From contig JACOXW010000013.1 of NCBI GenBank assembly GCA_016182205.1, forward strand, positions 1 through 59,883: a DNA stretch of 59,883 nucleotides. Reading direction: 5' to 3'. Shown piece by piece: positions 1 through 59,883 of this stretch. Position 1 is the stretch's first letter. Each line of letters opens with the position of its first letter. This stretch comes from Candidatus Levyibacteriota bacterium (GTDB taxonomy: Bacteria > Patescibacteriota > Microgenomatia > Levybacterales > UBA12049). The notes under the pieces were generated by a model. That model did no database searches, had not been told where the DNA came from, and saw only the letters and a program-made list of their open reading frames with translations. The translations under genes and the position numbers were made by a program.

Positions 1-99
1 ACGTATCCATGATTCTCTCAATCAGTTCCCCAAACGCCTTTTGTCTGGCGAAGCGGGATCCCGCTAAACGGGATGCGTTGGATTATTCTTTGCGGAAGA

Positions 100-480
100 T
101 CAGTTGGCAGGCTTGGGCTTTTCCCACTGCGTCCTGATGGACATCAGGATGATGGTGGTCAGAACACCCCCTACGACACCTCCGTACAGCATCTCGTTCC
201 TCCACGGCGGCCCGGCGATCAAGCCGATCAGACAGACGTAGGAGAAACTGAAAAAAACGCTGGCGAGGAAGAAGTAGGCGAAATGCCCCAGGTGATTGCC
301 GAAGGCCATTTGTCGCTGTGACAATGGCGGTTGTCCGGCCGCTTTGGTCATGCGCAACATCTGATCCTGACTGACCTCGGGATGCCCCCTGTAGAAATGA
401 CTCCAGAAGACCATCCCTAAGCCCATGCCAAAGGGAGCGATGACTCCCATCCAGAGAACGAACCACTGATCAAGCGACAT
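100..480 (-). CDS. hypothetical small integral membrane protein (high-GC block)
   Basis: 126-aa ORF with about 3 hydrophobic helices. AAGGAG Shine-Dalgarno (rc of 487-492) lies 6 nt upstream of the ATG. GC-rich codon usage matches neighbours 499-1643. Preferred over the overlapping + strand ORF 73-321. Confidence 0.5.
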   Translation of the reverse strand: MSLDQWFVLWMGVIAPFGMGLGMVFWSHFYRGHPEVSQDQMLRMTKAAGQPPLSQRQMAFGNHLGHFAYFFLASVFFSFSYVCLIGLIAGPPWRNEMLYGGVVGGVLTTIILMSIRTQWEKPKPAN

Positions 481-498
481 GACTAACTCCTTTCAGTG

Positions 499-1143
499 CT
501 ACTTTCGTGGTCCCAGCCTGGGATGTGCCGCCGGCGCATACTGCCTAATTCTCCTGATCCGGGAGACAAGCACACAGAAGTTGAACAGGAACAGGAACAA
601 CAACGTAAAGCTCATGACCGTCTCGGGCGAATACGGTAGGACGAGTGTACCTCCCAGACCTCCCAAAAGGAATACCAGCCTTCCAGGATAGCCCAGAAAC
701 CACCGATCGTCCCAGTTGGGGTGAATTCCCTTCTCCTCGGCCGAAGCCTTGGAGAATGAAACCAGAAACCCCAGACCGAGGGCAAGCAGACCTACGAACT
801 GCTGTTCTACGCTTGTAAAGTGCATGATGTAGACCATCGTGATGGCTATCCCGAAAATTACTTCGTTGAGCCGATCACAGAATGTGTCCAACCACGCACC
901 ATAGGCAGAAGCGGTCCCCTTAAGACGTGCCAACGGCCCGTCAAAAGCGTCAGCCAAAAACCCCACGATCAGAATCATGAGCGTAAGCGATACCGACCGT
1001 GTGGACATCAAAACGAAGCTGGCAGTCGTGACGATCACAACACCAGCCATCGTGACAACGGTGGGAGCGACACCAAGTAGCATAAGGAGACGGGCTCCCG
1101 GCTGCTTGAGGTGACGCTCGATCCACGGCATCGGACTACGCAT
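499..1143 (-). CDS. CDP-alcohol phosphatidyltransferase family protein
   Basis: Exact family signature DG-x2-AR-x8-G-x3-D-x3-D in DAFDGPLARLKGTASAYGAWLDTFCD. Polytopic membrane protein. AAGGAGG SD upstream. High-GC codon usage. Confidence 0.85.
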   Translation of the reverse strand: MRSPMPWIERHLKQPGARLLMLLGVAPTVVTMAGVVIVTTASFVLMSTRSVSLTLMILIVGFLADAFDGPLARLKGTASAYGAWLDTFCDRLNEVIFGIAITMVYIMHFTSVEQQFVGLLALGLGFLVSFSKASAEEKGIHPNWDDRWFLGYPGRLVFLLGGLGGTLVLPYSPETVMSFTLLFLFLFNFCVLVSRIRRIRQYAPAAHPRLGPRK

Positions 1144-1235
1144 AATTTCCTCCTTATCCTTTCCATGTCAAACATCTACCGCAAGATGATGGCGCAAAGA
1201 GAGAGGGCAGTCCCTCTTCACACCAACCGCCACGG

Positions 1236-1643
1236 CTATTGCTTCCGATTGTCCCAAGCGGCTTTGCGTTCCTTCCTTTCCGTAGCAGACCTCTCCCGTC
1301 TTGCCTTCTCCGCGACCTTCTCCTTGGCGTTATTGAGCAACCAGTCCACGCCGAGCGCCAGGAGCGGTGTAACCACGCTCAAAAAGCTAGGGAGCTTCAG
1401 AACGTCTGCCAGGAGCCAAGACAGGCCCGCTGCCAGGATGAGGTACAACCCGACATCAAGAATCAGATCGTTCCTCCCCTTGCTGCCCAGCATCGACAGA
1501 GTTACCAAGAGACCGACCACTCCGCCGAGCACCATTCCCATCCAGCCTTGCTGCTGAAGATGTCCGGCGCCGACGAACAAGCCGACCCAAAGGGGGACGA
1601 GATAGACTAGGGACGTTTTCAGTCCTTCTCTTTCTCGATACAT
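1236..1643 (-). CDS. hypothetical membrane protein with basic C-terminal tail (high-GC block)
   Basis: 135-aa ORF with 3-4 hydrophobic segments and a Lys/Arg/Glu-rich tail. Same strand and composition as 499-1143. Confidence 0.5.
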   Translation of the reverse strand: MYREREGLKTSLVYLVPLWVGLFVGAGHLQQQGWMGMVLGGVVGLLVTLSMLGSKGRNDLILDVGLYLILAAGLSWLLADVLKLPSFLSVVTPLLALGVDWLLNNAKEKVAEKARRERSATERKERKAAWDNRKQ

Positions 1644-2088
1644 AATGACTCCAAGTCAGTGATTTTGTATCTTCGCTCCTGCCCTAACACAGATTTCTAT
1701 GAACAATCACAGAAACTTGCGTCAAGCGAAGATGAACGGAGACCGACCAAGATTTAGGATTTAAGATATAAGATTTAAGAAAAACATGGAATCTTGATCA
1801 AACTGCGTTCATCTTCTCACAAAAGCACACCCCACTCGCATAAAGTTTTGTGAGGCAAGCCATCCGTAATTTCAAAGAGCCCTGCAAAGCAGGGTCTGGT
1901 TTCACCAGACAAGAAAGTGATGAGTATCAGATCTGAGTTTTAAGTAGCAATCACTCAATTCCCAAGCCCTGCAAAGCAGAGCGTTATGGATACTCAAAAC
2001 TAATAAGCGGATTCTATCACCAGTAAGCTGAGAAATCAAAATTATAGGATAAAGTGGACTCGAAAGGGCGCCCTGCCCACCATAACTG

Positions 2089-2162
2089 TGGCCATTAAAG
2101 GATTCGAACCTTTGACCTTTCGCATGTGAAGCGAACGCTCTAACCAACTGAGCTAAATGGCC
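2089..2162 (-). tRNA. tRNA-Val (anticodon CAC)
   Basis: Manual cloverleaf on the minus strand: acceptor GGCCATT/AATGGCC; D arm GCTC/GAGC; anticodon stem TTCGC/GCGAA with loop TTCACAT; T arm AAAGG-TTCGAAT-CCTTT; discriminator A; no encoded CCA. 74 nt. Confidence 0.9.
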
Positions 2163-2264
2163 AATGCAGGCAGGTCTATCAACTGAGAAGGCGCTAGTAA
2201 GGCTAATACTAGCATATTTCTCTTTCATTGACAAAATGATCGTATATTTGCGACAATAAACTGT

Positions 2265-2837
2265 ATGGAAGAACAAGAACCACTTTCCCGCCGGATTATT
2301 TCTTTCCTCGTCGACGGCGCACAAACCATTTTGCTCGCTGCTACAGTTTTTTTGGTTATCTACATTTTCCTTTTTCGACCCTTTCAGGTTTCAGGGCTTT
2401 CTATGTATCCTAACTTTGATCACGGCGAGTTCGTATTGACCAGTCTTATATCAACACGCCTCGAAGATCCGAAGCGCGGCGATGTAATCGTATTTAAATC
2501 CCCAATTGATAAAGATAAAGACTATATAAAACGGGTCATTGCAATACCAGAAGATCGAGTGATGATCCAGGAAGGATCGGTGTATCTCAACGGAGAAAAA
2601 CTTGACGAGAGCAAATATCTTGCAGACGATGTAAAAACATACGGTGGCGGGTATATGCAAGAAGGGCAGGAGGTTACTGTCCCTGAAAATATGTATTTCA
2701 TGATGGGCGACAACAGATCCAACAGTTCCGACTCACGTGAGTGGGGACCGATTAAAAAGTCTGAGATTTTGGGGAAATCCATGTTTGTGTATTGGCCGGT
2801 TAACCACGCCCGGGCGGTAAAAAACCCGCAGCAATAA
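2265..2837 (+). CDS. lepB: signal peptidase I
   Basis: N-terminal TM helix. Catalytic Ser box SGLSMYPN, Lys box YIKRVIAIPED, and GDNRSNSSDSR box. Confidence 0.9.
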   Translation: MEEQEPLSRRIISFLVDGAQTILLAATVFLVIYIFLFRPFQVSGLSMYPNFDHGEFVLTSLISTRLEDPKRGDVIVFKSPIDKDKDYIKRVIAIPEDRVMIQEGSVYLNGEKLDESKYLADDVKTYGGGYMQEGQEVTVPENMYFMMGDNRSNSSDSREWGPIKKSEILGKSMFVYWPVNHARAVKNPQQ

Positions 2838-2841
2838 AGAG

Positions 2842-3687
2842 TTACGAAGCTTCAGGTACCGTAGTTTCCCCTTGATCCAAAAGTCCGTAGATTTCTTTTA
2901 TTTTAGGGGTAGTTTTTTCCGGATCGCCCCTTATTACAAGTACTAACCTGGCAAGACTTCGTGACTGAAAAACGTCCACCTTATCAAGACCACGCTTTTT
3001 CTGTATTTTTTCTCCGATTTCATCCAGCTCCGGAATATGAAGTCTGTCTTGTTTTGTTCTGGGTTCTTTTTTCTCCACTTCGGCTTTCACTGCCCGTGCC
3101 ATGTCTTCTGTTTGCCGGACTGTACTACTCTCCCTCAGAATCCGTTTGAAAAGATCCAGCATAAGCTTGGGGTCACCAAGCGATATGAGGGGACGAACAT
3201 GTCCTTCGCTGATGACACCCGCAACAAGCGCGTCTTTTATCGCGTCAGGCAAGGATAAAAGCCGAATGGTATTTGAAACAGCCGGAGCACTTTTACCAAC
3301 ACGCTTGGCAACTTCATTTGTTCCCAACCCGAATTCATCAATAAGGCGCTTGTATGCCAATGCACGCTCTATGGGATTTAAGTCCTCACGTTGCACATTC
3401 TCCACAATGGACATCTCAAGCATACCCTGCGGTGTCGTCTCAATAACCCGGACTGGAATTTTCTCAAAACCCAATATTTTTGCAGCGCGGAATCGTCTTT
3501 CTCCTGCAATTATCTGATATCCGGCGGGGGTTTTAGCAATAACAAGCGGCTCTAAAATTCCTTGTTCACGAATGGAATCTACCAGATCAGTAAGAGATTC
3601 AGGCGTTATAACTCCTCTAGGCTGGAGCGGATTTGCCTGTAACATGTTTACTTCAATTTCGTGTATTTCGTTTATTGATTTATCCAC
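2842..3687 (-). CDS. parB: ParB/Spo0J-like partition protein
   Basis: ParB N-terminal box [18 protein letters not shown] region [21 protein letters not shown]. Confidence 0.85.
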
Positions 3688-3931
3688 GACTTACTTCTAC
3701 AATTTTTTTACCGCGGAGCATCTTGAAATTAACAATTCCGTCTGTCAGCGCAAAAAGAGTAAAATCTTTTCCCATAGATACACCGTTTCCGGGAAAGAAT
3801 TTGTTTCCTTTTTGTCGCACAAGAATATTTCCGGCTTTTGCATTCTGACCACCGTATAACTTTACCCCAAGCCGTTTTGAAATTGAATCTCTATTTCCTT
3901 TTACTGAGCCTTGCGCTTTTGTATGTGCCAT
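3680..3931 (-). CDS. rpmA: 50S ribosomal protein L27
   Basis: [16 protein letters not shown]...[15 protein letters not shown] is classic L27. Confidence 0.95.
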
Positions 3932-4012
3932 ATTCTAGTTATAAGTGCTAAGTTATAAGTTATTTAGTAACTTGTGAAATCGCAATCATTGTATGTGTTC
4001 TTTTCACAGATG

Positions 4013-4414
4013 TCAAGCGACTTTTTTACTCCTTGTTTTCCGAGCCGGTTTTTCTTCTTTTTGCTCTTTTGTGACCTTTTTTTCGTTTTTTAATCCGATT
4101 GACTCAATTTTTACTGCTGAAAGTAGCTGACGATGCCCGTGAACTTTTCTGTATCTTACTTTTGCCCTAAAAGTAGCGACACGGATTTTTTTGCTTTTTT
4201 TCTCTTCAATGATTGTTCCGGCTACGGAAACATCCGGTACTTTTGGTGAACCGATGAGGACGGTTTTTGGATCGTTGGATACGTACAAAAGTACATCATC
4301 AAAATTAACAGCCTCTTTAGGTTTTTTATCAAGATGCTCAATTTCTATTACATCACCTTCAGATACTTTGTATTGTTTCCCCCCTGTTTGAATAACGGCG
4401 TATTTCATAGACAA
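4013..4414 (-). CDS. rplU: 50S ribosomal protein L21 with Lys-rich C-terminal extension
   Basis: MKYAVIQTGGKQYKVSEGDVIEIE is the L21 signature start. Lies adjacent to rpmA. Confidence 0.95.
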   Translation of the reverse strand: MSMKYAVIQTGGKQYKVSEGDVIEIEHLDKKPKEAVNFDDVLLYVSNDPKTVLIGSPKVPDVSVAGTIIEEKKSKKIRVATFRAKVRYRKVHGHRQLLSAVKIESIGLKNEKKVTKEQKEEKPARKTRSKKVA

Positions 4415-4431
4415 TGATTATAACAAATTTA

Positions 4432-5514
4432 TCAGCGTATTTCCAGCGTATCTCGTCGATGGAGATTTGTACTCAAAGAGGAAAGAAGACCCAGCAAAAT
4501 AAAATTGGAAAGAATTGAGCTACCGCCATATGAAACAAATGGGAGTGTTACGCCAACTACAGGTACTATGCCGATATTCATACCGATATTCACAAAGAAC
4601 TGCACTAAAAACAATGAGAACGCAAGAATACAAAACGTTTTATAATACAAATCTTCTGAATTATGGTATATGGTAATTATTCTAAAAAAAAGAAAGCCAA
4701 AGGCTACAAAAAGTATTATCCCGCCCAAAAGCCCAAAACTTTCAGAAAGTGTTGCAAAAATAAAATCTGTATGTTTTTCCGGTAGAAAAAGGAGTCCCGA
4801 CTGCGTACCCTCACCTATTCCCTTTCCAAAAATTCCTCCTGATCCCACGGCGATCATTGATTGGATTGCGTTATAAGAAGTTCCCAACGGATCACTGGTG
4901 GGATTTATAAAAGTTAAAATGCGCTGCCTCTGGTAATCATGCAAAAACTTCCAGAAAAAAGGCATACACACTGCTGCAAGTACCCCTCCACCAACAAACC
5001 ATACCAGCGGAAACCCGAAAATAACAAGTGTCAATAAAGCAACCAGCATGTAAATAATGGCATTGCCCAAATCCGGTTGTACTGTTATAAGAAACGCAAC
5101 CGGCAAAAGAAGTAATCCGCTCAGTGCAAATTCTTTGAATGATTTTTGTTTTACACCTGCAAGAAAAGTAGAAAATGAAACGGCCAGAAAAGGTTTGAGA
5201 ATTTCGGAGAACTGAATACGTATGCCCAAAATTTCTATCCACCGAACTGCTCCCCTACTTTCAATTCCTAATATAAGAACAAAAAGCAAAAGAATTATTG
5301 AGACAACATAGATACCCAGCGAGTAATGCCGTATCACATCGTAGTTAATATTTGTAACCAGAATAAATATAACTAAAGAAAGCAAAAAAAAGAAAAGCTG
5401 GTTTTTGAAAAAAACAGGATTTATAGAAAAAAGAACAGTAAGACTGAAAAAGACAAGAACTGTTACAGGGACTAAAAGCCCCCAGTCAACATGGGAAAAT
5501 AACCCTCTGGTCAT
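4432..5514 (-). CDS. rodA: SEDS family peptidoglycan polymerase (RodA-like)
   Basis: FtsW/RodA/SpoVE motifs QPDLGNA, PEKHTDFIFA and LPFVSYGGSS. 10-TM-like profile. A second SEDS gene (ftsW) sits in the dcw cluster. Confidence 0.85.
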   Translation of the reverse strand: MTRGLFSHVDWGLLVPVTVLVFFSLTVLFSINPVFFKNQLFFFLLSLVIFILVTNINYDVIRHYSLGIYVVSIILLLFVLILGIESRGAVRWIEILGIRIQFSEILKPFLAVSFSTFLAGVKQKSFKEFALSGLLLLPVAFLITVQPDLGNAIIYMLVALLTLVIFGFPLVWFVGGGVLAAVCMPFFWKFLHDYQRQRILTFINPTSDPLGTSYNAIQSMIAVGSGGIFGKGIGEGTQSGLLFLPEKHTDFIFATLSESFGLLGGIILFVAFGFLFFRIITIYHNSEDLYYKTFCILAFSLFLVQFFVNIGMNIGIVPVVGVTLPFVSYGGSSILSNFILLGLLSSLSTNLHRRDTLEIR

Positions 5515-8396
5515 ATTTTTTGGACAGAAAAAACACTACCTTCAGTAAGATTACGAACAAGCGCTTTCCTCGTTATTTCCTCTTCAAATTCCTTCGGCCA
5601 TTCAGGAAGAGTTACGTTTACGTATTCATCTAAACTTGTACCAAGCTTTTTCCTCTCCTCCTGAATTTTCCTGACGATATCCCGCGCTTCCCCTTCTTTT
5701 TTCAAAGCTTCAGTAATTGTTGTATCCAGTTCAACAACGAGTGCTCCATCTCCTTTTTTGAATCCAAGCTCTTTAATATTTAATTCATCTTTCAATACTT
5801 GTGCGAGTTTTTCCCAAAGCTTTTGAATTGCTTCAGGCCGTTTTTCTAATGGTTTGACATTTGCTTCCCCTATTACAGTAAGTTTTTGAAGTGATTGTCT
5901 TAGTTTTATATTTGCCGCTTTTCGCTGTGCATGCCCAAGTTCTACAATCTTTCTAACAATCGCCATTTCTTCGATTAATTTTAAATATTTTACTTTGATT
6001 TCTGAATTCTCTTGCGGCCAGTCGGTCAGATGCACTGATTCTTCTCCGGTGAGATTTTTATATATCTCTTCTGCCAAAAACGGCGTGATGGGAGCAAGCA
6101 TTTTGGCAAGTGTTGTCAAAACAGTATAAGTCGTCTCATAAAATGCTTGCTTGTCTTTTTCATCATCTGCAGTTGGACCAACTCTGTCTCTGCTTCTTCT
6201 GATATACCATGTGGATAAATCATTAACAAACTTTTCAACTTTTTCAATTGCTTTAATAGTGTCGTACTTTTCTAGATCTTCTGTTTCCTCTATTATTAAA
6301 CGGTTTAACAAACTTAAAATCCACTGATCTAAAACATTTTCCGAAACTTTGAACTTTGCATTTTGTACTTTGAACTTATCGATGTTTGCATAACTGACAA
6401 AGAAATTATAAACATTCCATAAAATAAGCATTGTTCCTTTTACCTGATTTCTATACTGTTCTTCCGATATTACAGTATCTTCTCCTTGAACAACCGGACT
6501 TTTCATAAGATACAATCTCAATGCGTCTGCGCCGTATTTCTCAAGCATTTCCTTTGGATCAGGGTAATTTCCGAAGTTCTTACTCATTTTTCGCCCATCC
6601 GTCCCCAAAATAACACCATTAACCAAAACATTTTTAAATGCTTCCACCTGATAGAGAGCATTTGAAATAACGTGAAGTACGTAAAACCATGCTCTGATTT
6701 GTCCTGTATACTCAACGATAAAATCCGGAGGATAAAAGTCTTCAAGTTTTTGAGATGCAAACGATTTACCCTGAGCAAAGTCGAAGGGATAATGCCTTTC
6801 ACCAAATGACGCACTTCCTGCTTCTATCCAGCTATCAAGGACTTCAGGTACCCTTCGTGCTTTTTTTTCACATTTCAAACAAGGAATAATTATTTCATCA
6901 ATTCCCGGTTTGTGTAAATCTGTAACTTTTTTTCCGCTTAAATCTTCAAGTTCCTGAATTGATCCAGGCACATACCGCTCACCACACTCACACTCCCAAA
7001 CAGGAACTGGAGAACCCCAATACCTATTGCGGGAAATATTCCAATCAGGTGCGTTTTGAAGACTTTTTAAAAACCGTCCATGTTTAAAATGAGAGGGAAC
7101 CCAATTTACGCGCTCATTGGTTTTTTTCATCTGATCTTTTAGCGTCGCTACATTCACATACCATGCATTAATAGGTGCATAATATAACCTCGTGTGACAA
7201 CGCCAACACAATGGAATATTATGAGGCAATTTCTCATCTTTATATATCAACCCGCGATCTGCCAAATCTTTATTCACTGCCTCATTTGCTTTCAAATAAT
7301 ACATTCCACCAAATTTCGGCACATCAGGTTTTATCACACCTACATCATCCAAATGCATTTCTATATGGATGTTGTTTTCCCCCATTGCTTTCAAATCTTC
7401 CTCACCGTATGCTGCAATTGTTACGACACCTGTCCCTTCATCTGCTGTTACAAAATCCCCACCGATTATTTCGAATGCTTTTTCTCCAGGAGCTATTGGA
7501 TAGTAATCATAATGCGGCTCAAACTTCAAGCCGATCAAATCCTTTCCTTCAAACTCCTCAACAATATCATGCTGAACTTGTTTCAGCATCTTCACTGTAG
7601 TCTTTGCGAGGATATAATACTCGTCTCCTTCTTTTACCTTTACATACGTCAGCTTTGGATTTACTGCCAGCGCAGGAGTGATTATTTTGTTCCATGGCGT
7701 GGTAGACCAAGCTAAAATATATGTTTTTAGTTTTTCGTTTTCAGTTTTTAGTTCGTACTTATACGTCGTTGCGACATCAATAATTTCTTTATAATTATCC
7801 GCATCCATTGCGACTTCAAAGTTGGAGATTGGTGTGGCACAATGTGGACAGTATAGAGAAACTTTCAGGCCTTTGTAGATAAGCTTCTTTTCATACATCT
7901 TTTTAAATACCCACATGACCGTTTCCATATACGGTGTGTCCCACGTTCTGTATGCATGTTCAAAATCTACCCATCTTGCTACCCGATCAACGTACCATTC
8001 CCATTCATTTGTAACTGAATCCAGGTATTTTTTGCATTCGTCTATGAATACCTTCACTCCTATTTTTTCTTCAATTTCTTTTTTCGTTTTTATACCTAGC
8101 TTTACTTCAACTTTATTTTCAACCGGCAACCCATGTCCATCCCATCCCCACACTCTTCTAACACGATATCCTTTCATAGTCCAAAATCGGGGAAAAAGAT
8201 CTTTTGCAATTGTTGTTAATAAGTGACCGTAATGCGGAAGCCCCGTAACAAAAGGCGGCCCATCGAGAAATGTCCAGGTTTTATCCTTTGGGCGGTTTTC
8301 AATAGATTTTTCAAAAGTCTTATTTTCTTTCCAGAACGAGAGAATTTCTTCTTCTAGTTTTGGAAAATCAACTTTCGGCGAAACTGGTTTGAACAT
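5511..8396 (-). CDS. ileS: isoleucyl-tRNA synthetase (type 2-like)
   Basis: HIGH-type motif PHYGH near the N-terminus and KMSKN motif. CP1 editing-domain length. N-terminus FLDGPPFVTGLPHYGH is typical of IleS. Confidence 0.95.
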   Translation of the reverse strand: MFKPVSPKVDFPKLEEEILSFWKENKTFEKSIENRPKDKTWTFLDGPPFVTGLPHYGHLLTTIAKDLFPRFWTMKGYRVRRVWGWDGHGLPVENKVEVKLGIKTKKEIEEKIGVKVFIDECKKYLDSVTNEWEWYVDRVARWVDFEHAYRTWDTPYMETVMWVFKKMYEKKLIYKGLKVSLYCPHCATPISNFEVAMDADNYKEIIDVATTYKYELKTENEKLKTYILAWSTTPWNKIITPALAVNPKLTYVKVKEGDEYYILAKTTVKMLKQVQHDIVEEFEGKDLIGLKFEPHYDYYPIAPGEKAFEIIGGDFVTADEGTGVVTIAAYGEEDLKAMGENNIHIEMHLDDVGVIKPDVPKFGGMYYLKANEAVNKDLADRGLIYKDEKLPHNIPLCWRCHTRLYYAPINAWYVNVATLKDQMKKTNERVNWVPSHFKHGRFLKSLQNAPDWNISRNRYWGSPVPVWECECGERYVPGSIQELEDLSGKKVTDLHKPGIDEIIIPCLKCEKKARRVPEVLDSWIEAGSASFGERHYPFDFAQGKSFASQKLEDFYPPDFIVEYTGQIRAWFYVLHVISNALYQVEAFKNVLVNGVILGTDGRKMSKNFGNYPDPKEMLEKYGADALRLYLMKSPVVQGEDTVISEEQYRNQVKGTMLILWNVYNFFVSYANIDKFKVQNAKFKVSENVLDQWILSLLNRLIIEETEDLEKYDTIKAIEKVEKFVNDLSTWYIRRSRDRVGPTADDEKDKQAFYETTYTVLTTLAKMLAPITPFLAEEIYKNLTGEESVHLTDWPQENSEIKVKYLKLIEEMAIVRKIVELGHAQRKAANIKLRQSLQKLTVIGEANVKPLEKRPEAIQKLWEKLAQVLKDELNIKELGFKKGDGALVVELDTTITEALKKEGEARDIVRKIQEERKKLGTSLDEYVNVTLPEWPKEFEEEITRKALVRNLTEGSVFSVQKI

Positions 8397-8438
8397 GAGT
8401 TTAATTGTAGCTGAAACTGAAGGCTAGTTCAAGCATGT

Positions 8439-8467
8439 TTGCTTTAAATTTCATACAGGTGTATACT
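8439..8467 (+). promoter_or_regulatory. sigma70-like promoter TTGCTT-N17-TATACT, leaderless geometry
   Basis: -35 at 8439-8444 and -10 at 8462-8467. The ATG of the next ORF is at 8475, 7 nt after the -10. No SD. Confidence 0.4.
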
Positions 8468-8474
8468 ATAAGAC

Positions 8475-9557
8475 ATGTATCACACTGTTTTCTCACCGAT
8501 GTTACCTATAAAATCGTTTTATCTTTATCTAACGTTGACACTTTTGACGCTTTTTACCATAATGACTGATACAATCACCTATCCGGGATTTCTGAAAAAA
8601 CATGTTCTACTAGACACAAATATTCTTTTCATTTTATTTCTTGTAACCAGCGTATACATTTTTTTTCTTCCGGGAAAGATAGATTTCAGCACATTACAAC
8701 CGATAAAAAAACTTAATTCTTTCATCTTACTGCCGGTTATAGCTGTTTTCACTTTTATTTTTACCTTTGCAGATTTCTTCCTCTATCCTAATTTTACCTT
8801 CAGCACTTTCCACATTCATTACTCACAGTTTCTTTATCTGCTATTAATAAGCACCGGACTTGCTCTAGTAACCATTGACAGACAGTTATTGAAAAGAAGA
8901 AAACATGCTTTAATTTTTTCCGGTGCGTTCTTCCTGCTTTTCATCGGAATTTGTATCTGGCTTTGGCCCAACGGAGCCTTTTTTGAGTTGAGCAAGGAAG
9001 ACCGACTTTTTGAAAATTTACAGTTTTTATTTTTCTCACTATCCACTATTCTTGCCGCACTTATAACCAAACATTTTTTCAACAAAGATCTAAAGCACAT
9101 AGCTATCCTCTTTTTTTTCATAACAATGTTTTTGTTTTTTGTTTCGGGAGAAGAAATAGCATGGGGACAACGGATTTTCCATATCGAATCCCCTGCTATC
9201 ATGAAGGAGAACAACACCCAGCATGAGCTAACACTGCACAACCTAAAAGCTATAAACCAATACCAATATCTTTTATACATGTTACTCGGCGCCTATGGAG
9301 CATTTTCATGGATAATTTCCAGCTTCTTTCCGTACAAGAAAATACGGGACTTCCTTCACAATATTTCAATCCCATGGTTTGCCGCACCGTATTTTTTGCC
9401 GATTTTTCTTTTCTATCTATACGTCAACTTTATAGGCGGTAAACGCTGGGAATGGCAAGAATTTTCAGAACTGCTGTTGGCACTAGGAATTACAATCTTT
9501 CTTCTCGTTACTTATATAGCATATAAACCTACTAAATTGAAATTACTTACCGGGTAA
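8475..9557 (+). CDS. hypothetical polytopic membrane protein
   Basis: 360-aa ORF, very hydrophobic (about 9-10 helices), host-like AT-rich codon usage. No motif recognised. Confidence 0.5.
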   Translation: MYHTVFSPMLPIKSFYLYLTLTLLTLFTIMTDTITYPGFLKKHVLLDTNILFILFLVTSVYIFFLPGKIDFSTLQPIKKLNSFILLPVIAVFTFIFTFADFFLYPNFTFSTFHIHYSQFLYLLLISTGLALVTIDRQLLKRRKHALIFSGAFFLLFIGICIWLWPNGAFFELSKEDRLFENLQFLFFSLSTILAALITKHFFNKDLKHIAILFFFITMFLFFVSGEEIAWGQRIFHIESPAIMKENNTQHELTLHNLKAINQYQYLLYMLLGAYGAFSWIISSFFPYKKIRDFLHNISIPWFAAPYFLPIFLFYLYVNFIGGKRWEWQEFSELLLALGITIFLLVTYIAYKPTKLKLLTG

Positions 9558-9588
9558 GCCCGCTCAGTTTCTGATATACTATTTTTCT

Positions 9589-9924
9589 ATGGACGAGAAA
9601 CAACAGGAATTACAGATTGAAGATCTTAATGTCGGAAAAGGACAGGAAGTAAAAGAAGGAGATACGGTAGTTATGCATTACAAAGGTTATTTGGAAGACG
9701 GAACTCCTTTTGATTCCTCATATGATCGAAAAGAACCCTTTGAAACCAAAATCGGTGTAGGCTATGTCATAAAAGGCTGGGATATGGGGGTACCGGGAAT
9801 GAAAGTCGGCGGCAAAAGAAAATTGACCATTCCTTACCGTTTTGGTTACGGAAAATATGGAACGGGAAATATACCTGGTTTTGCAACACTGATATTTGAG
9901 GTGGAGCTTCTTAAAATTCTTTAA
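9589..9924 (+). CDS. FKBP-type peptidyl-prolyl cis-trans isomerase
   Basis: GDTVVMHYKGYLEDGTPFDSS...GVGYVIKGWDMGVPGMKVGGKRKLTIP...LIFEVELL is a canonical FKBP_C domain. Confidence 0.9.
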   Translation: MDEKQQELQIEDLNVGKGQEVKEGDTVVMHYKGYLEDGTPFDSSYDRKEPFETKIGVGYVIKGWDMGVPGMKVGGKRKLTIPYRFGYGKYGTGNIPGFATLIFEVELLKIL

Positions 9925-9937
9925 AGACCCCACAAAG

Positions 9938-10330
9938 CTAGACTTTTTTCCAGACGCCATAGTAGCCAAATCCTCCTGCCAAAAGCCCATGCAAAAATAC
10001 ATCTACAAATATCATGTTATTTAACGCATGTATCTGATAACTCCAGAGGCCCAAAACTAAAGCTGCAAGGTGAATGCAAAATGCACCAAAGCTTAAAGTA
10101 TAAAGAATGGGTCGATCTTTTACGTTTCTTGTCGCCCAGTAAATATATGATGTTCCCAAAAGTGTGACACCCAGAAGCTGAGCAACAAAAATTCCCGCCG
10201 TATTTAACTCAGGCCCATATGGTGCCATTAACGCAGCAGGCATTACTACCAGTCCGAATCCGCCAAACCCGGCAAATATCGCGTTGATAAGAAATACTGT
10301 TGAAAGTTTCACAATCTCACCCCCTCTCAA
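9938..10330 (-). CDS. hypothetical 4-TM membrane protein
   Basis: 130-aa hydrophobic ORF with host-like composition. Confidence 0.45.
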   Translation of the reverse strand: MRGGEIVKLSTVFLINAIFAGFGGFGLVVMPAALMAPYGPELNTAGIFVAQLLGVTLLGTSYIYWATRNVKDRPILYTLSFGAFCIHLAALVLGLWSYQIHALNNMIFVDVFLHGLLAGGFGYYGVWKKV

Positions 10331-10748
10331 TCATTTTTACCTCGTAGATCTCCCATGGATTTTTGTTAAGATCAGAATATCGAATCCAAGTCGGAACTAC
10401 TTTAAAATATGTCATTCCTTCTTTCGTTTCCCACCTTTGCGCCTCTGGGTTTTTCTCAAAATATATTTTCTTATAGTCCTCTTTTTCTTTTCCTTCCAAT
10501 TCGTAGGCTTTCCCTTCATACTGAACAGTAATATCTTCATCCCACCCGATAACCAACGAAACATTATTATTATGTTTGATGTTTTTGTACTTTCTTGATG
10601 AGGAAAAGGTGTCAAAGATAATCTTAAGAGTTTGCGTCTGCCCGAATTCCAAAACCGCGGATTGTGAAGTATTTTTAGGAGTTACTGTAGATAAAACCGC
10701 AAGCTTTTGCTTTTTAATGAATTCCAGAATTATCGCCTTCTGATCCAT
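10317..10748 (-). CDS. pyridoxamine 5'-phosphate oxidase-like FMN-binding split-barrel protein
   Basis: The size and the pattern KLAVLSTV...AVLEF...VSLVIGWDE...VQYEG are typical of the PNPOx-like family. Confidence 0.65.
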   Translation of the reverse strand: MDQKAIILEFIKKQKLAVLSTVTPKNTSQSAVLEFGQTQTLKIIFDTFSSSRKYKNIKHNNNVSLVIGWDEDITVQYEGKAYELEGKEKEDYKKIYFEKNPEAQRWETKEGMTYFKVVPTWIRYSDLNKNPWEIYEVKMIERG

Positions 10749-10769
10749 ACGATGATTATAGCAAAAAAC

Positions 10770-10802
10770 TTAATTCCTCTGCCTTAGAAATGCGGGGATA
10801 TC
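10770..10802 (-). repeat. orphan copy of the ftsZ 3' end (encodes [10 protein letters not shown]-stop, preceded by a stop codon)
   Basis: 26/33 nt identical to 11449-11481, the real ftsZ end. Same reading frame. Six of the 7 differences do not change the amino acid or stop. Confidence 0.75.
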
Positions 10803-10831
10803 TTAGATAAGTCTAGTTTTATAATCTCGGT

Positions 10832-10860
10832 TTGCTTAAAAAGTTAAATGTTTGTATAAT
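10832..10860 (+). promoter_or_regulatory. sigma70-like promoter TTGCTT-N17-TATAAT driving the TA cassette (leaderless)
   Basis: -35 at 10832-10837 and -10 at 10855-10860. ATG at 10867, 6 nt after the -10. No SD. Confidence 0.5.
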
Positions 10861-10866
10861 TGATAT

Positions 10867-10992
10867 ATGACAAATGTAGCAGTTAAAAAATACGAAAAAA
10901 ATAACCCTAAGAAAGCTAAAATAATTAAGAAGGCAGTAAATAAAGGTGTAAAACAATATGAAGAAACCTTCAGAAGACTTGCCGCAGCCTAA
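10867..10992 (+). CDS. putative antitoxin (41 aa, below the ORF-track cutoff)
   Basis: Hand translation: [41 protein letters not shown]-stop. Lies immediately upstream of and overlapping the Doc-family ORF. A consensus promoter is placed for leaderless initiation. Confidence 0.5.
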   Translation: MTNVAVKKYEKNNPKKAKIIKKAVNKGVKQYEETFRRLAAA

Positions 10993-11452
10993 GTGGTTAA
11001 AAATAGATGATTTTGAGTTTATCTGTTTTAATCTTGCTAGAGAATTAATGTCGTTTGGCGAACCAATTCCTGACTACTCAACTAGAGATAACTCACTATT
11101 GGAATCATCACTCGCTGCTCCAAGAAATACATTCTATAATACCGATAATCCAACATTAGTCGATTTAACGGCAGTTTTATTTTATTCATTGATAAAAAAT
11201 CATCCTTTTGCTAATGGTAATAAGAGAATTGCCGTAATGACAATATTAATCTTTCTTCGATTAAATGATAAGTGGCTTGATATTGCCCCAATCCTCCTAT
11301 ATCAATTGGCTGTGACAACTGCCAATTCTTTACCAAACGAAAGAGATAAAGTTTTAAATGAATTTAAAAGAATGTTTTATGACTATATTGTGGATTATGA
11401 GGAATTTGAAAGTAAAATGGAAGAGATATCAAAAAAATTAGATAATAACTAG
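10958..11452 (+). CDS. doc: Doc (death-on-curing) / Fic family toxin
   Basis: Doc-type Fic motif [11 protein letters not shown] (H-x-F-x-[DN]-[AG]-N-K-R). About 160 aa. The true start may be downstream of 10958. The stop overlaps the ftsZ stop in the palindrome CTAG (11449-11452). Confidence 0.85.
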
Positions 11453-11481
11453 TTCCTCTGTCGTAAGAATGCGGGGATTTC
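11449..11481 (-). repeat. functional ftsZ 3' end ([10 protein letters not shown]-stop), partner of repeat 10770-10802
   Basis: See 10770-10802. The two copies are direct repeats flanking the TA cassette. Confidence 0.75.
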
Positions 11482-12564
11482 AAATACATCTTCGTCCGGT
11501 TCTTCCTGCTTTTCTGGTGTTGCGGTTGGTTGAGAAACCGGTGTTGTACCCGCCTGTTGCTGAGGCTGGGGTTTTGGAAGAGGTGTTACAAACTCTCTGA
11601 GTTTTTGTTTGGTCTGATCAAATCCTGTTGCGATAACAGTTATCTTCATTTGATCACGCATAGTCTCATCGATGGTCGCGCCGAAAATAATATTTGCGTC
11701 CGGATCGGCAGCACCCGAGATGATTTTTGATGCTTCATCCACTTCACTCATGGTCAGATCAAGTCCTCCCATGATATTGAAAAGCACTCCCCGCGCGCCT
11801 TCCATGGAAATTTCCAAAAGCGGTGATGCGATAGCAGCTCTGGCGGCAGTCTGGGCTCTGTTTTCACCAACTCCTACTCCTATACCCATTAGCGCTGACC
11901 CAGCATTCGTCATGATAGAGCGAACGTCTGCAAAATCGACATTGATAAGTCCCGGCATGGTAATAAGATCTGAAATGCCTTGCACCCCTTGAGAAAGTAC
12001 CGAGTCTGCTACTTTGAATGCTTCAAGAAGTGACAGCTTTTTATCTACCACGTCCAAAATTCTCTGATTTGGAATGACGATGAGTGTATCGACTTTGTCC
12101 CGAAGATTCTCAATTCCGTCTTCTGCTGCTACCATCCTTCGAGTTCCTTCAAATGAAAACGGTTTGGTAACAACTGCTATGGTTAAAGCTCCTACTTCTT
12201 TGGCGATACGCGCAATCACAGGTGTCGCGCCGGTACCTGTACCGCCGCCCATCCCGGCAGCAAGAAACACCATGTCAGATCCTTCAAGCATGTTTTTAAT
12301 TTTTTCTCCAGATTCTTCAGCTGCTTGTCTTCCCATATCAGGATCTCCGCCTGACCCAAGCCCTTTGGTGAGGTTTTCTCCAATCTGCACCTTAGTTGCG
12401 GCATGACCCAAAATCAATGCTTGCGCGTCAGTATTTACTGCGACGAAATCAACTCCCTGAATTTGACTTTGGGTAATCATGGAATTTAGGGCGTTATTTC
12501 CTCCTCCTCCAACACCCATCACGCGGATTTTTGCAATGCTGGTTGTTTGCGGTTTTATAAGCAT
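11449..12564 (-). CDS. ftsZ: cell division protein FtsZ
   Basis: Tubulin signature [20 protein letters not shown], and C-terminal FtsA-binding peptide EIPAFLRQ. Confidence 0.97.
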
Positions 12565-12631
12565 ATGAGGTTATTTCCGGTATCGTAACAGATAGCTTAT
12601 AATTTTGCAAGCTATGGCAAAGTCCATAGTT

Positions 12632-14026
12632 CTACGGGATAAACGATTTTATAAATGAAAGAATTTTTGAGGGTAAATTTCCCATTTTCATATTTTTGGG
12701 AAGCCCCGGTAACGAAAACCCAAACGGTGCCCCAACCGGAGAAGACTCCGATTTTTCTCCATACATGGCAAGACCCACAACAGCACCAAATGCCGGATCT
12801 TGTATTTCATCAATAATGCCTTTAATCTTTTGTGGATACCCAACTCTTACAGGCATCGCAAGTGTTCTTTTGGCTGCATCCTGTATCCCGACTGTCTTTG
12901 CTCCACCTCCGCATATAACAAGTCCGGCAGGTGTTTGACCGGCATAACCGCTTTTTTTCACTTCCAGTCCTACCATTGTAAATATCTCATTCAGACGCGG
13001 CCTTATGATTCCATCCACCAATGTTTTTTTGGAAACCTTCCGAACTTCCTCGGGAAGTCCTAAGAAACTTAAGTCTACTTCATCAGTTTTACTCGCCATT
13101 GCCTCGACTGCTTTCTCGTTTCCCGCTTCATGTAATCCTGAAACTTCTTCAGGATTAAGTTGCCTTCTGGCTGTCGCGTTGGAAAGGAATAATTTTATCT
13201 TTTCAGCAGATTCCAAAGAGATTCGAAGACCGATAGCCAAATCATTGGTAATATGACGGGCACCGATAGGGAGGACGCAGGAGTAAGCCACAGATCCTTC
13301 TACATATACTGATATATCGGTAGTACCAGCTCCTATGTCTACCAGGACCACACCTAGTTCCTTCTCGGTATCGGAAAGAACCGACATACTACTTCCGTAG
13401 CCTGAAAAAACAATACTTTCAACATCCACTCCTACTTCGGAAAGAGCCTTCTCAAGGTTTTTCACAGATGTTGTATTCGCAGTGATAATATGGGTATCTA
13501 CCTCAAGTCTAACTCCTGTCATGCCGATCGGATCTCTTATGCCCTCCTGTCCGTCTACAGTGTAATTTCTGGGCAACACATGAATAACTTCACGGGTAGA
13601 GGAAAGTGAGACTGCTTTCGCCGCATCTATTACACGAATAAGGTCTGTTGCGTTTATCTCTCCATCCGCAGATGATACAGCTACTACTCCTTTGGAATTA
13701 AGACTTTCAATATGCCCACCGCCTATAGAAACGATAACGCGAGAAGCTGAAAAGCCTGCCATACGTTCGGCTGCTTCCAGTGAGGCGTTGATAGCGGAAA
13801 CCGCATCTTCTATATCAACAATCTGTCCTTTCCGTACTCCTTGCGATTTCACTTCCGATACACCAAGGACGTTGATATATTCGTTTACTTTCGCAATGAG
13901 GGTAACGACTTTTGAGGTTCCAATATCAATACAAACAATAATTTTACCATCGCTTGAGCGAGTTGCATTGTTCATATACACACCATTGTACACCATAATC
14001 GTAATTGTGTCTCTATTTGAACACAA
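12632..14026 (-). CDS. ftsA: cell division protein FtsA
   Basis: Actin-fold phosphate motifs CIDIGTSKV and DIGAGTTDISV. Position upstream of ftsZ. The real start is probably the internal Met at about 13975 (MNNATRSS...). Confidence 0.93.
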   Translation of the reverse strand: MCSNRDTITIMVYNGVYMNNATRSSDGKIIVCIDIGTSKVVTLIAKVNEYINVLGVSEVKSQGVRKGQIVDIEDAVSAINASLEAAERMAGFSASRVIVSIGGGHIESLNSKGVVAVSSADGEINATDLIRVIDAAKAVSLSSTREVIHVLPRNYTVDGQEGIRDPIGMTGVRLEVDTHIITANTTSVKNLEKALSEVGVDVESIVFSGYGSSMSVLSDTEKELGVVLVDIGAGTTDISVYVEGSVAYSCVLPIGARHITNDLAIGLRISLESAEKIKLFLSNATARRQLNPEEVSGLHEAGNEKAVEAMASKTDEVDLSFLGLPEEVRKVSKKTLVDGIIRPRLNEIFTMVGLEVKKSGYAGQTPAGLVICGGGAKTVGIQDAAKRTLAMPVRVGYPQKIKGIIDEIQDPAFGAVVGLAMYGEKSESSPVGAPFGFSLPGLPKNMKMGNLPSKILSFIKSFIP

Positions 14027-14447
14027 TTACGGGTCTTTCAAATCGTAAATCAATTTGAGAAAATTTCTTTCCCTCTATTGTAAAACGCGATAGCATAAGT
14101 TGTAAAGAGGACACCTGTATATCCACCGGCTTAGTTGCTGAAAAAATTACATGCGCTCCTTCAGACAGAGTTACCTCAAATGATGTGGTATCTCTAAGCG
14201 AAACAGAAGCCGAAGCAATTCCTGCCTTCTCCAAAAGCAGACTCAGTTTTTTTGCCTCTGATGCCTGGCTCACCAATGAGGATTTAAGAGACTTTGGGAG
14301 CGGACTTATAAGCGAGGCAGTTCCATAATACCGGAAAAGAAAATAACCTGCAGTTATTAGAAGAGGGAGGAAAAAAATTCCAGCATATACTACTGTTTTT
14401 CTCCTGCTGTGTGCTTTTTTACGTTTTCTTCTGGCAGATTCATGCAT
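14013..14447 (-). CDS. FtsQ/DivIB-like short bitopic protein
   Basis: Basic N-terminus plus one TM helix plus a small beta-rich domain ending IDLRFERPVIVFK. Occupies the murG-ftsA position that ftsQ holds in dcw clusters. Confidence 0.5.
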   Translation of the reverse strand: MHESARRKRKKAHSRRKTVVYAGIFFLPLLITAGYFLFRYYGTASLISPLPKSLKSSLVSQASEAKKLSLLLEKAGIASASVSLRDTTSFEVTLSEGAHVIFSATKPVDIQVSSLQLMLSRFTIEGKKFSQIDLRFERPVIVFK

Positions 14448-15568
14448 TAGTTTACTACTTCCTGGATTACAGAAAGAATTTTCAAAGCAGCGTCTTTTTG
14501 CATATGAATTTTTACTTCTTCTGCATGCTTTTCATATTCCTTGCTGTTTTTAAGCATGCTTAAGACAGCATCACAAAGAAGGTCCGGTGTTAAACTATTC
14601 TGATTATAAATCTGCGAAAGTCCGAGATTTTTTAAAAATTCCGCATTAGTCTTTTGCTCATTATTTTGAGAAAACGGTAACGGTATAAGTAGCGCAGGTT
14701 TTCCGAACGCAATCAGTTCGGTAATAGTCCCTATTCCTGCCCTTGCCACCACAAGTGAAGCACCAGCCAAAATCTCACCTATTTTATCTTCTGGAATAAA
14801 TTTTTCTATCGTGTATTTCTCCTGCAGACTTTGGGGTAATGTATTTTTTAATGATTGCAGGTGCTCGTAGTCATTGTACTCTTTCGCATCTCCTGTCTGA
14901 TGGATGATGGGAATAGCTCTGAGTAAACGTTCCAAACACCCCTCTATCAATACATTTATCGCATGCGACCCTACGCTTCCGCCTGTAATGAAAAGATAAG
15001 ATTTATGTATCTTCTTTTTCTGCCTATAAAGGAAAAGCGATTTTCTGATAGGATTTCCTGTTACTACAGTTTTTCCTTCGGGAAAGAAAGGAAGCGATTC
15101 TTCCCACGAAACACAAATCCTTCTGGCAAAGCGGGAAGCAATTTTATTTGCAAGTCCCACGCCGAGTGTTTGTTCATGGATAACAACAGGAATCCGAAGA
15201 ATGTATGCTGCAGTAACGACCGGAAGACTAATATAACCGCCGAAAGAAACGACAACATCAGGCTTAAATGCTAGTAAAATCTTCAGTCCTTGGAAAAGCC
15301 CGACCGGTAATTTTATAAGAGATGAAAGCGTATGCCGTGTCCACCGCCGCTGTAATCTACCTGTAGTGATACTTTCAAACGGAATACCGCGTGCTTTTGC
15401 AGTTTGATATTCAAGCGATAATGCACTATCGCCTTCTAATCCATGTTTTCTTCCTACAAAAAGTAAGGCGGTCTCCTTAGGAAGTACTTCACAAACGGCA
15501 AGAGCCGGAGCGAAATGCCCTCCCCCTGCTCCTGTCATGACAATCCGAAGAGATCGAGTATCATCCAT
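14447..15568 (-). CDS. murG: UDP-GlcNAc:lipid I GlcNAc transferase MurG
   Basis: GT28 pattern TGAGGGHFAPALAV and C-terminal ARAGIGTITELIAFGKPALLIP. dcw context. Confidence 0.93.
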   Translation of the reverse strand: MDDTRSLRIVMTGAGGGHFAPALAVCEVLPKETALLFVGRKHGLEGDSALSLEYQTAKARGIPFESITTGRLQRRWTRHTLSSLIKLPVGLFQGLKILLAFKPDVVVSFGGYISLPVVTAAYILRIPVVIHEQTLGVGLANKIASRFARRICVSWEESLPFFPEGKTVVTGNPIRKSLFLYRQKKKIHKSYLFITGGSVGSHAINVLIEGCLERLLRAIPIIHQTGDAKEYNDYEHLQSLKNTLPQSLQEKYTIEKFIPEDKIGEILAGASLVVARAGIGTITELIAFGKPALLIPLPFSQNNEQKTNAEFLKNLGLSQIYNQNSLTPDLLCDAVLSMLKNSKEYEKHAEEVKIHMQKDAALKILSVIQEVVN

Positions 15569-16625
15569 GTTTTGATATATTCAATAGTATACCAATAGAG
15601 CACATATCTACAACAAGAGCCGATCCTCCGTAGGAAATAAAAGGTAACGGAACACCGGTTAATGGCAGCAATGCTGTCTGCGCACCTAGGTTAATAAGGA
15701 TTTGTGCACCCAGGAATATGGTAATGCCTCCTGCTAAAAGTTTTCCAAAGGTGTCTTTCGCACGATTGGCAATTAAAAACCCCCGCCAAATAATAATCAT
15801 GTATATAATAATTAAAATACCCGCTCCGATGAATCCGAATTCTTCCGCAATTATCGCAAAGATCGAATCGGTGGTATTTTCCGGAAGGTAGGCATATTTT
15901 TGCAGTGAATTACCGATTCCGACTCCGCTTAACCCTCCCATGCCAAGTGCTATCAGAATTTGCTTAACATGATAAGATGTAGATTCAATCGATTGATTAA
16001 AATTAAGAAAAGTAGCAAGTCTCTGAGCCCGGTATGGCTCGAATTTTATCAGCAGGTACCCCAGCGCACCGATAACCGGTATGGCAAGTAAAAAATGTGT
16101 AATACTACCACCTGAAAGAAAATATACACCTAAAGCCTCAGCAAGAATAATACTTGCCGTTCCCATGTCAGGCTCAAACATTACTAAAAGCATGATTAGT
16201 CCCAATAGGAGACTAAATGCGGTAAATCGCCCACGCTCTTTGTTGGAAAACCATGCAGAGAGATAGACTGCAAGGCTCAGCTTTACAAATTCTGCGGGCT
16301 GTAACACAAAAAGACCCAAATTTATCCACCGTCTGGCTCCCAAAACATAGACTCCAATTCCGGGAATAAAGACAAGAAGAAGCAATATTATAGAAACGAT
16401 AAGCATTGGTAATGCCAAGTAATATAATTTCTTGTAGTCAAAGAAACTAAAAAATCCCATCGATAAAATCCCCAACACAATCCATACCGACTGTTCACGC
16501 AAGTAATGATATTTATTTCCGAAATCGCGAAACGCGATATAAGATGACGCATCAAAAATCATAAGAAGCCCGAAAAGTGTAAGGAGAATAGTCAGTATAA
16601 GCAGCAAAACGTCAATACGTTTCAT
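15561..16625 (-). CDS. ftsW: SEDS protein FtsW
   Basis: FEPDMGTA, ENTTDSIFAIIAEEFG and PLPFISYGGSA. Lies between mraY and murG. Confidence 0.9.
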   Translation of the reverse strand: MKRIDVLLLILTILLTLFGLLMIFDASSYIAFRDFGNKYHYLREQSVWIVLGILSMGFFSFFDYKKLYYLALPMLIVSIILLLLVFIPGIGVYVLGARRWINLGLFVLQPAEFVKLSLAVYLSAWFSNKERGRFTAFSLLLGLIMLLVMFEPDMGTASIILAEALGVYFLSGGSITHFLLAIPVIGALGYLLIKFEPYRAQRLATFLNFNQSIESTSYHVKQILIALGMGGLSGVGIGNSLQKYAYLPENTTDSIFAIIAEEFGFIGAGILIIIYMIIIWRGFLIANRAKDTFGKLLAGGITIFLGAQILINLGAQTALLPLTGVPLPFISYGGSALVVDMCSIGILLNISKHG

Positions 16626-17636
16626 TTATATAAAGGCCACATAAAGCCCGAGCACCGCGAAGAAAAAACCTATAAGCCATGCCCTCATGACAATTTTTGG
16701 TTCTTCCCAACCCCGCTGTTGAAGATAAAGGTGTAACGGAGACGCAGGAAGTATTTTTCTTTTTAAAAATTTCTTTCCTAACAGCTGAAGAAGCGACGAT
16801 CCAGCTTCAAGAACAAAAATACCTCCGATGACAGCAAGAGCGATAATTTTTCCTGTTAAAAGCCCTATAACAGCAAGCGACGCCCCAAGCGCCATGGAAC
16901 CTACGTCCCCCAGCCAGATACGTGCTTTAAATATGTTAAAGTACAAAAACGCTGCCACACTTCCCATAAGAAGCGCAATAAATACTCCCAAAGATAAATC
17001 TAGTTGCCGTGCGGTAATAGTGAGTACCAAAAATGAAGCAAGACAAATAAGTAAAAGGCCTGATGCTAATCCATCAAGCCCGTCTGTGATATTAAAAGCA
17101 TTTGTAAACGAAACTATGACAAAGGCCGCAAAAGGAATATATAAATATCCCATGCTTGCCAATCCGAATCCATGAATAAAAATAAATGTATACCCCAACT
17201 TGTAGTAAATAACACTGGCGATGACAAAAGCTAACACCCACTGAATAACAAATTTATGTCGGAATCTAAGACCGAAGAATGAGTCCTTTTGACTCACCAG
17301 TTTTTTCGCATCATCGTATAGTCCCAACAGTCCGAAACCGATAAAAGTAAAAAGAATGACAAAAAATTCCCACGGTTTTACATCGATGCTTAAAATTCCA
17401 TATGCCCACATGGTAAGAACCGTCACCACAATAACAATCAGAATTCCGCCTCCGAAAGGCGTTCCTGTTTTCCACGAATTAAATTTATCAAAAATCGGCG
17501 TACGCTGATTGAAAACATCTTTTGTTTTCTGATATGCACGCCTGAATTTAATCCTATATAAAAAATCAATAAATGGTACTAAAAGAATGGCAGTAATAAA
17601 AAAAGACAAGATTGTAAGACCCAATACTTGCGCCAT
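16626..17636 (-). CDS. mraY: phospho-N-acetylmuramoyl-pentapeptide transferase MraY
   Basis: NAFNITDGLDGLA motif. 10-TM profile. dcw context. Confidence 0.95.
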   Translation of the reverse strand: MAQVLGLTILSFFITAILLVPFIDFLYRIKFRRAYQKTKDVFNQRTPIFDKFNSWKTGTPFGGGILIVIVVTVLTMWAYGILSIDVKPWEFFVILFTFIGFGLLGLYDDAKKLVSQKDSFFGLRFRHKFVIQWVLAFVIASVIYYKLGYTFIFIHGFGLASMGYLYIPFAAFVIVSFTNAFNITDGLDGLASGLLLICLASFLVLTITARQLDLSLGVFIALLMGSVAAFLYFNIFKARIWLGDVGSMALGASLAVIGLLTGKIIALAVIGGIFVLEAGSSLLQLLGKKFLKRKILPASPLHLYLQQRGWEEPKIVMRAWLIGFFFAVLGLYVAFI

Positions 17637-17681
17637 AGAATTTCATTATACTCTTATTTTCAAAAAGCTTCAAACGTGAGG

Positions 17682-18704
17682 CTAATAACCTCTGCGTATT
17701 CGCCAAAGAGTTTCAATCATATGTGTTTTCCAGTAACTTGTGCTCAAGGGTAAATCCTGGGCATGGATATAATTTACCCGTTTCCCTCCAAATCCGGTTT
17801 TAAACATAGTCAATCCCTGCCAGGGATGTTTTGGTTTATTCTCTGGTACTACTCCCCAGAAATTATATTCACTCATGCCTCGTCTTTTTGCCTCTTGGAT
17901 AATTTCCCACTGCAAAAGATAGGGAGCTGGAATATCACGATAAATATCGTCAGATGCTGCATGGTGATAAACTGCCTGTTTTCCATAAAAAATAACCAAC
18001 GCCCCCGCTATAATTTTTTTTTCGTATTTTGCCAGAAAAAGAAGTGCCTGATTATCTGCTCCGAAAATAGCCAGTTCCTCCTTCATTCCTCTATGCGGAA
18101 CAAACTTATGCCGTTTTGATGTAATCCTATACAGGTTTAGAAAAGCTGAGAGGTCGGGGTCACTTACTGTTTTTGTTATCTCAATCGGCATATTTTTGGC
18201 TTTTCTGACAAGATAACGTGTGGACTTTCTCATGTTTGAAAATAACGTCTCGTCTGACTCTGTAACATCAAGTACCAGACTGTTCTCAGCATCCATATTG
18301 TGCACCGGGGCATTACGCAACCCGTGTTTTTTCAAAAGTGCAATTGAAACTTCATCCGGCTCAAGTTGCGGAGACAAACGAATAAAATCTACTCTCAATC
18401 GTTTTGCAATCGGTGTAATTTGAGAAAGAAATGAGTCAAACTGATTTGGGAAATCAGAAAGTAGAGGCCCGTGACGCAAATGCAAATAACATCCCCGGCG
18501 CGCTCGTACTACTACAGCAAGACAGACACCTAAAAGGTCTTTCTTTTTATAGAAACCAAAACGATGTATTTCATGTCCCAGTGCTTTTTGTACTTGTCCC
18601 CAACTCCAAGATTGAAAAAAGGGGTGTGTCGGCACCTTTTCACTCAGCAAAAAATTCTCCCAGGTGTTTTTATCCGTTATCTCTTCAATCCTATACATAA
18701 GCAT
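17682..18704 (-). CDS. FemABX-family peptidoglycan aminoacyl (bridge-forming) transferase
   Basis: Approximately 340 aa. Pattern FFQSWSWG...RGPL...YHHAAS...APYLLQWEIIQEAKRRG...YNFWG is typical of FemX/lipid II peptidyltransferases. Confidence 0.8.
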   Translation of the reverse strand: MLMYRIEEITDKNTWENFLLSEKVPTHPFFQSWSWGQVQKALGHEIHRFGFYKKKDLLGVCLAVVVRARRGCYLHLRHGPLLSDFPNQFDSFLSQITPIAKRLRVDFIRLSPQLEPDEVSIALLKKHGLRNAPVHNMDAENSLVLDVTESDETLFSNMRKSTRYLVRKAKNMPIEITKTVSDPDLSAFLNLYRITSKRHKFVPHRGMKEELAIFGADNQALLFLAKYEKKIIAGALVIFYGKQAVYHHAASDDIYRDIPAPYLLQWEIIQEAKRRGMSEYNFWGVVPENKPKHPWQGLTMFKTGFGGKRVNYIHAQDLPLSTSYWKTHMIETLWRIRRGY

Positions 18705-19917
18705 TCACCATACTGATAACTTCTCTTATTTGTTCTTCAGAAAGCAGCGGGTATGTCGGTAAATTGACAATTACTCCAGCAATTTTCTCAGCGTTGGGGC
18801 ACATACCTTTTTTATAGAAAATTGATTCATGCTCAGTCCCATTGGGATCTATTATATGCGAATACCAGGTTCCCAAATATATACTACTGCGACGTGCTAA
18901 TGCATGCAATCTATCAGGCTTTTTTACAAGAACTGGAAATCGAAGGAGGGGGAGGCGCAAAAGAGAAGGAAACGTAATGTTTACGTTTTTAATACCTTTT
19001 GTATACATTCCTGTTGCCCGAATACGTTTTGCGTTAAATTCTTCCAGACGCTCCAGCTGAATTAATGCGAGCTTTGCCAGTGCGCCAGGCATTTTTCGTA
19101 CAAATTGATGATCTATTTTACCGCTTTTTTCCTTTTTTGTTACCGGAAATGAAAGCAGGTGAAGTCTTTGTAAAAGTACCAATATCGCCTTCCCTATACC
19201 CATATTATAAAGCGGCATTATAATTGCAAATGCAACCGGATGAAAAAGCTGCTGCATGATCCAGAAAGAAGAGGAATTTGGCAATCCGTCTCTGTAACTG
19301 GTCATCTCGTTTGAAACTAATTCGTTGTCTGTTACTGCCATACCGCCAAAAACCGAAGAAAATGCTTTATCTCTCCCGAAGCTAAAAAATGAAACATCTC
19401 CAAACGTCCCAAGCTTTTTCCCTTTATAAGCCGCGCCAATTCCATGCGCACAATCCTCAATAACGTAAATCCCTTTTTCTTTTGCAATTTTTACAACCTC
19501 ATCAATCTGAGCCGGAATACCAAACGTATGCTGTACTATTATGGCTTTTGTTTTATTTGTAATTTTTCTTTTTACATCTTCTGGATCTATACAGAACCTG
19601 TCGGTAATATCGCAGTATACAGGTGTTGCGTCAAAAGCAATAATTGCATCAGGCAGAGCAACACAGGTAAATGCCTGAAGAAGTATTTCATCTCCGCTAG
19701 AAATATGCAAAGCTTTAAATATAGACAAAAGCGAAGCTCTACCGCTGGCAAAAGAAATCGCATATTTTTTCTGAAAATATGACCGAAACCACATCTCAAG
19801 CTTTTCTACATACGTTTTCTTATCATATTCCCATGGACTCAGGAGTAATCGTAATGCCCAGAAAACATCACGATTTGTGGCATTGGGTGATAAGGAAATG
19901 GCAATAGGTCTTTTCAT
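18691..19917 (-). CDS. DegT/DnrJ/EryC1/StrS-family PLP-dependent aminotransferase
   Basis: EDCAHGIGAAYKGKKLGTFGDVSFFSFGRDKAFSS, the fold-type I sugar aminotransferase region with the PLP lysine. Confidence 0.85.
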   Translation of the reverse strand: MKRPIAISLSPNATNRDVFWALRLLLSPWEYDKKTYVEKLEMWFRSYFQKKYAISFASGRASLLSIFKALHISSGDEILLQAFTCVALPDAIIAFDATPVYCDITDRFCIDPEDVKRKITNKTKAIIVQHTFGIPAQIDEVVKIAKEKGIYVIEDCAHGIGAAYKGKKLGTFGDVSFFSFGRDKAFSSVFGGMAVTDNELVSNEMTSYRDGLPNSSSFWIMQQLFHPVAFAIIMPLYNMGIGKAILVLLQRLHLLSFPVTKKEKSGKIDHQFVRKMPGALAKLALIQLERLEEFNAKRIRATGMYTKGIKNVNITFPSLLRLPLLRFPVLVKKPDRLHALARRSSIYLGTWYSHIIDPNGTEHESIFYKKGMCPNAEKIAGVIVNLPTYPLLSEEQIREVISMVNAYV

Positions 19918-19931
19918 AGAATAAAAAGGGG

Positions 19932-21545
19932 CTATACGATTTTGTTCAGTGCGATAGCAGCTTCTTTTCCCTCAAAAATAATTATATCGCCTTTTCCAAC
20001 ATGATGGGATACATATTCTGCAATCTCCTTGGGAGAAGCAACCTTTACCAGACACTTTCCTCCTTCATCCAATATTCCTGAGATAACAGCATCATAGTAG
20101 TTCTTCTTTGTCAGAAAAAGATAGTCGCATACTTTCGCAACCTCTTTTCCTACACGATAATGTTCTTTTTTGGCATTTGGACCCAACTCAATCATCGGTT
20201 CCATCACCATAATTTTCTTCCCTTTAAAAATTTTTGCATACCTAAGTGCTGCGATAACCGCGTCCGGATTTACATTAAACGTATCATCCACTATGTATGC
20301 TCCATTTAAGGTCTTATGAAGCATCATGGTTTTAGGAAGCGGAAAGACGGAAGCAACCGCTTTTTTTATTTCTGCTGGGCTCATACCTAGATAGTCAGCT
20401 ATATAGATTGCGGGAAGTAAGTTTTCTATATTCTGAGCACCTAAAAGCGGTGCTTTTAAAGATAGTTTTTTATTTTTCAGATAGACATCAAAGAAAATTT
20501 CAGTTTTTAAAACAACGACATTTGTGGCAATAATATCAGCTTCTTTTCTATTAGCTATCTTGTCGGCATGGGACAATACTTTATAAAGTATTTTATTTTT
20601 TTTCGTTATGGTATAGAGCTTTTCGGCATTTTTGTTATTCCCATTAAAAAATGCCAATCCGTCTTTTGGAAGCGACTCAATAAGTTCATATTTTGTTTCC
20701 ATAAGTTTTTCAAGACTGCCAAAAAGTGATAAATGTTGTGATGAAACAGCAGTTAAAATACCTATTTTAGGCTGTATTATCTGACATAGTTCCGCTATTT
20801 CACCTTTTCTGTATGCGCCCATTTCAGCGACGAAAATCTGTGTGTCTTTTTTCATTTCTTTAAGAATGGCGCTGGCCACTCCTATCGGTGTGTTATTTGT
20901 TCCGGGTGTCTTTGCCACCGAAAACTTTTTACTAAGGATTTGCGCTAAGTAATCTTTTGTCGAACTCTTCCCATAACTACCTGTTACTCCAATCACAAGC
21001 ATATTTTTTTTGCTCTTTATTTTTTTCATCGCAGAATCAATTACAAAATCTTGATATAGCCGGGTAGGAAAGGATAAAAAGAATACGAAAAACCCTATAA
21101 TCAGAGGCAATAGTCTGTCAAGAATAAGAAGCCAGAGATATTCCTGCTGGATAAGTGCAACATAAAACAATAATCCTATACTAAAAAAAGTACAAAAAAG
21201 AAGAAAAAGCGTTTTGAAAGTAACAACAGGTCTTCGAAGGCGACGAAGTGATGCTTCCTTAAGTACTAATACCGCTTGAAATAAAAATACTGTTGCCACA
21301 GTAACTTGATACGGCAAAAGCAACGCTTCGTTAAAAACAACATATGCGTAAAATATGATGATTCCCCATTTGATAACCGAAAGATATGAAAAGAGCAAAT
21401 CTCTTCCCTGAATAGTCTCGCGTAGATGGGCAAGCAGTCTGTCGAATCGGTATTCTTTCAACTGCCATAAATACACCCAGTACAGTGTATTTCGTACTAT
21501 CCATATATAAAATGCCGCAATCGTTATTATATACAACGCATTCAT
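19932..21545 (-). CDS. murF: Mur ligase (MurF-like) with N-terminal polytopic membrane domain
   Basis: P-loop VIGVTGSYGKSSTKDY at about residue 185. Mur ligase middle and C-terminal domains (DDTFNVNPDAV is like MurF D-x-YNANP). The first ~165 aa are 4-5 hydrophobic helices. Confidence 0.8.
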   Translation of the reverse strand: MNALYIITIAAFYIWIVRNTLYWVYLWQLKEYRFDRLLAHLRETIQGRDLLFSYLSVIKWGIIIFYAYVVFNEALLLPYQVTVATVFLFQAVLVLKEASLRRLRRPVVTFKTLFLLFCTFFSIGLLFYVALIQQEYLWLLILDRLLPLIIGFFVFFLSFPTRLYQDFVIDSAMKKIKSKKNMLVIGVTGSYGKSSTKDYLAQILSKKFSVAKTPGTNNTPIGVASAILKEMKKDTQIFVAEMGAYRKGEIAELCQIIQPKIGILTAVSSQHLSLFGSLEKLMETKYELIESLPKDGLAFFNGNNKNAEKLYTITKKNKILYKVLSHADKIANRKEADIIATNVVVLKTEIFFDVYLKNKKLSLKAPLLGAQNIENLLPAIYIADYLGMSPAEIKKAVASVFPLPKTMMLHKTLNGAYIVDDTFNVNPDAVIAALRYAKIFKGKKIMVMEPMIELGPNAKKEHYRVGKEVAKVCDYLFLTKKNYYDAVISGILDEGGKCLVKVASPKEIAEYVSHHVGKGDIIIFEGKEAAIALNKIV

Positions 21546-22276
21546 ACTAAAAATGGCAGGATAGTTTGGGCAAGTTCTTTTGGTCTCTCGTTGGGAAGTT
21601 TGTGTGTGGCACCGGGAATTATAACAAATTTTGAACCGGATATGTATGAGTGCATATACTTACCGTCGACAAGAGGCGTAGTCGTATCAAGCTCACCCCA
21701 TACGATGAGCGTTGGAACACCTATCTTTTTTAAGTCCTCTGAAACGTCAATTTTATATACATTCTTGAAAGTCTTAGTCAGCTTTCCTGCTGAATAATAA
21801 TCCATCTCTCCTATTGCCAAGTATACGGCTTTACGAAAGAAGCGATAAAATAGAGAAAATGGTACAACAGAAAATAGAGGACGGGTTATCTTTGTTGCAA
21901 AATATACTATTCTTTTCTTTGTTGAAGGCAAGGACCGTTGAATCCCGGACGCGTCTATAAGTACCAACTTTTCAACAAGTGACGGATAAAGACTGGTAAA
22001 GCGAATCGCTACCCTTCCGCCAAATGAATGCCCCATAAGTATTGCCTTTTGTGCTTTTATTTTTTTGGTAATAAATTCATGAACAAAAGCTACATAGTCA
22101 TCAAAAAACAACTCTTCTTTAGGAAGCGGGTTATCTCCAAAACCCGGGAGATATGGCGTATAGACTATGTAACCTTCAGTCTCCAGCAACTTTTTAAGTT
22201 CGCCGTATTTCTCCACCGTGATCGTTGCCGACCAACCATGAAGTAAAACAATCGGAATTGTCTGTTTTTTTAACAT
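21542..22276 (-). CDS. alpha/beta hydrolase
   Basis: Nucleophile elbow GHSFGG. HG oxyanion motif (VLLHGW). C-terminal His (GATHKL). Confidence 0.75.
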   Translation of the reverse strand: MLKKQTIPIVLLHGWSATITVEKYGELKKLLETEGYIVYTPYLPGFGDNPLPKEELFFDDYVAFVHEFITKKIKAQKAILMGHSFGGRVAIRFTSLYPSLVEKLVLIDASGIQRSLPSTKKRIVYFATKITRPLFSVVPFSLFYRFFRKAVYLAIGEMDYYSAGKLTKTFKNVYKIDVSEDLKKIGVPTLIVWGELDTTTPLVDGKYMHSYISGSKFVIIPGATHKLPNERPKELAQTILPFLV

Positions 22277-22284
22277 AAGATTTT

Positions 22285-24045
22285 TTACTTAACCGTAACA
22301 CTTTTTGCAAGATTTCGCGGCTTATCAGGATCTAAATCCTTCTTTACAGCAAGAAAATACCCCAATAATTGTGCGGGAATAGCCATAGGAATTAGAGTTG
22401 CGTCCCCGATATCTTTCACCTCAATCCAGTAATCAAATATTTCACTTCTAAAAGGACTTACGCCGATTATGACTCCTCCGCGAGCTTTGATTTCCGTTGC
22501 ATTTGAAATAATTGCCTCATATGTCTCATCTTGGGGTGCAAAAACGATACATGGGGTACCGGGAGAAATAAGTGCCAGCGTACCATGCTTTAACTCCCCG
22601 CCTGCCAACCCCTCCGTATGTACATAACTTACTTCCTTTATTTTCAGTGCTGCTTCCAAACAGGTCGGATACGAAAAACCACGTCCGATTGTATAAATAT
22701 GCTCGGTTTTATTCAAAACTGTCGCAATTTTCTTAAATTCGCGGATGTATTCTTCCCTTAAGAGTCTTTCTATTTCATCTGCTGCCAAAAGCAGCATTTC
22801 CTTACCTTTTTTATATTCACCAATCATGGCGTAGGAAAGGAGTAACAACAGGGAAATTTTGGCGATATATGCTTTTGTTGAGGCAACTGCTTTCTCAGGA
22901 CCTGCCCCAAGAAGCATTTTATAATCAGCAAGCCGATAAATTGTGGAACCCAATACATTGGTTATGGCAAAAACTTTACTCCTTTTCTGCTTGGCACGAA
23001 CAAGCGGTTCCACCACATCAATTGTTTCTCCTGACTGAGACAGTGCGATAACCAAACTCCGGTTATTCAGAAAGTGTTCAAGATAATTAAATTCCGAAGC
23101 TACTGCAGTATTAACGTGTTTTTTTACAATTTTTGAAAACAAATACGTTCCGACAAGACAGGCATGAAATGCCGTACCGGATCCGATAAAAAATGTTCCC
23201 TTGGCAATACTAATTACTCGTGCAAGGTTTTCTATTTGATCGTGATAGTTTTCTGCTATATTTCTGACCACTTTCGGTTGTTCCGATATTTCTTTAATCA
23301 TAAAATGTTTGTGTGCTCCCTTGGTGGAGTCTTGTATTTTCCAATCTACTTTTACAAACTCAGGCGTTAGCCTATCTCCATTGGGAAGCGAAAGAAGCGT
23401 AAATGTTTTTCCTAAAATCACCATTTCATTGTCTTTTAGAAAAAGCAGTTCTTTCGTATGCGGAAGAATACCTGAGGAGTCAGACGCAATATAATATCCG
23501 TCTTGACCTTTTCCGACAATTAGCGGCGATCCGGTTTTTGCCGCAATGATTTCATCGGCTGAGGCATCCAGAGCAACTATTCCATTCAAGCCCTTTATTT
23601 TATTGAATGCTTTTCTGACAGATTTAGAAAACGGCTCGGTTTTTCTATATTCTTCTACCAAATGGGCGAATACCTCCGTATCAGTTTCTGAGATAAATAC
23701 ATGTCCTTTTTTTTCTAAATCTTTTTTTAGGGGTAAAAAATTTTCAATAATGCCATTGTGGATAACTGCTATTTCCCGTGTGCAATCCATATGAGGATGT
23801 GCATTTTTAACTGTAACTCCACCATGCGTTGCCCAACGCGTATGACCAATTCCGATTGTGCTTTGAGGAAGTACTGTTTTTGCCTCACCTATTTTCCCTG
23901 TATGCTTATCAACAACCAGCTTACCTTTCGTTTTTACTGCAATTCCCCACGAATCATAACCTCTGTATTCCAAGAGTTTTAATCCCTCAAGAGTCATTAA
24001 AGCAGCATTGTTTTTAGCACCGACGTATCCAAAAATTCCACACAT
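22285..24045 (-). CDS. glmS: glutamine--fructose-6-phosphate aminotransferase
   Basis: Ntn start MCGIFGY. Two SIS domains. C-terminus AKSVTVK. Confidence 0.97.
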   Translation of the reverse strand: MCGIFGYVGAKNNAALMTLEGLKLLEYRGYDSWGIAVKTKGKLVVDKHTGKIGEAKTVLPQSTIGIGHTRWATHGGVTVKNAHPHMDCTREIAVIHNGIIENFLPLKKDLEKKGHVFISETDTEVFAHLVEEYRKTEPFSKSVRKAFNKIKGLNGIVALDASADEIIAAKTGSPLIVGKGQDGYYIASDSSGILPHTKELLFLKDNEMVILGKTFTLLSLPNGDRLTPEFVKVDWKIQDSTKGAHKHFMIKEISEQPKVVRNIAENYHDQIENLARVISIAKGTFFIGSGTAFHACLVGTYLFSKIVKKHVNTAVASEFNYLEHFLNNRSLVIALSQSGETIDVVEPLVRAKQKRSKVFAITNVLGSTIYRLADYKMLLGAGPEKAVASTKAYIAKISLLLLLSYAMIGEYKKGKEMLLLAADEIERLLREEYIREFKKIATVLNKTEHIYTIGRGFSYPTCLEAALKIKEVSYVHTEGLAGGELKHGTLALISPGTPCIVFAPQDETYEAIISNATEIKARGGVIIGVSPFRSEIFDYWIEVKDIGDATLIPMAIPAQLLGYFLAVKKDLDPDKPRNLAKSVTVK

Positions 24046-24141
24046 ATAGTTTTAGTACCCCCACCCCTGTCTGCACAATGTGAACATTGCTTGCAGGCGA
24101 ACTCGCCCTATGGCCTCCGTTCCAAATATTCCGCACATATA

Positions 24142-24804
24142 TTATTTCTCCTTTATGAGTGGCAGGGCATCTTGCAGATTTGTAACTGTCGCATCAGGTA
24201 TAAATCCTCTTATCGGTTCCTGCTTTGCCGCATATCTTCCCCGCTTCATCCAAATGACAGTAACATTAGGAAATCTTTTCTTTACAGAGAAAAGAATCGA
24301 AAGAAAATCATCTATCAAATATACTTTTTCAGCATCATATTTGGAAATGATTTTCTCAAAAATATTTTTTTTATTTTCTACTATATGAATGTGCTCTTTG
24401 TGAAAAAAGTGCTTTATACTTTTTATTTTTGCATTTTGAAACTTTGTGTTTCCCTGAGAAAAAATACCAAGGGTTCCTATTGCGGAAAGTTTTTCTAAAA
24501 CTTGAAATGTCTCCTGATAAAAATGAGATTTCATAAATTTTGTATCAAATAAAGCGCCTTCAATTATTTCTAAAACGCCTTCTTTTTTGCCTTTATTTTC
24601 TAAAAGCGCGTTTATAAACTCATCAGGAACAAACAAGCCATACTTTTGAATATGACTGTTATATATTTCCTGACAAATTTCCGGGGTTATTTTCACACCA
24701 AATTTCTGAATCCGCTTTGAAAGATGAGTAAACAACTTCTGACGAAAAGTTCCCGAATCAAAAAGTGTGTTATCAATATCAATAAGTATAAGTGGTTGTT
24801 TCAT
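24142..24804 (-). CDS. HAD-superfamily hydrolase
   Basis: Motif I LIDIDNTLFD. Size about 220 aa. Confidence 0.7.
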   Translation of the reverse strand: MKQPLILIDIDNTLFDSGTFRQKLFTHLSKRIQKFGVKITPEICQEIYNSHIQKYGLFVPDEFINALLENKGKKEGVLEIIEGALFDTKFMKSHFYQETFQVLEKLSAIGTLGIFSQGNTKFQNAKIKSIKHFFHKEHIHIVENKKNIFEKIISKYDAEKVYLIDDFLSILFSVKKRFPNVTVIWMKRGRYAAKQEPIRGFIPDATVTNLQDALPLIKEK

Positions 24805-26054
24805 TTCTTTTTTTTAACTGTTTCAGAAAACGTACTATAAAACGTAATATCGTCCTCAAGATTGTGCATCACAACAGTCTGGGGACCAATTGTCACATTT
24901 CTTCCGATAATAACTCCCGGCATTGTCGATACCCTAATTCCAGCAAAGACATTTTCTCCCATTATGACTCCTAAAGACTGCTTAAGCGTGTCAATCTTGC
25001 CTGTTTCTGTTTTTATAGTCACGTTTTCTCTATCAAGACGTACATTTGCTGTACAAAACTGTGCTGCGATCTTACAGTTTTCACCGATTACGCTGTCACC
25101 AATGAAGCCTGAATGTGTAGTGGTTTGTTTTCCGATAAGTGAATTCTTTATTTCCATACGCGCACCGATAACGGCCCCTTCTTCTATGCTGCTTTTTCCT
25201 CTGATGATTGCATTTGTTCCCACCGTAACATTTTTCCCTATATATGCGGGTCCCTTAATCACTGCTCCTTCCATAATACGCGCACCGTCTTCTACTACAA
25301 CTTTACCGATAATCTGCGCACCTTGGGCAATATTGGCATTTTTTGAAATAGAACTTGTTGAGTTTTTTAACAGATAGTCTTTAATTGTCAATAAATCCCA
25401 TGGGTATTTTAAAGAAACCGTGTCTTGAGATGTCTCCACAAATTTCACTTTCCCTTGCCCTGCCGCTTTGGAAATTGCATTTTCAAGACTGTAGTGATCT
25501 GACTCAACTGTGGTTAAAAGGTCAATAAACGAGGGGGGAAGAAGATAAAGTCCTACTACTTTCAGATCCGATGGCTCCTCACCTTTTTTCGGTTTTTCAA
25601 CAATTGATAAAACGGTATCTCCATCTATCTTTAGCGTCCCAAAGGATGAAAGCGAGGATTCCTTCCTTGCCAAAAGGACGATATTATCACTGTTTTTTTT
25701 CTTTTCCAAAAGAAGATCTGCAAATGAAGCAAATTCGATTCTATTGGCATTGAGAAGATAGAAATCCGATGTTATATAGTCTCTTGCTTGTAAAATAGCA
25801 TCTCCGGCCCCCGTAGGATTTTCCTGTACAATGTAGCTAATCTTTACGCCAAACTTTTTCCCTTCACCAAGGATTTTTTTGACAGAGGAGTTTTGAGAAA
25901 CGACAACAACAATATCCTTTATGCCTGAACGAGCAACGCTTTCAATCGTATGTTCAATAATACTTTTTCCCAAAATACTAACGCACGACTTATGTGACGT
26001 GTTAAATGGATAAAACCTGCTTGATCTTCCTGCTGCCAGTATTAATGCTTGCAT
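24801..26054 (-). CDS. bifunctional sugar-1-phosphate nucleotidyltransferase / left-handed beta-helix acetyltransferase (GlmU-like)
   Basis: N-terminal ALILAAGRSSRF nucleotidyltransferase loop. The C-terminal half is hexapeptide repeats. Confidence 0.75.
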   Translation of the reverse strand: MQALILAAGRSSRFYPFNTSHKSCVSILGKSIIEHTIESVARSGIKDIVVVVSQNSSVKKILGEGKKFGVKISYIVQENPTGAGDAILQARDYITSDFYLLNANRIEFASFADLLLEKKKNSDNIVLLARKESSLSSFGTLKIDGDTVLSIVEKPKKGEEPSDLKVVGLYLLPPSFIDLLTTVESDHYSLENAISKAAGQGKVKFVETSQDTVSLKYPWDLLTIKDYLLKNSTSSISKNANIAQGAQIIGKVVVEDGARIMEGAVIKGPAYIGKNVTVGTNAIIRGKSSIEEGAVIGARMEIKNSLIGKQTTTHSGFIGDSVIGENCKIAAQFCTANVRLDRENVTIKTETGKIDTLKQSLGVIMGENVFAGIRVSTMPGVIIGRNVTIGPQTVVMHNLEDDITFYSTFSETVKKKK

Positions 26055-26055
26055 G

Positions 26056-27381
26056 TTATTCAGTTATCCTCTTTATTCTTGCGCCCAATTGTCTCAGTCT
26101 TTCTTCAAAATGTTCATATCCGCGGTCTAAATGTTCTACGCCAAAAATCACAGTTTCTCCGCTTGCTGATAATGAAGCCAAAACAAGCGTTGCTCCGGCA
26201 CGTAAGTCCGAGATAGTAACAACCGCATTATGCAAGGCTGTTCCTCCGACAACTCTTGCCGCGTGAAAGTAATCTTTTCTATCGTCCTCTGTATTGAAAT
26301 TATAAACTGTTTCAGGATGTTTTACCTCAGGATTAAATAGCTCTATATGTGCACCCATTTTTATGAGTTCCTTCACATAGTTAAATCTGTTCTCATACAC
26401 AGTCTCATGGATAATTGAAACGCCTTTTGCTTTCGTCATTAGTACAGTCCATGGCCCTTGCCAGTCAGTCATAAACCCCGGGAATGCCGCCGTTTCAATA
26501 TCGGTTGCTAAAAGAGAATCCGAAACAAAAAACCGGATTGCATCACCTTTTTCTTCATATGACCCTCCGGCTTTTTTGTAAGTTTCTAAAAAAGCCTTAA
26601 GGTGTGCCTTATTGGCTTCTTTTATCGTAATGTCTCCGTTTGTCATCGCCGAAGCGACAGCAAGCGTCACAATCTCATTTCTGTCCGGACCGATCCTAAA
26701 TGTAGTTCCATGGAGTCTTTCAACACCCTCTATAACAATAGTCCTTGGTTTGCTTCGCTTTATCTTGGCTCCCATACTGCATAGGAGTTCTATAAGCTCG
26801 TCTACTTCCGGTTCCTCGGCAGCGTTTTCCAAAACAGTCCTCCCGTCTGCAAGTACTGCTGCAAGTATAAGCGTCTCAGTCCCTGTGTGAGTGTTTTTTT
26901 CAAATCGGTAAGTAGCACCGTGAAGATGAGTTGTTTTGGCATGGAAATATCCATCTTCACTTTTATATGTAATCTCAGCCCCCATTTTTTCAAGACCTGC
27001 TACTACTCTATCAATCGGCCTGGCACCGATTCTGCATCCGCCGGGATTTGGAATAATCGCCTTTTTTGCCCGGGCCAAAAGCGGTGCCAAAAACATGGAG
27101 GATGTTCTTATCTCAGCAGCTTTTTCAAGAGAAATTTTCGTGCGTGAAAACTCCGGTATGTGAATTGAAACCGAGTGATCTTTCATGGTTACTTTTCCGC
27201 CCAAGTGTTTTATTGTGTCAACCATAACAAAAAAATCACTGATATGAGGAATATTTTCTATAATGACTTCTTCAGTAGTGAGACATGCGGCGACGAGTGC
27301 TTTTAATGAAACGTTCTTTGCACCTGAAACAGAAACTTCTCCTCTGAGCGGCCTTCCACCATGGACAATAAATTTATCCAT
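26056..27381 (-). CDS. murA: UDP-N-acetylglucosamine 1-carboxyvinyltransferase
   Basis: EPSP-synthase fold. Active-site loop GGCRIGARPID. Start MDKFIVHGGRPLRGEVSVSGAKN. Confidence 0.95.
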   Translation of the reverse strand: MDKFIVHGGRPLRGEVSVSGAKNVSLKALVAACLTTEEVIIENIPHISDFFVMVDTIKHLGGKVTMKDHSVSIHIPEFSRTKISLEKAAEIRTSSMFLAPLLARAKKAIIPNPGGCRIGARPIDRVVAGLEKMGAEITYKSEDGYFHAKTTHLHGATYRFEKNTHTGTETLILAAVLADGRTVLENAAEEPEVDELIELLCSMGAKIKRSKPRTIVIEGVERLHGTTFRIGPDRNEIVTLAVASAMTNGDITIKEANKAHLKAFLETYKKAGGSYEEKGDAIRFFVSDSLLATDIETAAFPGFMTDWQGPWTVLMTKAKGVSIIHETVYENRFNYVKELIKMGAHIELFNPEVKHPETVYNFNTEDDRKDYFHAARVVGGTALHNAVVTISDLRAGATLVLASLSASGETVIFGVEHLDRGYEHFEERLRQLGARIKRITE

Positions 27382-28801
27382 ATCTTTTTGACTTTATAAG
27401 CTTTTCGGCAATTTTGTATACATCTCCAGCTCCCATAGTAATTACGATTGTGCTGTCAGGATAGGCTTTTTGGTCGATATATTTTATCACATCCAAAGCC
27501 TGGGGTAAATACATGACCCGAGGATGCTGAGCCTGCATTGAGGCTGCAAGAAGCCGGGACGAAACCGACGGATCGGGCTCTTCCCGCAAAGAGGCATAGA
27601 TATCCATCAGAATAACTTCCGTAGCGTCGGAAAAAGCATTTTTAAACTGCTCGAACAGTTTCTTTGTTCTGCTGTATGTGTGAGGCTGGAAGATACATAC
27701 AAGCTTATAGTAAGGGTAACTTTTCTTAAATGCCTGAAGAGTTTTCACTATTTCTGTGGGATGATGCGCGTAATCGTCAAACACCATGGCACCAGATCTT
27801 AATCGTCCTATATACTCACTCCGGCGTTTACTACCTGAAAAAGCCGTAAGTCCTTTCTGAAGCTGCTCTATGGAAAGGCCTGCCTCATATAAAAGTGCGA
27901 TTGCTCCTGTTGCGTTGAGAGCATTATGCTCACCTGAGACACCGATCCGAAATCTCCCAAGCATCACACCCTCTTTCTCCACTGAAAAAAATGTTTGATT
28001 TTCAGATATATGAATACGCGTAATCTGATAGGTATTCGTTGGGGAAAATCCGTACGTTACGACGCGTTTTTCAAAAAGAGGAATAAGATTTTTTAGCTTT
28101 TGGTCGTCACCGCATACGACAACAAGCGTGTCTTCAGAAAGTGATTGTATCCATTGCAAGAAAACATCTGACACGGCTTCCTCTGTGGGGTAAAGATCCG
28201 GATGATCCAAATCAATGTTGGTAATGACTGCATATGCCGGATGCTGCCAGAAAAGTTTCGCGGTTTTATCTGTGACAGGTTCAGTAGCATATTCATCCGC
28301 TTCCGCCACAAAATATTCTCCCTTTCCGAAATGTCCTGAGGCACCCAGTGAGGGAACGGACGAAGTACCAATAACATACGAAGGATCCATTTTATTCTCC
28401 TTAAGAATTGTGGCAATCATGGCGGTTGTTGTTGTTTTGCCGTGAGAGCCGGCGACAGAAATTCCGGTAAAAGATTTGCCCAGTATCTCGCCCTTCATAA
28501 ACATTCCTACAGCTTGCCCCTGTGTAGTCGTAGCAATTCCTCTCTCTTTAGCTTCGACAACTTCAACATTTGCTTCTCCACCGTGCGCTCCGGTAAAAAT
28601 TACAAGATCCACGTTTACTACATGGTCTTTCGAAAACCCCTTCTGTACCGAAATCCCTGCGGTTTTGAGTACGGCATCGGTAATAAATGTATCTTCAATA
28701 TCGCTTCCAGTCACTTTAATCTTTGCTTCTTTTGCAATAATCGCCAAAGGTGTCATTCCGACTCCTTTGATTCCAACGAAATGTATGTGCTTATATTTCA
28801 T
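27374..28801 (-). CDS. murC: UDP-N-acetylmuramate--L-alanine ligase
   Basis: HFVGIKGVGMTPLA, P-loop VAGSHGKTTTT, and DDYAHHPTEI. Confidence 0.93.
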   Translation of the reverse strand: MKYKHIHFVGIKGVGMTPLAIIAKEAKIKVTGSDIEDTFITDAVLKTAGISVQKGFSKDHVVNVDLVIFTGAHGGEANVEVVEAKERGIATTTQGQAVGMFMKGEILGKSFTGISVAGSHGKTTTTAMIATILKENKMDPSYVIGTSSVPSLGASGHFGKGEYFVAEADEYATEPVTDKTAKLFWQHPAYAVITNIDLDHPDLYPTEEAVSDVFLQWIQSLSEDTLVVVCGDDQKLKNLIPLFEKRVVTYGFSPTNTYQITRIHISENQTFFSVEKEGVMLGRFRIGVSGEHNALNATGAIALLYEAGLSIEQLQKGLTAFSGSKRRSEYIGRLRSGAMVFDDYAHHPTEIVKTLQAFKKSYPYYKLVCIFQPHTYSRTKKLFEQFKNAFSDATEVILMDIYASLREEPDPSVSSRLLAASMQAQHPRVMYLPQALDVIKYIDQKAYPDSTIVITMGAGDVYKIAEKLIKSKRYG

Positions 28802-28811
28802 AAGTGACGAA

Positions 28812-30002
28812 TTAGATATTTTTTTCTAGAGCTTTTTTAACCGCTCCAAATTCATCCCACGGTTCTTCGCCATTTCCATAATTCATCGATTTCTCATGCG
28901 CTTTCCCTGTTGTGATTACTAAATCGCCTTTTTGCGCTATAGAGATGGCTTTGGCAATTGCCTCTTGTCTGTTGGGAATAATAAGAAGCGTTCCGTTTTC
29001 CATGCGTTCTTGCGCATCTTTAATACCATTTATAATGTCTTTCATAATGGAATCAATTGATTCCGTACGCGGATCCTCAGACGTCAGAACAACAACATCT
29101 GCATATTTGGCAGAAATAGCTCCCATTTTGGGACGTTTTGTGAAATCTCTTTGTCCCGCACTGCCAAAAACGTGAATGATTCGCTTTTTTACCAGCGGCC
29201 GCAGCGCGCTTAAAACCTGCTCAAAAGAATTCGGCGTATGCGCAAAATCTATCATCACCGTAAAATCCTTTTTATAAACTATTTCTTCACGCCCAATCGG
29301 CGCCTCAAACGTCTCCACTCCTTTTCTAATGTCTGCATCGGAAATACCCAACTGCTTACAGACACTGACAGCAGCAAGACAGTTATAGGTATTGAACTCT
29401 CCGATGAGTTTTGTTTTGAAAGGAAAAGTATCAGTACTTATGTCTGATCCTTTGCTTTTTCCATATGTAATTACTGCTTTTTTCTTTTTCAGTAATTTAT
29501 TTATCAAATCATAGGATTCGTCGTCTTTATTTACAATCGCCAAATCTGCCCGCTGTAAGAGTTTTGCCTTTGCTTTTACATAATTTTTATACGTCTTATG
29601 ATAATCTAAATGCTCATGCGTGATATTGGTAATAACGCCAATGTTAAAGCGCACACCGTAGACTCTAAATTGATCCAATCCATGCGAGGTAACTTCCAGT
29701 ACGAGATATTCTGAAGCTTGTGATGCTTTTTTTATAAATCCCTGAAGCGGCCAGGAAGCGGGATTTGTGACATGAAACCCGACATCATATTCTTTTCCGC
29801 CAATAATAGCCCCAACTGAGGAGATCATTGATGCTTTCTTTCCAGACGTCTTGAGTATGTGATAGATCAAACTGACAGTCGTTGTCTTACCATCCGTACC
29901 GGTAACGCCTATCACTACCAATTTCCGGGATGGGAAACGGTAATAGATATTGGCCAAAAGGGCAGTAGCTAGGTGATATTGATTTTTTATCCACTGCCAC
30001 AT
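28812..30002 (-). CDS. murE: MurE-type Mur ligase lacking the N-terminal (UDP-binding) domain
   Basis: P-loop VIGVTGTDGKTTT already at residue ~32. DFAHTPNSFEQVL (MurE-type DxAHTP). C-terminal TGKAHE. Only 396 aa. Confidence 0.8.
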   Translation of the reverse strand: MWQWIKNQYHLATALLANIYYRFPSRKLVVIGVTGTDGKTTTVSLIYHILKTSGKKASMISSVGAIIGGKEYDVGFHVTNPASWPLQGFIKKASQASEYLVLEVTSHGLDQFRVYGVRFNIGVITNITHEHLDYHKTYKNYVKAKAKLLQRADLAIVNKDDESYDLINKLLKKKKAVITYGKSKGSDISTDTFPFKTKLIGEFNTYNCLAAVSVCKQLGISDADIRKGVETFEAPIGREEIVYKKDFTVMIDFAHTPNSFEQVLSALRPLVKKRIIHVFGSAGQRDFTKRPKMGAISAKYADVVVLTSEDPRTESIDSIMKDIINGIKDAQERMENGTLLIIPNRQEAIAKAISIAQKGDLVITTGKAHEKSMNYGNGEEPWDEFGAVKKALEKNI

Positions 30003-30060
30003 AGGTGTATTATACTTGTTTTTCTTTCAATTCACCATCTAGAAAACACCCTATAAGAAT

Positions 30061-30090
30061 TTGCTTGTCCCTGCATATTTCTGCTATAAT
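30061..30090 (+). promoter_or_regulatory. sigma70-like promoter TTGCTT-N18-TATAAT facing the foreign operon
   Basis: -35 at 30061-30066 and -10 at 30085-30090, in AT-rich host-like DNA about 195 nt upstream of the GTG at 30285. Confidence 0.4.
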
Positions 30091-30168
30091 GCCATCGCTT
30101 TCAGCAATTCTCACCAAGACGACGCGTCCTGGAATTTACAGAGGATTTTTGAAAGTGATCTTTGACAA

Positions 30169-30179
30169 GTGAGAGAGGA
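30169..30179 (+). repeat. left copy of an 11-bp perfect inverted repeat GTGAGAGAGGA
   Basis: The reverse complement occurs at 34236-34246. The pair brackets the three island genes. Confidence 0.35.
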
Positions 30180-30284
30180 ACTCTTGGTGGAGGAAGACTC
30201 ACGTCAACCGAAATCAAGAGAAACTTAAGAACAAGGAGGTAGAAGACATACTACCTGCGTATCTACAAGCGAAAGGAGTAGATC

Positions 30285-31406
30285 GTGTCGCAAAAACACC
30301 CGTGGGGAATTCGTCTCCGTGACAGGCTGAAAGAGTGGGGGCCAGAACATGGATACCCTCAGCTCTCAATTCTAGGAAGGGAGCTGGGAATTCCCGATTC
30401 ACCGTGGAACGATATCCGTTCTGCCGGTGCAATTATCGCCACCCCGAAAGATGCGTATGCGCGCATTTTCTGGAGGACTGGCCTTTCGGAAGCCGACCCC
30501 CGTTCTATACCACCTCGAGTCAGAGCCTTCCCCAAAGGAAGTAGCAGGGAAGAACCACGAGCGTGGTCTCAGAGCCAATGGCAAGAGTGGGTGAGGAAGG
30601 AATCAAGCAAATACAGCCGCGGCTCAGGTGTACAACCCGAAGCCACAGACACTTCCAAACCTTTACTCTCCCCTCCAACCGAGCCCGTCATGCCACAAGC
30701 GGAGCCACAACTACCTGTCCATGAGACAGGCTTTGTTGACGAGCTCCTCGGTCTGTTCGGCAAGCACATCGCGCGTGCAGCAGCTCCACATATTGTCTCC
30801 GAAATCGAGCAGGCGCTTAAACGCCAATTCGATGAGCGAGAACGGTTTGTGGAAGTAGCAACGCACGCAGTCGCCGAGGTAGTACCGAGTCTGCAGGCAG
30901 TCATCGAGAGAGTGCGAAGCGAGGGCGAACAAACCCAAACACAAGCATTCCCGACTGACGCCGTCGCAGACGCGGTCGCCAAAAGCCTCATCCAGTACCT
31001 GGAGGAGCAGGAAGTTCCTAACCGCCAGGGGAAACCGACCCTTTTGAGCATAGGAGACCTGGCTGAGGAGTTGCATAAGCAACTTAGCGAAGCTGTTGAG
31101 GCAAATGAAGGAGATCAACGAGATCTTCTCACCTCATACGGCATCGAGCTCAGCAGACTACTCCCATTACTAAAGCGACTGCTCAGCAAACAAGAAGAGG
31201 AGGCGATGTCCCACGACACAGCAAGCAGGTTGGATCGTCAACTCGGAGTGATTCTCAAACGGGCGCTGAATGGTACCCCTGAGGATCGCGATGAGTTCAC
31301 CCGTCGATACGGCCGGCTCGGAAGGCACGTTCCCGCACTGGAAGTGCTCACACGAGACGACCGTGAAGGTCGCGAGAACGCAGTAGCGTTACTTGCAAGG
31401 AGCTAG
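30285..31406 (+). CDS. island gene 1: hypothetical protein with N-terminal HTH-like segment, Pro/Ser-rich linker and helical C-terminal domain
   Basis: GTG start with GGAG SD (30275-30278). 373 aa. N-terminal IRLRDRLKEWGPEHGYPQLSILGRELGIPDSPWNDI resembles an XRE-type HTH (tentative). No catalytic motif seen. Confidence 0.7.
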   Translation: MSQKHPWGIRLRDRLKEWGPEHGYPQLSILGRELGIPDSPWNDIRSAGAIIATPKDAYARIFWRTGLSEADPRSIPPRVRAFPKGSSREEPRAWSQSQWQEWVRKESSKYSRGSGVQPEATDTSKPLLSPPTEPVMPQAEPQLPVHETGFVDELLGLFGKHIARAAAPHIVSEIEQALKRQFDERERFVEVATHAVAEVVPSLQAVIERVRSEGEQTQTQAFPTDAVADAVAKSLIQYLEEQEVPNRQGKPTLLSIGDLAEELHKQLSEAVEANEGDQRDLLTSYGIELSRLLPLLKRLLSKQEEEAMSHDTASRLDRQLGVILKRALNGTPEDRDEFTRRYGRLGRHVPALEVLTRDDREGRENAVALLARS

Positions 31407-31408
31407 GC

Positions 31409-33355
31409 ATGACCAGCTATACAGGCAAGACCTCGATCAGCCCAGCCCATGCCATCATGCACCTCGCACGACTACAGGTGGGCGTGGTACCGGTGGCTGA
31501 AGAGGCTATCGACAATGGCGTCGATGCCGAAGCTACGACCATCTGGCACGTGATCGAGCCAGGCCGGATGATGATCATCGATAACGGCCACGGCATGCTG
31601 TCGACCATGTTGGCAGCTGATGCTGACCTGCTGCAGGAGCTCTGGCAGAAGAAGCTGTCAGGAGAACTGCCAGCGGACTTTGACGTCCGTTCACAGATTT
31701 CCCCAGCGTCGCGCCGGAGTCTGCAGTGGATGCAGGAGTCAATCGGGTTCAGCGCAAAGCTTCCTGATGAGCGTGATACGCTTGGGACAAAGGGTCTCGG
31801 CGGCACGGTCTCGTGGAGAAGTGTAGCGCGGCGAGCTGTTTGGACAACTCGTCCCAACGACGAGCTGGCCGCAGCTATGCCAGATCTCGCTTCGCCGACT
31901 CCTGTCTGGCGCATGGAACCACCCACTGCTGAACAGCTTGCGCGAGGAGATCTTGACTACTCAATCGTCGAGGTTTCTCCGAACGCTTTGCAAAACCCGT
32001 ATGGTGGCGTTCTCGCCTCAGGCACAGCAGTCGAAATCATGGATCTTGACCCGGAAGCAGAGCGGGGCCTTCGGCCAATGGCGTTTGCGGAAGCCTACCG
32101 TATGCGCTATGGAGGCTTTGTGCGCGCTGGTCGGATCACGATTATCATCGTCGACCGCGTCACTGAAGAGGGTCGCAGAACACCAAATGGACGGGAGATT
32201 CTCGTTCAGCCCTCTCAGTATAGAGGAGCTGTCATCCTCGAGACCGAAATACGCGTTGGCAAGTACACCGCGCGCATTGAGCTCTTCTATGATCCCAAGG
32301 GACGCGGCACCTATCCGTTCCTTCGTCGCCAAGGGATCGATCTCAAGACCACCATGGCAGTGCTCGTCTCAGAGCTCCCGCTTCTTCGCGGTCCACTCAT
32401 TAGTGGAAAGCTTTCAGGTTTCGTCGCGTTTCCCAACGCGCCGGATACCGAGGCGCCCTGGACCACGGACAAGCTCAAGCCGCTGGATTCTCCTCTGCGC
32501 AGCCAATGGGAGCGAGCAGTTGCTTCGCTCATCCCAGATCTTGAGGCTGCCATGGAGGCGATGGACGAGAAAGTCCGAAGCCGACAGATGGAGACAGTGA
32601 CCAAGCAGGTCACTGATGCTGCACTTGAGGCGATCGGGGATTTGGAAGCCTATCAAGGCATCCTGCCTAATCTCGTACGAAATCGCACATCAGGCAAGAG
32701 CAAGAGCAAGAAGAAGCGCCAACCGCGGCCCTTGGATAAGGTGATCGCCGTCGTTCGCAACGAACATAACATGGGCGTTGCCGGCGCGATTCTGGAACTC
32801 CACCGCGGTATAACATGCGTGAACCGGTTGGTGACCGGACCAGGCGGAGTTATCTCCTTTGGTAAGCAGCCTCCTGGCCGCTACCGGATGAAGTTGACTC
32901 CACCAAATGGGGCAAAAGTCCGCGCTGGTGAGGACACCTTCGTCTTCAATTTAAGCCCCAACCAACCGGGCTGCCGGATTCCATTCCATGTGGTAACCGG
33001 TGAACCGGCTCCACAACGGCCAGGCAGGCTCCCTAAGCTGGAGCTTTGGCTCCACCCATGGGAGAATGTTGGCGAACCATTCCGTGCTGATCGGCTCGCC
33101 AGATACGGCCAAGTCGAGATCAACGAGCAGCACGACGCAATCGCAGAGGCATATCGCCGAAGCGATGAAGAGCGTGTGGCCACACTGACTGCGCTTTACA
33201 CCAGTATGGCGCTTGCTGGTCATGCCTTCCATGGCACACCAACATCAGTGGTCAATGCGCAGGCTGCAAGCCTTTTCAACCGTATGCTGGACATCACACT
33301 CCAGGATATGGAGACAAGGCAGCGAGCGCAGGCTGCTCGCCGAGGCCGGAAATAA
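31409..33355 (+). CDS. island gene 2: GHKL-superfamily (MORC/MutL/HATPase_c_3-like) ATPase with C-terminal beta-sandwich-like module
   Basis: Bergerat-fold motifs in order: E32-x3-N36-x2-D39-A40 (EEAIDNGVDA); D58-x-G60-x-G62 (IIDNGHGM); G126-TK-G-L-G-G132; GTAVEIMDL. AAGGAG SD. Start is 2 nt after the gene-1 stop. Residues ~445-520 follow a CarboxypepD_reg-like pattern (GVAGAILEL...GPGGVISFGKQPPGRYRMKL). Confidence 0.8.
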   Translation: MTSYTGKTSISPAHAIMHLARLQVGVVPVAEEAIDNGVDAEATTIWHVIEPGRMMIIDNGHGMLSTMLAADADLLQELWQKKLSGELPADFDVRSQISPASRRSLQWMQESIGFSAKLPDERDTLGTKGLGGTVSWRSVARRAVWTTRPNDELAAAMPDLASPTPVWRMEPPTAEQLARGDLDYSIVEVSPNALQNPYGGVLASGTAVEIMDLDPEAERGLRPMAFAEAYRMRYGGFVRAGRITIIIVDRVTEEGRRTPNGREILVQPSQYRGAVILETEIRVGKYTARIELFYDPKGRGTYPFLRRQGIDLKTTMAVLVSELPLLRGPLISGKLSGFVAFPNAPDTEAPWTTDKLKPLDSPLRSQWERAVASLIPDLEAAMEAMDEKVRSRQMETVTKQVTDAALEAIGDLEAYQGILPNLVRNRTSGKSKSKKKRQPRPLDKVIAVVRNEHNMGVAGAILELHRGITCVNRLVTGPGGVISFGKQPPGRYRMKLTPPNGAKVRAGEDTFVFNLSPNQPGCRIPFHVVTGEPAPQRPGRLPKLELWLHPWENVGEPFRADRLARYGQVEINEQHDAIAEAYRRSDEERVATLTALYTSMALAGHAFHGTPTSVVNAQAASLFNRMLDITLQDMETRQRAQAARRGRK

Positions 33356-33378
33356 CGTATCCGCCATCCGGGAAGGAG

Positions 33379-33410
33379 GTTGAGGATCCATCCTCAACTT
33401 TCCTTTTCCC
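33379..33410 (+). terminator. intrinsic-terminator-like hairpin between island genes 2 and 3
   Basis: Perfect 8-bp stem GTTGAGGA-tcca-TCCTCAAC (33379-33398), extendable by G-U pairs, followed by CTTTCCTTTTCCC. Confidence 0.4.
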
Positions 33411-33432
33411 GAGTGTAAGAGGGAGGGTCCAG

Positions 33433-34113
33433 ATGGACCAGGTAGACCCAGTACAACAGGCCCGACAGGTCATCGCCAACATGGAAAGCATGATCGGTGG
33501 CTTGAAGGTTCCCCGAGATCAACTGAATCAGCAGATACGGCGACTGGAGGACTCGCGCCGGCGTCTACAGCAGCAGCTACGGGATCTCGAACACGCGAAG
33601 CGATCAGATCCTCCAGATGTCCTCAAGATCGTACGCGAGACTACTGCGTACATGGTCGAAGTCGCGGCTGAGCTAGAGCAACTCTATCAGCCACCGGCTG
33701 GAACTCGCCGTCGGGGTACTTCTCGTGCGCCGGCGTCTGTAGGTGAGAATCCGATACCGCCAAGCGGTGGTCCGGCAGGTGATACACCACCGGTAATTCA
33801 CCTGCGAGAAATTGCCCCTGTCCCTCGGAAGGTGCTTTCCCTTTTGGCTAAAGGGAGTACCCCTCCAGCAACACTGGATGAAGCCATCCTGGCTGCCTAC
33901 CCTGAAGGGCTCAGTACACCCGAAAAGCTTCTGAAAGGAGGTCTCTCGGGAGCGATCACAGGCCTGATTCGGCTTCGCAATAATCCAAGCGAGGTGGAAT
34001 CGGCGCCGACGCGCCTTCGCCAGCTCTACAACGAGCTTGGTCTTCCAGGTCGTTGGGAAGAGGTCGAAACAGCGCTTCGACAATGGGGTGTTCTCAAGGA
34101 CTCAGCCGCGTAG
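33433..34113 (+). CDS. island gene 3: hypothetical coiled-coil protein with Pro/Gly/Arg-rich linker and helical C-terminal domain
   Basis: GGAGGG SD. 226 aa. Heptad-like N-terminus (QLNQQIRRLEDSRRRLQQQLRDLEHAKR). No enzymatic motif recognised. Confidence 0.65.
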   Translation: MDQVDPVQQARQVIANMESMIGGLKVPRDQLNQQIRRLEDSRRRLQQQLRDLEHAKRSDPPDVLKIVRETTAYMVEVAAELEQLYQPPAGTRRRGTSRAPASVGENPIPPSGGPAGDTPPVIHLREIAPVPRKVLSLLAKGSTPPATLDEAILAAYPEGLSTPEKLLKGGLSGAITGLIRLRNNPSEVESAPTRLRQLYNELGLPGRWEEVETALRQWGVLKDSAA

Positions 34114-34128
34114 CGGCAAACAAGAGGG

Positions 34129-34164
34129 AGCCTGTGATGGTTCAAAGGCGAGCTGTCACAGGCT
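34129..34164 (+). terminator. hairpin downstream of island gene 3 (possible terminator, no U-tract)
   Basis: 9-bp perfect stem AGCCTGTGA / TCACAGGCT with an 18-nt loop (3 further pairs with G-U), 16 nt after the stop. Confidence 0.3.
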
Positions 34165-34235
34165 ATTCCTCGAGAAAGAACTCGAAATCGTAAGCCAATT
34201 TGCAGGCTTATACCTTTCATTTTCTTTCTCATCCA

Positions 34236-34246
34236 TCCTCTCTCAC
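34236..34246 (-). repeat. right copy of the 11-bp inverted repeat (TCCTCTCTCAC on + strand)
   Basis: Reverse complement of 30169-30179. Confidence 0.35.
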
Positions 34247-34301
34247 TGTTTTTTCTTACGGTTTAAGATTTTTCTTGAAAAGTAAGGAGAAATACGAAAA
34301 G

Positions 34302-35941
34302 CTATTCAGTTGGGGGTATGTGGGTCAGAATGTCTTTTGCGATGTTGAAAAAAATAGGTGCTGCGGTTTCCGAGCCGTAAATAGATGTTGTCGGACGATC
34401 CACCACTACAAGCATTGCGAATCGCGGATTATCAGCAGGAGCAAATCCGATAAACGACGCGATTGTTTTATCCGCATCATAATGTCCTGAGATAGGAATC
34501 TGGGCAGTTCCGGTTTTCCCGGCAATTCGATACCCTTTTATCCGTGTCCACTGCGCTTCACCTTTATTTACCGCGTTCACAAGCATTTCTGTCATTACTT
34601 TCGCAGTGGCCCCAGAGATTGGCCGATCCAGTATTTTTCAATTTTTGAAACCACATGCGGCTCCATACGGTATCCTCCATTTGCGATAGCTGAAAAGCCG
34701 CTTAAAAGACCAATCGGTGTTACGGAAATCCCCTGTCCAAACCCGGCCGTGGCCAGATCTATCGGGTACCACTCGTCTCTTTGACGCAGTCCGGGTGCGA
34801 TCTCACCCTGAAGATCAATGCCCGTTGCGTCTCCGATCCCGAATTTATGAAAATAAGAAAGAGTCTTATCAAGTCCCATTGACTTTACTACATACACCAT
34901 ACCGGTATTGTCCGAATGCTGAATAACTTCTATCATAGAACTATTCTCTCTATACTTGTTATTCCAAGTACGTATTTCATATCCCCCAATCTCGATGGGT
35001 TTTGCGCAAATAGGACATTTAGTATCCGGCTTTACTGTTTTACTATCTATTCCCGAAGCCATAACAAGTGCCTTAAACGTAGATCCCGGCTCGTAAACAT
35101 TGGTGATAAACGGATTTTTATAAAGGCTCCCGTCATACTCCTGATAGTTACGTTGATCAAATGAGGGGTAATTCGCAAGGGCTAGAATATTCCCACTCTT
35201 AGGATCTATAACGCCCACCATTCCGCCTACGGCACCGTATTTTATAATTCCTTCCTCCAGTTTTTTTTCTACAGTATACTGAATCGCCCGATCAATACTG
35301 AGCACCAATGAACGACCGCTTTTCTCTCGTATATTATCGTTTCGCCTAGATACAATCGGTCTTCCCAGCGCATCACGAATCTGAATAGTGGTAATTGTTC
35401 TGCCCTTTAACTGCCTGTCATAATATCCCTCTAGCCCAAAATAACCTTTATCTTCTCCCAATTCATCTTTTCCCACAAAACCCAATAGCTGTGCTGCCAT
35501 AGAGCTCTCAGGATAAAACCGAACTGACTCTTCCTCAAAACCCACGCCAGGAAAATGCATTTGCTCAATTTTTTCTTTTACTTTTTCATCAACCCCGCGT
35601 TTTATCGGTACCCAAAATTTGTCTTTTTCCAACTGTGCACTAATGGATGCCCTGTCTTGTTGCAATAAATCCGAAAGAAGCAATGTTGTTTTCTCTTTTT
35701 CTTTTATTTCTTTAGGATTAGCATAGAGTAGATAGGAAAGTTTGTTTGTTGCAATAGGAAACCCGTCGGATGTTTTAATTTCGCCTCTTTTGGCCGAGAG
35801 TGTAATAACGGTACCATATTGTGATTTTCCAAGCGTTGACAATTCATCAGCTTTTACCACTTGCCAGTAGAATAAACGGACGATAATGAAAAAAAATGAA
35901 AAAACAAAGAGGAAAAAAGTTATTTGTAATCTTTGCGTCAT
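34302..35941 (-). pseudogene. ftsI: FtsI/PBP2-type class B penicillin-binding transpeptidase, interrupted by a 1-nt frameshift
   Basis: N-terminal TM helix. SxxK (GSTFK) and SxN (HSDN) lie in the 448-aa ORF; KTG (AGKTGTAQ) lies in the 97-aa ORF. The frames rejoin if one A is added to the A5 run (rc of 34634-34638), giving ...HVVSKIEKILDRPISGATAKVMTEML... This could be a sequencing error. Confidence 0.85.
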
Positions 35942-36243
35942 GGCCGTACAGCAAGAGGTAGCGGTGCGCCAATATAGACTCTCGACTTAGCCTCCACAAA
36001 CCCCATTTCCGAAGCTTTTGAAGCTATGTTATATAAAGATGAATCAGACAACACTTCTTCTCGCAATAATGTATTGTCTCGTTTATAGACTGCGATTTCT
36101 TTTTCCAGCTTTGATAGTTGTATCCCTGTTGTTGAAAGACTATTGGAGATACTCACCTGAACAATAGATAAAATTATAATAATAAAAAAAATAATAGTGA
36201 TAAAAAAAACTGGTTTTTTCATATAATTATCAAAGCTTTTCAA
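35938..36243 (-). CDS. FtsL-like bitopic cell-division protein
   Basis: 101 aa with one TM helix followed by a coiled-coil (LSKLEKEIAVYKRDNTLLREEV). Lies between rsmH and ftsI. Confidence 0.55.
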   Translation of the reverse strand: MKSFDNYMKKPVFFITIIFFIIIILSIVQVSISNSLSTTGIQLSKLEKEIAVYKRDNTLLREEVLSDSSLYNIASKASEMGFVEAKSRVYIGAPLPLAVRP

Positions 36244-37120
36244 AAACTCTAAGTTTTGCGCTTCTTGCCCGTCTGTTCTCTCTTTCCTCGTAATCAGAAG
36301 GAAGAATAGGTTTTTTCGTTAGAATCGTACCAACACCGTTATTTTCAAATCTTAGAAAACTCTTTTTTACGATTCTATCCTCTAAAGAATGGAATGTAAT
36401 AACTGCCATTCTTCCTCCTGATCCCAAAAGTGCTATTCCTTGCGGTAACGCCTCTTCAAGGGCGTGTAACTCATCGTTTACCGCTATTCTCAAAGCTTGA
36501 AATATTCTGCTTGCAATATGTGCAATCGTTCCCGTGCTATCTGCTCGTACCTTGTATGCTTTCGCGATACTACTCACTAATTCTCTCGTCGTTGTAATCG
36601 GATGTATCTTTCGATCTTCCACAATTATTTTTGCAATACGTCGTGCTTTTGGTTCTTCTCCAAGTTTTTGAAACAGTTCAGTCAACTCTCCCTCTGTTAA
36701 TCCGTTTACCAAATCTTTGGCCATCACCGCGGTTTCTTTATGCATCCGCATATCCAATGGTCCTTCATGCATAAAACTAAAGCCTCGCTGCGGCGTATCT
36801 ATTTGGTAACTGGAAACTCCTAAATCTAACAAAATACCCGCTACATTTTCAAATCCAGACTCTCTTGCTATCCGCCCAATATCTCTAAAATTCCCTCTTA
36901 CTAAGACTAATTCTTTCCCAATTTGAACTTTGAACTTTTCTTTAACATACTCTATCGCGTCTTGATCTTCATCCAAACCTAAAACCTTACCTCCGAGTCG
37001 CAAAATTTCACTCGCGTGTCCCCCACCGCCAACTGTTGCATCAATATACTTTTTTCCTTCAGTTATCTGTAGGGCTGTTAATGTTTCTTGTAAAAGAACC
37101 GGTATATGGTACTTACTCAT
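36230..37120 (-). CDS. rsmH: 16S rRNA (cytosine1402-N4)-methyltransferase
   Basis: HIPVLLQE, DATVGGGGHA, and FHSLEDRIVK. Confidence 0.95.
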   Translation of the reverse strand: MSKYHIPVLLQETLTALQITEGKKYIDATVGGGGHASEILRLGGKVLGLDEDQDAIEYVKEKFKVQIGKELVLVRGNFRDIGRIARESGFENVAGILLDLGVSSYQIDTPQRGFSFMHEGPLDMRMHKETAVMAKDLVNGLTEGELTELFQKLGEEPKARRIAKIIVEDRKIHPITTTRELVSSIAKAYKVRADSTGTIAHIASRIFQALRIAVNDELHALEEALPQGIALLGSGGRMAVITFHSLEDRIVKKSFLRFENNGVGTILTKKPILPSDYEERENRRARSAKLRVFEKL

Positions 37121-37562
37121 GCTTTTGCTTTTTTATCTCCCATGGGACCAATCTTTCTGAAATTCGTCCGATATTTTTTTCAAGTACTTCTCTATGCGCG
37201 TCCCAACGTTCCTTTGACCATACTTCTACATACCGAGAAAGTCCCAGAAACACGATTTCTTGCGTAATCCCTGCAAACGCTTTTAAAAACTCGGGTAAAA
37301 TGAATCGTCCTTTTGTGTCCAGCTCTATATCCGTCGCGCTACCGAGCAAAAAACGTTGTACCTCTCGTGTTTCAAATTGTATAAACGGCTTCCCTTCTGT
37401 TCCTTCAAGCAATGCTCTCCATCCGGCTTCTGAAACTATGATAAGTGACTGTTCGTAACCCTTCGTAATTATCAGTTTTTCTCCCAACTCTTTTCGAAAC
37501 TTCTTCGGAAATGCTACTCTTTTCTTTTCATCAACCCTTCCGCTGAATTCTCCAATAATCAT
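37113..37562 (-). CDS. mraZ: transcriptional regulator MraZ
   Basis: Two SpoVT/AbrB-like halves: DEKKRVAFPKKFR and DTKGRFILPEFL. First gene of the dcw cluster. Confidence 0.93.
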   Translation of the reverse strand: MIIGEFSGRVDEKKRVAFPKKFRKELGEKLIITKGYEQSLIIVSEAGWRALLEGTEGKPFIQFETREVQRFLLGSATDIELDTKGRFILPEFLKAFAGITQEIVFLGLSRYVEVWSKERWDAHREVLEKNIGRISERLVPWEIKKQKHE

Positions 37563-37626
37563 ATGTTTCCTCTAAGCCTTATGCTTAATGAGGCCTGCCT
37601 TTCGTTACATCTGCTTATCTAGATGT

Positions 37627-37651
37627 CCCACTTTTTCCCACTTTGTACCAC
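37627..37651 (-). promoter_or_regulatory. putative MraZ operator: three GTGG(G/T)A boxes at 10-bp spacing
   Basis: Minus strand reads GTGGTACAAA GTGGGAAAAA GTGGGAC, located 65-90 nt upstream of the mraZ ATG. Matches the known direct-repeat architecture of MraZ boxes. Confidence 0.6.
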
Positions 37652-37660
37652 TTAGTATTA

Positions 37661-37689
37661 ATAATGCGATAATTTTCACAAGGTGTCAA
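37661..37689 (-). promoter_or_regulatory. candidate dcw promoter TTGACA-N17-CATTAT
   Basis: On the minus strand, TTGACA is rc of 37684-37689 and CATTAT is rc of 37661-37666. Lies immediately upstream of the MraZ boxes. Confidence 0.45.
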
Positions 37690-37776
37690 GAGGCAAATAG
37701 AAGAAAATAGTGTGCAAAATCAGCCCAAAACACCAGATGTAGTTTTGTGTGAAAAATGCAGTGACCAATGGAGCAA

Positions 37777-38268
37777 TTAGAGAGACAATGTTTCTTCAGC
37801 TTGATAAACTTTCCCGTCTTTTTTCGTAATTTTTAAGACAAGCTTAAGGGGTGAGACAACTTTATGATACCGGCATACGCCCGAAGAACATGTTCCCAAA
37901 TCACGAAAATCGGTTGCAATCTTCGTATCGCCCGGTTTCACAGCTATATTGCCGTACAATGCTTCTGGAACTTGCTGGCCTTTATCCTCACCGGTCGTTT
38001 CTTCTCTGGTATACTCAATCGTATATTCGACATTTGAAATATCTTTTATATTTGTTATTTCAAATTTTACCGCTTTTGTGTCGTTTCGGGAGGTGAATTT
38101 TAATCCGAGGTCTTCTGTAGTTAATGTTTGAACTATCTGCTCTTGTTCTGCCTTTTGTGCTTGATCTTTTTCAGGAGGATTCCCGCCGAAGAAGTAATAT
38201 ACAAGTCCAGCAAGAACTAAAACTGCACCAACCGCAACTGCTATAACTACCTTCTTATCTTTAAGCAT
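37777..38268 (-). CDS. hypothetical membrane-anchored extracytoplasmic protein
   Basis: 163 aa with an N-terminal TM/signal anchor followed by a beta-rich domain. No motif recognised. Confidence 0.5.
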   Translation of the reverse strand: MLKDKKVVIAVAVGAVLVLAGLVYYFFGGNPPEKDQAQKAEQEQIVQTLTTEDLGLKFTSRNDTKAVKFEITNIKDISNVEYTIEYTREETTGEDKGQQVPEALYGNIAVKPGDTKIATDFRDLGTCSSGVCRYHKVVSPLKLVLKITKKDGKVYQAEETLSL

Positions 38269-38302
38269 AGTAAAATTGTAACAAAACTGTATATTCTGTC
38301 AA

Positions 38303-40822
38303 CTAGCGTATTTTGCCGGTGATATATGAAGCAATATCCAAGCACTGTATGCGCACCTGCTGCGTAGTATTCCTATCACGAACAGTAACCGTATCATCCT
38401 CAAGCGTTTGGAAGTCAATGGTAATGCAATACGGCGTTCCAATTTCATCTTGCGCCAAGTATCGCTTTCCAATATTTCCTCTATCATCAAACATAACAAG
38501 CCCTGAAATATTTTGTTTTAAAGTTTTATAAACAGACTGTGCTTTCTCTACCAATTCAGTTTTATTGGCTAAAAGTGGGAACACTGCTACTTTTACTGGC
38601 GCAATTTGTGGTTGAAGCTTCAAAACAACACGATTTCCTTGTCCTTCTTCCTCATAGCTGTCAATAAGTGCCATGAGAAGTAATCGATTGATACCAACCG
38701 CAGGTTCTATCACATGAGGTTTTATTTTCTTGTTTGTTTGTGGATCGATAATGCGAAGTTCTTGTTTTGAAAACTCTTCATGCTGCGACAGATCGTAATC
38801 TGTTCTATAAGCCAGCCCCCATAACTCTTTGTAACCAAACGGAAATTTATATTCTAGATCTTCAGTTCTTTTGCTATAAAAAGATCGTTCTTCATCTGTG
38901 TGTGGCCGCCACCTGAGATTTTCTTCACGAATTCCCAGCTCTCTTGTGACGAAATCCCACATCGATTTCTTCCATGCTTCAAATAGCTCTTCCCAATTAG
39001 AGGTCTCAGGATCGAAAAAATACTCAATTTCTCCCTGTTCAAATTCTAATGTTCTAAAAACCGAATTTCCCGGCGTTATTTCATTTCGGAATGATTTTCC
39101 AAGTTGCGCAATGCCAAAAGGAAGCCTGACTCGCGTTGAATTGACAACATTGGCAAAGTTGATAAACATCCCCTGTGCTGTCTCCCCACGAAGATAAGCC
39201 AAAGATTGGTCTCCCTCAACAATCCCCATGTGAACGGGAAATAATAAATTAAACTTTCGAACTTCAGTCCACTTATCACCTTTATTCTCTGAGCAATTTG
39301 GGCAAGAAATCTTGTAAAGTTTAATAATTGCCTCCATTTGTTCTGTATTTGCTCCTTCTACTTTCATAGTTTCCTTCATCTGTCTAATGATTCCTTCTCC
39401 AATTGACCTTTTATCCTCCTCGGAAACATCAGATTCTAATTTATCAAGATTTGCAGAGATATAATCCTCAATTAAATGATCCGCTCTAATCCGTAGTTTA
39501 CAATTTTTACAATCCACCAAAGCATCGGCAAAACCTGTTGCGTGCCCTGAGGCTTTCCAAACTTCCTGATGAGATATAAGACTGGCATCAAGCCCAACTA
39601 CGTCGTCTCGTTTATGCACGAAGAAGTCCCACCAAAGATTTCGGATATTTCGTAAAAGCTCAGCTCCCATTGGCCCGTAATCATAGGTATAAAGCGCTGA
39701 CGCAATTTTAATATTTTCCAGTTTTACGAATTCGTTTGCCATATGAGCAGTATCTTCGCCTTCATCCATCGAATGTACAAGAGTAGGTATACCATAAAGG
39801 GCCAGGTGTTTTGCGTCAGTAATTCCTCCCATCGTCCCAATGTGGATTTTTCTCCCAAGCTCTTTTGCAGAAACAAGAAATGCCTTAACTAGCTCTGAGT
39901 CTTTACTGGTAAGATGCGAAGGCATATATAAAGAGTCTTCGATTTCTATTTTTGCTTTCTTATTCTTTGCGATAAATTCCTTACACAATGATTCAACCCT
40001 TTCCGTAATATCTTCTTTTTTTAAAGGATACGGAAATCTTATATCTACTTCTGCCTCAGCATATGCTGGCACGATATTGACAGCGTGTCCCCCTTTAATT
40101 ACACCGATATTACGAGTTACACCTGAAAACAACGGATCATAGGAAAGATCCTTTAAGGAAAGCGATTCTAACTCATTGAGAAAAGAAATCAAATAACTGA
40201 TGGCATTAATCCCATGCTCAGGAAGCGATCCATGAGCTTGTTTACCGTAACTTTTTACCGTATAACGTACTACTCCTTTCTCTCCAATAATAATCTTATT
40301 GAGGTGTCCGCCATCAGGAACTATCGCGTAATCTACACGAAAACCTTTTGCCAGCAAGTATTCAACTCCTTTTTCAGAACCCATCTCCTCATCCGCACAT
40401 CCCAAAAGGTAAATAGCACCGGTAAGCTTTTTATGAGTTCTCAAAAAAGTCTTAATAGCAAGCCATGATGATACAAAATTCCCTTTACAGTCAATCACTC
40501 CTCTTGCGTACAACTTTCCGTCTTTCTCAGTCGGTTCAAATGGATTTGTCTTCCATCCATCTCCTGCAGGAACTGTATCCAGATGAGGGAAAAATCCAAT
40601 TGATGGTTTTCCATTACCAATTTTCCCGATGAAATTTGCCCGTCCTTTTTCTTTCTCCACAATTTCAACTGTCATACCAAGCTTTTCGTAGGCTTCTTTG
40701 ACAATTGGTTCAAGCGCTATTTCGTTTCCAGGAGGATTAACGGTATTTACTTTCACAAGGTCTCTCAGCAACTTAACCGCAAAGTCATAATCTTTTTGCT
40801 CAATAGTCATCGAGAGTATCAT
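38303..40822 (-). CDS. glyQS: fusion ORF: M20-family metallopeptidase (ArgE/DapE-like) joined in frame to glycyl-tRNA synthetase (alpha2 type)
   Basis: Residues 1-~372 carry M20 motifs HLDTVPAGDGW and ARGVIDCKG. From YDYGPMGAELLRN onward it is canonical GlyRS, with class II motif 2 FRNEITPGNSVFRTLEFEQGEIEYF and a C-terminal anticodon-binding domain. One uninterrupted 839-aa frame. Confidence 0.85.
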   Translation of the reverse strand: MILSMTIEQKDYDFAVKLLRDLVKVNTVNPPGNEIALEPIVKEAYEKLGMTVEIVEKEKGRANFIGKIGNGKPSIGFFPHLDTVPAGDGWKTNPFEPTEKDGKLYARGVIDCKGNFVSSWLAIKTFLRTHKKLTGAIYLLGCADEEMGSEKGVEYLLAKGFRVDYAIVPDGGHLNKIIIGEKGVVRYTVKSYGKQAHGSLPEHGINAISYLISFLNELESLSLKDLSYDPLFSGVTRNIGVIKGGHAVNIVPAYAEAEVDIRFPYPLKKEDITERVESLCKEFIAKNKKAKIEIEDSLYMPSHLTSKDSELVKAFLVSAKELGRKIHIGTMGGITDAKHLALYGIPTLVHSMDEGEDTAHMANEFVKLENIKIASALYTYDYGPMGAELLRNIRNLWWDFFVHKRDDVVGLDASLISHQEVWKASGHATGFADALVDCKNCKLRIRADHLIEDYISANLDKLESDVSEEDKRSIGEGIIRQMKETMKVEGANTEQMEAIIKLYKISCPNCSENKGDKWTEVRKFNLLFPVHMGIVEGDQSLAYLRGETAQGMFINFANVVNSTRVRLPFGIAQLGKSFRNEITPGNSVFRTLEFEQGEIEYFFDPETSNWEELFEAWKKSMWDFVTRELGIREENLRWRPHTDEERSFYSKRTEDLEYKFPFGYKELWGLAYRTDYDLSQHEEFSKQELRIIDPQTNKKIKPHVIEPAVGINRLLLMALIDSYEEEGQGNRVVLKLQPQIAPVKVAVFPLLANKTELVEKAQSVYKTLKQNISGLVMFDDRGNIGKRYLAQDEIGTPYCITIDFQTLEDDTVTVRDRNTTQQVRIQCLDIASYITGKIR

Positions 40823-40847
40823 AACACAGAAAGCAGAAAAAATGCAG

Positions 40848-41393
40848 TCAGGAGACGAACTTTGAGAGGAATTGCCGGGCTTTAAGTCGTCTCTCTAAGA
40901 TATGTTCAATAAAATTATTGGTGTTCAAAGTTGAAGTATCTTTTGATTTTGCGTAAAAGCCTAAATGTATTAAAATCGATAATTCAAATTCTCTAATTTG
41001 TGCCATATTTACTTTCCCTTCTGCTAAAACAGAAAGTATTCTTTGTAGCTGAGTGAAAATAAATCTTTGTTCCTGGTTTTCTGCACAAAGTCCATCTACA
41101 ATTTCACATATATGGTAAGCTAATCCAACTTTCTTCAGATCGTTTTTAATTGATGAGTAATCATCTACCGTTACTACTTCTGTTAAAACAGGCATTCCTT
41201 TTCCTTTATACAAAGAAGCATGTATATGATTGAGCAGCTCAATTGATGAAGCACGTCTGCTGGTTATCTTTCGTACCCCGGCTGCTTTTATAGATATTTT
41301 CCCGTGCCACTTGGTAAATATTGTTAAGATGCGATCTGCCTCACCAATATTTCTCCTGCGGATAACAATACCCTCATCTTTTATGTATCTCAT
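40848..41393 (-). CDS. recO: DNA repair protein RecO (short form)
   Basis: N-terminal OB-fold pattern DEGIVIRRRNIGEADRILTIFTKWHGKISIKAAGVRK. Confidence 0.8.
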   Translation of the reverse strand: MRYIKDEGIVIRRRNIGEADRILTIFTKWHGKISIKAAGVRKITSRRASSIELLNHIHASLYKGKGMPVLTEVVTVDDYSSIKNDLKKVGLAYHICEIVDGLCAENQEQRFIFTQLQRILSVLAEGKVNMAQIREFELSILIHLGFYAKSKDTSTLNTNNFIEHILERRLKARQFLSKFVS

Positions 41394-41424
41394 ATGCTCT
41401 TGAAGTAATTTCTATAAACTCTCT

Positions 41425-43434
41425 TTACGGTAAGGCTATCTTTAATTCTTTATCCGAGGTAAGATCAAATTTATTCACTTCTTTTCCATTTACCGTAATG
41501 CTGTAGGGAAAATTATTCGTCCCCGGCTGCTTCTGAATAAGAAACGGCAAAGTGTTGTTTGAAGGCTTAAATGGAAGTGTATATTTTATTGTTAATACTG
41601 CAGCTCCCTGTGGACGTACTGTTAAAAATCCTTCAAAGACTGTTTTCCCTAGATCCTGCGATGTTGTCATTTTTACTTCAGAGCCCTGGCTCGAAATAAG
41701 TTTGCTTCCTTTCGGAACATATATTCTTACCCAGTCCCGAAGCGGCGCATTAAGACAGAGTCCTCCACGCTCCAAATTACAATCTGACGGCGGATAGGGA
41801 TTTTTATAATTGATTGTTACTGTCTTTTCTATACTCCCGTCTCCTTGTTTTACAAATGCTTGAGACACTGATTCCGATACAAACAGATTCGCCTTTCCAC
41901 CGGCAAAGTTTGCCTGGTTTATATGTAAATAATCACCGTCAAACGACTTTATTCTTCCTGCCGCATTCAACGCTTCTACGCCATTTTGCGCATCTTTATT
42001 CAGAAGATAGAATAATACATGTTTCTGGTTGGTCTGAGAAACGAAATCCTGAAAGAGCGGCCCCCAATAAAGTTTTGGTGAAGATTTTAATGCCTTTTGC
42101 ATAATTGCATACAGCAGTTGTCCTAAAAGCCCTTTTCTGTTCTCTTTTATGTAGCCGACAGGCCGGGATATATTATCTTCCAACGAATAAATAACTTGTG
42201 GACAATCACATCGTTTATCTATCTTTGTCGTGAAAGTAAGCCCGCCTGCCTGGATTTCATCATCAAGAATTTTAATAGTGGATACCAGAACATGAGTATC
42301 CAGCCCTATAACGCCGTCCACCGGTACTTTATTTGCTGCCTTGTTATACATCTCCATAAATGTCTGCATAGAGTCCACAAAGTCAGGAGACAAGTTAGAG
42401 TCACGAAGATTAAATTGAGCTACTTTGGGTAAATATTTAAGAATCGGTTCTGGCGCTTTTGCTTTACGAGGAATCTGATTATCCAGATTATAGATATCGT
42501 CTGACCGGTCAACATGAATAACACCTTTATCCACGCTAAAAATTGCATACGCTGTGATAAATCCGCCAGTGGGACGAAGCTCTTTATCGTTTTGGAAGAT
42601 AACCAGGTATTTCTTCTCTTTTGATTCTCCAAGCAAAGAAGGAAGTACTTTGATAAGCGGCCTTGCTTCATTTACAAAAACTACTCCTTCGTCAGCAACT
42701 GTTTGCATGGTTTTAAGTTGATTCCTAATTTTCTCTCCCCCAAAAAACGGTGGGTAATGGTTGGGGTCTACTTCGTCTATTTCCTGCCGTGCCTTTTCAA
42801 GTGATCCTGCTATTTCATCTATTTTTGGTGTTATCTTTCCCATAGTGAGAATGGCTGTCTGAATTCTTTGCTCAGCAGATCCCATTACGAAACTTCCTTG
42901 ACCTTTAAGACCCAATACATCAGCGTATGGTTTCAAAGAATCTACCAGCACCAAAGAAGCGTTTAATCCCTCAAAACCCGCCTTCATAAGGTGGTCTGCA
43001 TCGTTATAATATCCTGAAGCAATCGGAATAAACCGAAGATATGAAATTCCTTGTAAATCTTTCTGTGTTGTGGTGAGGCTTTCTCTGGTTTTTGCCAGTT
43101 CCAAACTTGCAAGTTCGACATTCTGCTTTTTCATGGCCTCATACGCCTTTTGCGCTTGTGTTTTAGTAAGCATTGCGGAACGATATACTCTTTGGGCAGG
43201 AAGAACAATACCAAAAAATACAAAGATACCAAGTATAAAAAGAATACCCAAAAGTATAGATGCCTGCCGTTTAGGAAGTCGAATGTTTCTGCCAATTCTG
43301 CGTGTTACCATCATAGGTTGTTGTTCTTTTTTATCTACAGTCTCCTCAGGCTTTGCAGAAGGGGAACTGGACAGGTTGATCTTTTTAAATTCCTCCATTC
43401 TGTAATGATATAAAGCAATATGCTTTCCTGTCAA
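41425..43434 (-). CDS. DUF4012-like membrane-anchored extracytoplasmic protein
   Basis: One N-terminal TM helix. The motif NDKELRPTGGFITAYAIF is typical of DUF4012 proteins that flank glycan loci. Confidence 0.65.
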   Translation of the reverse strand: MTGKHIALYHYRMEEFKKINLSSSPSAKPEETVDKKEQQPMMVTRRIGRNIRLPKRQASILLGILFILGIFVFFGIVLPAQRVYRSAMLTKTQAQKAYEAMKKQNVELASLELAKTRESLTTTQKDLQGISYLRFIPIASGYYNDADHLMKAGFEGLNASLVLVDSLKPYADVLGLKGQGSFVMGSAEQRIQTAILTMGKITPKIDEIAGSLEKARQEIDEVDPNHYPPFFGGEKIRNQLKTMQTVADEGVVFVNEARPLIKVLPSLLGESKEKKYLVIFQNDKELRPTGGFITAYAIFSVDKGVIHVDRSDDIYNLDNQIPRKAKAPEPILKYLPKVAQFNLRDSNLSPDFVDSMQTFMEMYNKAANKVPVDGVIGLDTHVLVSTIKILDDEIQAGGLTFTTKIDKRCDCPQVIYSLEDNISRPVGYIKENRKGLLGQLLYAIMQKALKSSPKLYWGPLFQDFVSQTNQKHVLFYLLNKDAQNGVEALNAAGRIKSFDGDYLHINQANFAGGKANLFVSESVSQAFVKQGDGSIEKTVTINYKNPYPPSDCNLERGGLCLNAPLRDWVRIYVPKGSKLISSQGSEVKMTTSQDLGKTVFEGFLTVRPQGAAVLTIKYTLPFKPSNNTLPFLIQKQPGTNNFPYSITVNGKEVNKFDLTSDKELKIALP

Positions 43435-43445
43435 GTCCGCTACGT

Positions 43446-44111
43446 CTACAAAGCTCCTTTACCGGTTATCATCGCCCATGGACTCTTCAAAATAATACCA
43501 ATATCATACAAAATTGATCTGTCCTGAACATACGCAGCGTCCATTTGAATTCGTTTGTCAAAATTAATATCGCTCCTGCCGGAAACCTGCCAGTATCCGG
43601 TAATACCGGGTTTTACTGAAAGCACAACCTTTACTGAATCACGGGTATACGGATATTTTTTCTGCTGCTCCCGAAGTTCATCCGGATAATAGGCTCTTGG
43701 CCCGACCAAACTCATTTCCCCCTTTAAGACATTGAAAAACTGTGGCACTTCATCAAGAGAATGTTTGCGTATAAATCTTCCTACATTGGTAATACGCGGA
43801 TCATTCCGCAACTTATAACTGCCGTTTTTGTATTCCTGAAATAATTTAACAAATTCAGGATCAGTCCTTAGTAATTCATGCGCGTCCTGAATCATTGAGC
43901 GGAATTTGTACATCTTAAAAAGTTTGCCGTTTTTCCCGACACGCTGAGGAGTATCGGCAAGAATAGGACCTGAGGAATCCAGTTTGATAAGAACTGCTAC
44001 CAAAAGAATTATAGGGAAAAAAATGACAAGAAGTACTATAGAAGAAACTATATCCAATATACGTTTGGTTATTTCGTATACGGTGCTTTTTTTGATTTCG
44101 GTATACTCCAT
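43446..44111 (-). CDS. polyprenyl-phosphate sugar-phosphate transferase (bacterial sugar transferase family)
   Basis: KRILDIVSS...FKMYKFRSM...PGITGYWQVSGRSD. Start trimmed to MEYTEIKK to remove a 41-nt overlap with the upstream gene. Confidence 0.85.
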   Translation of the reverse strand: MEYTEIKKSTVYEITKRILDIVSSIVLLVIFFPIILLVAVLIKLDSSGPILADTPQRVGKNGKLFKMYKFRSMIQDAHELLRTDPEFVKLFQEYKNGSYKLRNDPRITNVGRFIRKHSLDEVPQFFNVLKGEMSLVGPRAYYPDELREQQKKYPYTRDSVKVVLSVKPGITGYWQVSGRSDINFDKRIQMDAAYVQDRSILYDIGIILKSPWAMITGKGAL

Positions 44112-44115
44112 ACGC

Positions 44116-45210
44116 TTATGTAAGGTGCTCGTGTGGAGTTCCTGCCAAACTCTCAACTAGTTTTTTAATTTTCGGGACTGAAGTTTTTGGGCAAACCAAT
44201 AAAACATCCTCTGTGTTTACAACCAGCATTTCATCAAGGTCGATTCCGACAACCAGTTGGTCAACATAATTAAACGCTAACGTATCGCGACTGTCCTCAA
44301 GCGTTACCGTACCTTTTGTTACATTCTCATCTACTGAAGCGGCCAATGCCTCTTTCAGTGCTTCCCATGCACCTACGTCACTCCATCCTAAATCACACGA
44401 GATAACATACATATTATCAGGATTCAATTTCACCAAAATTGCATCATCAAAACTTATTTTTTCAAGCTTAGGGTAATTTTCTGAAAGAATAGTTTCGTAC
44501 TCAGGAGTATTCCAAGCATCTCTTATTCTCATGAGCGTCTCATACATCACCGGCACAAACGACCTGTACAAAGAAGTAAGCTTCTGTGGAGTAGTAACGA
44601 AATAACCAAGATTCCAGACAAAGTTGCTGTTTTGGTAAAACTGTTTTGCTTCTTCAAGTGTCGGGCGATATCTGAGTTTATGAAACCTGTACGTTTGCAT
44701 TTCCAACCCGGAAGCTACTCCTTTATCAACCAAGTCTCCCACTTCGATCCATCCCATATTCTGGTTTGCAAACCTGGGTTTTTGGGCAATAAAAACAAAC
44801 GATGCTCCTTTTTCTAATACCATTTTTTCAGCCTCCTTCAGTACGGATTTGAATGTATCGACGTGTTTTACCAAATGGTCGCTCCATAAAATAGCTACAG
44901 GTTCTTTGGGAAATTGTTTTTCAAGTATTGAGGCAACAAGACCAATCGCGGGACCTACATCCCGCATTTCCGGCTCAAAAATGAGATTTTCTGAAGGAAG
45001 CATATCAAGTTGTTTACGTACGATATTTTCATACCGTTTTCCTGTGGCTACATAAATATCAGAAGGCGAAAAAGCAGGCATAAGTCTATCAACTGTTTCC
45101 TGGAGCGTTGATTTATCACCAAAGATTTTTTCAAATTGCTTTGGTGTATTTTTCCGAGAAAGAGGCCATAGTCTTGTTCCAACTCCACCTGCAAATATTA
45201 CTATTTTCAT
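44116..45210 (-). CDS. mannose-1-phosphate guanylyltransferase-like nucleotidyltransferase
   Basis: MKIVIFAGGVGTRLWPLSRKNTPKQF, the ManC-type N-terminus. Confidence 0.8.
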   Translation of the reverse strand: MKIVIFAGGVGTRLWPLSRKNTPKQFEKIFGDKSTLQETVDRLMPAFSPSDIYVATGKRYENIVRKQLDMLPSENLIFEPEMRDVGPAIGLVASILEKQFPKEPVAILWSDHLVKHVDTFKSVLKEAEKMVLEKGASFVFIAQKPRFANQNMGWIEVGDLVDKGVASGLEMQTYRFHKLRYRPTLEEAKQFYQNSNFVWNLGYFVTTPQKLTSLYRSFVPVMYETLMRIRDAWNTPEYETILSENYPKLEKISFDDAILVKLNPDNMYVISCDLGWSDVGAWEALKEALAASVDENVTKGTVTLEDSRDTLAFNYVDQLVVGIDLDEMLVVNTEDVLLVCPKTSVPKIKKLVESLAGTPHEHLT

Positions 45211-46301
45211 ATTTCGTAATTACTTTCTTTTGTTAACTCCGTCAAAACTTTAAAAAAATTGCTCTTAAACTTTTCTTCAGAAAATTTTTTTGCTTGTTCC
45301 AAGCATGCATTTTTTGAAAACTGCATTTTTTGAAAACTCTTCAGTGCCTCTGCCAGTGAATTAACAGTCTGCTGCGTAAAAAAAACACCTGTTTTCCCCC
45401 GTACTATTGTTTCAAGCGCTCCACCGCCTTCAAAAGCAATGACAGGTTTTCCGCTCGCCTGTGCTTCAATTACACTCAGGCCTAAATCTTCATATCCTGG
45501 GAAAATAAGCGCAGTACAGCTCCTATAATAGCGTAGCACCTCCTTTTCAGTCAAGTTCCCAAGGAATTCTACTGTCTTTGAAGCCATATTTCTTAATTTC
45601 TTCTCCTCAGACCCTATACCGATAATCTTCAATGGCAAAGAAAGCATATTACAAGCTTTTATTGCCAAATCGATTCTTTTATAGGCAACCAGGCGTGATA
45701 CTACCAGAAAATAGTCGTTTGACCTATGCTCAGTACTTTTATCTTCCCAAGGAAGCGTAACACCCGGATAGACGCATATAGCATCACGCTCGTAATACTT
45801 TTTAATTCGCTTTTGTACTTCCTGTGAAATAGCGATATAGGCATCAGGTCTTTGTGCTGCTATATGATCCCATGTTTTCAAGTAGGAAACGGCAGGATGA
45901 GACAGGAAGCGAAAGACAGGATTAGAAAAATACTGATTATACCCGCTCCAAAGGTAGCGGGTAGGAGTAAGACAATAGCAAATATGTTTTGTGAAAGGGC
46001 TTGTAATAATCCCCTTTGCTGCTTCACTCGTAACACTGATAACAACGTCGTATTCGTCAAAGGAGAAACTTTCAAAGGCCAAAGGCATAAGAAGGGGATA
46101 CCATTCATGCGCTGAAGAAGCGTATGGAAGATTTTGTAAAAAAGATGTTTTGACATCAAAAACGCTTGCCCACGGCGCAGTTTTTGGATTATAGACTGCT
46201 GTATAGAGTGGCGCTTTAGGAAACAACTTATGGAGCGTAAGAAGTATTCGTTCTGCTCCTCCCCATTTATTTACTCTGTCATACACCAGCGCTACTTTCA
46301 T
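45207..46301 (-). CDS. glycosyltransferase family 4 (GT-B)
   Basis: E-x7-E region EDLGLSVIEAQASGKPVIAFEGGGALE. The start at Met17 gives an ATGA overlap with the upstream stop. Confidence 0.8.
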   Translation of the reverse strand: MKVALVYDRVNKWGGAERILLTLHKLFPKAPLYTAVYNPKTAPWASVFDVKTSFLQNLPYASSAHEWYPLLMPLAFESFSFDEYDVVISVTSEAAKGIITSPFTKHICYCLTPTRYLWSGYNQYFSNPVFRFLSHPAVSYLKTWDHIAAQRPDAYIAISQEVQKRIKKYYERDAICVYPGVTLPWEDKSTEHRSNDYFLVVSRLVAYKRIDLAIKACNMLSLPLKIIGIGSEEKKLRNMASKTVEFLGNLTEKEVLRYYRSCTALIFPGYEDLGLSVIEAQASGKPVIAFEGGGALETIVRGKTGVFFTQQTVNSLAEALKSFQKMQFSKNACLEQAKKFSEEKFKSNFFKVLTELTKESNYEI

Positions 46302-47410
46302 AAGCTCTTTTTGTAGACAGCAAGTGTTTCCATAACAGTTTTTTTCCAATCGTATTTTTCGGCTTGTTCGTATCCTTTTTCAACAAGTGATTTGAGCGTT
46401 ACTTTATTATCAAGTGTTTTTGTGACTGCTTCCGCGATATTGTCTGGGTCATACGGGTTAAAGAAAACTGCTGCTTCTTCGTAAACTTCATGAAAAACAG
46501 GAATATCAGAAACGATCACAGGACATCCAACGCTCATTGCCTCAAGTGGCGGTATACCAAAGCCTTCCATCTTTGAAGCGGTCACCAAAGCCTGGGCAAA
46601 GTGATACCATGCGGCGATATGAGTATTTGGTACCTCACCGATTACCACAACGAATTCCCCTGCTTTATGCTTTTTTATAAATTCTAAAAGTCGTGGGTAA
46701 AAAAATGCATCACTCCCTACTAAAACAAGCTTTAAAGCACGTTTTTGCCTGATTTTCTGCATTGCCAAAATCAAATTTTCCACATTTTTGTGCGGATGAG
46801 CATTCCCTACATAAAGAATATATGGCTGTAAATATCTCATCTTTTCAAATTCTTTTCCAGAGAAATCTTTTCTTTGATCTTCCAACTTTCCCGATTCATA
46901 CGTGACAGTAATTTTTGAAGGATTTATGTGATAATGATGCACAATCTCGCGCTTGGCGTCTTTTGAAAGCGTCAGAATCGTTTTTGCCCTTTTTGCTGCG
47001 GTCCAAAGCACCACATGGTATCCGATTTTTTTAAGAATGTAAAACCACGGCGAGAGTGTTGATGCTTTTCCTGTTTTATAATGGTCAAAGATTAAATCAT
47101 GAATGGTTACCACAAATTTTCCCGGATAAAAAATGGGGAAACTGAAATAGGGGAAATGCAATAAATCAAGTTTTTCTTTTGAAAAAATAAACGGTAGCTG
47201 TATCTGTTCCGCAATTGTATGCCATCTGACATTTGTCTCAATCTTCTTCCATTTAGGAGAAGGCATTTCCAAAGTTTCGAACTCTTTTTTTGAAAGAAAC
47301 CATATATATTCATTTTCTTTATCTAACTCTGGCAAATAATGATACAAACTTCGAATGTAGCGACCAACACCGGTCTCATTCCACAGCCTGCCGTCAATTC
47401 CAATTCGCAT
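46298..47410 (-). CDS. glycosyltransferase family 4 (GT-B)
   Basis: MEGFGIPPLEAMSVGCPVIVSD. Confidence 0.8.
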   Translation of the reverse strand: MRIGIDGRLWNETGVGRYIRSLYHYLPELDKENEYIWFLSKKEFETLEMPSPKWKKIETNVRWHTIAEQIQLPFIFSKEKLDLLHFPYFSFPIFYPGKFVVTIHDLIFDHYKTGKASTLSPWFYILKKIGYHVVLWTAAKRAKTILTLSKDAKREIVHHYHINPSKITVTYESGKLEDQRKDFSGKEFEKMRYLQPYILYVGNAHPHKNVENLILAMQKIRQKRALKLVLVGSDAFFYPRLLEFIKKHKAGEFVVVIGEVPNTHIAAWYHFAQALVTASKMEGFGIPPLEAMSVGCPVIVSDIPVFHEVYEEAAVFFNPYDPDNIAEAVTKTLDNKVTLKSLVEKGYEQAEKYDWKKTVMETLAVYKKSL

Positions 47411-47455
47411 AGGTGTAGTATAGCATGAAGATAATTGTTTGTTTATGAAAAGGCT

Positions 47456-47487
47456 GAAGATAGTTTAAAGCATATTACACTATCTTC
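47456..47487 (-). terminator. hairpin between GT2 and GT4 genes (possible terminator)
   Basis: 9-bp perfect stem GAAGATAGT / ACTATCTTC with a 14-nt loop. On the minus strand it is followed by AGCCTTTTC. Confidence 0.3.
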
Positions 47488-47499
47488 CGTTTAGTTTTA

Positions 47500-48393
47500 T
47501 TACAAACTTTTAAGTGTTAACCATCTCCTCAAATCAATTGCTCTCAAAACTAACCAAGTAATCACACGTGGATACTTATTCTCGTAGTGCTTCCTGTAAA
47601 AAATTCTCATCGCGTCAAAACGTGCGATTGTTACTCTTCGTTTTGTGTCTTTATCAGCAGTAGAAATGTGTTGTGAGTGTTTTTTTATTCCCCCGGATAC
47701 TCCTTTATAATGAAATACTCGCACACCGGGAACATAATATATTTTCCAGTTCTCAGCTTTTAGACGGTAACAAAAATCTATATCCTCCCCGTAGAAAAAA
47801 TAATCCTCATCCCACCATCCCACCTGTTCTCCTGCCTCCCTGCGTACCATCATGAAGGCTCCGGCCAGTGCGTCTATCTGATGGGTTTTATCCAAATCCA
47901 TCCACGTAAGATTATATCCTGAGAAAAGTTTTGTTTTGGTAAAAATTTTTGATAAGCCGGTAAAGTGTGCGAATGCATTCCAAGGAGTTGGAAATCCTCT
48001 GTGGGCCGCATCATCCAGTCCCCCGGAAACCAGCTCAACTTTACAGGTGGCTGCACCCGCGTCTTTTATTTCCTCCATAAATTTGACCATTGCGGAAAGA
48101 GTATTTTTTTCAACTATTGCGTCGGAATTCAAAAAAAGAATATATCTTCCTCTAGACTTTTGTATTCCTTTATTATTAGCAGTTGAAAAACCTACATTTT
48201 CTTTATTCTCAATTACAATAACATCCTTGAAGTGCTCGCGTACCATACCTAACGAATTATCAGAAGACGCATTATCTACTACAATTACCTCATATAAGAA
48301 GGTTTGCATATCGCTGGCATAGATTGCGTCCAAACACTTTTTTAGAAATTCTCTCGTGTTGTATGAGACGATGATAATTGATAAATCAGTCAT
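47500..48393 (-). CDS. glycosyltransferase family 2
   Basis: LSIIIVSYNT...VVDNASSD...LNSDA, the GT-A DxD region. Confidence 0.85.
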   Translation of the reverse strand: MTDLSIIIVSYNTREFLKKCLDAIYASDMQTFLYEVIVVDNASSDNSLGMVREHFKDVIVIENKENVGFSTANNKGIQKSRGRYILFLNSDAIVEKNTLSAMVKFMEEIKDAGAATCKVELVSGGLDDAAHRGFPTPWNAFAHFTGLSKIFTKTKLFSGYNLTWMDLDKTHQIDALAGAFMMVRREAGEQVGWWDEDYFFYGEDIDFCYRLKAENWKIYYVPGVRVFHYKGVSGGIKKHSQHISTADKDTKRRVTIARFDAMRIFYRKHYENKYPRVITWLVLRAIDLRRWLTLKSL

Positions 48394-49602
48394 TTATTTT
48401 AAAGACTTATAGACATTTTCGAGCCTCTCAACAATTTTGCCCCATTCAAAATTTTTTTCAATTAATTTCCTGGCATTTTCCCCTATTGTCCGGTATATTT
48501 TTGGGTCTTTTAAAAGACGGATAACATTTTGAGAAAGTATATTTGTATCATCACCGATTAGAACTTCTTTTCCGTCTTTTGCGCCTAGTCCTTCTACTCC
48601 AAGAACTGTTGTCACAACAGGCAAACCGCACGCCATTGCTTCAAGAATTTTATAACTTGTACCTCCGCCTACTCGAATAGGAGCCAGCAGCATATATGCA
48701 TTACTATAAATTTTTTCAGTTTCCTTAGGTGCATTCTCATCAAGAATAATTGAAGGATCATTTGATAAGAACTTGATTGAGTCAGGAATATGTTTACCTA
48801 CAATCCATAATTTCAAAGCTAATTTTGAATCTTGATCCGTTAGTTGGTTTGTAAATTTTGAATTTATCAACGGCCATATTTCGGTAATAATCCATGCGGC
48901 TGCATTTCTGTTTTGGATCCATTTGAAGTCACCTATAAATAAAATCTTTTTTTCTTTCTCAAGCGTTTTTGATTTCAAGTCATTCATTTTATACTTTTCT
49001 GTATCTACCCCGTTTGGAACAACCACCGCATCAGCACGTTTCATGGCAGTTTTTTCAACTTCTGAGACAGCTACAAGTCGATCTACTGTTTTCCAAAGCA
49101 TACTCTCATACCGCTTCATTTTCATAACATCAGCGTATAGAAACGGTCGTAAAACTGGCGAAGCACCATCGGCAAAACGTTTGTATACAAGATACTCGAT
49201 ATTATGTTCCACAAGAACAATCGGTACGGAAGTTTGTGGAATATTTTGTGCTACATAAAATGTCTCGACATGAATCAGATCAAATTTTTCTTTTTCTAAC
49301 AATCCACTAATAATTTCTTGCATTTCCCTGCTTTTATGCCCAACCACCAAAAACGGCTTACTGGAAATACCTGTTTTGGCAATATTTTCCAGCGACCATT
49401 GTGAACTCCGTGTTACAGTATATACAGACTTACAAATCTTTTTTACTTCGTTTATGTCATCTTCTGTCTGATGCTTTCGCATTTCTGCCACAAGTGTTAC
49501 CTGGTGATGTTTTGACAACCGCTTTATGATGTTATATAAGCGGATATTGCCACCTGAAAACAAAGGGAAAGGAAGATAGGATGAAACAATCAGTATATTC
49601 AT
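48394..49602 (-). CDS. glycosyltransferase family 4 (GT-B)
   Basis: GGGTSYKILEAMACGLPVVTT. Confidence 0.8.
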   Translation of the reverse strand: MNILIVSSYLPFPLFSGGNIRLYNIIKRLSKHHQVTLVAEMRKHQTEDDINEVKKICKSVYTVTRSSQWSLENIAKTGISSKPFLVVGHKSREMQEIISGLLEKEKFDLIHVETFYVAQNIPQTSVPIVLVEHNIEYLVYKRFADGASPVLRPFLYADVMKMKRYESMLWKTVDRLVAVSEVEKTAMKRADAVVVPNGVDTEKYKMNDLKSKTLEKEKKILFIGDFKWIQNRNAAAWIITEIWPLINSKFTNQLTDQDSKLALKLWIVGKHIPDSIKFLSNDPSIILDENAPKETEKIYSNAYMLLAPIRVGGGTSYKILEAMACGLPVVTTVLGVEGLGAKDGKEVLIGDDTNILSQNVIRLLKDPKIYRTIGENARKLIEKNFEWGKIVERLENVYKSLK

Positions 49603-51047
49603 GGTTGGCCTTTTAAATCAACCAGTATATATTCATCTGTTTTTGAAACCAGTTTGTATTTTTTCTCTAAGTCATAATCTTGAGGTTTGGGATGTACAAT
49701 AATCAAGTATTCAGCCCCCAGTTTTATCATGTCGGGAAGGTCTTTTTCAAACGAAGCCCATCCTTGTCTTTTGGTCTGGTAGAGAAATGCTGTATTTCCA
49801 TCATAAAGCGCCATTACTTTCGCATTTTTTGGCGTGAGCATATCCACAGCCTTTCCTGCCTTTATTATCACCCTGTCATTTATATTAAAGTAGTCTTTTA
49901 CTTGCTGCCAGCTTAGATAGAACATACTGGCCGTAATAAGAACAAAAAATATTTTTCCAACCGTTACTCCTAAAAACTTTTTTCTCTCCTCCCACAAAAA
50001 ATATGCACCGATACCCATGAAAATGCTAATAGACGGCATTATCAAAATTTGATAATAGTCATGTTGAACGTTGCCAGTTGCAAAAACAGTAACGTAGAGC
50101 AAAGAAGCCAGAGGGAATGAAAGAAAAAATAACGGGTCCTTTAATTTTTTTACCTTCAGTAATCCAAGCAGCAAAAATAATACCCCTGTATAACCCGCAA
50201 TCAGTTTTGTAACCCGTTCATATAAAATCCAGCGAAAAAATGCCGGACGAAACCGTATGCCATTTCCGTTCATCAACCAATCGTTTGCCGGAATTCCTTC
50301 GGGAAAATAAGTCATCCACCATCGCCATAATAAAAGAGGCATAAGAACACATGCTGCAAATAGCCATAACTGCCATTTTTTCAATGCTTTAAAACCAAAT
50401 GACTTATACGCAATGTAAAATTGCGGCATGGTAAAAAACACAGCATACGGTTTCAAAAGAAGCGCGCAAGCGGTAAAAAAAATAGAGAGAAAAAAATACG
50501 GATAAGAAAAGAAATTATCGCTGCGCTCAAGTTGCAACGCTTTATCAAAAAAGTAAATACCTCCCAAACTTGCTGCAACCATGGTGGTGTCCGGGAGAAC
50601 TGTTCTTCCATAATAGATATCATACGGAAGGAGTGCGTAAAAAAATGCCGACAGTAAACCAAGTTTAGTGTTGCTGTGTTTTTTAACCAGAAGAAAAAGA
50701 AACAAAGTCCCAACTAGTGATGAGAAAATACTTACCAGTCTTCCCCACTGCTCAAGTGTAAAGACACCGACTAGCTGAAAAAATCCTGCTTGAAGTAAGT
50801 TATAAACCGGAAATTCTACAAACCGGTAGCCATGGGGATTATCCTTTCCTGAGGGAACATTTGAAAGGTCATCAAACCTAGGATGAAAAACATCATACCC
50901 TTTTTGTACAAAGTTTCTCGATACGGCTGAAGTATCCCCCTGCCGCCACGAATGCCAATCACCAAGAGGATTATCAAATCTATACAAACGAGTAAAAAGA
51001 GCACTAAAAAGAATAACTGCTAATAAAAACCATTCTATTCTTTTCAT
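49599..51047 (-). CDS. GT-C fold membrane glycosyltransferase (ArnT/PMT, GT39/83-like)
   Basis: Polytopic. N-terminal loop DWHSWRQGDTSAVSRNF is typical of ArnT/PMT-like enzymes. Soluble C-terminal domain. Confidence 0.6.
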   Translation of the reverse strand: MKRIEWFLLAVILFSALFTRLYRFDNPLGDWHSWRQGDTSAVSRNFVQKGYDVFHPRFDDLSNVPSGKDNPHGYRFVEFPVYNLLQAGFFQLVGVFTLEQWGRLVSIFSSLVGTLFLFLLVKKHSNTKLGLLSAFFYALLPYDIYYGRTVLPDTTMVAASLGGIYFFDKALQLERSDNFFSYPYFFLSIFFTACALLLKPYAVFFTMPQFYIAYKSFGFKALKKWQLWLFAACVLMPLLLWRWWMTYFPEGIPANDWLMNGNGIRFRPAFFRWILYERVTKLIAGYTGVLFLLLGLLKVKKLKDPLFFLSFPLASLLYVTVFATGNVQHDYYQILIMPSISIFMGIGAYFLWEERKKFLGVTVGKIFFVLITASMFYLSWQQVKDYFNINDRVIIKAGKAVDMLTPKNAKVMALYDGNTAFLYQTKRQGWASFEKDLPDMIKLGAEYLIIVHPKPQDYDLEKKYKLVSKTDEYILVDLKGQP

Positions 51048-54000
51048 GGAATTTCTATTTTTTTTCTATGTTCAATAACCCGTCCATTATCCATGAACTC
51101 AAATACCCTCTCGTTCTTATATCCTGCTATTTGATCCAATGCCTCCTTAACCGAACTTGCTTTATAAACAGAAATGTTGGGATTACGGGAGCTAAACCAA
51201 AGCGCATCAGATAAGCCAACAGGGAATACCCAAGCATCTCCTACACGAAGCGGTGTGTTCACGAAATAATATTTCATCGGCTCTGTTGCCCAATAATCTT
51301 CGTACGCTTCGTCAATTCCGGCAAGGAATTGCTCGGATTTTTCTCCTGCCGCCTTCCAGTCTCCATGAGCTTGTTCTATCTGGATAAGATGCAGTAAGAA
51401 AAAGGATGATAATAACAATACTACTACCAATAAAGCTATTTCTCTCCCTTGTGTTAATAAGTAACGATATAAAACTCTTATGAAAAATATAAAAAGGAAA
51501 ACAACGCCAATTGAAGAGAGGTAACCGTATCGAGACGAAATATTTCCTAATCCAAGAAACGGAAGTAATCCGATGATGAAAAATGCAAAACCAAAAAGTA
51601 CTATTTTCCGCTCATTCTCATCCACTTCCAAAAGACGTGCATATATTCTTTTTCTGAATCCATAAATCAATGATAAAATACTTATAAGAAGAACAACTGC
51701 GACAAATACAAATTCTGCGTGACTCCTTGAAAAATTCCTTGTAGTTTGGTAGAAAGGCATAGAAAGCGGTCCGAAAAGTGCTAAGAAGAAATATCCGATT
51801 GCATTCCCTACGACATTAAATGGTAGTTTTAGCAGATTATAGCTATAATCGCCGCTTAACCAATGACTTCCTGAAGTAAATCTCAGAAGTAAGTATATAG
51901 CAATTGGTGTAAAAAGCAGTGTGTAGTATTTTTTTTGCAAAACACTAAAACTTATGTACTCTTTCTTAATCCACATGTACGCGATAATTAATGCCGGAGT
52001 AACGATTCCAAGTTCATGGAACAGTAAGCCAAGAGCAAGGGAAGAGATAGAAACGATCAGGAAAATGTTTTGTCTTTTTTCCTCCCATTGTATAAAGGAT
52101 AGTAAGCTTAAAAGACTAAAAAGCGCCGTAAAGAGATATCCTGTTGAAGAAATCCAAAAGATAGCCTCTGAATAACCGCTTAATACCAAAAATAAAAAGC
52201 TTGCCAAGATGGCAAAGACAAAATCTTTAAGAATTTTTCTCGCAAGCAAAAAAACCAGTGAAGCAACTATTGCATGGAGCAGAATAGAAACTGCATGATA
52301 TATTACCTGGTTTAGCCATATTAAAGAATACATCGATAAAAAATATATCTTCGTTCCGGGTCTATAGAAAAATCCGTTTGAATCCGTAAAGTATCCTAGA
52401 ATTCGTGAAAGAGGTGAAGGACATTGCATCGAGTTGTCAGCAAGTCTGGTACATTCAGATATCCACCTAAACCATGTGAAATCGTCTCCGACAAAAAAAT
52501 TATTTATCATAGGCGAATATACAAGAATTGCTGCGACGCAGATGTATAAAACGACAGCATAAGGCGAGGTAACAACTTTTTTTAGCTCCTTTCTCATGTC
52601 TATATTTTTTTCTTGATAGAACTTAAGAACACCCAGTGTTACGCCAGTAAGAAGCCATAAAACAAATGCTACTTTTGAAGCTTCAAATACATCTATCAAA
52701 ACAGCGTTCAGAGAAAGTCCGATAACTCCTGCAACGTAGCCGAATACAAAACTCTTCACCAACGGTGAATTAACTTGTGGCAATGCTTTTTTTATGTATA
52801 TGCCCGTTATTAAAAATATCGAGAAAAATGCAATTGCTCCTAGTATCCCAACCTCTCCTAACATGCGAAAATAATTGTTATCGATGGCCAGACTTATCGA
52901 GCCGTAACCACTTCCTAAAAAAACATTTCTCATAAAGGCTTCTATCGCATGTGGCCACTCTCCCTGAAATCTTGTGGTAAAAGAAAGATCATATGCCGCA
53001 GCTCTTTTTATCAAAAAACTCCCGTGAACGATAATAACATCAGCTGACTTTGTAGCCTCTGACTTCCCTTTAGTTTCAAAAAAATACTCCCCAACCTTAT
53101 GTGTAACAGGAGAAAGAGAAAGATTTATATAACCTGTGCCTTGCGGAAGATTTTCCCCCGTAGGAGCATTTACTTCATCAAGCAGAGTTACCTTCCTCTT
53201 TAATACAGAGTAGTCAACTATTCCTGAAACAGTGGCTGTAGTTCCCGGATATGCAGGTGGCGGCAACTCTTGGGCAGTACCATTTGCAACTGCATTTCTA
53301 TAATTTAGATAGTAGTCATGAACAATTAATTTTCCTTTGAAGTATTCCGGTTCTACCGTCTTTGCATGTCCGATTGTTTCTCCTGTTTTTGCATTTACCA
53401 GTACGTCAACTTCTTTAACCGTATTTCCGAATCGATCTTTTAACGCCGGCGTGAAACTCAATATAAAAAACGCTGCAATTGCTATAACAGGAAGCGATAC
53501 AACTAACAATTTCTTTTTTTGAAAAAATAATACTACTCCCAACGCAATAAAAAGAACAAAAAAAGAACTTCTAGATACAGTCATAAATAAAAGCGCAAAA
53601 CCTGCCAGGGCACAGAAGGCTAAAAATAATCTTACAAACAGATTTTTTATTCCCAATGCCACACTGACCATGATCGGAATGATAAGAACCAGATATGCGG
53701 CTAAATCATAATGCCCTGCAAAGGTAGACGGAAGACGGGATAACTGCGACAGATGTATAGGCTGACCTTTTGCAAACTCTTCGTTCATAGTAAGATACGC
53801 GGGAAAACCCAAATACCGCTGCCCGACCCCGTATCCGACAACCAAAAGAAGCGTTATGGCAAGTGTTGCTATAACGTAGCTCAGAAAGCGTTTATCTCTC
53901 ATGCCCGAAAACGCGATAAAAAATACACTAAGATACTCTATCCTTCGCAGGAAACTCAAAAGTGATACATTCGGAAAAACATTTGCCAGCATTGGAAAAA

Positions 54001-54274
54001 TAATAAGTACTCCATGAATTGTCGCAAGTGCCCCGATTATCCAGAAAATAAGTATTGGCAGTGTAAGCGGAGTTTTTAAGGAAATTTTTTTACGAACCAG
54101 AAGAATCATCCATATTGAAAGAACAAAAACCACAATAAAATCTTCGGCTCTTATATATACCCACGTATTTCTTATATCAACAAGTGGAAGTTTGGGATAG
54201 AGTGGTATAAACGCGAGCAAAAAAAGCGTTATAAGAAACAGGATGTTGTCTTGGACCCACCGAATAATCTTCAT
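51044..54274 (-). CDS. 1076-aa polytopic protein: O-antigen-ligase (Wzy_C)-like N-terminal half plus second polytopic C-terminal half
   Basis: The Wzy_C-like helix cluster and large external loop lie in residues ~1-560. Residues ~560-950 hold another ~10 helices (FVGDDFTWFRW...), followed by a soluble tail. Confidence 0.55.
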   Translation of the reverse strand: MKIIRWVQDNILFLITLFLLAFIPLYPKLPLVDIRNTWVYIRAEDFIVVFVLSIWMILLVRKKISLKTPLTLPILIFWIIGALATIHGVLIIFPMLANVFPNVSLLSFLRRIEYLSVFFIAFSGMRDKRFLSYVIATLAITLLLVVGYGVGQRYLGFPAYLTMNEEFAKGQPIHLSQLSRLPSTFAGHYDLAAYLVLIIPIMVSVALGIKNLFVRLFLAFCALAGFALLFMTVSRSSFFVLFIALGVVLFFQKKKLLVVSLPVIAIAAFFILSFTPALKDRFGNTVKEVDVLVNAKTGETIGHAKTVEPEYFKGKLIVHDYYLNYRNAVANGTAQELPPPAYPGTTATVSGIVDYSVLKRKVTLLDEVNAPTGENLPQGTGYINLSLSPVTHKVGEYFFETKGKSEATKSADVIIVHGSFLIKRAAAYDLSFTTRFQGEWPHAIEAFMRNVFLGSGYGSISLAIDNNYFRMLGEVGILGAIAFFSIFLITGIYIKKALPQVNSPLVKSFVFGYVAGVIGLSLNAVLIDVFEASKVAFVLWLLTGVTLGVLKFYQEKNIDMRKELKKVVTSPYAVVLYICVAAILVYSPMINNFFVGDDFTWFRWISECTRLADNSMQCPSPLSRILGYFTDSNGFFYRPGTKIYFLSMYSLIWLNQVIYHAVSILLHAIVASLVFLLARKILKDFVFAILASFLFLVLSGYSEAIFWISSTGYLFTALFSLLSLLSFIQWEEKRQNIFLIVSISSLALGLLFHELGIVTPALIIAYMWIKKEYISFSVLQKKYYTLLFTPIAIYLLLRFTSGSHWLSGDYSYNLLKLPFNVVGNAIGYFFLALFGPLSMPFYQTTRNFSRSHAEFVFVAVVLLISILSLIYGFRKRIYARLLEVDENERKIVLFGFAFFIIGLLPFLGLGNISSRYGYLSSIGVVFLFIFFIRVLYRYLLTQGREIALLVVVLLLSSFFLLHLIQIEQAHGDWKAAGEKSEQFLAGIDEAYEDYWATEPMKYYFVNTPLRVGDAWVFPVGLSDALWFSSRNPNISVYKASSVKEALDQIAGYKNERVFEFMDNGRVIEHRKKIEIP

Positions 54275-55152
54275 ATAATTACTTTTAAAGTCTTTGTATA
54301 TGTTTTCCTAAGGTATTCATTATGTAAAAGAAAGCCCGTAAAGATGGCTGCCACACATCTAAATACTAATATTGATTTTACCATGAGGTATACGGGATAG
54401 ATATAATGCTTCCTAAAATAATATAGCAGATTTTTAAATATCATCATAATCGCATATGATCTGTTTGAACTGCCTTGCTTTTGATGCTGTACAAGTAAAT
54501 CTGGGAAAAAGTAAGCACTGTAACCATTTTTTTTCATTCGCAGACAAAGATCCATATCTTCTATATACATAAAGAAATGCTCATCAAATCCACCAGTATT
54601 TTCAAATATGTCTTTTTTGACAAGCATCGCAGCGCCAGGTCCCCAATCCACAAGTCGTGCAGTTGACGGCGTATAGTGAGTATCCAAAACGCCCAAAAAA
54701 AGCGAGAAAAAAACAGAGATCGGAGAATAGAATCTCCCTACCGAACCCTCGCTCACATTTCCCTGTACGTCTACAAGTTTCCCCAGAACTACCGCAACAG
54801 TCTTTTCTTTTTTCAAAAAATCCAAAGCTGCTTCTAGACCGTCCGTGAGCATTTTTGTATCTGAGTTAAGAAATAGAATATAGGGCGCCTGCGCTTTCTT
54901 AACACCCTTATTATTGCCTTTTGCAAAACCTAAATTTTCTTTGTTTACAATAACAGTAAATGTTTTAAATGGAAATTTTTTCTGTTTCAGTTTTTCTACA
55001 GTATTATCCAAAGAATTGTTATCAACAACAATAATCTCAAATTCTCCTGTTGCTAATTGCTCTTTAAAAAGCGCGGAAAGAGAACTAAGGCATTGTATAA
55101 CCAATTCCGCAGTGTTGTAAGAAAGAATAATAATAGATAGCCTTGCGGTCAT
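54271..55152 (-). CDS. glycosyltransferase family 2
   Basis: LSIIILSYNT...VVDNNSLD...LNSDT. Confidence 0.85.
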   Translation of the reverse strand: MTARLSIIILSYNTAELVIQCLSSLSALFKEQLATGEFEIIVVDNNSLDNTVEKLKQKKFPFKTFTVIVNKENLGFAKGNNKGVKKAQAPYILFLNSDTKMLTDGLEAALDFLKKEKTVAVVLGKLVDVQGNVSEGSVGRFYSPISVFFSLFLGVLDTHYTPSTARLVDWGPGAAMLVKKDIFENTGGFDEHFFMYIEDMDLCLRMKKNGYSAYFFPDLLVQHQKQGSSNRSYAIMMIFKNLLYYFRKHYIYPVYLMVKSILVFRCVAAIFTGFLLHNEYLRKTYTKTLKVII

Positions 55153-55158
55153 AATCAG

Positions 55159-55725
55159 TTATCGAAACCAGCGTGCGCGGCCCAGTATATAATGGAGGTC
55201 TTTTTGTTTTCTTTCCCCTATCGGTCTTGCGGGGACACCCCCGACTATTTCATACGCACCTACATCTTTCGTAACGACGGCTCCTGCCCCGATAACAGCA
55301 CCTTTACCGATACTTACTCCTGGAAGAATTATAGCTCTTGGACCTATAAAGACATAGTCTCCTATGGTTACGGAGGCAGTGATTATTCCTTCCTCTGAAG
55401 CAAAATGTTCTGCGTGTACATTGTGCTCAGAGTTATAAATCATCACCTCGGATGCAATATCAACATGGTTTCCGATAAAAAGATTTGCGCGTCCGTCTAA
55501 AAATGCTCCTTCACCGATGATAGAATCATCTCCGATCCTTATTCTGAATGGTTCAAAAAATTTTGCTCCCATATGAACAGCAGACCCCTTACCAATTTTC
55601 ATTCCTGCCCCTCTGTAAAAAAATCGTCTAATATGATGTGAAGGAATCTGTCCAACCAGATGTAGGATATAAACAACCAATTCCAGAATTATGCTTCCCG
55701 CTCTTTTTTCAACTTTTTGGGCCAC
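55159..55725 (-). CDS. hexapeptide-repeat (LbH) O-acetyltransferase
   Basis: Tandem [LIV]-G-x4 repeats, including IGDYVFIGPRAIILPGVSIGKGAVIGAGAVV. Confidence 0.85.
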   Translation of the reverse strand: MAQKVEKRAGSIILELVVYILHLVGQIPSHHIRRFFYRGAGMKIGKGSAVHMGAKFFEPFRIRIGDDSIIGEGAFLDGRANLFIGNHVDIASEVMIYNSEHNVHAEHFASEEGIITASVTIGDYVFIGPRAIILPGVSIGKGAVIGAGAVVTKDVGAYEIVGGVPARPIGERKQKDLHYILGRARWFR

Positions 55726-55753
55726 TTCAACACCGGATAATTCTTTACCCGTT

Positions 55754-56884
55754 TTATCTTTTATTTTTTGCCACCTCCTCTAAAACCTTCAGCGTCTCTC
55801 GTGCGGTTTTCTCCCAAGAAAACTTCTGTACCTGCTTTCTCCCTTTTTCTATCATTCCAGCTCTCAATTTCTTGTCTGATAAAACATCTTCCATGTTTTT
55901 AGCCAACTCATCGATATTTTCTGGATCTATATATAGAGCCGCGTCTCCCCCTGCCTCAGGTAGACTTGAGATATTGCTTGTAATAACAGGACAATCATAT
56001 GACATTGCTTCAAGTACCGGGAGCCCAAAACCTTCATATAAACTCGGCAATACAAAACACGCTGCGTTTTTGTAAAGACTTATCAATTCGTCTTCTGCAA
56101 CAAAAGAAAGAAAATGCACACGTTTTTCAATACCGTACTTTTTAGGCGCATTTATAATATCTTCGTAAAGCCACCCTGGTTTCCCAACAATTACTAAATC
56201 CGTATCTTCCTTTCTAATGGCAATTTTTTGAAACGCCTGAATAAGGCGTTCAATATTTTTTCGAGGCTGGAGAGTACCTACAAAGAGGATATAAGAAGAA
56301 GGAATACCGAATTTTTCTTGTAGTTCTTTCATGGAAGAAAAAATCTTGGTTATGGCGAAAGGTTTTTTAAGCCCCAGGTACGTTACAACCACCTTTTCTT
56401 CTGGGACATTATATACTTGCATTATATCATTTTTACTTGCCTGACTGATGGTAAGCACTTTTGTTGCGTTTTTTACAGAATACTCAGTCCAACGTTTTAG
56501 CTTATAGAGATCGGATTTTCGAAAAAGGTCTGGAAAAAATTCATATGATACATCCATAATAGAAACAACTGTTGGAATGGGAGAAAACCTCGGTGCATAA
56601 TGGGTGGGAGAGAAAAATACATCGGGACGCGGTTTATGGAAATACAAATCCAGAGGTAATCCAAACTGTGTCCAAAGTTTCTTGGGGTGAACTATCCTAT
56701 ATTCCCACCCTTGCCGTTGCTTAGGCATATCTTTTCTCGGTTCATCCTTCAAGTATATCCTAAATTGGACATCGGATATTTGAAATTGGAAATTCGAGAG
56801 CTGCTGAAGCAGTTCGAAGCAGTATTCACTAATGCCTACTTTTTTTTCGATATTTGCTTCGTTCCCGTCGATACCTATAATCAT
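55754..56884 (-). CDS. glycosyltransferase family 4 (GT-B)
   Basis: YEGFGLPVLEAMSYDCPVITSN. The start at MIIGIDGNEA gives an ATGA overlap with the stop of ORF 56881-57417. Confidence 0.8.
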   Translation of the reverse strand: MIIGIDGNEANIEKKVGISEYCFELLQQLSNFQFQISDVQFRIYLKDEPRKDMPKQRQGWEYRIVHPKKLWTQFGLPLDLYFHKPRPDVFFSPTHYAPRFSPIPTVVSIMDVSYEFFPDLFRKSDLYKLKRWTEYSVKNATKVLTISQASKNDIMQVYNVPEEKVVVTYLGLKKPFAITKIFSSMKELQEKFGIPSSYILFVGTLQPRKNIERLIQAFQKIAIRKEDTDLVIVGKPGWLYEDIINAPKKYGIEKRVHFLSFVAEDELISLYKNAACFVLPSLYEGFGLPVLEAMSYDCPVITSNISSLPEAGGDAALYIDPENIDELAKNMEDVLSDKKLRAGMIEKGRKQVQKFSWEKTARETLKVLEEVAKNKR

Positions 56885-57417
56885 ATACCTGGATATGTTA
56901 CTACCAGCCTTTCCGGTTCTATTCCCAATATTTCTTGCGCGTCTTTTTTCGTAGCTTCGGAAATACATAAAATCTTTTCCGATTCTTTTTTTACCCAGGC
57001 AAGTTTTCTTTTCTGCACCGAGACTATTTTCCCGTCTGTTTCTTGTGGGAATTTATACACAATAAGATCATATAAAATTGTCACTTTTTTTGCTTTCTTT
57101 GCCGGCGGCTCTGTCCAATCTGAAGTTATAAATATATCAACATCACCTACAAACCATTCAAGAGGTGCAATATGCAGTGTGTTCCATAAGAAGGCAAGCA
57201 ACGACTGAGGAATAAAGAATCTTCTAAGTGAAATCCGTTTGTCATTCCTAACACGCTCTACCAGCGATGAGTCCGGGTTCTGACGCAGCGATGAGAAAAA
57301 AAATATGTATTCATTTGCAATATCAATTGCAGTTAATCTATCAACCAGGTTGGTTAGATATTGGGAAACACCAGTATTCTTGTAAGCGGTCTGACTAATA
57401 TCAACTCCAATCTTCAT
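56881..57417 (-). CDS. GT4 N-terminal-domain-only protein (truncated paralogue of the downstream GT4)
   Basis: MKIGVDISQTAY...ATKKDAQEILGIEPERLVVTYPGI-stop parallels residues ASKNDIMQVYNVPEEKVVVTYLGL of the next gene. It ends where the C-terminal Rossmann domain should begin. Confidence 0.6.
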   Translation of the reverse strand: MKIGVDISQTAYKNTGVSQYLTNLVDRLTAIDIANEYIFFFSSLRQNPDSSLVERVRNDKRISLRRFFIPQSLLAFLWNTLHIAPLEWFVGDVDIFITSDWTEPPAKKAKKVTILYDLIVYKFPQETDGKIVSVQKRKLAWVKKESEKILCISEATKKDAQEILGIEPERLVVTYPGI

Positions 57418-57493
57418 AACTTAATTGTATATGAAAATATATCAAGGTGCTAGAAACTCTTTTTTTCTGATTCTTTTGGACTTGTCCATATCT

Positions 57494-57715
57494 TTATATC
57501 TTTTTGTTTCCACGGTATAACAATATAACAACAGCGCACAAAAACAAAGCTGCACCATACAGCACAAAACGCTGTGCGGTAAAAAAAACCCAGAAATTAA
57601 AAAGAGGAATTGAAAGAAGGATGAATAATATTCCTAAAACTACAAAAAGCAGGGGGCTTCTTTTCCAAATCAAAACCGCTAAAATCAGAAAAAATATAAT
57701 ATCCTGTATTTTCAC
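57494..57715 (-). CDS. small 2-3 TM membrane protein
   Basis: 73-aa hydrophobic ORF with a 4-nt overlap to the upstream GT2 fragment. Confidence 0.4.
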   Translation of the reverse strand: MKIQDIIFFLILAVLIWKRSPLLFVVLGILFILLSIPLFNFWVFFTAQRFVLYGAALFLCAVVILLYRGNKKI

Positions 57716-58547
57716 TTTGTGTCTGTTGTGTATTTCAACGATAAATTCTGTTCCTTTTTATGTGCAACATTTAGTATTAGGTCTGCAATAAACCCGGTAA
57801 AAAAAACTTGAAAACCACTTAAAACTAAAAGCATTCCCAAAAATAATAATGGCCGTCTTCCAATTGCCTCTCCTATAAAATGTAAATAACTCAAATAAAT
57901 AAGAATAATTATTCCTGTTAAAGATAGTCCTAATCCTACAGTTCCGAAAAAATGCATGGGGCGCATACTATATTTAGTCAAGAAAAACATTGTAAATACA
58001 TCAGGAAAATCTTTCCAGAGTTTTGAAAAACCGTATTTTGATTTTCCATATTTTCTCAACTCATGCATAACCGGAACTTCAGTTACAGAAAACCCTTGCT
58101 GGTAGACCAAAACCGGGATAAACCGATGCATACCACCATACAGATATAGTGATTGTGCTGCTTCTTTTGTATACATTTTTAATCCGCAATTATAATCATG
58201 AAGCTCTAGTCCCCAAAATCTCTCATCTTTTCAAGAAGTTTTTTTATCTCTTGGGGTCTATCCTGCAAATCTGCGTCAAGTGTCACAATTACATCTCCCT
58301 TTACGTTGTGGAAACCGTAGGTTAATGCCTCAGCTTTTCCCTGATTTTTACGGAAAGAGAAAATGCGGATACTTTCGTCTTTTTCCGCTAATGATTTAAG
58401 AAGAGATAATGAGCTGTCAGTTGAGCCGTCGTCAATATAGTTAATATCATAACTCTTGTTTAGAGTTTTCATAACATCAACTAACTCCATATGGAATTCT
58501 TTTATACTTTCTTCCTCGTTGAATATTGGAATAACTAAACTAATCAT
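57712..58547 (-). pseudogene. GtrB/DPM1-like polyprenyl-phosphate GT2, split by an internal deletion plus frameshift
   Basis: The 113-aa ORF carries VIPIFNEE...DDGSTD...DADLQD and stops at MRDFGD. The second frame opens as ...FWGLELHDYNCGLKMYTKE...HRFIP...GKSKY plus 2 C-terminal TM helices. About 35-40 residues normally found between the two halves are absent. Confidence 0.7.
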
Positions 58548-59883
58548 GTTTTTTTAATATAAATAGCCCGCCTGATACCAAAAATATGGTAAAAATACTC
58601 ACCACTAAACCGATATTTACAAATTTTTGTGGCGCATAGTAAACCATAAATGTATAGCTTCCGTCTTTTGGAAGTCGAAAACTATTAAAAAGCTTATTGT
58701 ATGGGTCTGATTGTATCAAATTTCCCCCTATGTTGGCCACCCAATGACTATCAAAGCTCTCCGAAAAAACAATAAGATCGTTCTTTTTTGCATTTTTGAC
58801 ATAAACGATGTATTCTGTCGGGTTTCTATAAGTGAAGCTCAGATCTCTATTTTGGGGACTGAAGAAATGAGTTTTTGCATCGTTTAGTTCAAATACACCG
58901 ATTTGCCTGAAAGAGGCTACTCGTTTCAACCATGAAATCTTCTCAATTTCTTTTATTGTTTTTACATACTGGCGATTATCATATTTCCTGTCATTTAGAA
59001 ATATCTCTCCCTCACTATCATAAGGAACAATAAGATACTTAACAGATAATTCCTGCAGTTTTTTCTCTATCCCGTTCTCTTTCAATTTTTTCAGCAATTG
59101 ACCTTTATCATAAATCCGAAAATACTCTTGTGCTGATACGGCGGGATATTGTTCTGACCTTAGCCCATATCGTCCTACCGTTGGAACCCAAAATGTTCTA
59201 AAAAACTGAGGCTGTGAAGAAAGGAATCCTTCAAGTTTTATATATTCGTCTGGAATGGTATGCGGTATGAATGTTCCTCTCAGTTCTCCAAATAAGGCCG
59301 GTTTTATTAAGAAAAGCAGATACAACAACACGCCGATAAGAAATATATTCTGAATATTTAAGGAGAGTACTTTTGATTTTATGTTAAATGCAATTACACG
59401 AGAAAATGTGGATTTGGGTTGATTATTTAACAAATCAAAAATTGATTTAATGCTAAAGGGTATAAGAACAGAGTACGAAACTGCGATAAGAGTGTACCAT
59501 TTCGTTGGATCACGAAACATCATAAAACCGGGGAAATGCTGAAAAAGCCATACGTAGATATTACCAAAAGGTTCATTTGCGCCTTTCGCAAGAAATGATC
59601 CTATCAATCCGAGTATCGCAAAAAACAAAATATACCTTCTTGTATGGCTATTTTTAAATGGAGAGAAAATAAATGACGTGTATGCTATAACCGCAAGAAG
59701 CAGAAATTCTGGTTTCATAAATCCTACCTTACCAAAAATATTCTCAGGCCAATATGGATGGAGGAGTGAAAATCCCTGTTCAAATGTCGCAAAACTCAAA
59801 TATTGTACGGCATTGGTTGTAACATACTCTGATCCTAATTGGGCCGATACACTTTTTCCCATAATTATAAGCGGCAGTATCCA
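58540..59883 (-). CDS. large polytopic membrane protein, 5'-partial (runs off the window)
   Basis: The frame stays open upstream of the tracked Met to the window edge. Hydrophobic helices are followed by a soluble domain and a C-terminal TM helix. Glycan-locus context. Confidence 0.5.
   Translation of the reverse strand, partial: WILPLIIMGKSVSAQLGSEYVTTNAVQYLSFATFEQGFSLLHPYWPENIFGKVGFMKPEFLLLAVIAYTSFIFSPFKNSHTRRYILFFAILGLIGSFLAKGANEPFGNIYVWLFQHFPGFMMFRDPTKWYTLIAVSYSVLIPFSIKSIFDLLNNQPKSTFSRVIAFNIKSKVLSLNIQNIFLIGVLLYLLFLIKPALFGELRGTFIPHTIPDEYIKLEGFLSSQPQFFRTFWVPTVGRYGLRSEQYPAVSAQEYFRIYDKGQLLKKLKENGIEKKLQELSVKYLIVPYDSEGEIFLNDRKYDNRQYVKTIKEIEKISWLKRVASFRQIGVFELNDAKTHFFSPQNRDLSFTYRNPTEYIVYVKNAKKNDLIVFSESFDSHWVANIGGNLIQSDPYNKLFNSFRLPKDGSYTFMVYYAPQKFVNIGLVVSIFTIFLVSGGLFILKKHD

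Follow-up and report, generated by a model that had tools for sequence, protein, structure and literature searches.

The end of ftsZ in this uncultivated Levybacteria genome raises a simple question: how did its last codons come to stand twice, once in the functional gene and once 679 nt away (start to start), with a Doc-family toxin gene between the two copies? The window analysed here is the whole stretch of 59,883 nt (59.9 kb), and the features around ftsZ are collected in Table 1. The tail of the functional gene (T1) reads GAA ATC CCC GCA TTC TTA CGA CAG AGG AAC TAG, and the orphan copy (T2) reads GAT ATC CCC GCA TTT CTA AGG CAG AGG AAT TAA. An earlier note on this DNA had reported the recurrence, the orphan's position directly behind a stop codon and a coding type of substitution pattern. 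Direct reading and a repeat finder bear out the recurrence, an in-frame TAA indeed precedes T2, and the copies, aligned in register, are identical at 26/33 nt, the seven differences being five synonymous changes, one E/D change and TAG versus TAA. The significance check that the note had called for places the match beyond chance, as the best 33-mer match was at most 23/33 in all 200 first-order Markov simulations of the 59.9-kb sequence. An independent Logan assembly (L143, from SRR12113420) is 100% identical to the window over 1815 nt that span both junctions, running from the PNPOx end through T2, the cassette and T1 into ftsZ. Thus, the occupied structure is real and not an assembly artefact.

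Table 1. Features of the ftsZ region of the window
Feature	Position	Strand	Remarks
PNPOx-family gene	10317-10748	-	Follows ftsZ in the empty allele; its original neighbour
T2 (attR-like), orphan tail copy	10770-10802	-	In-frame TAA just before; direct reading, repeat finder
Predicted 32-bp attR core	10779-10810	-	TTATCTAAGATAT / CCCCGC / ATTTCTAAGGCAG
Unique part of inserted cassette, 646 bp	10803-11448	+	679 bp with one tail copy; absent from L141/L142
Promoter-like site	10832-10860	+	TTGCTT, 17 nt, TATAAT; ATG 6 nt downstream, leaderless-type
41-aa basic ORF, putative antitoxin	10867-10992	+	35-nt overlap with Doc start
Doc-family toxin, 164 aa	10958-11452	+	PF02661, TIGR01550, Doc motif
T1 (attL-like), last 10 codons and stop of functional ftsZ	11449-11481	-	Direct reading, repeat finder
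Predicted 32-bp attL core (13-6-13)	11458-11489	-	ATGTATTTGAAAT / CCCCGC / ATTCTTACGACAG
ftsZ, target gene, 371-aa protein	11449-12564	-	Tubulin and FtsZ_C domains
ftsA	12632-14026	-	

Direct reading and a domain search agree with the earlier note that the repeats enclose no more than a promoter, a 41-aa ORF and a Doc gene. The promoter had been called a consensus one; this holds for the perfect -10 (TATAAT at 10855-10860) and not for the -35 (TTGCTT at 10832-10837), which matches at only 3/6 positions and for that reason was omitted by a stricter promoter scan. Other copies of the cassette keep the -10, mostly as TGnTATAAT. The Doc protein scores 50.3 bits (E=5e-13) against PF02661 (cut-off 24) and 57.5 bits against TIGR01550 (DOC_P1; cut-off 38.65). 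Bases 11449-11452 read CTAG and, as had been noticed, hold both stop codons, so that the ends of Doc and ftsZ overlap. The cassette has a GC content of 29.6%, compared with 40.6% for the window and 46.9% for ftsZ. An Rfam search of positions 10000-12000 returned no match, and no direct repeats were found around the GC-rich island at 30-34.3 kb.

The pair resembles Phd-Doc of phage P1 in the Doc-type Fic fold, in the motif HxFx(D/N)(A/G)NKR (here HPFANGNKR, residues 82-90) and in the small upstream gene that overlaps the toxin start. It differs in that the upstream ORF is just 41 aa long, with no detectable similarity to Phd and no match to known families in Pfam, NCBIfam and PADLOC, and in a 16-aa C-terminal extension of the toxin that is seen only in the twelve closest 164-aa homologues. 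The 41-aa ORF is present in every cassette copy and is under purifying selection (dN 0-0.16, dS 0.3-2.4). Judged from family membership and gene arrangement, the pair is probably an addiction module that stabilises the cassette after insertion.

Comparing related ftsZ-downstream regions for empty and occupied sites, as the earlier note had proposed, gave a clear result. Exact look-up of the window's FtsZ protein identified an empty site in L141, the Logan assembly of SRR12113384, and in L142, that of SRR12113383, both from the same sample series. Their flanks are 99.6-99.9% identical to the window at the nucleotide level, and they represent the same species in two independent assemblies. In L141 the cassette is absent and the PNPOx gene begins 21 nt past the ftsZ stop; the L142 contig stops 13 nt into the same empty junction. 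L141 matches the window at 99.86% over 3516 nt up to the ftsZ tail (5 mismatches) and at 99.64% over 824 nt from T2 on. PNPOx homologues of 77-80% identity (L137-L140), recovered in the search for empty sites, do not adjoin ftsZ and have no tail.

The empty site of L141 reads GAAATCCCCGCATTCTTAAGGCAGAGGAATTAA gtttttt; in the window, T1 and its downstream sequence read GAAATCCCCGCATTCTTACGACAGAGGAACTAG ttattat, and T2 with its own downstream sequence GATATCCCCGCATTTCTAAGGCAGAGGAATTAA gtttttt. Joining T1 positions 1-18 to T2 positions 17-33 gives the empty site. From position 17 on, T2 is identical to the ftsZ end and downstream sequence of the empty site, while T1 positions 19-33 (CGACAGAGGAACTAG) differ from that allele and arrived with the cassette. 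Insertion or excision, the event was an in-register, conservative one that did not reach beyond the 33-nt tail, as ftsZ shows no foreign stretch. Compared with the empty allele, the cassette can be shown to have supplied only the last five codons of the present ftsZ, and both alleles encode the same FtsZ protein. These results support the proposal that the cassette entered within the ftsZ 3' end and brought a replacement tail. The cassette is a small representative of a broader range of elements, some with an integrase of their own, that repeatedly occupy the ftsZ tail in related bacteria, and its exchange did not run along the ftsZ homology. Long homologous recombination anchored in ftsZ is ruled out by the 99.86% identity to the empty allele up to the tail. 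A target-site duplication by a transposase is ruled out as well, the copies differing at seven positions in a coding pattern and the repeat being 33 nt long. The coexistence of empty and occupied alleles in one sample series indicates ongoing activity in this uncultivated, reduced-genome lineage.

The earlier note had also suggested a search for the cassette beside other ftsZ alleles, and it turned up at the end of ftsZ in no fewer than four other lineages, with different cargo and different far-side genes in each (loci compared: L081, L084/85, L086-91 and L136). The genes on the far side encode PNPOx, EamA, a PIF1 helicase, a TIR protein and a methyltransferase. In L084/85, L086-91 and L136, the 41-aa ORF and Doc are convergent with ftsZ and the stops overlap, and in L081 a 128-aa ORF sits between ftsZ and the Doc cassette. 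Similarity among the copies starts at the -10 box, about 15 nt upstream of the 41-aa ORF. FtsZ is 68-75% identical among these loci and to that of the window, compared with 80-90% for Doc; between genomes, dS is 0.7-1.7 for Doc and saturated for the adjacent ftsZ. Identity at third positions is 0.59-0.71 in Doc and 0.35-0.51 in ftsZ, and L081 and L136 share 86% of nucleotides in the cassette and 78-79% in ftsZ and ftsA. The similarity and low dS of Doc beside diverged ftsZ genes show that the cassette moved between lineages and repeatedly landed at the ftsZ tail. It is foreign and mobile. The FtsZ of the window is closer to those of L003, L004, L001 and L002, which are without the Doc cassette (77-83% identity), than to those of the cassette-bearing loci (74-75%).

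Doc homologues of 76-100% identity form a tight group, all of 164 aa. Among the seven closest ones with context looked up, five lie at ftsZ and two (L133 and L134) elsewhere. In L133, a decayed tail (QIPAFLR*KD*) abuts the Doc stop of a cassette away from ftsZ; thus, the tail travels with the cassette. A metagenome scan with Doc returned only homologues of at most 63% identity and about 146-150 aa, none at ftsZ and none with a tail. The corresponding scan of IMG/VR gave no match, and the best Doc identity in GenBank phages and PLSDB plasmids was 39%.

The 679-bp cassette contains no recombinase gene, and none was recognised in the 59.9-kb window, where 24 ORFs, including nearly all those between 83 and 12564, were covered by Pfam and the others by a motif screen and tblastn searches with XerD and gamma-delta resolvase. 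Tyrosine recombinases do occur at the same place in relatives. With the E. coli XerD sequence as tblastn query, a 340-aa tyrosine recombinase was identified in L007 that starts 130 nt past the ftsZ stop; PF00589 is assigned (precomputed) to its homologues. An identical integrase occurs in L170-L173, in a 5.3-kb element with the order ftsZ, tail, integrase, three ORFs, Phage_CRI-type Rep, NYN and a decayed orphan tail, with IleRS further downstream. Two IMG/VR contigs carry related enzymes: in L144 two tails enclose a 68%-identical integrase, and L147, the only informative contig from an IMG/VR scan with FtsZ, has a 41%-identical one 135 nt after a more distant ftsZ. The integrase stays far below the cut-offs of the Xer equivalogs (XerD, 108 versus 329.6 bits; XerA, 124 versus 220) and of the integron-integrase model TIGR02249 (76.4 versus 265 bits), and is at most 26% identical to anything in GenBank phages and PLSDB plasmids. 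With gamma-delta resolvase as tblastn query, the loci searched yielded no serine recombinase.

Alignment of the orphan tails suggests a site of 32 bp in which CCCCGC, tail positions 6-11, separates two arms of 13 bp (predicted cores in Table 1). The left arm of attR, TTATCTAAGATAT, is non-ftsZ sequence and a divergent subtype of the arm yCTGTCyTATAAAT that is common to the orphans of L171, L006 (twice), L136, L144, L084 and L081, the orphan of the 5.3-kb element included; the divergent subtype, TTATCTnAGATAT, is shared by the window and the L002 orphan. Across CCCCGC, the left arm is a near inverted copy of ATTTyTnAGACAG, which covers the codons for A-F-L-R-Q. The match between one arm and the reverse complement of the other averages 7.1/13 over the 12 orphan sites tested and is 8-10/13 in eight of them, versus means of 2.8-4.8 for registers shifted by 1-4 nt. 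The in-frame stop that precedes most orphans falls inside the AT-rich left arm. As predicted from these alignments, the site shares its arm-spacer-arm layout with simple tyrosine-recombinase sites. In the Doc-bearing L084, L081 and L136, the attR arm is of the same type as in the integrase-bearing L171 element. A scan of IMG/VR with the attP-type pattern gave five chance matches in which the rest of the tail was missing, and no free attP or circular form.

The comparison of the window with L141 places the exchange point at tail positions 16-19, at a TA between mismatches, which is 6-7 bp to the right of the predicted spacer. This offset would be explained if the immediate partner was an allele other than that of L141, if the enzyme cuts elsewhere and tolerates heterology, or if a serine recombinase, host recombination or some other route served in this particular event.

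Taken together, the cassette is likely a miniature, integrase-less CIME-like element whose attachment site consists of codons for the FtsZ C-terminal peptide (I-P-A-F-L-R-Q...), and it was probably moved in trans. In such a scheme, a circular cassette with an attP-like site (the left arm, CCCCGC and a tail mimic abutting the Doc stop) would recombine with the ftsZ tail; the circular junction would read TTATCTAAGATATCCCCGCATT(T/C)(C/T)TACGACAGAGGAACTAG. The likely catalyst would be a Xer-like tyrosine integrase of the family found directly downstream of ftsZ in related Microgenomates, acting in trans on the 13-6-13 core, of which the spacer CCCCGC and the right arm would be ftsZ codons and the element-side left arm a near inverted copy of the right. 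An exchange within the 33-nt tail, conservative and in register, would have made the cassette separate the body of ftsZ from its original tail. ftsZ now ends in the tail copy that the cassette brought, which leaves the FtsZ protein as it was, and the original tail would remain as an untranslated orphan before the PNPOx gene. The Doc/ORF pair would then stabilise the insertion.

Other explanations have to be weighed against this one. It is unlikely that no dedicated recombinase took part and that DNA uptake followed by host RecA-type or microhomology recombination on the conserved 33-nt tail produced the occupied allele, with the empty allele arising by deletion between tails. The exchange point at a mismatch-flanked TA, outside the predicted spacer, would suit such a process, as would the window in which no integrase is seen; however, recombination of this kind should favour the 11-nt identical run ATCCCCGCATT over the TA, and a stretch of 33 nt with 79% identity makes a very poor substrate for RecA. 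It would also leave unexplained the conserved non-ftsZ left arm and dyad symmetry of the orphan sites, the presence of integrase-bearing elements between the same repeats, and the repeated in-register outcome in many lineages.

A different site-specific enzyme, either a serine recombinase with a 2-bp TA crossover or a heterology-tolerant tyrosine recombinase acting at tail positions 12-18 or 18-24, with the Xer-like family unrelated to the cassette, appears distinctly improbable. The mapping of this single event does limit the crossover to the TA, and direct reading reveals a short second dyad, ATTTCT/AGAAAT, around positions 18-24. Against this stand the resolvase search described above, the poor dyad symmetry around the TA (4/13 by hand comparison) and the arm type that L084, L081 and L136 share with the integrase-bearing L171. 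There is very little to recommend vertical inheritance, under which an old resident toxin-antitoxin pair would sit beside ftsZ, the orphan tail would be a local duplication and nothing would be mobile: the cassette does adjoin ftsZ in several related genomes, but its dS is far below that of ftsZ, it is a GC outlier, and an empty allele with 99.9% identical flanks exists. Moreover, when ordered by FtsZ identity, genomes that have the Doc cassette are intermixed with those that lack it, and the synonymous differences between T1 and T2 are as expected for the ends of different ftsZ alleles.

The proposed integrase-less, trans-mobilised element has parallels among known systems. ICESt1 and ICESt3 at fda exemplify integrative elements that occupy 3' ends of housekeeping genes. 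Integrase-less elements that keep attL and attR, their tandem accretion at the same site and the frequency of toxin-antitoxin modules among their cargo have been reviewed (PMC5704250). Like the CIMEs and accretion arrays covered there (PMC5704250), the ftsZ elements target the 3' end of a conserved gene, supply a replacement end, and include integrase-less and stacked units; like a CIME, the cassette retains attL and attR without integration and transfer genes. Unlike those CIMEs (PMC5704250), the target is the set of codons for the FtsZ C-terminal peptide, the hosts are Patescibacteria, and the element is a toxin-antitoxin pair alone, 679 bp long, with no known conjugative helper. Of the features of an integrative element, the cassette has flanking repeats and a recombinant empty site (L141/L142); it has no integrase of its own, and one is present in the related elements L007, L170-173 and L147. 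Regarding a possible origin by decay of an ICE or IME and mobilisation by an element with the same att site, larger Doc-bearing versions (L136, L084 and L081) and an integrase element with the same attR arm (L171) exist, and no helper was seen in the window.

The Xer/dif modules, IMEX and the pdif modules of Acinetobacter plasmids, are small, often carry toxin-antitoxin genes, have sites of two arms around a 6-bp spacer and rely on a recombinase in trans. The ftsZ cassette has the same arm-6-arm layout, is also a small toxin-antitoxin unit and would likewise depend on a trans-acting tyrosine recombinase. It differs from them in that its site is protein-coding ftsZ rather than dif and the recombinase is encoded inside related elements; with an integrase that scores far below all Xer equivalog cut-offs, the arrangement is not that of a host XerC/D, XerS, XerH or XerA at a dif-type site.

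No paper that describes ftsZ as an attachment site came to light in literature searches, and the review PMC5704250 mentions 'ftsZ' 0 times; the earlier note had likewise been aware of no description of ftsZ 3' ends as integration sites of toxin-antitoxin cassettes. What is new is the target, the host group, an integrase family without prior characterisation and an unusually small cassette of toxin-antitoxin genes only; the strategy itself is known.

Further units bounded by ftsZ tails were identified by searching for orphan tails with a six-frame motif scan and a degenerate nucleotide scan. Three of them carry Doc with additional cargo. In L136, ftsZ is followed by a tail, Doc, the 41-aa ORF, a TIR-domain gene and a closing tail at 719, and in L084 by a tail, Doc, the ORF, a PIF1-type helicase gene and a closing tail at 2975. 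L081 has the order ftsZ, tail, a promoterless 128-aa ORF, tail, Doc, ORF, methyltransferase, helicase and tail; the 128-aa ORF lies exactly between two tails, and the tail that closes the larger Doc-bearing unit is at 502. Units without Doc are a tail-bounded one of 555 bp in L003, with a 157-aa ORF that has a hydrophobic N-terminus, and two in L006, which has three direct tails: the first unit holds def and a 173-aa ORF, and the second a split DNA-alkylation-repair gene and three ORFs. As a separate observation, L002 has an inverted orphan tail 1.7 kb downstream of ftsZ.

These arrays resemble integron cassettes in consisting of short, often single-gene units between recombination sites, some of them promoterless and co-oriented with the upstream gene (the 128-aa ORF of L081 and def of L006). 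They differ in having no IntI/attI platform, sites that are not attC-like and no integrase beside the arrays in L006 or in the window, and the Doc cassette has its own promoter and the opposite orientation. A wider interpretation, which we put forward tentatively and hold to be somewhat doubtful, is that the FtsZ C-terminal codons are an integration platform throughout the Microgenomates (Candidate Phyla Radiation), served by a dedicated family of Xer-like integrases at a site of 32 bp, one half being held constant by selection on the FtsA-binding peptide. Integrase-less cassettes between mimics of this site would be captured, stacked downstream of ftsZ and exchanged between species. If so, an essential division gene would anchor a gene-capture system akin to integrons, with toxin-antitoxin pairs, defence-type genes (TIR, helicase and methyltransferase) and single accessory genes as cargo. 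Because the site is the coding sequence of the FtsA-binding FtsZ peptide, conservation of the protein keeps the target recognisable across hosts whose ftsZ genes are synonymously saturated.

To our knowledge, little is known of the mobile elements of this uncultivated lineage. Efforts at targeted insertion in Patescibacteria could naturally start from the defined attB, the deduced attP and the candidate integrase. Finally, the toxin operon is convergent with ftsZ and overlaps it at the stops, an arrangement that may affect ftsZ expression.

The Doc-family toxin of the window and its twelve closest homologues (P0001-P0012; 76-100% identical), all 164 aa long, have a C-terminus about 16 aa longer than that of the ~146-150-aa homologues found elsewhere. 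This extension stops exactly at the ftsZ tail (the last 10 codons and stop of ftsZ), and five of the seven closest homologues whose genomic context was looked up are located at ftsZ.

Features of the window and of compared loci from other assemblies
Source	Feature	Position	Strand	Length
Window	GC-rich contig start	1-2162		
Window	tRNA-Val	2088-2162	minus	
Window	Doc toxin gene	10958-11452		164 aa
Window	Mur ligase gene	28812-30002		
Window	GC-rich island, three ORFs	30000-34300	plus (ORFs)	373, 648, 226 aa
Window	PBP transpeptidase gene, apparently in two ORFs	34302-35941		448, 97 aa
L002	Orphan ftsZ tail	7842-7874	inverted	
L006	ftsZ-def junction	6152-6160		
L010	Toxin-antitoxin pair	6154-6770	as ftsZ	134 aa (Doc)
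L081	Junction of ftsZ and ORF	5908-5911		128 aa
L086	ftsA-ftsZ interval, three extra genes	6690-9660		480, 231, 105 aa
L144	Region with tail-flanked integrase element	1-8300		

An intact orphan tail ([10 protein letters not shown]), that is, a copy detached from ftsZ, lies 1.7 kb downstream of ftsZ in L002, with genes for a membrane protein and a class IV aminotransferase in between. It has the same subtype of left arm (the adjoining non-ftsZ sequence of the predicted recombination site) as the window's orphan tail, T2; its inversion is unaccounted for by simple integration. On the IMG/VR contig L144, which has no ftsZ within 15.5 kb, tails at 99 and 6015 bracket a 5.9-kb integrase element, after which comes a second tyrosine integrase, 29% identical. 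One L144 tail retains additional codons resembling those of ftsZ ([13 protein letters not shown]).

The surroundings of ftsZ hold other genes as well. In the Levyibacteriota genome of L010, a pair differing from the window's, an AbrB/SpoVT-type antitoxin and a shorter Doc, lies directly downstream of ftsZ; a second ftsZ tail was not detected at this locus. The about 3-kb gap between ftsA and ftsZ in L086 is unusual for that gene pair; its extra genes have no Pfam matches on record, and the same genome carries the Doc cassette that is 90% identical. Because the first gene past the tail in L006 and L081 begins 2-3 nt beyond the ftsZ stop, both units may be expressed via read-through from ftsZ.

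Within the window's cell-wall/division gene cluster, an island of 52-57% GC (about 39% nearby) has the Mur ligase gene on one side and, on the other, the PBP/ftsI gene with its 3' end. Its 648-aa ORF has a weak HATPase_c_3 match; PADLOC returned no match for the island's ORFs, and a search for flanking direct repeats found none. The two PBP ORFs meet at a TAATG overlap near 34595, an arrangement that could reflect a frameshift, a true split or a sequencing error. The initial 2 kb of the window (51-54% GC) contain ORFs of unusual composition and adjoin tRNA-Val; this stretch may thus be a tRNA-linked island truncated by the contig end.

Follow-up and report, generated by a model that had tools for sequence, protein, structure and literature searches.

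The three genes that lie between murE and ftsI in the window (the whole stretch of 59,883 nucleotides that was analyzed, from the Candidatus Levyibacteriota contig JACOXW010000013.1) have about an even chance of being one copy of a horizontally exchanged accessory cassette of 3.4–4.2 kb, with the gene order A-B-C, for which the ftsI–murE interval is a variable landing region and which likely takes part in genetic conflict. The A-B-C family was previously unnamed. The trio is conserved and syntenic, and its limits coincide with those of the compositional unit. The cassette most likely functions in genetic conflict and is probably not housekeeping; it would either restrict or silence invading DNA or serve its own maintenance.

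The GC-rich block (30091–34250) is 4.1 kb long and has a GC content of 0.562, compared to 0.394 for the rest of the contig (standard deviation of 0.035 among 1-kb windows), i.e., 56% GC in a 39% GC contig. A sequence-only reading of this DNA had recognized the composition jump but put the flanks slightly low at approximately 35%, and it began the block at 30091, which is not a gene start and lies just past the −10 element of a promoter-like site. Its placement of the block between the ftsI stop (34302) and the murE start (30002) agrees with the coordinates found here. The GC3 values of genes A, B, and C are 0.54, 0.61, and 0.53, respectively, compared to 0.34 ± 0.02 (maximum of 0.39) for 29 host genes, and because they lie above the host range, the composition jump is more than an amino-acid effect; Ala, Arg, and Pro are overrepresented in the encoded proteins. 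A second GC-rich stretch occurs at 1–2000 of the window, beside tRNA-Val, and other GC-rich DNA thus exists in this genome.

Gene A (g1; 30285–31406, + strand, GTG start) encodes 373 aa, gene B (g2; 31409–33355, +) encodes 648 aa, and gene C (g3; 33433–34113, +) encodes 226 aa. The tight arrangement of the three ORFs described earlier was confirmed, with 2 nt between A and B and SD-like sites before each gene (AAAGGAG at 30272, AAGGAG at 31397, and GGGAGGG at 33419). The trio is also the only non-overlapped + strand coding from ~11.4 to ~59.9 kb, a longer span than the ~27 kb first claimed. These ORFs are the only substantial ones in the block, and searches against Pfam, PHROGs, NCBIfam, and PADLOC gave no match to an integrase, transposase, phage structural, or replication gene, in line with the absence of mobility genes noted in the sequence-only reading. 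To the left lies murE (28812–30002, − strand), with its own TATAAT at 30010–30015 (−), 6 nt before the ATG. To the right lies ftsI (34302–35941, −), which is split at 34595 into two pieces (34595–35941 and 34302–34595) by a 34-bp deletion relative to the Logan contig L001 (SRR12113383, 6225 bp), where ftsI is unbroken (559 aa). The contig L001 corresponds to 29985–36150 of the window at 99.8% identity; it covers the right junction in full, reaching ftsI and ftsL, and on the left crosses the intergenic region (~300 nt of low-GC flank) and stops 18 nt inside murE. A second assembly thus carries the block and both junctions, which argues that the block is not a chimera.

A promoter-like site was read from the sequence at 30061–30090 (+), consisting of TTGCTT (30061–30066), an 18-nt spacer, and an extended −10 element TGCTATAAT (30082–30090). 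A consensus scanner did not flag this site because its −35 element agrees with the consensus at only 3 of 6 bases. A TGnTAnAAT-type element occurs at a similar place upstream of gene A in 8–9 of the 10 other cassettes, 40–88 nt before a conserved cis motif termed M2. The 5′ leader (30091–30284, +; ~190 nt) is long and purine-rich and shares the segment ATTCTCACCAAGA (30107–30119) with locus L058; it has no Rfam match, and an alignment of four sequences gave no consensus RNA fold. M2 itself (CTTTGACAAGTGAGAGAGGA; 30160–30179, +) is located upstream of gene A, where it ranks first among 119,732 window positions in a leave-one-out weight-matrix scan. Across the 11 loci scanned in this way, the motif ranks first in five, second to fourth in four more, and twelfth in L058, and it is missing in L047.

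The 3′ part of M2 (30168–30179) is the left arm of a perfect 12-nt inverted repeat, the right arm of which (TCCTCTCTCACT; 34236–34247, +; the reverse complement of 30168–30179) is found 55 nt from the ftsI stop, just beyond a terminator-like hairpin. The longest reverse-complement match between a cassette's own upstream and downstream regions falls at M2 in the window (12 nt), L049 (14 nt), L053 (12 nt), and L048 (9 nt), compared to a mean of 8.2 (standard deviation of 1.1, maximum of 11) among 56 non-cognate control pairs. No inverted copy of M2 was seen in L047, L054, L056, or L058, and the repeat is present in just 3–4 of 8 testable loci. The terminator-like hairpin (GTAAGCCAATTTGCAGGCTTAT; 34190–34211, +) is followed by a T-rich tract, and a second hairpin is located at 34128–34164; since terminator-like sites in the region do not exceed the number expected from shuffled sequence, the assignment is weak. 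A promoter and a terminator of its own, together with the long leader that bears the conserved motif M2, would make the cassette self-contained, and the earlier description of the block as a self-contained transcription unit and a compositional outlier is supported.

Genomic context was read for ~11 of the ~100 family members. Homologues of A adjoin B on its upstream side in all 10 other distinct loci (E-values of 1e-43 to 1e-97 with the family HMM), and C follows B in eight of them (L047, L048, L049, L053, L054, L056, L058, and L084; L057 is a duplicate contig of L056 and ends within C). The co-occurrence on which the sequence-only reading had made its proposed module depend was thereby found. 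The GC-rich segment is the trio in every locus examined, and GC3 exceeds that of the neighbor genes in 6 of 6 other loci tested, e.g., 0.67 for the trio vs. 0.48 for the host in L047, 0.54 vs. 0.31 in L048, and 0.43 vs. 0.31 in L053; in L058, where only total GC was compared, the trio has 0.54–0.61 vs. 0.35–0.43 around it. The unexplained persistence of this GC excess was counted against the explanation favored here.

The distribution of the cassette is patchy. No copy occurs in 43 murE-anchored loci of GTDB species representatives, ~15 of which are Levybacteria-like, and in eight other loci the cassette is located at unrelated sites. Outside the Levybacteria hotspot, its neighbors are plain housekeeping genes and not defense islands. 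The pairwise identity of B across loci is 27–42%; between the window and L058, ftsI is 66% identical and B is 30–31% identical, and between the window and L047 both are 33% identical. Judged from these sequence comparisons, the divergence of the cassette is out of step with that of its hosts. Nothing that accounts for mobility was found: there is neither an integrase nor a transposase, target-site duplications are missing, and association with tRNA genes is not consistent, a tRNA being located beside the cassette in L047 alone. The cassette would pass between CPR-type bacteria with small genomes of low GC content (Levybacteria, Woesebacteria, and relatives).

The sequence-only reading took adjacency of ftsI and murE as the norm; among Levybacteria relatives, the gap between them is instead anywhere from 44 bp to 7.2 kb long and contains varied accessory genes, including those for a ResIII/SNF2-type helicase with HTH domains, a LAGLIDADG/HNH-repeat protein, Bro-N, Fic/DOC, topoisomerase IB, and MgsA. 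A 30%-identical cassette lies between ftsI and murE in L058 (29-kb contig), in sense orientation, and another immediately follows ftsI in L047 (116-kb contig). In total, the cassette is directly 3′ of ftsI in 3 of 11 distinct loci, and exactly between ftsI and murE in two of these. The variable gap and the same-family cassettes of L058 and L047 therefore point to a recurrent landing or variable site and not to a unique disruptive insertion, and on three or more occasions cassettes of this family would have settled in the ftsI–murE interval of Levybacteria or immediately behind ftsI.

Protein B is the only one of the three with a recognizable fold, as stated in the sequence-only reading, which had assigned it to the GHKL ATPases. 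This assignment is upheld by a Pfam HATPase_c_3 match (28.2 bits, cut-off of 25) and by the residues which that reading had named, N36 and D58. A full HMMER search gave 148 matches, ~100 of them full-length at 25–39% identity. Among 65 members, N36, G60, G62, S115, G205, G337, and K355 are invariant, D58 is kept in 54, and the catalytic base (E32) is Glu in 37 members and Gln in 25, a split that suggests that ATP binding counts more than fast turnover. The GHKL ATPase domain (residues ~1–215) is followed by a middle transducer-like domain (~216–360) with K355, a long helix (375–411), a Lys/Arg-rich disordered linker (~412–444), an Ig-like domain of SdrD B type (~445–530), and a helical C-terminal domain (~545–647). 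The GHKL-type nucleotide-binding site is thus complete and accompanied by an invariant lysine in the next domain. An AlphaFold model built with 65 sequences has a pLDDT of 93.8 and a pTM of 0.79, and its Foldseek matches include Hsp90/TRAP1/GRP94 (E-value of 1e-13) and the MutL LN40 fragment (target-normalized TM of 0.58–0.60). Profile searches of the PDB matched residues 451–508 to SdrD and residues 20–68 to MutL, MORC, and HtpG. The nearest curated model for the GHKL domain is that of the BbrUII/HgiDII restriction enzymes (7 of 9 members, best E-value of 1e-8), and MutL models also match. Like MutL, MORC, Hsp90, and paraMORC proteins, B would work as a dimeric clamp or switch that is gated by ATP, and its Lys/Arg-rich linker and Ig-like domain would touch nucleic acid or a partner.

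Proteins A and C match no known family. Protein A has a conserved N-terminal domain of ~105 aa (W18, Y58-A59, E69, “EADPRTIPPR,” and “RAW..Q..W”), from which a variable linker leads to a helical motif at the C terminus; the window copy has this motif in duplicate. Its homologues align from residue ~5, so the NCBI call HYT10_01560 (238 aa) is truncated. Searches of A against Pfam, PDB, PHROG, and PADLOC were without match, its single-sequence AlphaFold model has a pLDDT of 46, and no tool confirmed the earlier description of A as HTH-like. Protein C starts with a coiled-coil-like region, continues with a linker rich in Pro, Arg, and Ser, and closes with a conserved helical domain that ends in L..WGV, and Pfam and PDB give weak coiled-coil-type matches alone. 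Protein A may be DNA-binding and may read M2 and its inverted copy, C may be a coiled-coil adaptor, and each would regulate or target B. In none of the three proteins was an effector domain recognized, be it a nuclease, a methylase, a helicase, or another, and, as the sequence-only reading had anticipated, no named system came above threshold in PADLOC, Pfam, PHROGs, or NCBIfam. The role in defense that it proposed stays conjectural, with the effector domain absent and a defense-island context not seen.

The trio could instead be a lineage-specific cell-division or envelope operon, inherited vertically beside ftsI and often lost, and GC-rich owing to Ala/Arg/Pro/Glu-rich proteins or local constraint. 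Its position directly after ftsI in three loci (one in a distant host), its constant housekeeping surroundings without any mobility gene, its Ala/Arg/Pro enrichment, and its three intact ORFs, near-identical across two assemblies, are consistent with such an operon. However, this origin is unlikely given its absence from the 43 murE-anchored loci and the unrelated sites of the other eight cassettes; GC3, besides GC1 and GC2, is far beyond the host range, and B is as divergent between two related Levybacteria as between unrelated hosts. The composition (GC of 56–58% vs. 39%, GC3 of 0.53–0.61 vs. 0.34) and the other GC-rich DNA of the genome (1–2000) could also reflect recent transfer from a high-GC organism, e.g., the host cell of an episymbiotic CPR bacterium, as the sequence-only reading suggested. 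Such a transfer is quite improbable, as the examined members all have flanks of 37–48% GC. Among homologues with readable context, none belongs to a high-GC genome, a phage, or a plasmid, and no donor was found. The sole member named as non-CPR by its source (P0004, “Pseudomonadota bacterium”) is on a 2.5-kb contig without usable context. Moreover, the promoter (TGnTATAAT), leader motif, and SD sites are common to cassettes of different low-GC hosts, and cassettes that are mutually 27–42% identical do not stem from a single recent event.

There is likewise only a small chance that B is a divergent Hsp90/HtpG-type chaperone with A and C as co-chaperones or clients, in a folding or stress module that is not DNA-directed. 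Full-length Hsp90/TRAP1/GRP94 structures make up the top 44 Foldseek matches in the PDB (E-values of 1e-13 to 1e-11), residues 565–629 align weakly with the C-terminal region of TRAP1 in a profile search (E-value of 1e-4), and Hsp90-like proteins are among the viral matches. However, the full-length TM is only 0.32–0.38 with an rmsd above 20 Å, a Pfam HSP90 match is absent, and the motifs (ExxxNxxDAGA and DNGHGM) and best profile matches are those of MutL, MORC, and restriction-enzyme GHKL domains. The middle-domain sensor residue is Lys in MutL and GyrB and Arg in Hsp90, and that of B is an invariant Lys. The patchy distribution and GC3 anomaly, i.e., the behavior of an accessory cassette, would also be unexpected of a housekeeping chaperone. 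An assembly chimera or a binning contaminant on a Levybacteria contig is a very improbable explanation of the block: composition does change abruptly at both ends and L001 begins just 18 nt inside murE, but the independent public-run assembly contains the block with its flanks, cassettes of the same family lie between ftsI and murE in L058 and behind ftsI in L047, and a like GC step occurs in every locus, so that the chimera reading is already largely refuted.

The horizontally exchanged cassette can be compared with several known systems. Mobile insertion cassettes consist of passenger genes between inverted repeats, with the transposase absent. The trio resembles them in being compact, in lacking mobility genes, in having copies at differing chromosomal sites, and in short flanking inverted repeats that co-vary among copies (12–14 nt, three loci). 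It differs in that its repeats are short and half of the loci lack them, that the conserved promoter precedes the left copy, which falls inside the leader, and that neither a target-site duplication nor a cognate transposase was identified. Tiamat (TmtA), a single-gene GHKL defense candidate in PADLOC, also has a HATPase_c_3-type GHKL domain, and 2 of 9 B members match the TmtA model (E-value of 6.5e-5); however, the window B does not, the similarity is confined to the GHKL motifs, and Tiamat is without A and C partners. The N-terminal 40-kDa fragment of MutL is the best-normalized structural match of B (1b63 and 1nhh), MutL gives the top PDB sequence-profile matches (E-value of 5e-9), and the overall plan of ATPase, flexible linker, and C-terminal domain is shared. 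On the other hand, NCBIfam MutL models score ~10 bits for the window B against cut-offs near 180, no MutL C-terminal dimerization/endonuclease domain was detected in B, an Ig-like insert is present, and a MutS partner is absent from the cassette.

GHKL+S5 ATPases occur in restriction and defense settings (Iyer, Abhiman and Aravind, 2008; PMC2292703). The MORC and paraMORC proteins resemble B in an N-terminal GHKL domain that has the full set of ATP-binding motifs, a following domain that gives an invariant basic residue (K355 in B), and a family-specific C-terminal extension, and both are sporadic and laterally mobile. In B this extension is an Ig-like and a helical domain and not a nuclease or TIR domain, and none of the 11 cassette neighborhoods has an SF-II helicase, endonuclease, or methylase, the partners being A and C instead. 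VcSduA, a paraMORC3-type GHKL-nuclease, has been shown to protect against phage (PMC12137116). This Shedu type I-D protein shares with B the GHKL motifs I–IV and a clamp-like middle domain proposed as a gate for downstream activity; VcSduA, however, unites the GHKL ATPase and a DUF4263 PD-(D/E)xK nuclease in one protein, whereas B, which has no nuclease domain, always occurs with A and usually with C.

The GC-rich block at 30091–34250 lies between murE (28812–30002, minus strand) and ftsI (34302–35941, minus strand, with its stop at 34302), and is a real, independently assembled, self-contained cassette of a conserved, patchily distributed three-gene family (A-B-C). The jump in composition noticed in the sequence-only reading was borne out, as the GC content is 0.562 in the block compared to 0.394 in the rest of the window (1-kb windows, standard deviation 0.035), climbing to 0.55–0.60 at about 30.2–34.2 kb. 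The GC3 of the three genes (0.54, 0.61, and 0.53 for A, B, and C) is outside the range of 29 host genes (0.34 ± 0.02, maximum 0.39), so that the shift extends to synonymous sites. The cassette consists of gene A (30285–31406, 373 aa, GTG start), gene B (31409–33355, 648 aa), and gene C (33433–34113, 226 aa), all on the plus strand. The 2-nt gap between A and B and the GGAG-type site before each of the three ORFs, both described earlier, were seen again. Besides this trio, there is no non-overlapped plus-strand gene between about 11.4 and 59.9 kb.

A Logan contig (L001; run SRR12113383, 6225 bp) provides a second assembly of the block and is 99.8% identical to window positions 29985–36150. It contains the three genes, the entire right junction into ftsI and ftsL, and, on the left, the intergenic region plus 18 nt of murE, and is the sole close relative of gene B in the word-indexed collection. 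Since the block and its junctions are reproduced in this contig, a chimeric assembly, which had been raised as a concern, is largely refuted. Three substitutions and two indels, of 6 and 34 bp, separate the two sequences, both indels being within ftsI (sites 34319 and 34635). Relative to L001, the window carries a 34-bp deletion and an in-frame 6-bp deletion, and its ftsI is split by the 34-bp deletion into ORFs of 448 and 97 aa, whereas ftsI of L001 is intact (559 aa). The break may stem from misassembly, or may be a genuine strain variant or pseudogene. The Logan contig begins at window position 29985, 18 nt inside murE and right at the left junction; the assembly graph may branch at such a break, for instance where population variants have the cassette, lack it, or have it inverted.

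A further GC-rich stretch is present at the contig edge (window 1–2000; GC 0.51–0.55 against a background of 0.39), adjoining tRNA-Val (2088–2162). It is not rRNA according to Rfam and harbors three minus-strand ORFs for membrane proteins (100–480, 499–1143, and 1236–1643). The ORF at 499–1143 has a DAFDGPLAR motif and resembles, by eye, a CDP-alcohol phosphatidyltransferase. This stretch, too, may be of foreign origin, an island next to a tRNA gene.

Word-indexed protein searches with B, A, and the 65-sequence B alignment returned nothing beyond the window's own proteins and L001. The family surfaced only in an exhaustive HMMER search with gene B, which identified 148 proteins, about 100 of them full-length (627–700 aa) with 25–39% identity. 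The genomic context was read for about 11 of these ~100 full-length homologues. A homologue of A (244–312 aa) is located directly upstream of B in 11 of the 11 loci, and a homologue of C (217–253 aa) directly downstream in all but two, with stop and start codons that often overlap or abut. One exception is a contig that stops before the position of C (L050), and the other is a Woesebacteria-type cassette (L059–L061, the P0025 cluster), in which A and B are followed by no detectable C homologue. Three minus-strand genes (200, 197, and 159 aa) with no assigned family and slightly raised GC are found in place of C at about 3100–5500 of L059, and these loci may represent a variant cassette with different partners. 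A scan of JGI metagenomes added one locus (L084), in which B and C are followed by rpsB, at the same site as in another member (L054). The source names attached to members are Levybacteria, Woesebacteria, and, once, “Pseudomonadota” (a 2.5-kb contig). Across loci, B proteins share 27–42% identity throughout in a star-like pattern. No family member was detected among 2.9 million viral contigs by protein scan, exact DNA word, two degenerate motif patterns, or a profile of the A N-terminus, and tblastn of B against phage and plasmid collections gave no match.

The cassette is compositionally foreign wherever flanks were measured, and the GC-rich segment comprises the trio and no more in every locus measured. 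Cassette and flanking GC were compared in eight loci, with GC3 given against the host for all but L058, for which total GC alone was taken. In the window, GC is 0.57 in the cassette and 0.40 in the flank (GC3 0.53–0.61 vs. 0.34 in the host). The corresponding values are 0.58 and 0.45 in L047 (GC3 0.67 vs. 0.48), 0.54 and 0.39 in L048 (0.54 vs. 0.31), 0.58 and 0.46 in L049 (0.61 vs. 0.47), 0.48 and 0.40 in L053 (0.43 vs. 0.31), 0.53 and 0.48 in L054 (0.55 vs. 0.49), and 0.44 and 0.375 in L056 (0.40 vs. 0.32), and L058 has a cassette GC of 0.54–0.61 with flanks of 0.35–0.43. Nothing supports the earlier proposal of a high-GC donor: none of the homologues read in context (about 11 of ~100 members) sits in high-GC DNA. 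Possible sources of a GC excess that is steady over such deeply diverged copies include an unsampled reservoir, GC-biased repair or gene conversion at an exchange hotspot, and selection.

The cassette occurs repeatedly 3′ of ftsI, in a variable region of Levybacteria. With murE as an anchor, 43 loci from GTDB species representatives were examined, and the cassette was found in 0 of the 43. The distance between ftsI and murE in Levybacteria-like loci is 44–57 bp in two cases (L002 and L005), 1–1.7 kb in six, and 2.2, 3.9, 4.3, 6.0, and 7.2 kb in others. The cargo of this gap is of host GC and unrelated between loci (L002–L013, L020, and L027), and includes Mur-ligase-like, YdjM, and DUF192-like genes as well as a ResIII/SNF2-type helicase with several HTH domains, a LAGLIDADG/HNH-repeat protein, Bro-N, Fic/DOC, a type IB topoisomerase, and MgsA. 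Given this varying length and unrelated cargo, the ftsI-murE gap is a small variable region between conserved core genes. The recurrence of the module beside ftsI suggests that the gap may serve as a small hotspot for accessory genes within the otherwise conserved dcw cluster of Levybacteria.

Two further loci carry the cassette next to ftsI. A 29-kb contig (L058) has the order mraZ-rsmH-ftsL-ftsI-[A-B-C]-murE-murC-murB-murA-glmU-...-glmS on a single strand, with the cassette at a site identical to that of the window but in the sense orientation. A 116-kb contig from a distant host (L047) has mraZ-rsmH-ftsL-ftsI-tRNA-Glu-[A-B-C], followed by a cation ATPase. By our own estimate, the presence of the cassette beside one gene in 3 of 11 loci, in genomes of roughly 1000 genes, is far above chance. 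Host proteins of the window and L058 are 50–66% identical (ftsI 66%), and the cassette proteins are 39% (A, over 106 aa), 31% (B), and 27% (C) identical; between the window and L047, ftsI and B are both 33% identical. These identity values argue against simple co-inheritance, and the divergence of the cassette, being out of step with that of the host, favors the view that cassettes reached a preferred site independently or were replaced there. Integration targeted to a tRNA gene was considered and set aside, as a tRNA is adjacent in L047 only, where tRNA-Glu(ctc) at 8948–9023 lies between ftsI and the cassette and does not recur in other loci. L058 also encodes an IS200-type Y1 transposase (104–646), about 6 kb upstream of the cassette, which does not recur elsewhere. 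No close relative free of the cassette turned up: the best murE match is 64% identical at the protein level, and an exact look-up of the window's murE for an empty-site allele recorded nothing. No target-site duplication was seen by eye beside the repeats. The murE gene itself lacks an SD site and has a perfect TATAAT 6 nt ahead of its ATG (30000–30015, minus strand), as would fit a leaderless transcript from its own promoter, which stands back to back with that of the cassette. As this element is retained, murE is not necessarily silenced by the antisense cassette.

In most cassettes, an extended −10 element (TGnTAnAAT) lies upstream of A, about 135–200 nt before the start codon; in the window it is located at 30082–30090 on the plus strand, with a transcription start predicted near 30097. 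A conserved motif (M2) sits 40–88 nt downstream of the −10 across cassettes, and its copy in the window is CTTTGACAAGTGAGAGAGGA at 30160–30179 on the plus strand. In a leave-one-out weight-matrix scan of whole loci on both strands, the M2 site upstream of A took the top rank in 5 of 11 loci (in the window, 1 of 119,732 positions) and rank 2–4 in four others; it came twelfth in L058 and was missing in L047. As the sites were chosen by eye, some selection bias remains in these ranks. An inverted, perfect 12-nt copy of the 3′ part of M2 occurs in the window at 34236–34247, just past a terminator-like hairpin (34190–34211). Inverted copies are placed likewise, but differ in sequence, in L049 (14 nt), L053 (12 nt), and, weakly, L048 (9 nt), and none is present in L047, L054, L056, or L058. 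Among 56 non-cognate upstream/downstream pairs used as controls, the mean was 8.2 nt and the maximum 11 nt, and the window, L049, and L053 exceed them all. The left arm of the repeat is internal to the promoter of the cassette.

The M2 repeats may serve as operators, delimit a mobile unit, or mediate inversion. Pairing of the repeat between the 5′ and 3′ UTRs is less favored, as the right arm follows the terminator hairpin in all three loci with the repeat, and this position makes a role at the DNA level more likely. Rfam gave no match on the block and leader, and RNAalifold gave no consensus structure for four leaders; a riboswitch-type leader is thus not supported on these four sequences. 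Two other candidate functions for this region were rejected: the TTGACA within M2 has a properly spaced −10 in no locus, as would be needed for a −35 box, and L049 leaves no room for a leader peptide downstream of M2.

Alignment of A homologues indicates that the GTG at 30285 is the genuine start, and that the 238-aa NCBI model (HYT10_01560) is therefore truncated and without the conserved N-terminal domain. This domain is well conserved (W18, Y58-A59, E69, EADPRTIPPR, and RAW..Q..W), and the C-terminus is helical. A conserved helical motif of the C-terminal third, G(T)xEDRDxF...HG..L..LLP.L..LT.D...RE, is present in two tandem copies in the window (31044–31403), a duplication that brings the window A to 373 aa compared to 244–312 aa in its homologues. 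Protein C begins with a coiled-coil-like region, continues in a basic linker of low complexity, and ends in a conserved domain. Searches of Pfam, NCBIfam, PHROGs, PADLOC, and the PDB gave no significant match for either A or C. The description of A as HTH-like was not confirmed: Pfam HTH models match 0 of 9 sampled members, PDB profile searches with full-length and N-terminal profiles of A gave no match, and hhalign against the HTH of the 434 repressor gave a probability of 0.2%. A single-sequence AlphaFold model of A (pLDDT 46) is too poor to use, although it places four short helices in residues 6–65 (pLDDT < 50).

The assignment of B as a GHKL ATPase was borne out. All four motifs are present in the 65-sequence alignment, including the Mg-binding N36 (65/65) and D39 (64/65) of motif I (ExxxNxxD), and D58 (54/65), G60 and G62 (65/65), G126 and G131 (64/65), G205 (65/65), and T206 (64/65) of motif II (DxGxG), motif III (Gly-rich lid), and motif IV (GT). 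The Pfam model HATPase_c_3 matches at 28.2 bits, above its cut-off of 25. By its motifs I–IV and modelled fold, B is a member of the GHKL (Bergerat-fold) ATPase superfamily. The invariant residues are N36, G60, G62, S115, G205, G337, and K355. AlphaFold with the 65-sequence alignment gave a pLDDT of 93.8 and a pTM of 0.79, and the model and sequence together delineate the GHKL domain, a second alpha/beta domain (216–360), a long helix (375–411), a disordered Lys/Arg-rich linker (NRTSGKSKSKKKRQPRP), a beta-sandwich (445–530), and a helical C-terminal domain. The beta-sandwich has a sequence match to SdrD B-type Ig-like repeats (E 4e-12). The catalytic-base position 32 is E in 37, Q in 25, and another residue in 3 of the 65 sequences, and the window copy has E32 (codon 31502–31504). 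In characterised ATPases, an E-to-Q exchange at the GHKL catalytic base retains ATP binding and slows hydrolysis. This natural dimorphism suggests slow ATP hydrolysis, with binding intact, in many members, and that B is a nucleotide-gated switch rather than a motor.

We infer that B would act as an ATP-gated dimeric clamp of the MutL/MORC/paraMORC type, that A and C would target or regulate it, and that the module would serve in genetic conflict, by warding off or silencing DNA that enters the cell, or in its own maintenance. A bolder reading, which we regard as improbable, is that the trio is an autonomous, CPR-confined element that is spread by its own proteins, none of them a known recombinase, inserts beside ftsI, and inverts through the inverted M2 copies, with a GC-rich composition that is intrinsic and maintained; such inversion would explain the opposite orientations of the cassette at one site in the window and L058. 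Its weaker form would be a CPR-specific immune system built from a GHKL clamp and two new partners. The CPR/Patescibacteria have tiny genomes, and their acquisition of DNA and defence are little understood. The trio is a newly defined module in these organisms, being compact, conserved, previously unannotated, and composed of three genes of which two encode partners without known relatives. If it is defensive or selfish, it would offer a new architecture among GHKL conflict systems and a tractable three-gene construct, and if cellular, a lineage-specific factor tied to cell division.

Structural comparison places B among several GHKL families. Foldseek matches with a probability of 1.00 include Hsp90, MutL, topoisomerase II ATPase, and RIIA proteins, and the matches in a viral structure library are to Hsp90-like, topoisomerase II ATPase, and RIIA proteins. 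The best PDB matches are full-length Hsp90 family proteins (E 1e-13), and the best when normalised to the target is the MutL N-terminal fragment (TM 0.58–0.60). Among curated sequence models, those nearest to B describe the BbrUII/HgiDII restriction-enzyme family (hit by 7 of 9 members, best E 1e-8) and MutL, with a marginal match to Tiamat TmtA, and every one of these matches falls far short of the family cut-offs. B is confidently modelled as an ATP switch of the MutL/MORC/Hsp90 class.

Within this class, B is set apart from Hsp90/HtpG by the lack of a Pfam HSP90 match at E ≤ 1 and by a full-length TM of 0.32–0.38 with an rmsd of 14–23 Å, and falls outside that family. It differs from MutL in that TIGR00585 reaches 10.5 bits (cut-off 180), confined to residues 29–64, with members reaching 1e-7 at best and no full-length match that would take in the C-terminal dimerisation/endonuclease domain. 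Type I-D Shedu (VcSduA/paraMORC3) carries a DUF4263 PD-(D/E)xK nuclease, which is absent from A, B, and C according to Pfam and PADLOC. PADLOC-DB v2.0.0 identified no system among the window proteins (E ≥ 0.02 at best), and its hits on family members, TmtA in 2 of 9 (6.5e-5) and REase_II in 2 of 9 (3e-3), are at the level of the GHKL motifs only. A kinase-repressor pair of the CapK/CapS type was rejected, as CapK, a SpoIIAB-like kinase that partners with STAS proteins, belongs to another GHKL branch. GHKL+S5 ATPases occur in restriction-type operons (PMC2292703), and a GHKL-gated nuclease defends against phage (PMC12137116). In MORC/paraMORC (PMC2292703), an S5-fold domain that provides a conserved basic residue follows the GHKL domain. 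The predicted alpha/beta domain of B (216–360) also comes after its GHKL domain and may correspond to the S5 domain, with K355, invariant in 65 of 65 sequences, as a candidate for the basic residue; the B model matches MutL LN40, S5 domain included, with a TM of 0.58–0.60. PDB chains of MORC2/3/4 match B over residues ~6–68 only (E 3e-6 to 3e-4). In contrast to MORC/paraMORC neighborhoods, an SF-II helicase, a restriction-fold or HNH nuclease, or a DNA methylase occurs in 0 of 11 cassettes, where the partners are A and C. Because the trio has no recognisable nuclease, helicase, or methylase, its neighborhood departs from the MORC/paraMORC type, and we liken the module to these systems in its working without counting it as a member.

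Follow-up and report, generated by a model that had tools for sequence, protein, structure and literature searches.

A new GHKL-S5 ATPase family encoded in a compositionally foreign three-gene cassette of Patescibacteria

Introduction

Between the murE and ftsI genes of a Candidatus Levybacteria genome, within the dcw (cell-division) gene cluster, lies a gene for a 648-aa GHKL-type ATPase, which raises the question of what this protein is and what it does in such surroundings. Patescibacteria (CPR), to which the genome belongs, make up a large share of bacterial diversity and have tiny genomes; their mobile elements, immunity and genome dynamics are, to our knowledge, very poorly understood. 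Here we analyze the ATPase gene (B), its two partner genes (A and C) and the non-coding ends of the resulting cassette in a 59,883-nt stretch of DNA (the window) and in further loci from other assemblies, denoted by L and a number.

Gene B and its active site

Gene B (31409..33355, plus strand) encodes a GHKL-S5 ATPase in the 648-codon reading frame proposed in the original prediction. Its ATG at 31409 is backed by an AAGGAG Shine-Dalgarno sequence 7 nt upstream, and the alignments of its homologues start at residue 1, consistent with this start. The stop codon of gene A is separated from the ATG by 2 nt, and A and B are translationally coupled.

All four GHKL motifs read earlier in this protein are conserved across an alignment of 84 family members, to which the following counts refer. 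Motif I (ExxxNxxD) consists of E32, N36 and D39 in the window protein; N36 is invariant (84/84) and D39 is found in 81 members, while the catalytic position 32 is filled by Glu in 48 and by Gln in 32 members (~38% of the family). Motif II (DxGxG) includes D58 (72/84), G60 (83/84) and G62 (84/84), motif III (GxxGxG) includes G126 (83/84), G129 (75/84) and G131 (83/84), and motif IV (GT) is formed by G205 (84/84) and T206 (82/84). The insert of about 60 residues previously noted between motifs II and III was overstated in size; a lid of about 30-35 residues at this place is normal in MutL and Hsp90. The extra residues themselves are conserved rather than random, namely S115 in all 84 members and K117 in 75. 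The only Pfam profile passed by protein B, and by a narrow margin, is HATPase_c_3, which spans residues 31-66 only and scores 28.2 bits (cut-off 25). That the motifs and the family exist, and that the fold is as described below, is established, and B is a genuine GHKL ATPase of the MutL/MORC/Hsp90 type that is probably active.

Predicted structure of protein B

The AlphaFold2 (AF2) model of B built from the 84-sequence alignment has a pLDDT of 94.9 and a pTM of 0.82; the alignment was needed for a good model, as the single sequence gave an unusable one with a pLDDT of 35. The approximate domain borders in this model, all encoded on the plus strand, delimit a GHKL domain (residues 1-240, nt 31409-32128), a transducer/S5 domain (residues 241-360, nt 32129-32488), long helices (residues 361-411, nt 32489-32641), a basic linker (residues 412-444, nt 32642-32740), a beta-sandwich (residues 445-550, nt 32741-33058) and a helical tail (residues 551-648, nt 33059-33352).

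Foldseek matched the model with probability 1.00 to TRAP1/GRP94/Hsp90 (E-values of 1e-13 to 1e-12, the best being 1.7e-13), to MORC2 with DNA (1.8e-11, TMt 0.50) and to MutL LN40 (2.2e-11, TMt up to 0.61), so that Hsp90, MORC2 and MutL are not separable by this comparison. The AlphaFold and Foldseek check proposed with the original prediction thus assigns the fold to the GHKL-S5 class, with no confident single family. The middle region, which had been called possibly transducer- or S5-like, is confirmed by alignments of about 420-470 columns with MutL LN40, MORC2 and the TRAP1 N-terminal and middle domains, and by the transducer lysine K355, conserved in 83 of 84 members. This residue follows the transducer sheet, presumably at the position expected for K307 of MutL, and may contact ATP.

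The C-terminal half of the protein is likewise as proposed. The lysine-rich linker is the sole lower-confidence part of the model (pLDDT 66-69 at residues 421-440) and is rich in K, R, P and G throughout the family. A beta-sandwich, suggested at residues ~445-520, is supported both by the family profile, which at residues ~445-530 matches SdrD B-domains (E=2.7e-13), NOMO2 (9e-6) and UafA (1.4e-5), and by the model, where about seven strands occupy residues 445-529 (445-450, 461-466, 469-475, 481-483, 490-497, 510-516 and 522-529); with the single sequence, Pfam SdrD_B gives only E=0.047. The segment, which resembles SdrD B-domain, Cna-B and CarboxypepD_reg sandwiches in these SdrD B-repeat, NOMO2 and UafA matches, also matches tandem repeats of giant proteins (25 repeats in P0088). 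Unlike the tandem repeats of surface adhesins, it is present in a single copy, in a cytoplasmic-looking ATPase without a signal peptide. The predicted alpha-helical tail is modelled as helices 576-583, 587-606 and 612-647, and the C-terminal tails of the family are Arg-rich. A nuclease motif near the invariant N572 of the tail is not supported: only N572 and G567 are conserved there, and therefore no HNH- or MutL-like metal site is present.

Family status of protein B

The B family is visible only by exhaustive HMMER search. Word-indexed homologue searches with the single B sequence, the B alignment and the A alignment returned the query alone. The exhaustive search with B yielded 148 matches, 87 of them below 1e-30 and all of these about 620-700 aa long. 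About 100 relatives are full-length, with 22-39% identity, and outside the family the remaining matches are nearly all Ig-repeat proteins. The family is rare, amounting at 50% identity to some 100 clusters within a set of 1.84 billion representatives.

No family was assigned to protein B by PADLOC, NCBIfam or PHROGs; in PADLOC-DB v2, B matched 0 families, and A and C gave only noise (E at or above 0.02). The NCBIfam MutL profile (TIGR00585) aligned only with residues 29-64 and reached 10.5 of the 180 bits required, and Pfam HATPase_c reached 12.7 of 26.4 bits. Pfam searches of B found no HisKA-type match, no MutL_C and no HSP90 (PF00183) at E<=1, and the three proteins A, B and C have no match to Toprim, DNA_gyraseB or Topo-VIb transducer profiles in either Pfam or NCBIfam. 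The absence from B of a histidine-kinase DHp/His domain, a MutL C-terminal motif and a Toprim domain, as stated earlier, agrees with these Pfam and NCBIfam results, and the claim that B cannot be assigned to a characterised family also stands, as no profile or fold search fits it to MutL, Hsp90/HtpG, MORC, topo VI-B/GyrB or sensor kinases. Its GHKL domain is N-terminal, unlike the C-terminal one of sensor histidine kinases.

Protein B has motifs I-IV, the Bergerat fold and the HATPase_c_3 match of the GHKL superfamily and, as in the GHKL-S5 subclass, an S5-fold transducer with the conserved K355 after the GHKL domain. It represents a new GHKL-S5 ATPase family within the MutL/MORC/Hsp90/type-II-topoisomerase-ATPase class, set apart from paraMORC by the descriptions of the latter.

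Comparison with known systems

Prokaryotic MORC and paraMORC1-5 proteins share with B a GHKL domain with four motifs followed by an S5-type domain that provides a conserved basic residue, as well as the HATPase_c_3 match, family-specific C-terminal extensions and a patchy, laterally transferred distribution; the Foldseek match to human MORC2-DNA complexes (1.8e-11) adds to this likeness. The signature of the MORC-family S5 domain is GhXhhpXXRhl (Iyer, Abhiman & Aravind 2008, PMC2292703). This signature is lacking in B, where the corresponding strand reads GKLSGFVAFPN (family consensus GxLxGxIxFP) and contains no conserved Arg. The paraMORC1-5 genes form operons with an SF-II helicase, an RE-fold/HNH nuclease or a DNA methylase, and C-terminal RE-nuclease, TIR or HxH domains occur in the proteins (PMC2292703). 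In contrast to paraMORC, known here by description, none of these (SF-II helicase, RE-fold/HNH restriction-type nuclease, DNA methylase, TIR, HxH) is found in A, B, C or their immediate neighbours in 12 loci. B is instead partnered by two small unannotated proteins, ends in an Ig-like sandwich followed by a helical tail and has Patescibacteria as hosts.

The GHKL plus S5 transducer arrangement of MutL LN40 (PDB 1b63/1nhh) spans the first ~330-420 residues and gives the best target-normalised TM-score (0.58-0.61), and the B family profile matches MutL motifs I-II at 4e-8. In contrast to MutL, B has neither a C-terminal dimerisation/endonuclease domain nor the corresponding motif, no mutS lies nearby, and motifs II and III are separated by a longer lid, in which the family-specific S115 and K117 are found. 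The Hsp90 family (TRAP1, GRP94 and HtpG) gives the best Foldseek E-value, through the N-terminal and middle domains, and has a similar general plan (N-terminal ATPase, middle domain, charged linker and C-terminal helical region). However, identity to B is only 11-14%, Pfam HSP90 does not match, and B differs in having the Ig-like sandwich and an operon with two novel partners in an acquired cassette. The topoisomerase VI B subunit of Methanosarcina mazei carries an extra C-terminal Ig-like domain, and the domain order of B (GHKL, transducer ending in a long helix, Ig-like domain) may resemble that of this subunit. Nevertheless, the 50 best PDB fold matches of B do not include topo VI-B, and searches of A and C reveal neither a Spo11/Top6A-like partner nor a Toprim or 5Y-CAP domain.

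Partner genes A and C

Gene A (30285..31406, plus strand; 373 aa, GTG start) is homologous in all loci that hold the 5' side of B. The NCBI annotation gives only a 5'-truncated 238-aa version of it. The N-terminal ~100 aa are conserved, with invariant W18, W41, Y58, A59, T65, E69, D71, P72, P76, A93 and W94, and are followed by a variable acidic/helical middle part and a conserved C-terminal 'GTxEDRDxF...' module, which is duplicated in the window protein. No match to A was found in Pfam, PDB, PADLOC, NCBIfam or PHROG. An XRE-type HTH domain in A is not supported and is at most a tentative possibility: Pfam and PDB gave no match, and hhalign gave a probability of less than 1% against two phage repressors (the N-terminal domains of P22 C2 and 434 repressor, in approximate sequences).

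Gene C (33433..34113, plus strand; 226 aa), homologous in 10 loci, encodes a protein that is coiled-coil-like at its N-terminus, continues with a basic/Pro-rich linker and has a C-terminal domain closed by a conserved W-G (W218, G219). The linkers are basic across loci, and Pfam and PDB searches gave coiled-coil noise only. Thus A and C, both homologous across loci, are partner families without recognisable domains.

A-B-C is a conserved operon with B in the middle. The gene order is kept in all loci with the relevant flank, the sole exception being the two-gene variant L026, where gene C is absent, and the hosts of the operon include Levy-, Woese-, Wildermuth- and other Patescibacteria. Profile searches of A, B and C recognise no nuclease, helicase, methylase or other effector domain; the proteins have no DDE, HUH, serine or tyrosine recombinase signature and no readable signal peptide or membrane segment.

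Genomic site, base composition and distribution

The cassette occupies differing chromosomal sites, three of which adjoin the 3' end of ftsI. The window and L007 share the ftsI/murE site and carry the cassette in opposite orientation; all assemblies of one and the same cassette agree in a single orientation. Across loci, the neighbours are dcw, envelope, glycosyltransferase and ribosomal/translation genes, the envelope group comprising ftsI/murE, GT2 glycosyltransferases, LiaF-like, sortase, VTT/DedA-like and acyltransferase genes. No recognisable defence island was found around the cassette loci. A pattern-limited scan of IMG/VR and tblastn searches of INPHARED phages and PLSDB plasmids gave no match. 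This context, a compositionally foreign, inverted-repeat-bracketed cassette of three genes in the dcw cluster, was not mentioned in the original prediction.

The base composition of the cassette is foreign. GC content exceeds that of the flanks in every locus measured and in the window steps abruptly from ~0.40 to ~0.57 over roughly 4 kb. The GC3 values of cassette and flanks are 0.57/0.34 in the window, 0.62/0.30 in L007 and 0.67/0.48 in L005 (an excess of up to +0.32), and in L010 the cassette is ameliorated (0.40 vs 0.41). The identity of B is uncoupled from that of the hosts: host genes of the window are 50-67% identical to those of L007 and 32-44% to those of L005, and the B proteins are 31% and 33% identical, respectively.

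An abrupt step of this kind could also be produced by an assembly or binning chimera that placed foreign DNA on a Levybacteria contig. We consider this extremely improbable and rejected it, since both junctions are bridged, at 99.8% identity, by a Logan assembly of SRR12113383 made independently. Moreover, more than 10 other assemblies have the cassette at chromosomal sites, twice at ftsI/murE or beside ftsI, and the junction DNA is flanked by the murE promoter of the host and, on the opposite side, by the promoter of the cassette.

Conserved ends of the cassette

The cassette is a self-contained unit of about 4.2 kb (roughly 30080-34250). It opens with an extended -10 promoter-like element, TGCTATAAT (30082..30090, plus strand), reading toward gene A. 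In 9 of 11 loci, a TGnTAnAAT-like element precedes A by 63-295 nt, and a 45-nt stretch that includes the window's element is common to the window and L007, where the adjoining host gene differs (murE vs ftsI). The TGCTATAAT element at 30082 was not called by a generic promoter scanner, because it has no -35 element. The operon has a long 5' leader (30097..30284, plus strand), predicted to be structured; its RNA fold has an energy of -58.9 kcal/mol (z=-3.4), and none of 200 shuffles was as stable. Layouts that combine a hairpin with a box recur across loci.

Inside the leader lies the left box, or inverted-repeat arm, TTGACAAGTGAGAGAGGA (30162..30179, plus strand; core AGTGAGAGAGG at 30168-30178), which forms a 12-nt perfect inverted repeat with 34236-34247. 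The right arm (34236..34248, minus strand) reads TCCTCTCTCACTG on the plus strand. The 11-mer of the box has only two sites in the 59.9-kb window, even at one mismatch. The left-box core is also found upstream of A in L002, L010, L015 and L016, and the right arm follows C at a distance of 107-166 nt in L010, L015 and L016; altogether, the box GTGAGAGAGG precedes A in at least five host lineages and its inverted copy follows C in four. In L006, both arms are altered together, to ACGAAAAGAGAG. Clear inverted repeats are present in only about 5 of 11 loci. A hairpin read from the sequence after gene C, GCCTGTGA...TCACAGGC (34130..34163, plus strand), is terminator-like without a T-run; its CCTGTG/CACAGG arms also form the T-run terminator hairpins found in L010 and L016.

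Comparison of L010 and L016, where the cassette occupies orthologous sites, demonstrates hypervariable coding sequence between conserved ends. Their leaders are 92% identical (198/216 nt), versus 69-75% in the adjacent coding DNA, and their 3' flanks 87.5%, whereas identity falls to 39% for A and to 31% each for B and C and is ~70% in neighbouring genes; nucleotide similarity stops about 7 nt past the right arm. The inverted repeats are real, yet not strictly terminal, since the promoter of the cassette and roughly 85 nt of its leader are situated beyond the left arm and move together with the cassette. No target-site duplication is seen at the cassette, and no transposase domain in its proteins. 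A role of the box as a sigma-70 -35 element (TTGACA...) is not supported, as there is no consistent -10 at 16-18 nt. Integration linked to tRNA is not supported either, a tRNA adjoining the cassette in L005 only; in the window, Rfam at the gathering threshold gives tRNA-Val only.

Possible function of the cassette

Prokaryotic MORC and paraMORC GHKL-S5 proteins are predicted DNA-manipulating parts of conflict systems (PMC2292703). The best reading, held tentatively and at somewhat less than an even chance, is that B works as a GHKL clamp, ATP-gated and DNA-directed, and belongs to a conflict or selfish module that is exchanged horizontally; we infer its dimerisation, DNA as its ligand, the conflict role and the role of the repeats. 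On this reading, the operon, with B as its ATPase core, was acquired horizontally by the Candidatus Levybacteria genome. By analogy with the MutL/MORC/Hsp90 class, B may be a constitutive dimer through its C-terminal helical tail, and ATP binding would dimerise the N-terminal GHKL domains, with K355 of the transducer as a probable gamma-phosphate sensor; together, these properties would result in closure of the clamp. The basic character of the conserved linker and the C-terminal tail of B, and of the linker of C, suggests a nucleic acid as the likely ligand, and the Ig-like sandwich may be a docking surface for A and/or C. In members with Gln in place of the catalytic Glu, the functional output would be an ATP-locked closed state rather than turnover. 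The module may serve in anti-mobile-element defence or in addiction/self-maintenance while being exchanged among Patescibacteria, and its ends (the promoter, the structured leader and the GTGAGAGAGG box with its inverted copy) could be regulatory and/or recombination anchors.

Several observations count against this reading. A, B and C have no recognisable effector domain and no PADLOC match, the surroundings are housekeeping and envelope genes, and no recombinase or transposase is available for mobility. Defence islands are mostly AT-richer than the host genome, and the cassette is GC-richer, the opposite of the usual case. The top Foldseek E-values belong to Hsp90-family protein chaperones rather than to DNA enzymes, which speaks against a DNA-directed role.

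Three other explanations account for parts of the data. The cassette could be a mobile or invertible element with the repeats as recombination sites and A/B/C or a host recombinase in trans as the machinery, B being a regulatory ATPase like MuB, TnsC or IstB, or the 4-kb segment flipping in phase variation. The recurrence in several hosts of inverted repeats that share one core and keep a fixed distance on the outer sides of A and C, the joint alteration of both arms in L006, the end of L010/L016 similarity ~7 nt past the right arm, variable sites (three by the 3' end of ftsI), opposite orientations at the same site in related hosts and foreign GC3 are all in line with this. It is nonetheless unlikely, given that A, B and C lack recombinase signatures, the repeats are subterminal and clear in only ~5/11 loci, target-site duplications are not seen and all assemblies of the same cassette agree in orientation. 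Quite improbable is an Hsp90-like chaperone or remodeller, assisted by A and C in the role of co-chaperones, for envelope or division proteins of Patescibacteria: full-length Hsp90/TRAP1/GRP94 are the top fold matches, envelope genes are frequent neighbours and SdrD-B/CarboxypepD_reg Ig-like domains are typical of surface proteins, but Pfam HSP90 does not match B, Foldseek cannot tell Hsp90 from MORC2 or MutL, no signal peptide or membrane segment is readable in A, B or C, and elsewhere the neighbours are ribosomal/translation genes. Nor would a housekeeping chaperone be expected to have a foreign GC3 and a patchy distribution, an identity of 31% at orthologous sites or an inverted orientation.

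The rarity of the family (~100 clusters), the GC3 excess of up to +0.32 and the uncoupling of B similarity from host similarity count against the idea of a vertically inherited, fast-evolving system of chromosome maintenance (MutL-like repair or a MORC/condensin-like organiser) whose boxes are autoregulatory operators. The GHKL-S5 plan with MutL LN40 as the best target-normalised fit (TMt 0.61), the basic DNA-binding-like segments, the recurrent position beside the dcw cluster and the strongly conserved leader would suit it; with a MutL score so far below the cut-off and no C-terminal endonuclease match in B, we give it a low probability, similar to that of a chaperone. On a more novel but unlikely reading, A-B-C would be an undescribed, Patescibacteria-specific, recombinase-less element that prefers the ftsI 3' intergenic region of the dcw operon, with the GHKL clamp, in many members naturally ATP-locked through the Glu-to-Gln change, as the motor or switch of a new mechanism of DNA transaction or immunity, and with the conserved inverted boxes and the structured leader as exchange, inversion or loading sites.

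A compact module with its own promoter, leader and inverted boxes thus recurs across several CPR classes and, as the A-B-C cassette, sits inside an otherwise rigid cell-division operon, with an unusual pattern of near-identical non-coding ends around protein genes that are only ~30% identical. It adds a new, structurally well-predicted branch, including natural catalytic Glu-to-Gln variants, to the MutL/MORC/Hsp90 class, along with two partner protein families without known domains. The cassette provides a testable handle on horizontal exchange in CPR and, if it is indeed a defence or mobility system, would add a mechanism without a recognisable nuclease or recombinase.

Gene B encodes a new family of GHKL-S5 ATPases

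The predicted open reading frame at 31409-33355 (plus strand; gene B, 648 aa) is indeed present. Its ATG at 31409 is taken as the start because an AAGGAG Shine-Dalgarno sequence lies 7 nt upstream, the stop codon of the preceding gene is only 2 nt away, and alignment with homologues begins at residue 1; a Logan gene call beginning at M17 is probably too short. All four Bergerat motifs of the original prediction were found, and they form the most conserved columns in an alignment of 84 family members: N36, G62, and G205 are each present in 84/84, G60, G126, and G131 in 83/84 each, T206 in 82/84, D39 in 81/84, and D58 in 72/84. The ~60-residue insert proposed between motifs II and III turned out to be in part a normal ATP lid; the other part, ~30 extra residues, is a conserved addition, with S115 in 84/84 and K117 in 75/84 proteins.

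The position of the catalytic base, Glu-32 in the window, is filled by Gln in 32 of the 84 members, including the B proteins of two other cassette-bearing loci, L007 and L016. In GHKL enzymes, exchanging the catalytic Glu for Gln is the classic way to abolish hydrolysis and trap ATP, which suggests that nucleotide-dependent closure, not turnover, matters in much of the family. Natural 'ATP-locked', non-hydrolysing variants thus appear to be common. The L007 protein additionally has Gly at the D58 position. Another residue, K355, just past the last transducer strand, is shared by 83/84 members; we take it to be the gamma-phosphate-sensing lysine of the GHKL-S5 class, the analogue of MutL K307 and GyrB K337.

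A structural model was obtained with AlphaFold2 from the family alignment (pLDDT 94.9, pTM 0.82), which was required since the single sequence gave an unusable model (pLDDT 35). The N-terminal GHKL domain is followed by an alpha/beta middle domain (strands 244-249, 274-294, 304-315, and 334-341), two long helices (362-411), a seven-stranded beta domain (445-529), and helices at 576-647 that correspond to the predicted helical tail. The expected lysine-rich linker coincides with the single lower-confidence segment, 421-440 (pLDDT 66-69). The proposed carboxypeptidase-regulatory-like sandwich was likewise recovered, both as the seven strands and in matches of the family profile to SdrD (2.7e-13), NOMO2 (9e-6), and UafA (1.4e-5); the domain is of the SdrD-B/Cna-B/CarboxypepD_reg kind. 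Comparison of the model with the PDB by Foldseek gave probability 1.00 for the Hsp90 family (the best fold match, E 1.7e-13 to 1e-11), MORC2 bound to DNA (E 1.8e-11, TMt 0.50), and the MutL LN40 fragment (E 2.2e-11, TMt 0.61), in alignments of 420-470 columns that cover both the GHKL and the S5/transducer domains, as had been suspected for the middle region. On these model-based scores the three are not separable as the nearest fold.

The earlier failure to assign B to a characterised family held in all searches. The sole Pfam match is HATPase_c_3 at residues 31-66 (28.2 bits, cut-off 25). A sensor kinase was rejected at 12.7 bits for the HATPase_c model, under the 26.4 threshold, and MutL at 10.5 bits for the NCBIfam model with a cut-off of 180. 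PADLOC gave no match for B, phmmer none among PDB sequences, and the best PHROGs match reached just E=0.003 over the motif I-II stretch. The S5 motif that defines MORC proteins, GhXhhpXXRhl (PMC2292703), is not in B; the window protein has GKLSGFVAFPN instead, and Arg is missing from the family consensus. Neighbouring helicase, nuclease, or methylase genes, or else nuclease/TIR extensions, define the paraMORC1-5 groups (PMC2292703), and these marks are absent from B and its locus. An exhaustive HMMER search of 1.84 billion representatives produced 148 matches, 87 of them below 1e-30; the latter are nearly all 620-700 aa long and 22-39% identical to the window protein. Matches ranking under the family are nearly all Ig-repeat proteins, and the beta-domain segment also matches tandem repeats of giant proteins. 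One family member is named 'ATP-binding protein [Candidatus Woesebacteria bacterium]' by NCBI, a word-indexed homologue search returned only the query itself, and the literature search yielded no mention of GHKL together with Patescibacteria. The superfamily is a known one; the family to which B belongs is new.

The A-B-C operon in the window and other genomes

The contig belongs to a Candidatus Levybacteria MAG (Microgenomates group of Patescibacteria). B lies inside a ~4.1-kb stretch of 55-60% GC, the surrounding contig being ~38-40% GC, together with gene A (30285-31406, plus strand, 373 aa) and gene C (33433-34113, plus strand, 226 aa). These three plus-strand genes interrupt an otherwise wholly minus-strand dcw (cell-division) cluster between murE (28812-30002, minus strand) and ftsI (34302-35941, minus strand). 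All retrieved contigs with a B homologue and both flanks have the order A-B-C except for one two-gene variant, and A and C are each homologous across loci. Neither gave anything beyond coiled-coil noise in Pfam, PDB, NCBIfam, PADLOC, and PHROG. Protein A has a conserved N-terminal domain of ~100 aa with 11 invariant residues (including Y58, E69, D71, and four Trp) and a conserved C-terminal 'GTxEDRDxF' module. Conservation of the former shows GTG at 30285 to be the true start of A, annotated at NCBI as a 5'-truncated 238-aa 'hypothetical protein' (HYT10_01560). The C-terminal 'G(T)xEDRDxF...L' module occurs in two copies in the window protein, and the N-terminal domain in two copies in that of locus L015 (8751-9977).

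The two-gene A-B variant without C (L026, L027, and L028; P0024 cluster) keeps a box-like ACAAGGGAGAGAA ahead of A; 31 nt past the end of B comes TTCTCTCTCAC and then a terminator with a T-run. By record label, cassette hosts are Wildermuthbacteria, Woesebacteria, 'Saccharibacteria', Patescibacteria group, and Levybacteria; three MAGs carry a Gammaproteobacteria or Pseudomonadota label, among them L015, which has ~40% GC and cassette neighbours without a Pfam match.

The window ftsI is broken into two ORFs of 448 and 97 aa. Compared with L001, an independent Logan assembly of the locus with an intact 559-aa PBP, it lacks 31 nt around 34636, flanked in L001 by ATTTTT direct repeats, and a further 6 nt near the 3' end (around 34319); strain variation, decay to a pseudogene, or an error of assembly would each account for the split. 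Across the cassette from ftsI, the murE start is still directly preceded by a -10-like element of its own (AAGTATAAT, 29990-30030; GATTATAAT at 10200-10237 in L007), so that insertion need not silence downstream dcw genes.

Elsewhere in the window, a second GC-rich stretch (1-1650, 52-58% GC) at the contig start contains a CDP-alcohol phosphatidyltransferase (499-1143, minus strand) and small hydrophobic ORFs and adjoins tRNA-Val (2088-2162, minus strand); it may be another acquired island, cut by the contig end. An 839-aa fusion at 38303-40822 (minus strand) joins an M20 peptidase (Peptidase_M20 and M20_dimer) to a class II aminoacyl-tRNA synthetase core and an anticodon-binding domain; the L007 counterpart of the synthetase is a separate 433-aa gene.

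Foreign composition and insertion sites

Cassette GC exceeds flank GC at every locus measured, and both synonymous sites and amino-acid composition contribute to the excess. GC3 of cassette and host is 0.57 and 0.34 in the window, 0.62 and 0.30 in L007, 0.67 and 0.48 in L005, and 0.45 and 0.29 in L015; the excess is ameliorated in L010 (0.40 and 0.41). Insertion sites are ftsI|murE in the window and L007, ftsI|tRNA-Glu...cation ATPase in L005, GT2|LiaF-like or GT2|acyltransferase in L010 and L016, rpmE/prfA|rpsB in L023, and between a nucleotidyl-transferase gene and the region upstream of rpoB in L008; the L006 cassette adjoins sortase. The tRNA-Glu(CTC) of the L005 'Saccharibacteria' MAG (8948-9023, minus strand) lies between ftsI and the cassette, and no other locus has a cassette-adjoining tRNA. 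Similarity of B is uncoupled from that of the hosts: window and L007 host proteins are 50-67% identical and their B proteins 31%, the respective values for L005 being 32-44% and 33%. The window and L007 have the cassette in one and the same intergenic site but in opposite directions; their host nucleotide similarity ends at ftsI and picks up again in murE. Composition, the diversity of sites, the uncoupled similarity of B, and the opposite orientations speak for horizontal acquisition. Phage and plasmid collections and a pattern-limited scan of IMG/VR yielded no copy.

Conserved ends around a hypervariable interior

In the window, AGTGAGAGAGGA at 30168-30179 (left box) and its complement at 34236-34247 (right box) form an inverted repeat of 12 nt without a mismatch. 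Taken alone, this repeat is no better than the best shuffles; its 11-mer core has no further occurrence in the 59.9 kb, even with one mismatch allowed. The box core recurs 92-183 nt upstream of A in L010, L015, and L016, which also have the inverted core 107-166 nt downstream of C, and upstream of A in L002, in cassettes whose B proteins are just 22-39% identical to each other. In L006 both arms read ACGAAAAGAGAG in place of the usual core and have thus changed together. Degenerate versions occur in L007, L008, and L026, and no inverted repeat was found in L005, L012, and L023.

The left box is preceded by an extended -10-like element, TGnTAnAAT (TGCTATAAT at 30082-30090 in the window), seen in 9 of 11 loci, and the long leader of ~190 nt after it folds significantly better than shuffles (z=-3.4). 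The window and L007 have a 45-nt promoter-leader stretch in common next to different host genes, hence the promoter is the cassette's own, which makes the left box subterminal. The leaders of the window (30094-30159), L002, and L015 have a 5'-proximal hairpin around UUUUGAAAG, then a mostly unpaired purine-rich box. The complementary pairs bracketing the box differ, CACCAAGA/UCUUGGUG in the window vs CCUAUCAAG/CUUGAUAGG in L010 and L016. Hairpin and bracketing pairs hint at a conserved RNA or DNA structure, and transcripts that ran past the hairpin after C into the right box could pair GUGAGAGAGG with CCUCUCUCAC between their 5' and 3' ends.

Comparison of the orthologous loci L010 and L016 revealed near-identical ends around a hypervariable interior. 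Neighbouring genes are ~70% identical in amino acids and 69-75% in nucleotides, the 5' leader 92% (198/216 nt), and the 152 nt after C, with the hairpin and right box, 87.5%; similarity stops ~7 nt past the right box. Proteins A, B, and C are 39%, 31%, and 31% identical, and nucleotide similarity is not detectable in the cassette coding DNA. Two readings fit: the coding block is swapped by exchange at the ends, or diversifying selection makes it evolve very fast between constant ends. Both processes are typical of conflict loci.

Possible role of the cassette

We tentatively favour a reading in which B would be a dimeric, ATP-gated clamp of the MutL/MORC type acting on nucleic acid, its Ig-like domain and helical tail would mediate assembly with A and C, and the operon would be a conflict module or a selfish one, exchanged horizontally. 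DNA is suggested as the ligand by the K/R-rich character conserved in the linker and tails. Against this reading count the lack of an effector or recombinase domain in the cassette, the PADLOC result, the housekeeping neighbours, and the first rank of Hsp90 among fold matches.

That fold match suits an Hsp90-like chaperone serving envelope proteins, an improbable role to our mind, MORC2 and MutL scoring alike. We hold it just as doubtful that the cassette is a vertically inherited, fast-evolving chromosome-maintenance system; the strongly conserved leader speaks for it and the GC3 excess of the cassette against it. A mobile or invertible element seems unlikely; the inverted boxes and the opposite cassette orientations at one intergenic site in the window and L007 are in line with it, and the lack of a recombinase domain counts against it. 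That the GC-rich island is an assembly artefact is hardly credible, since a Logan assembly of SRR12113383, made independently, runs across both junctions with 99.8% identity and thereby rules out a chimera. The system around B, inserted into dcw and comprising two novel partner proteins, a conserved leader, inverted boxes, and an interior that is hypervariable, seems not to have been described in the literature searched.
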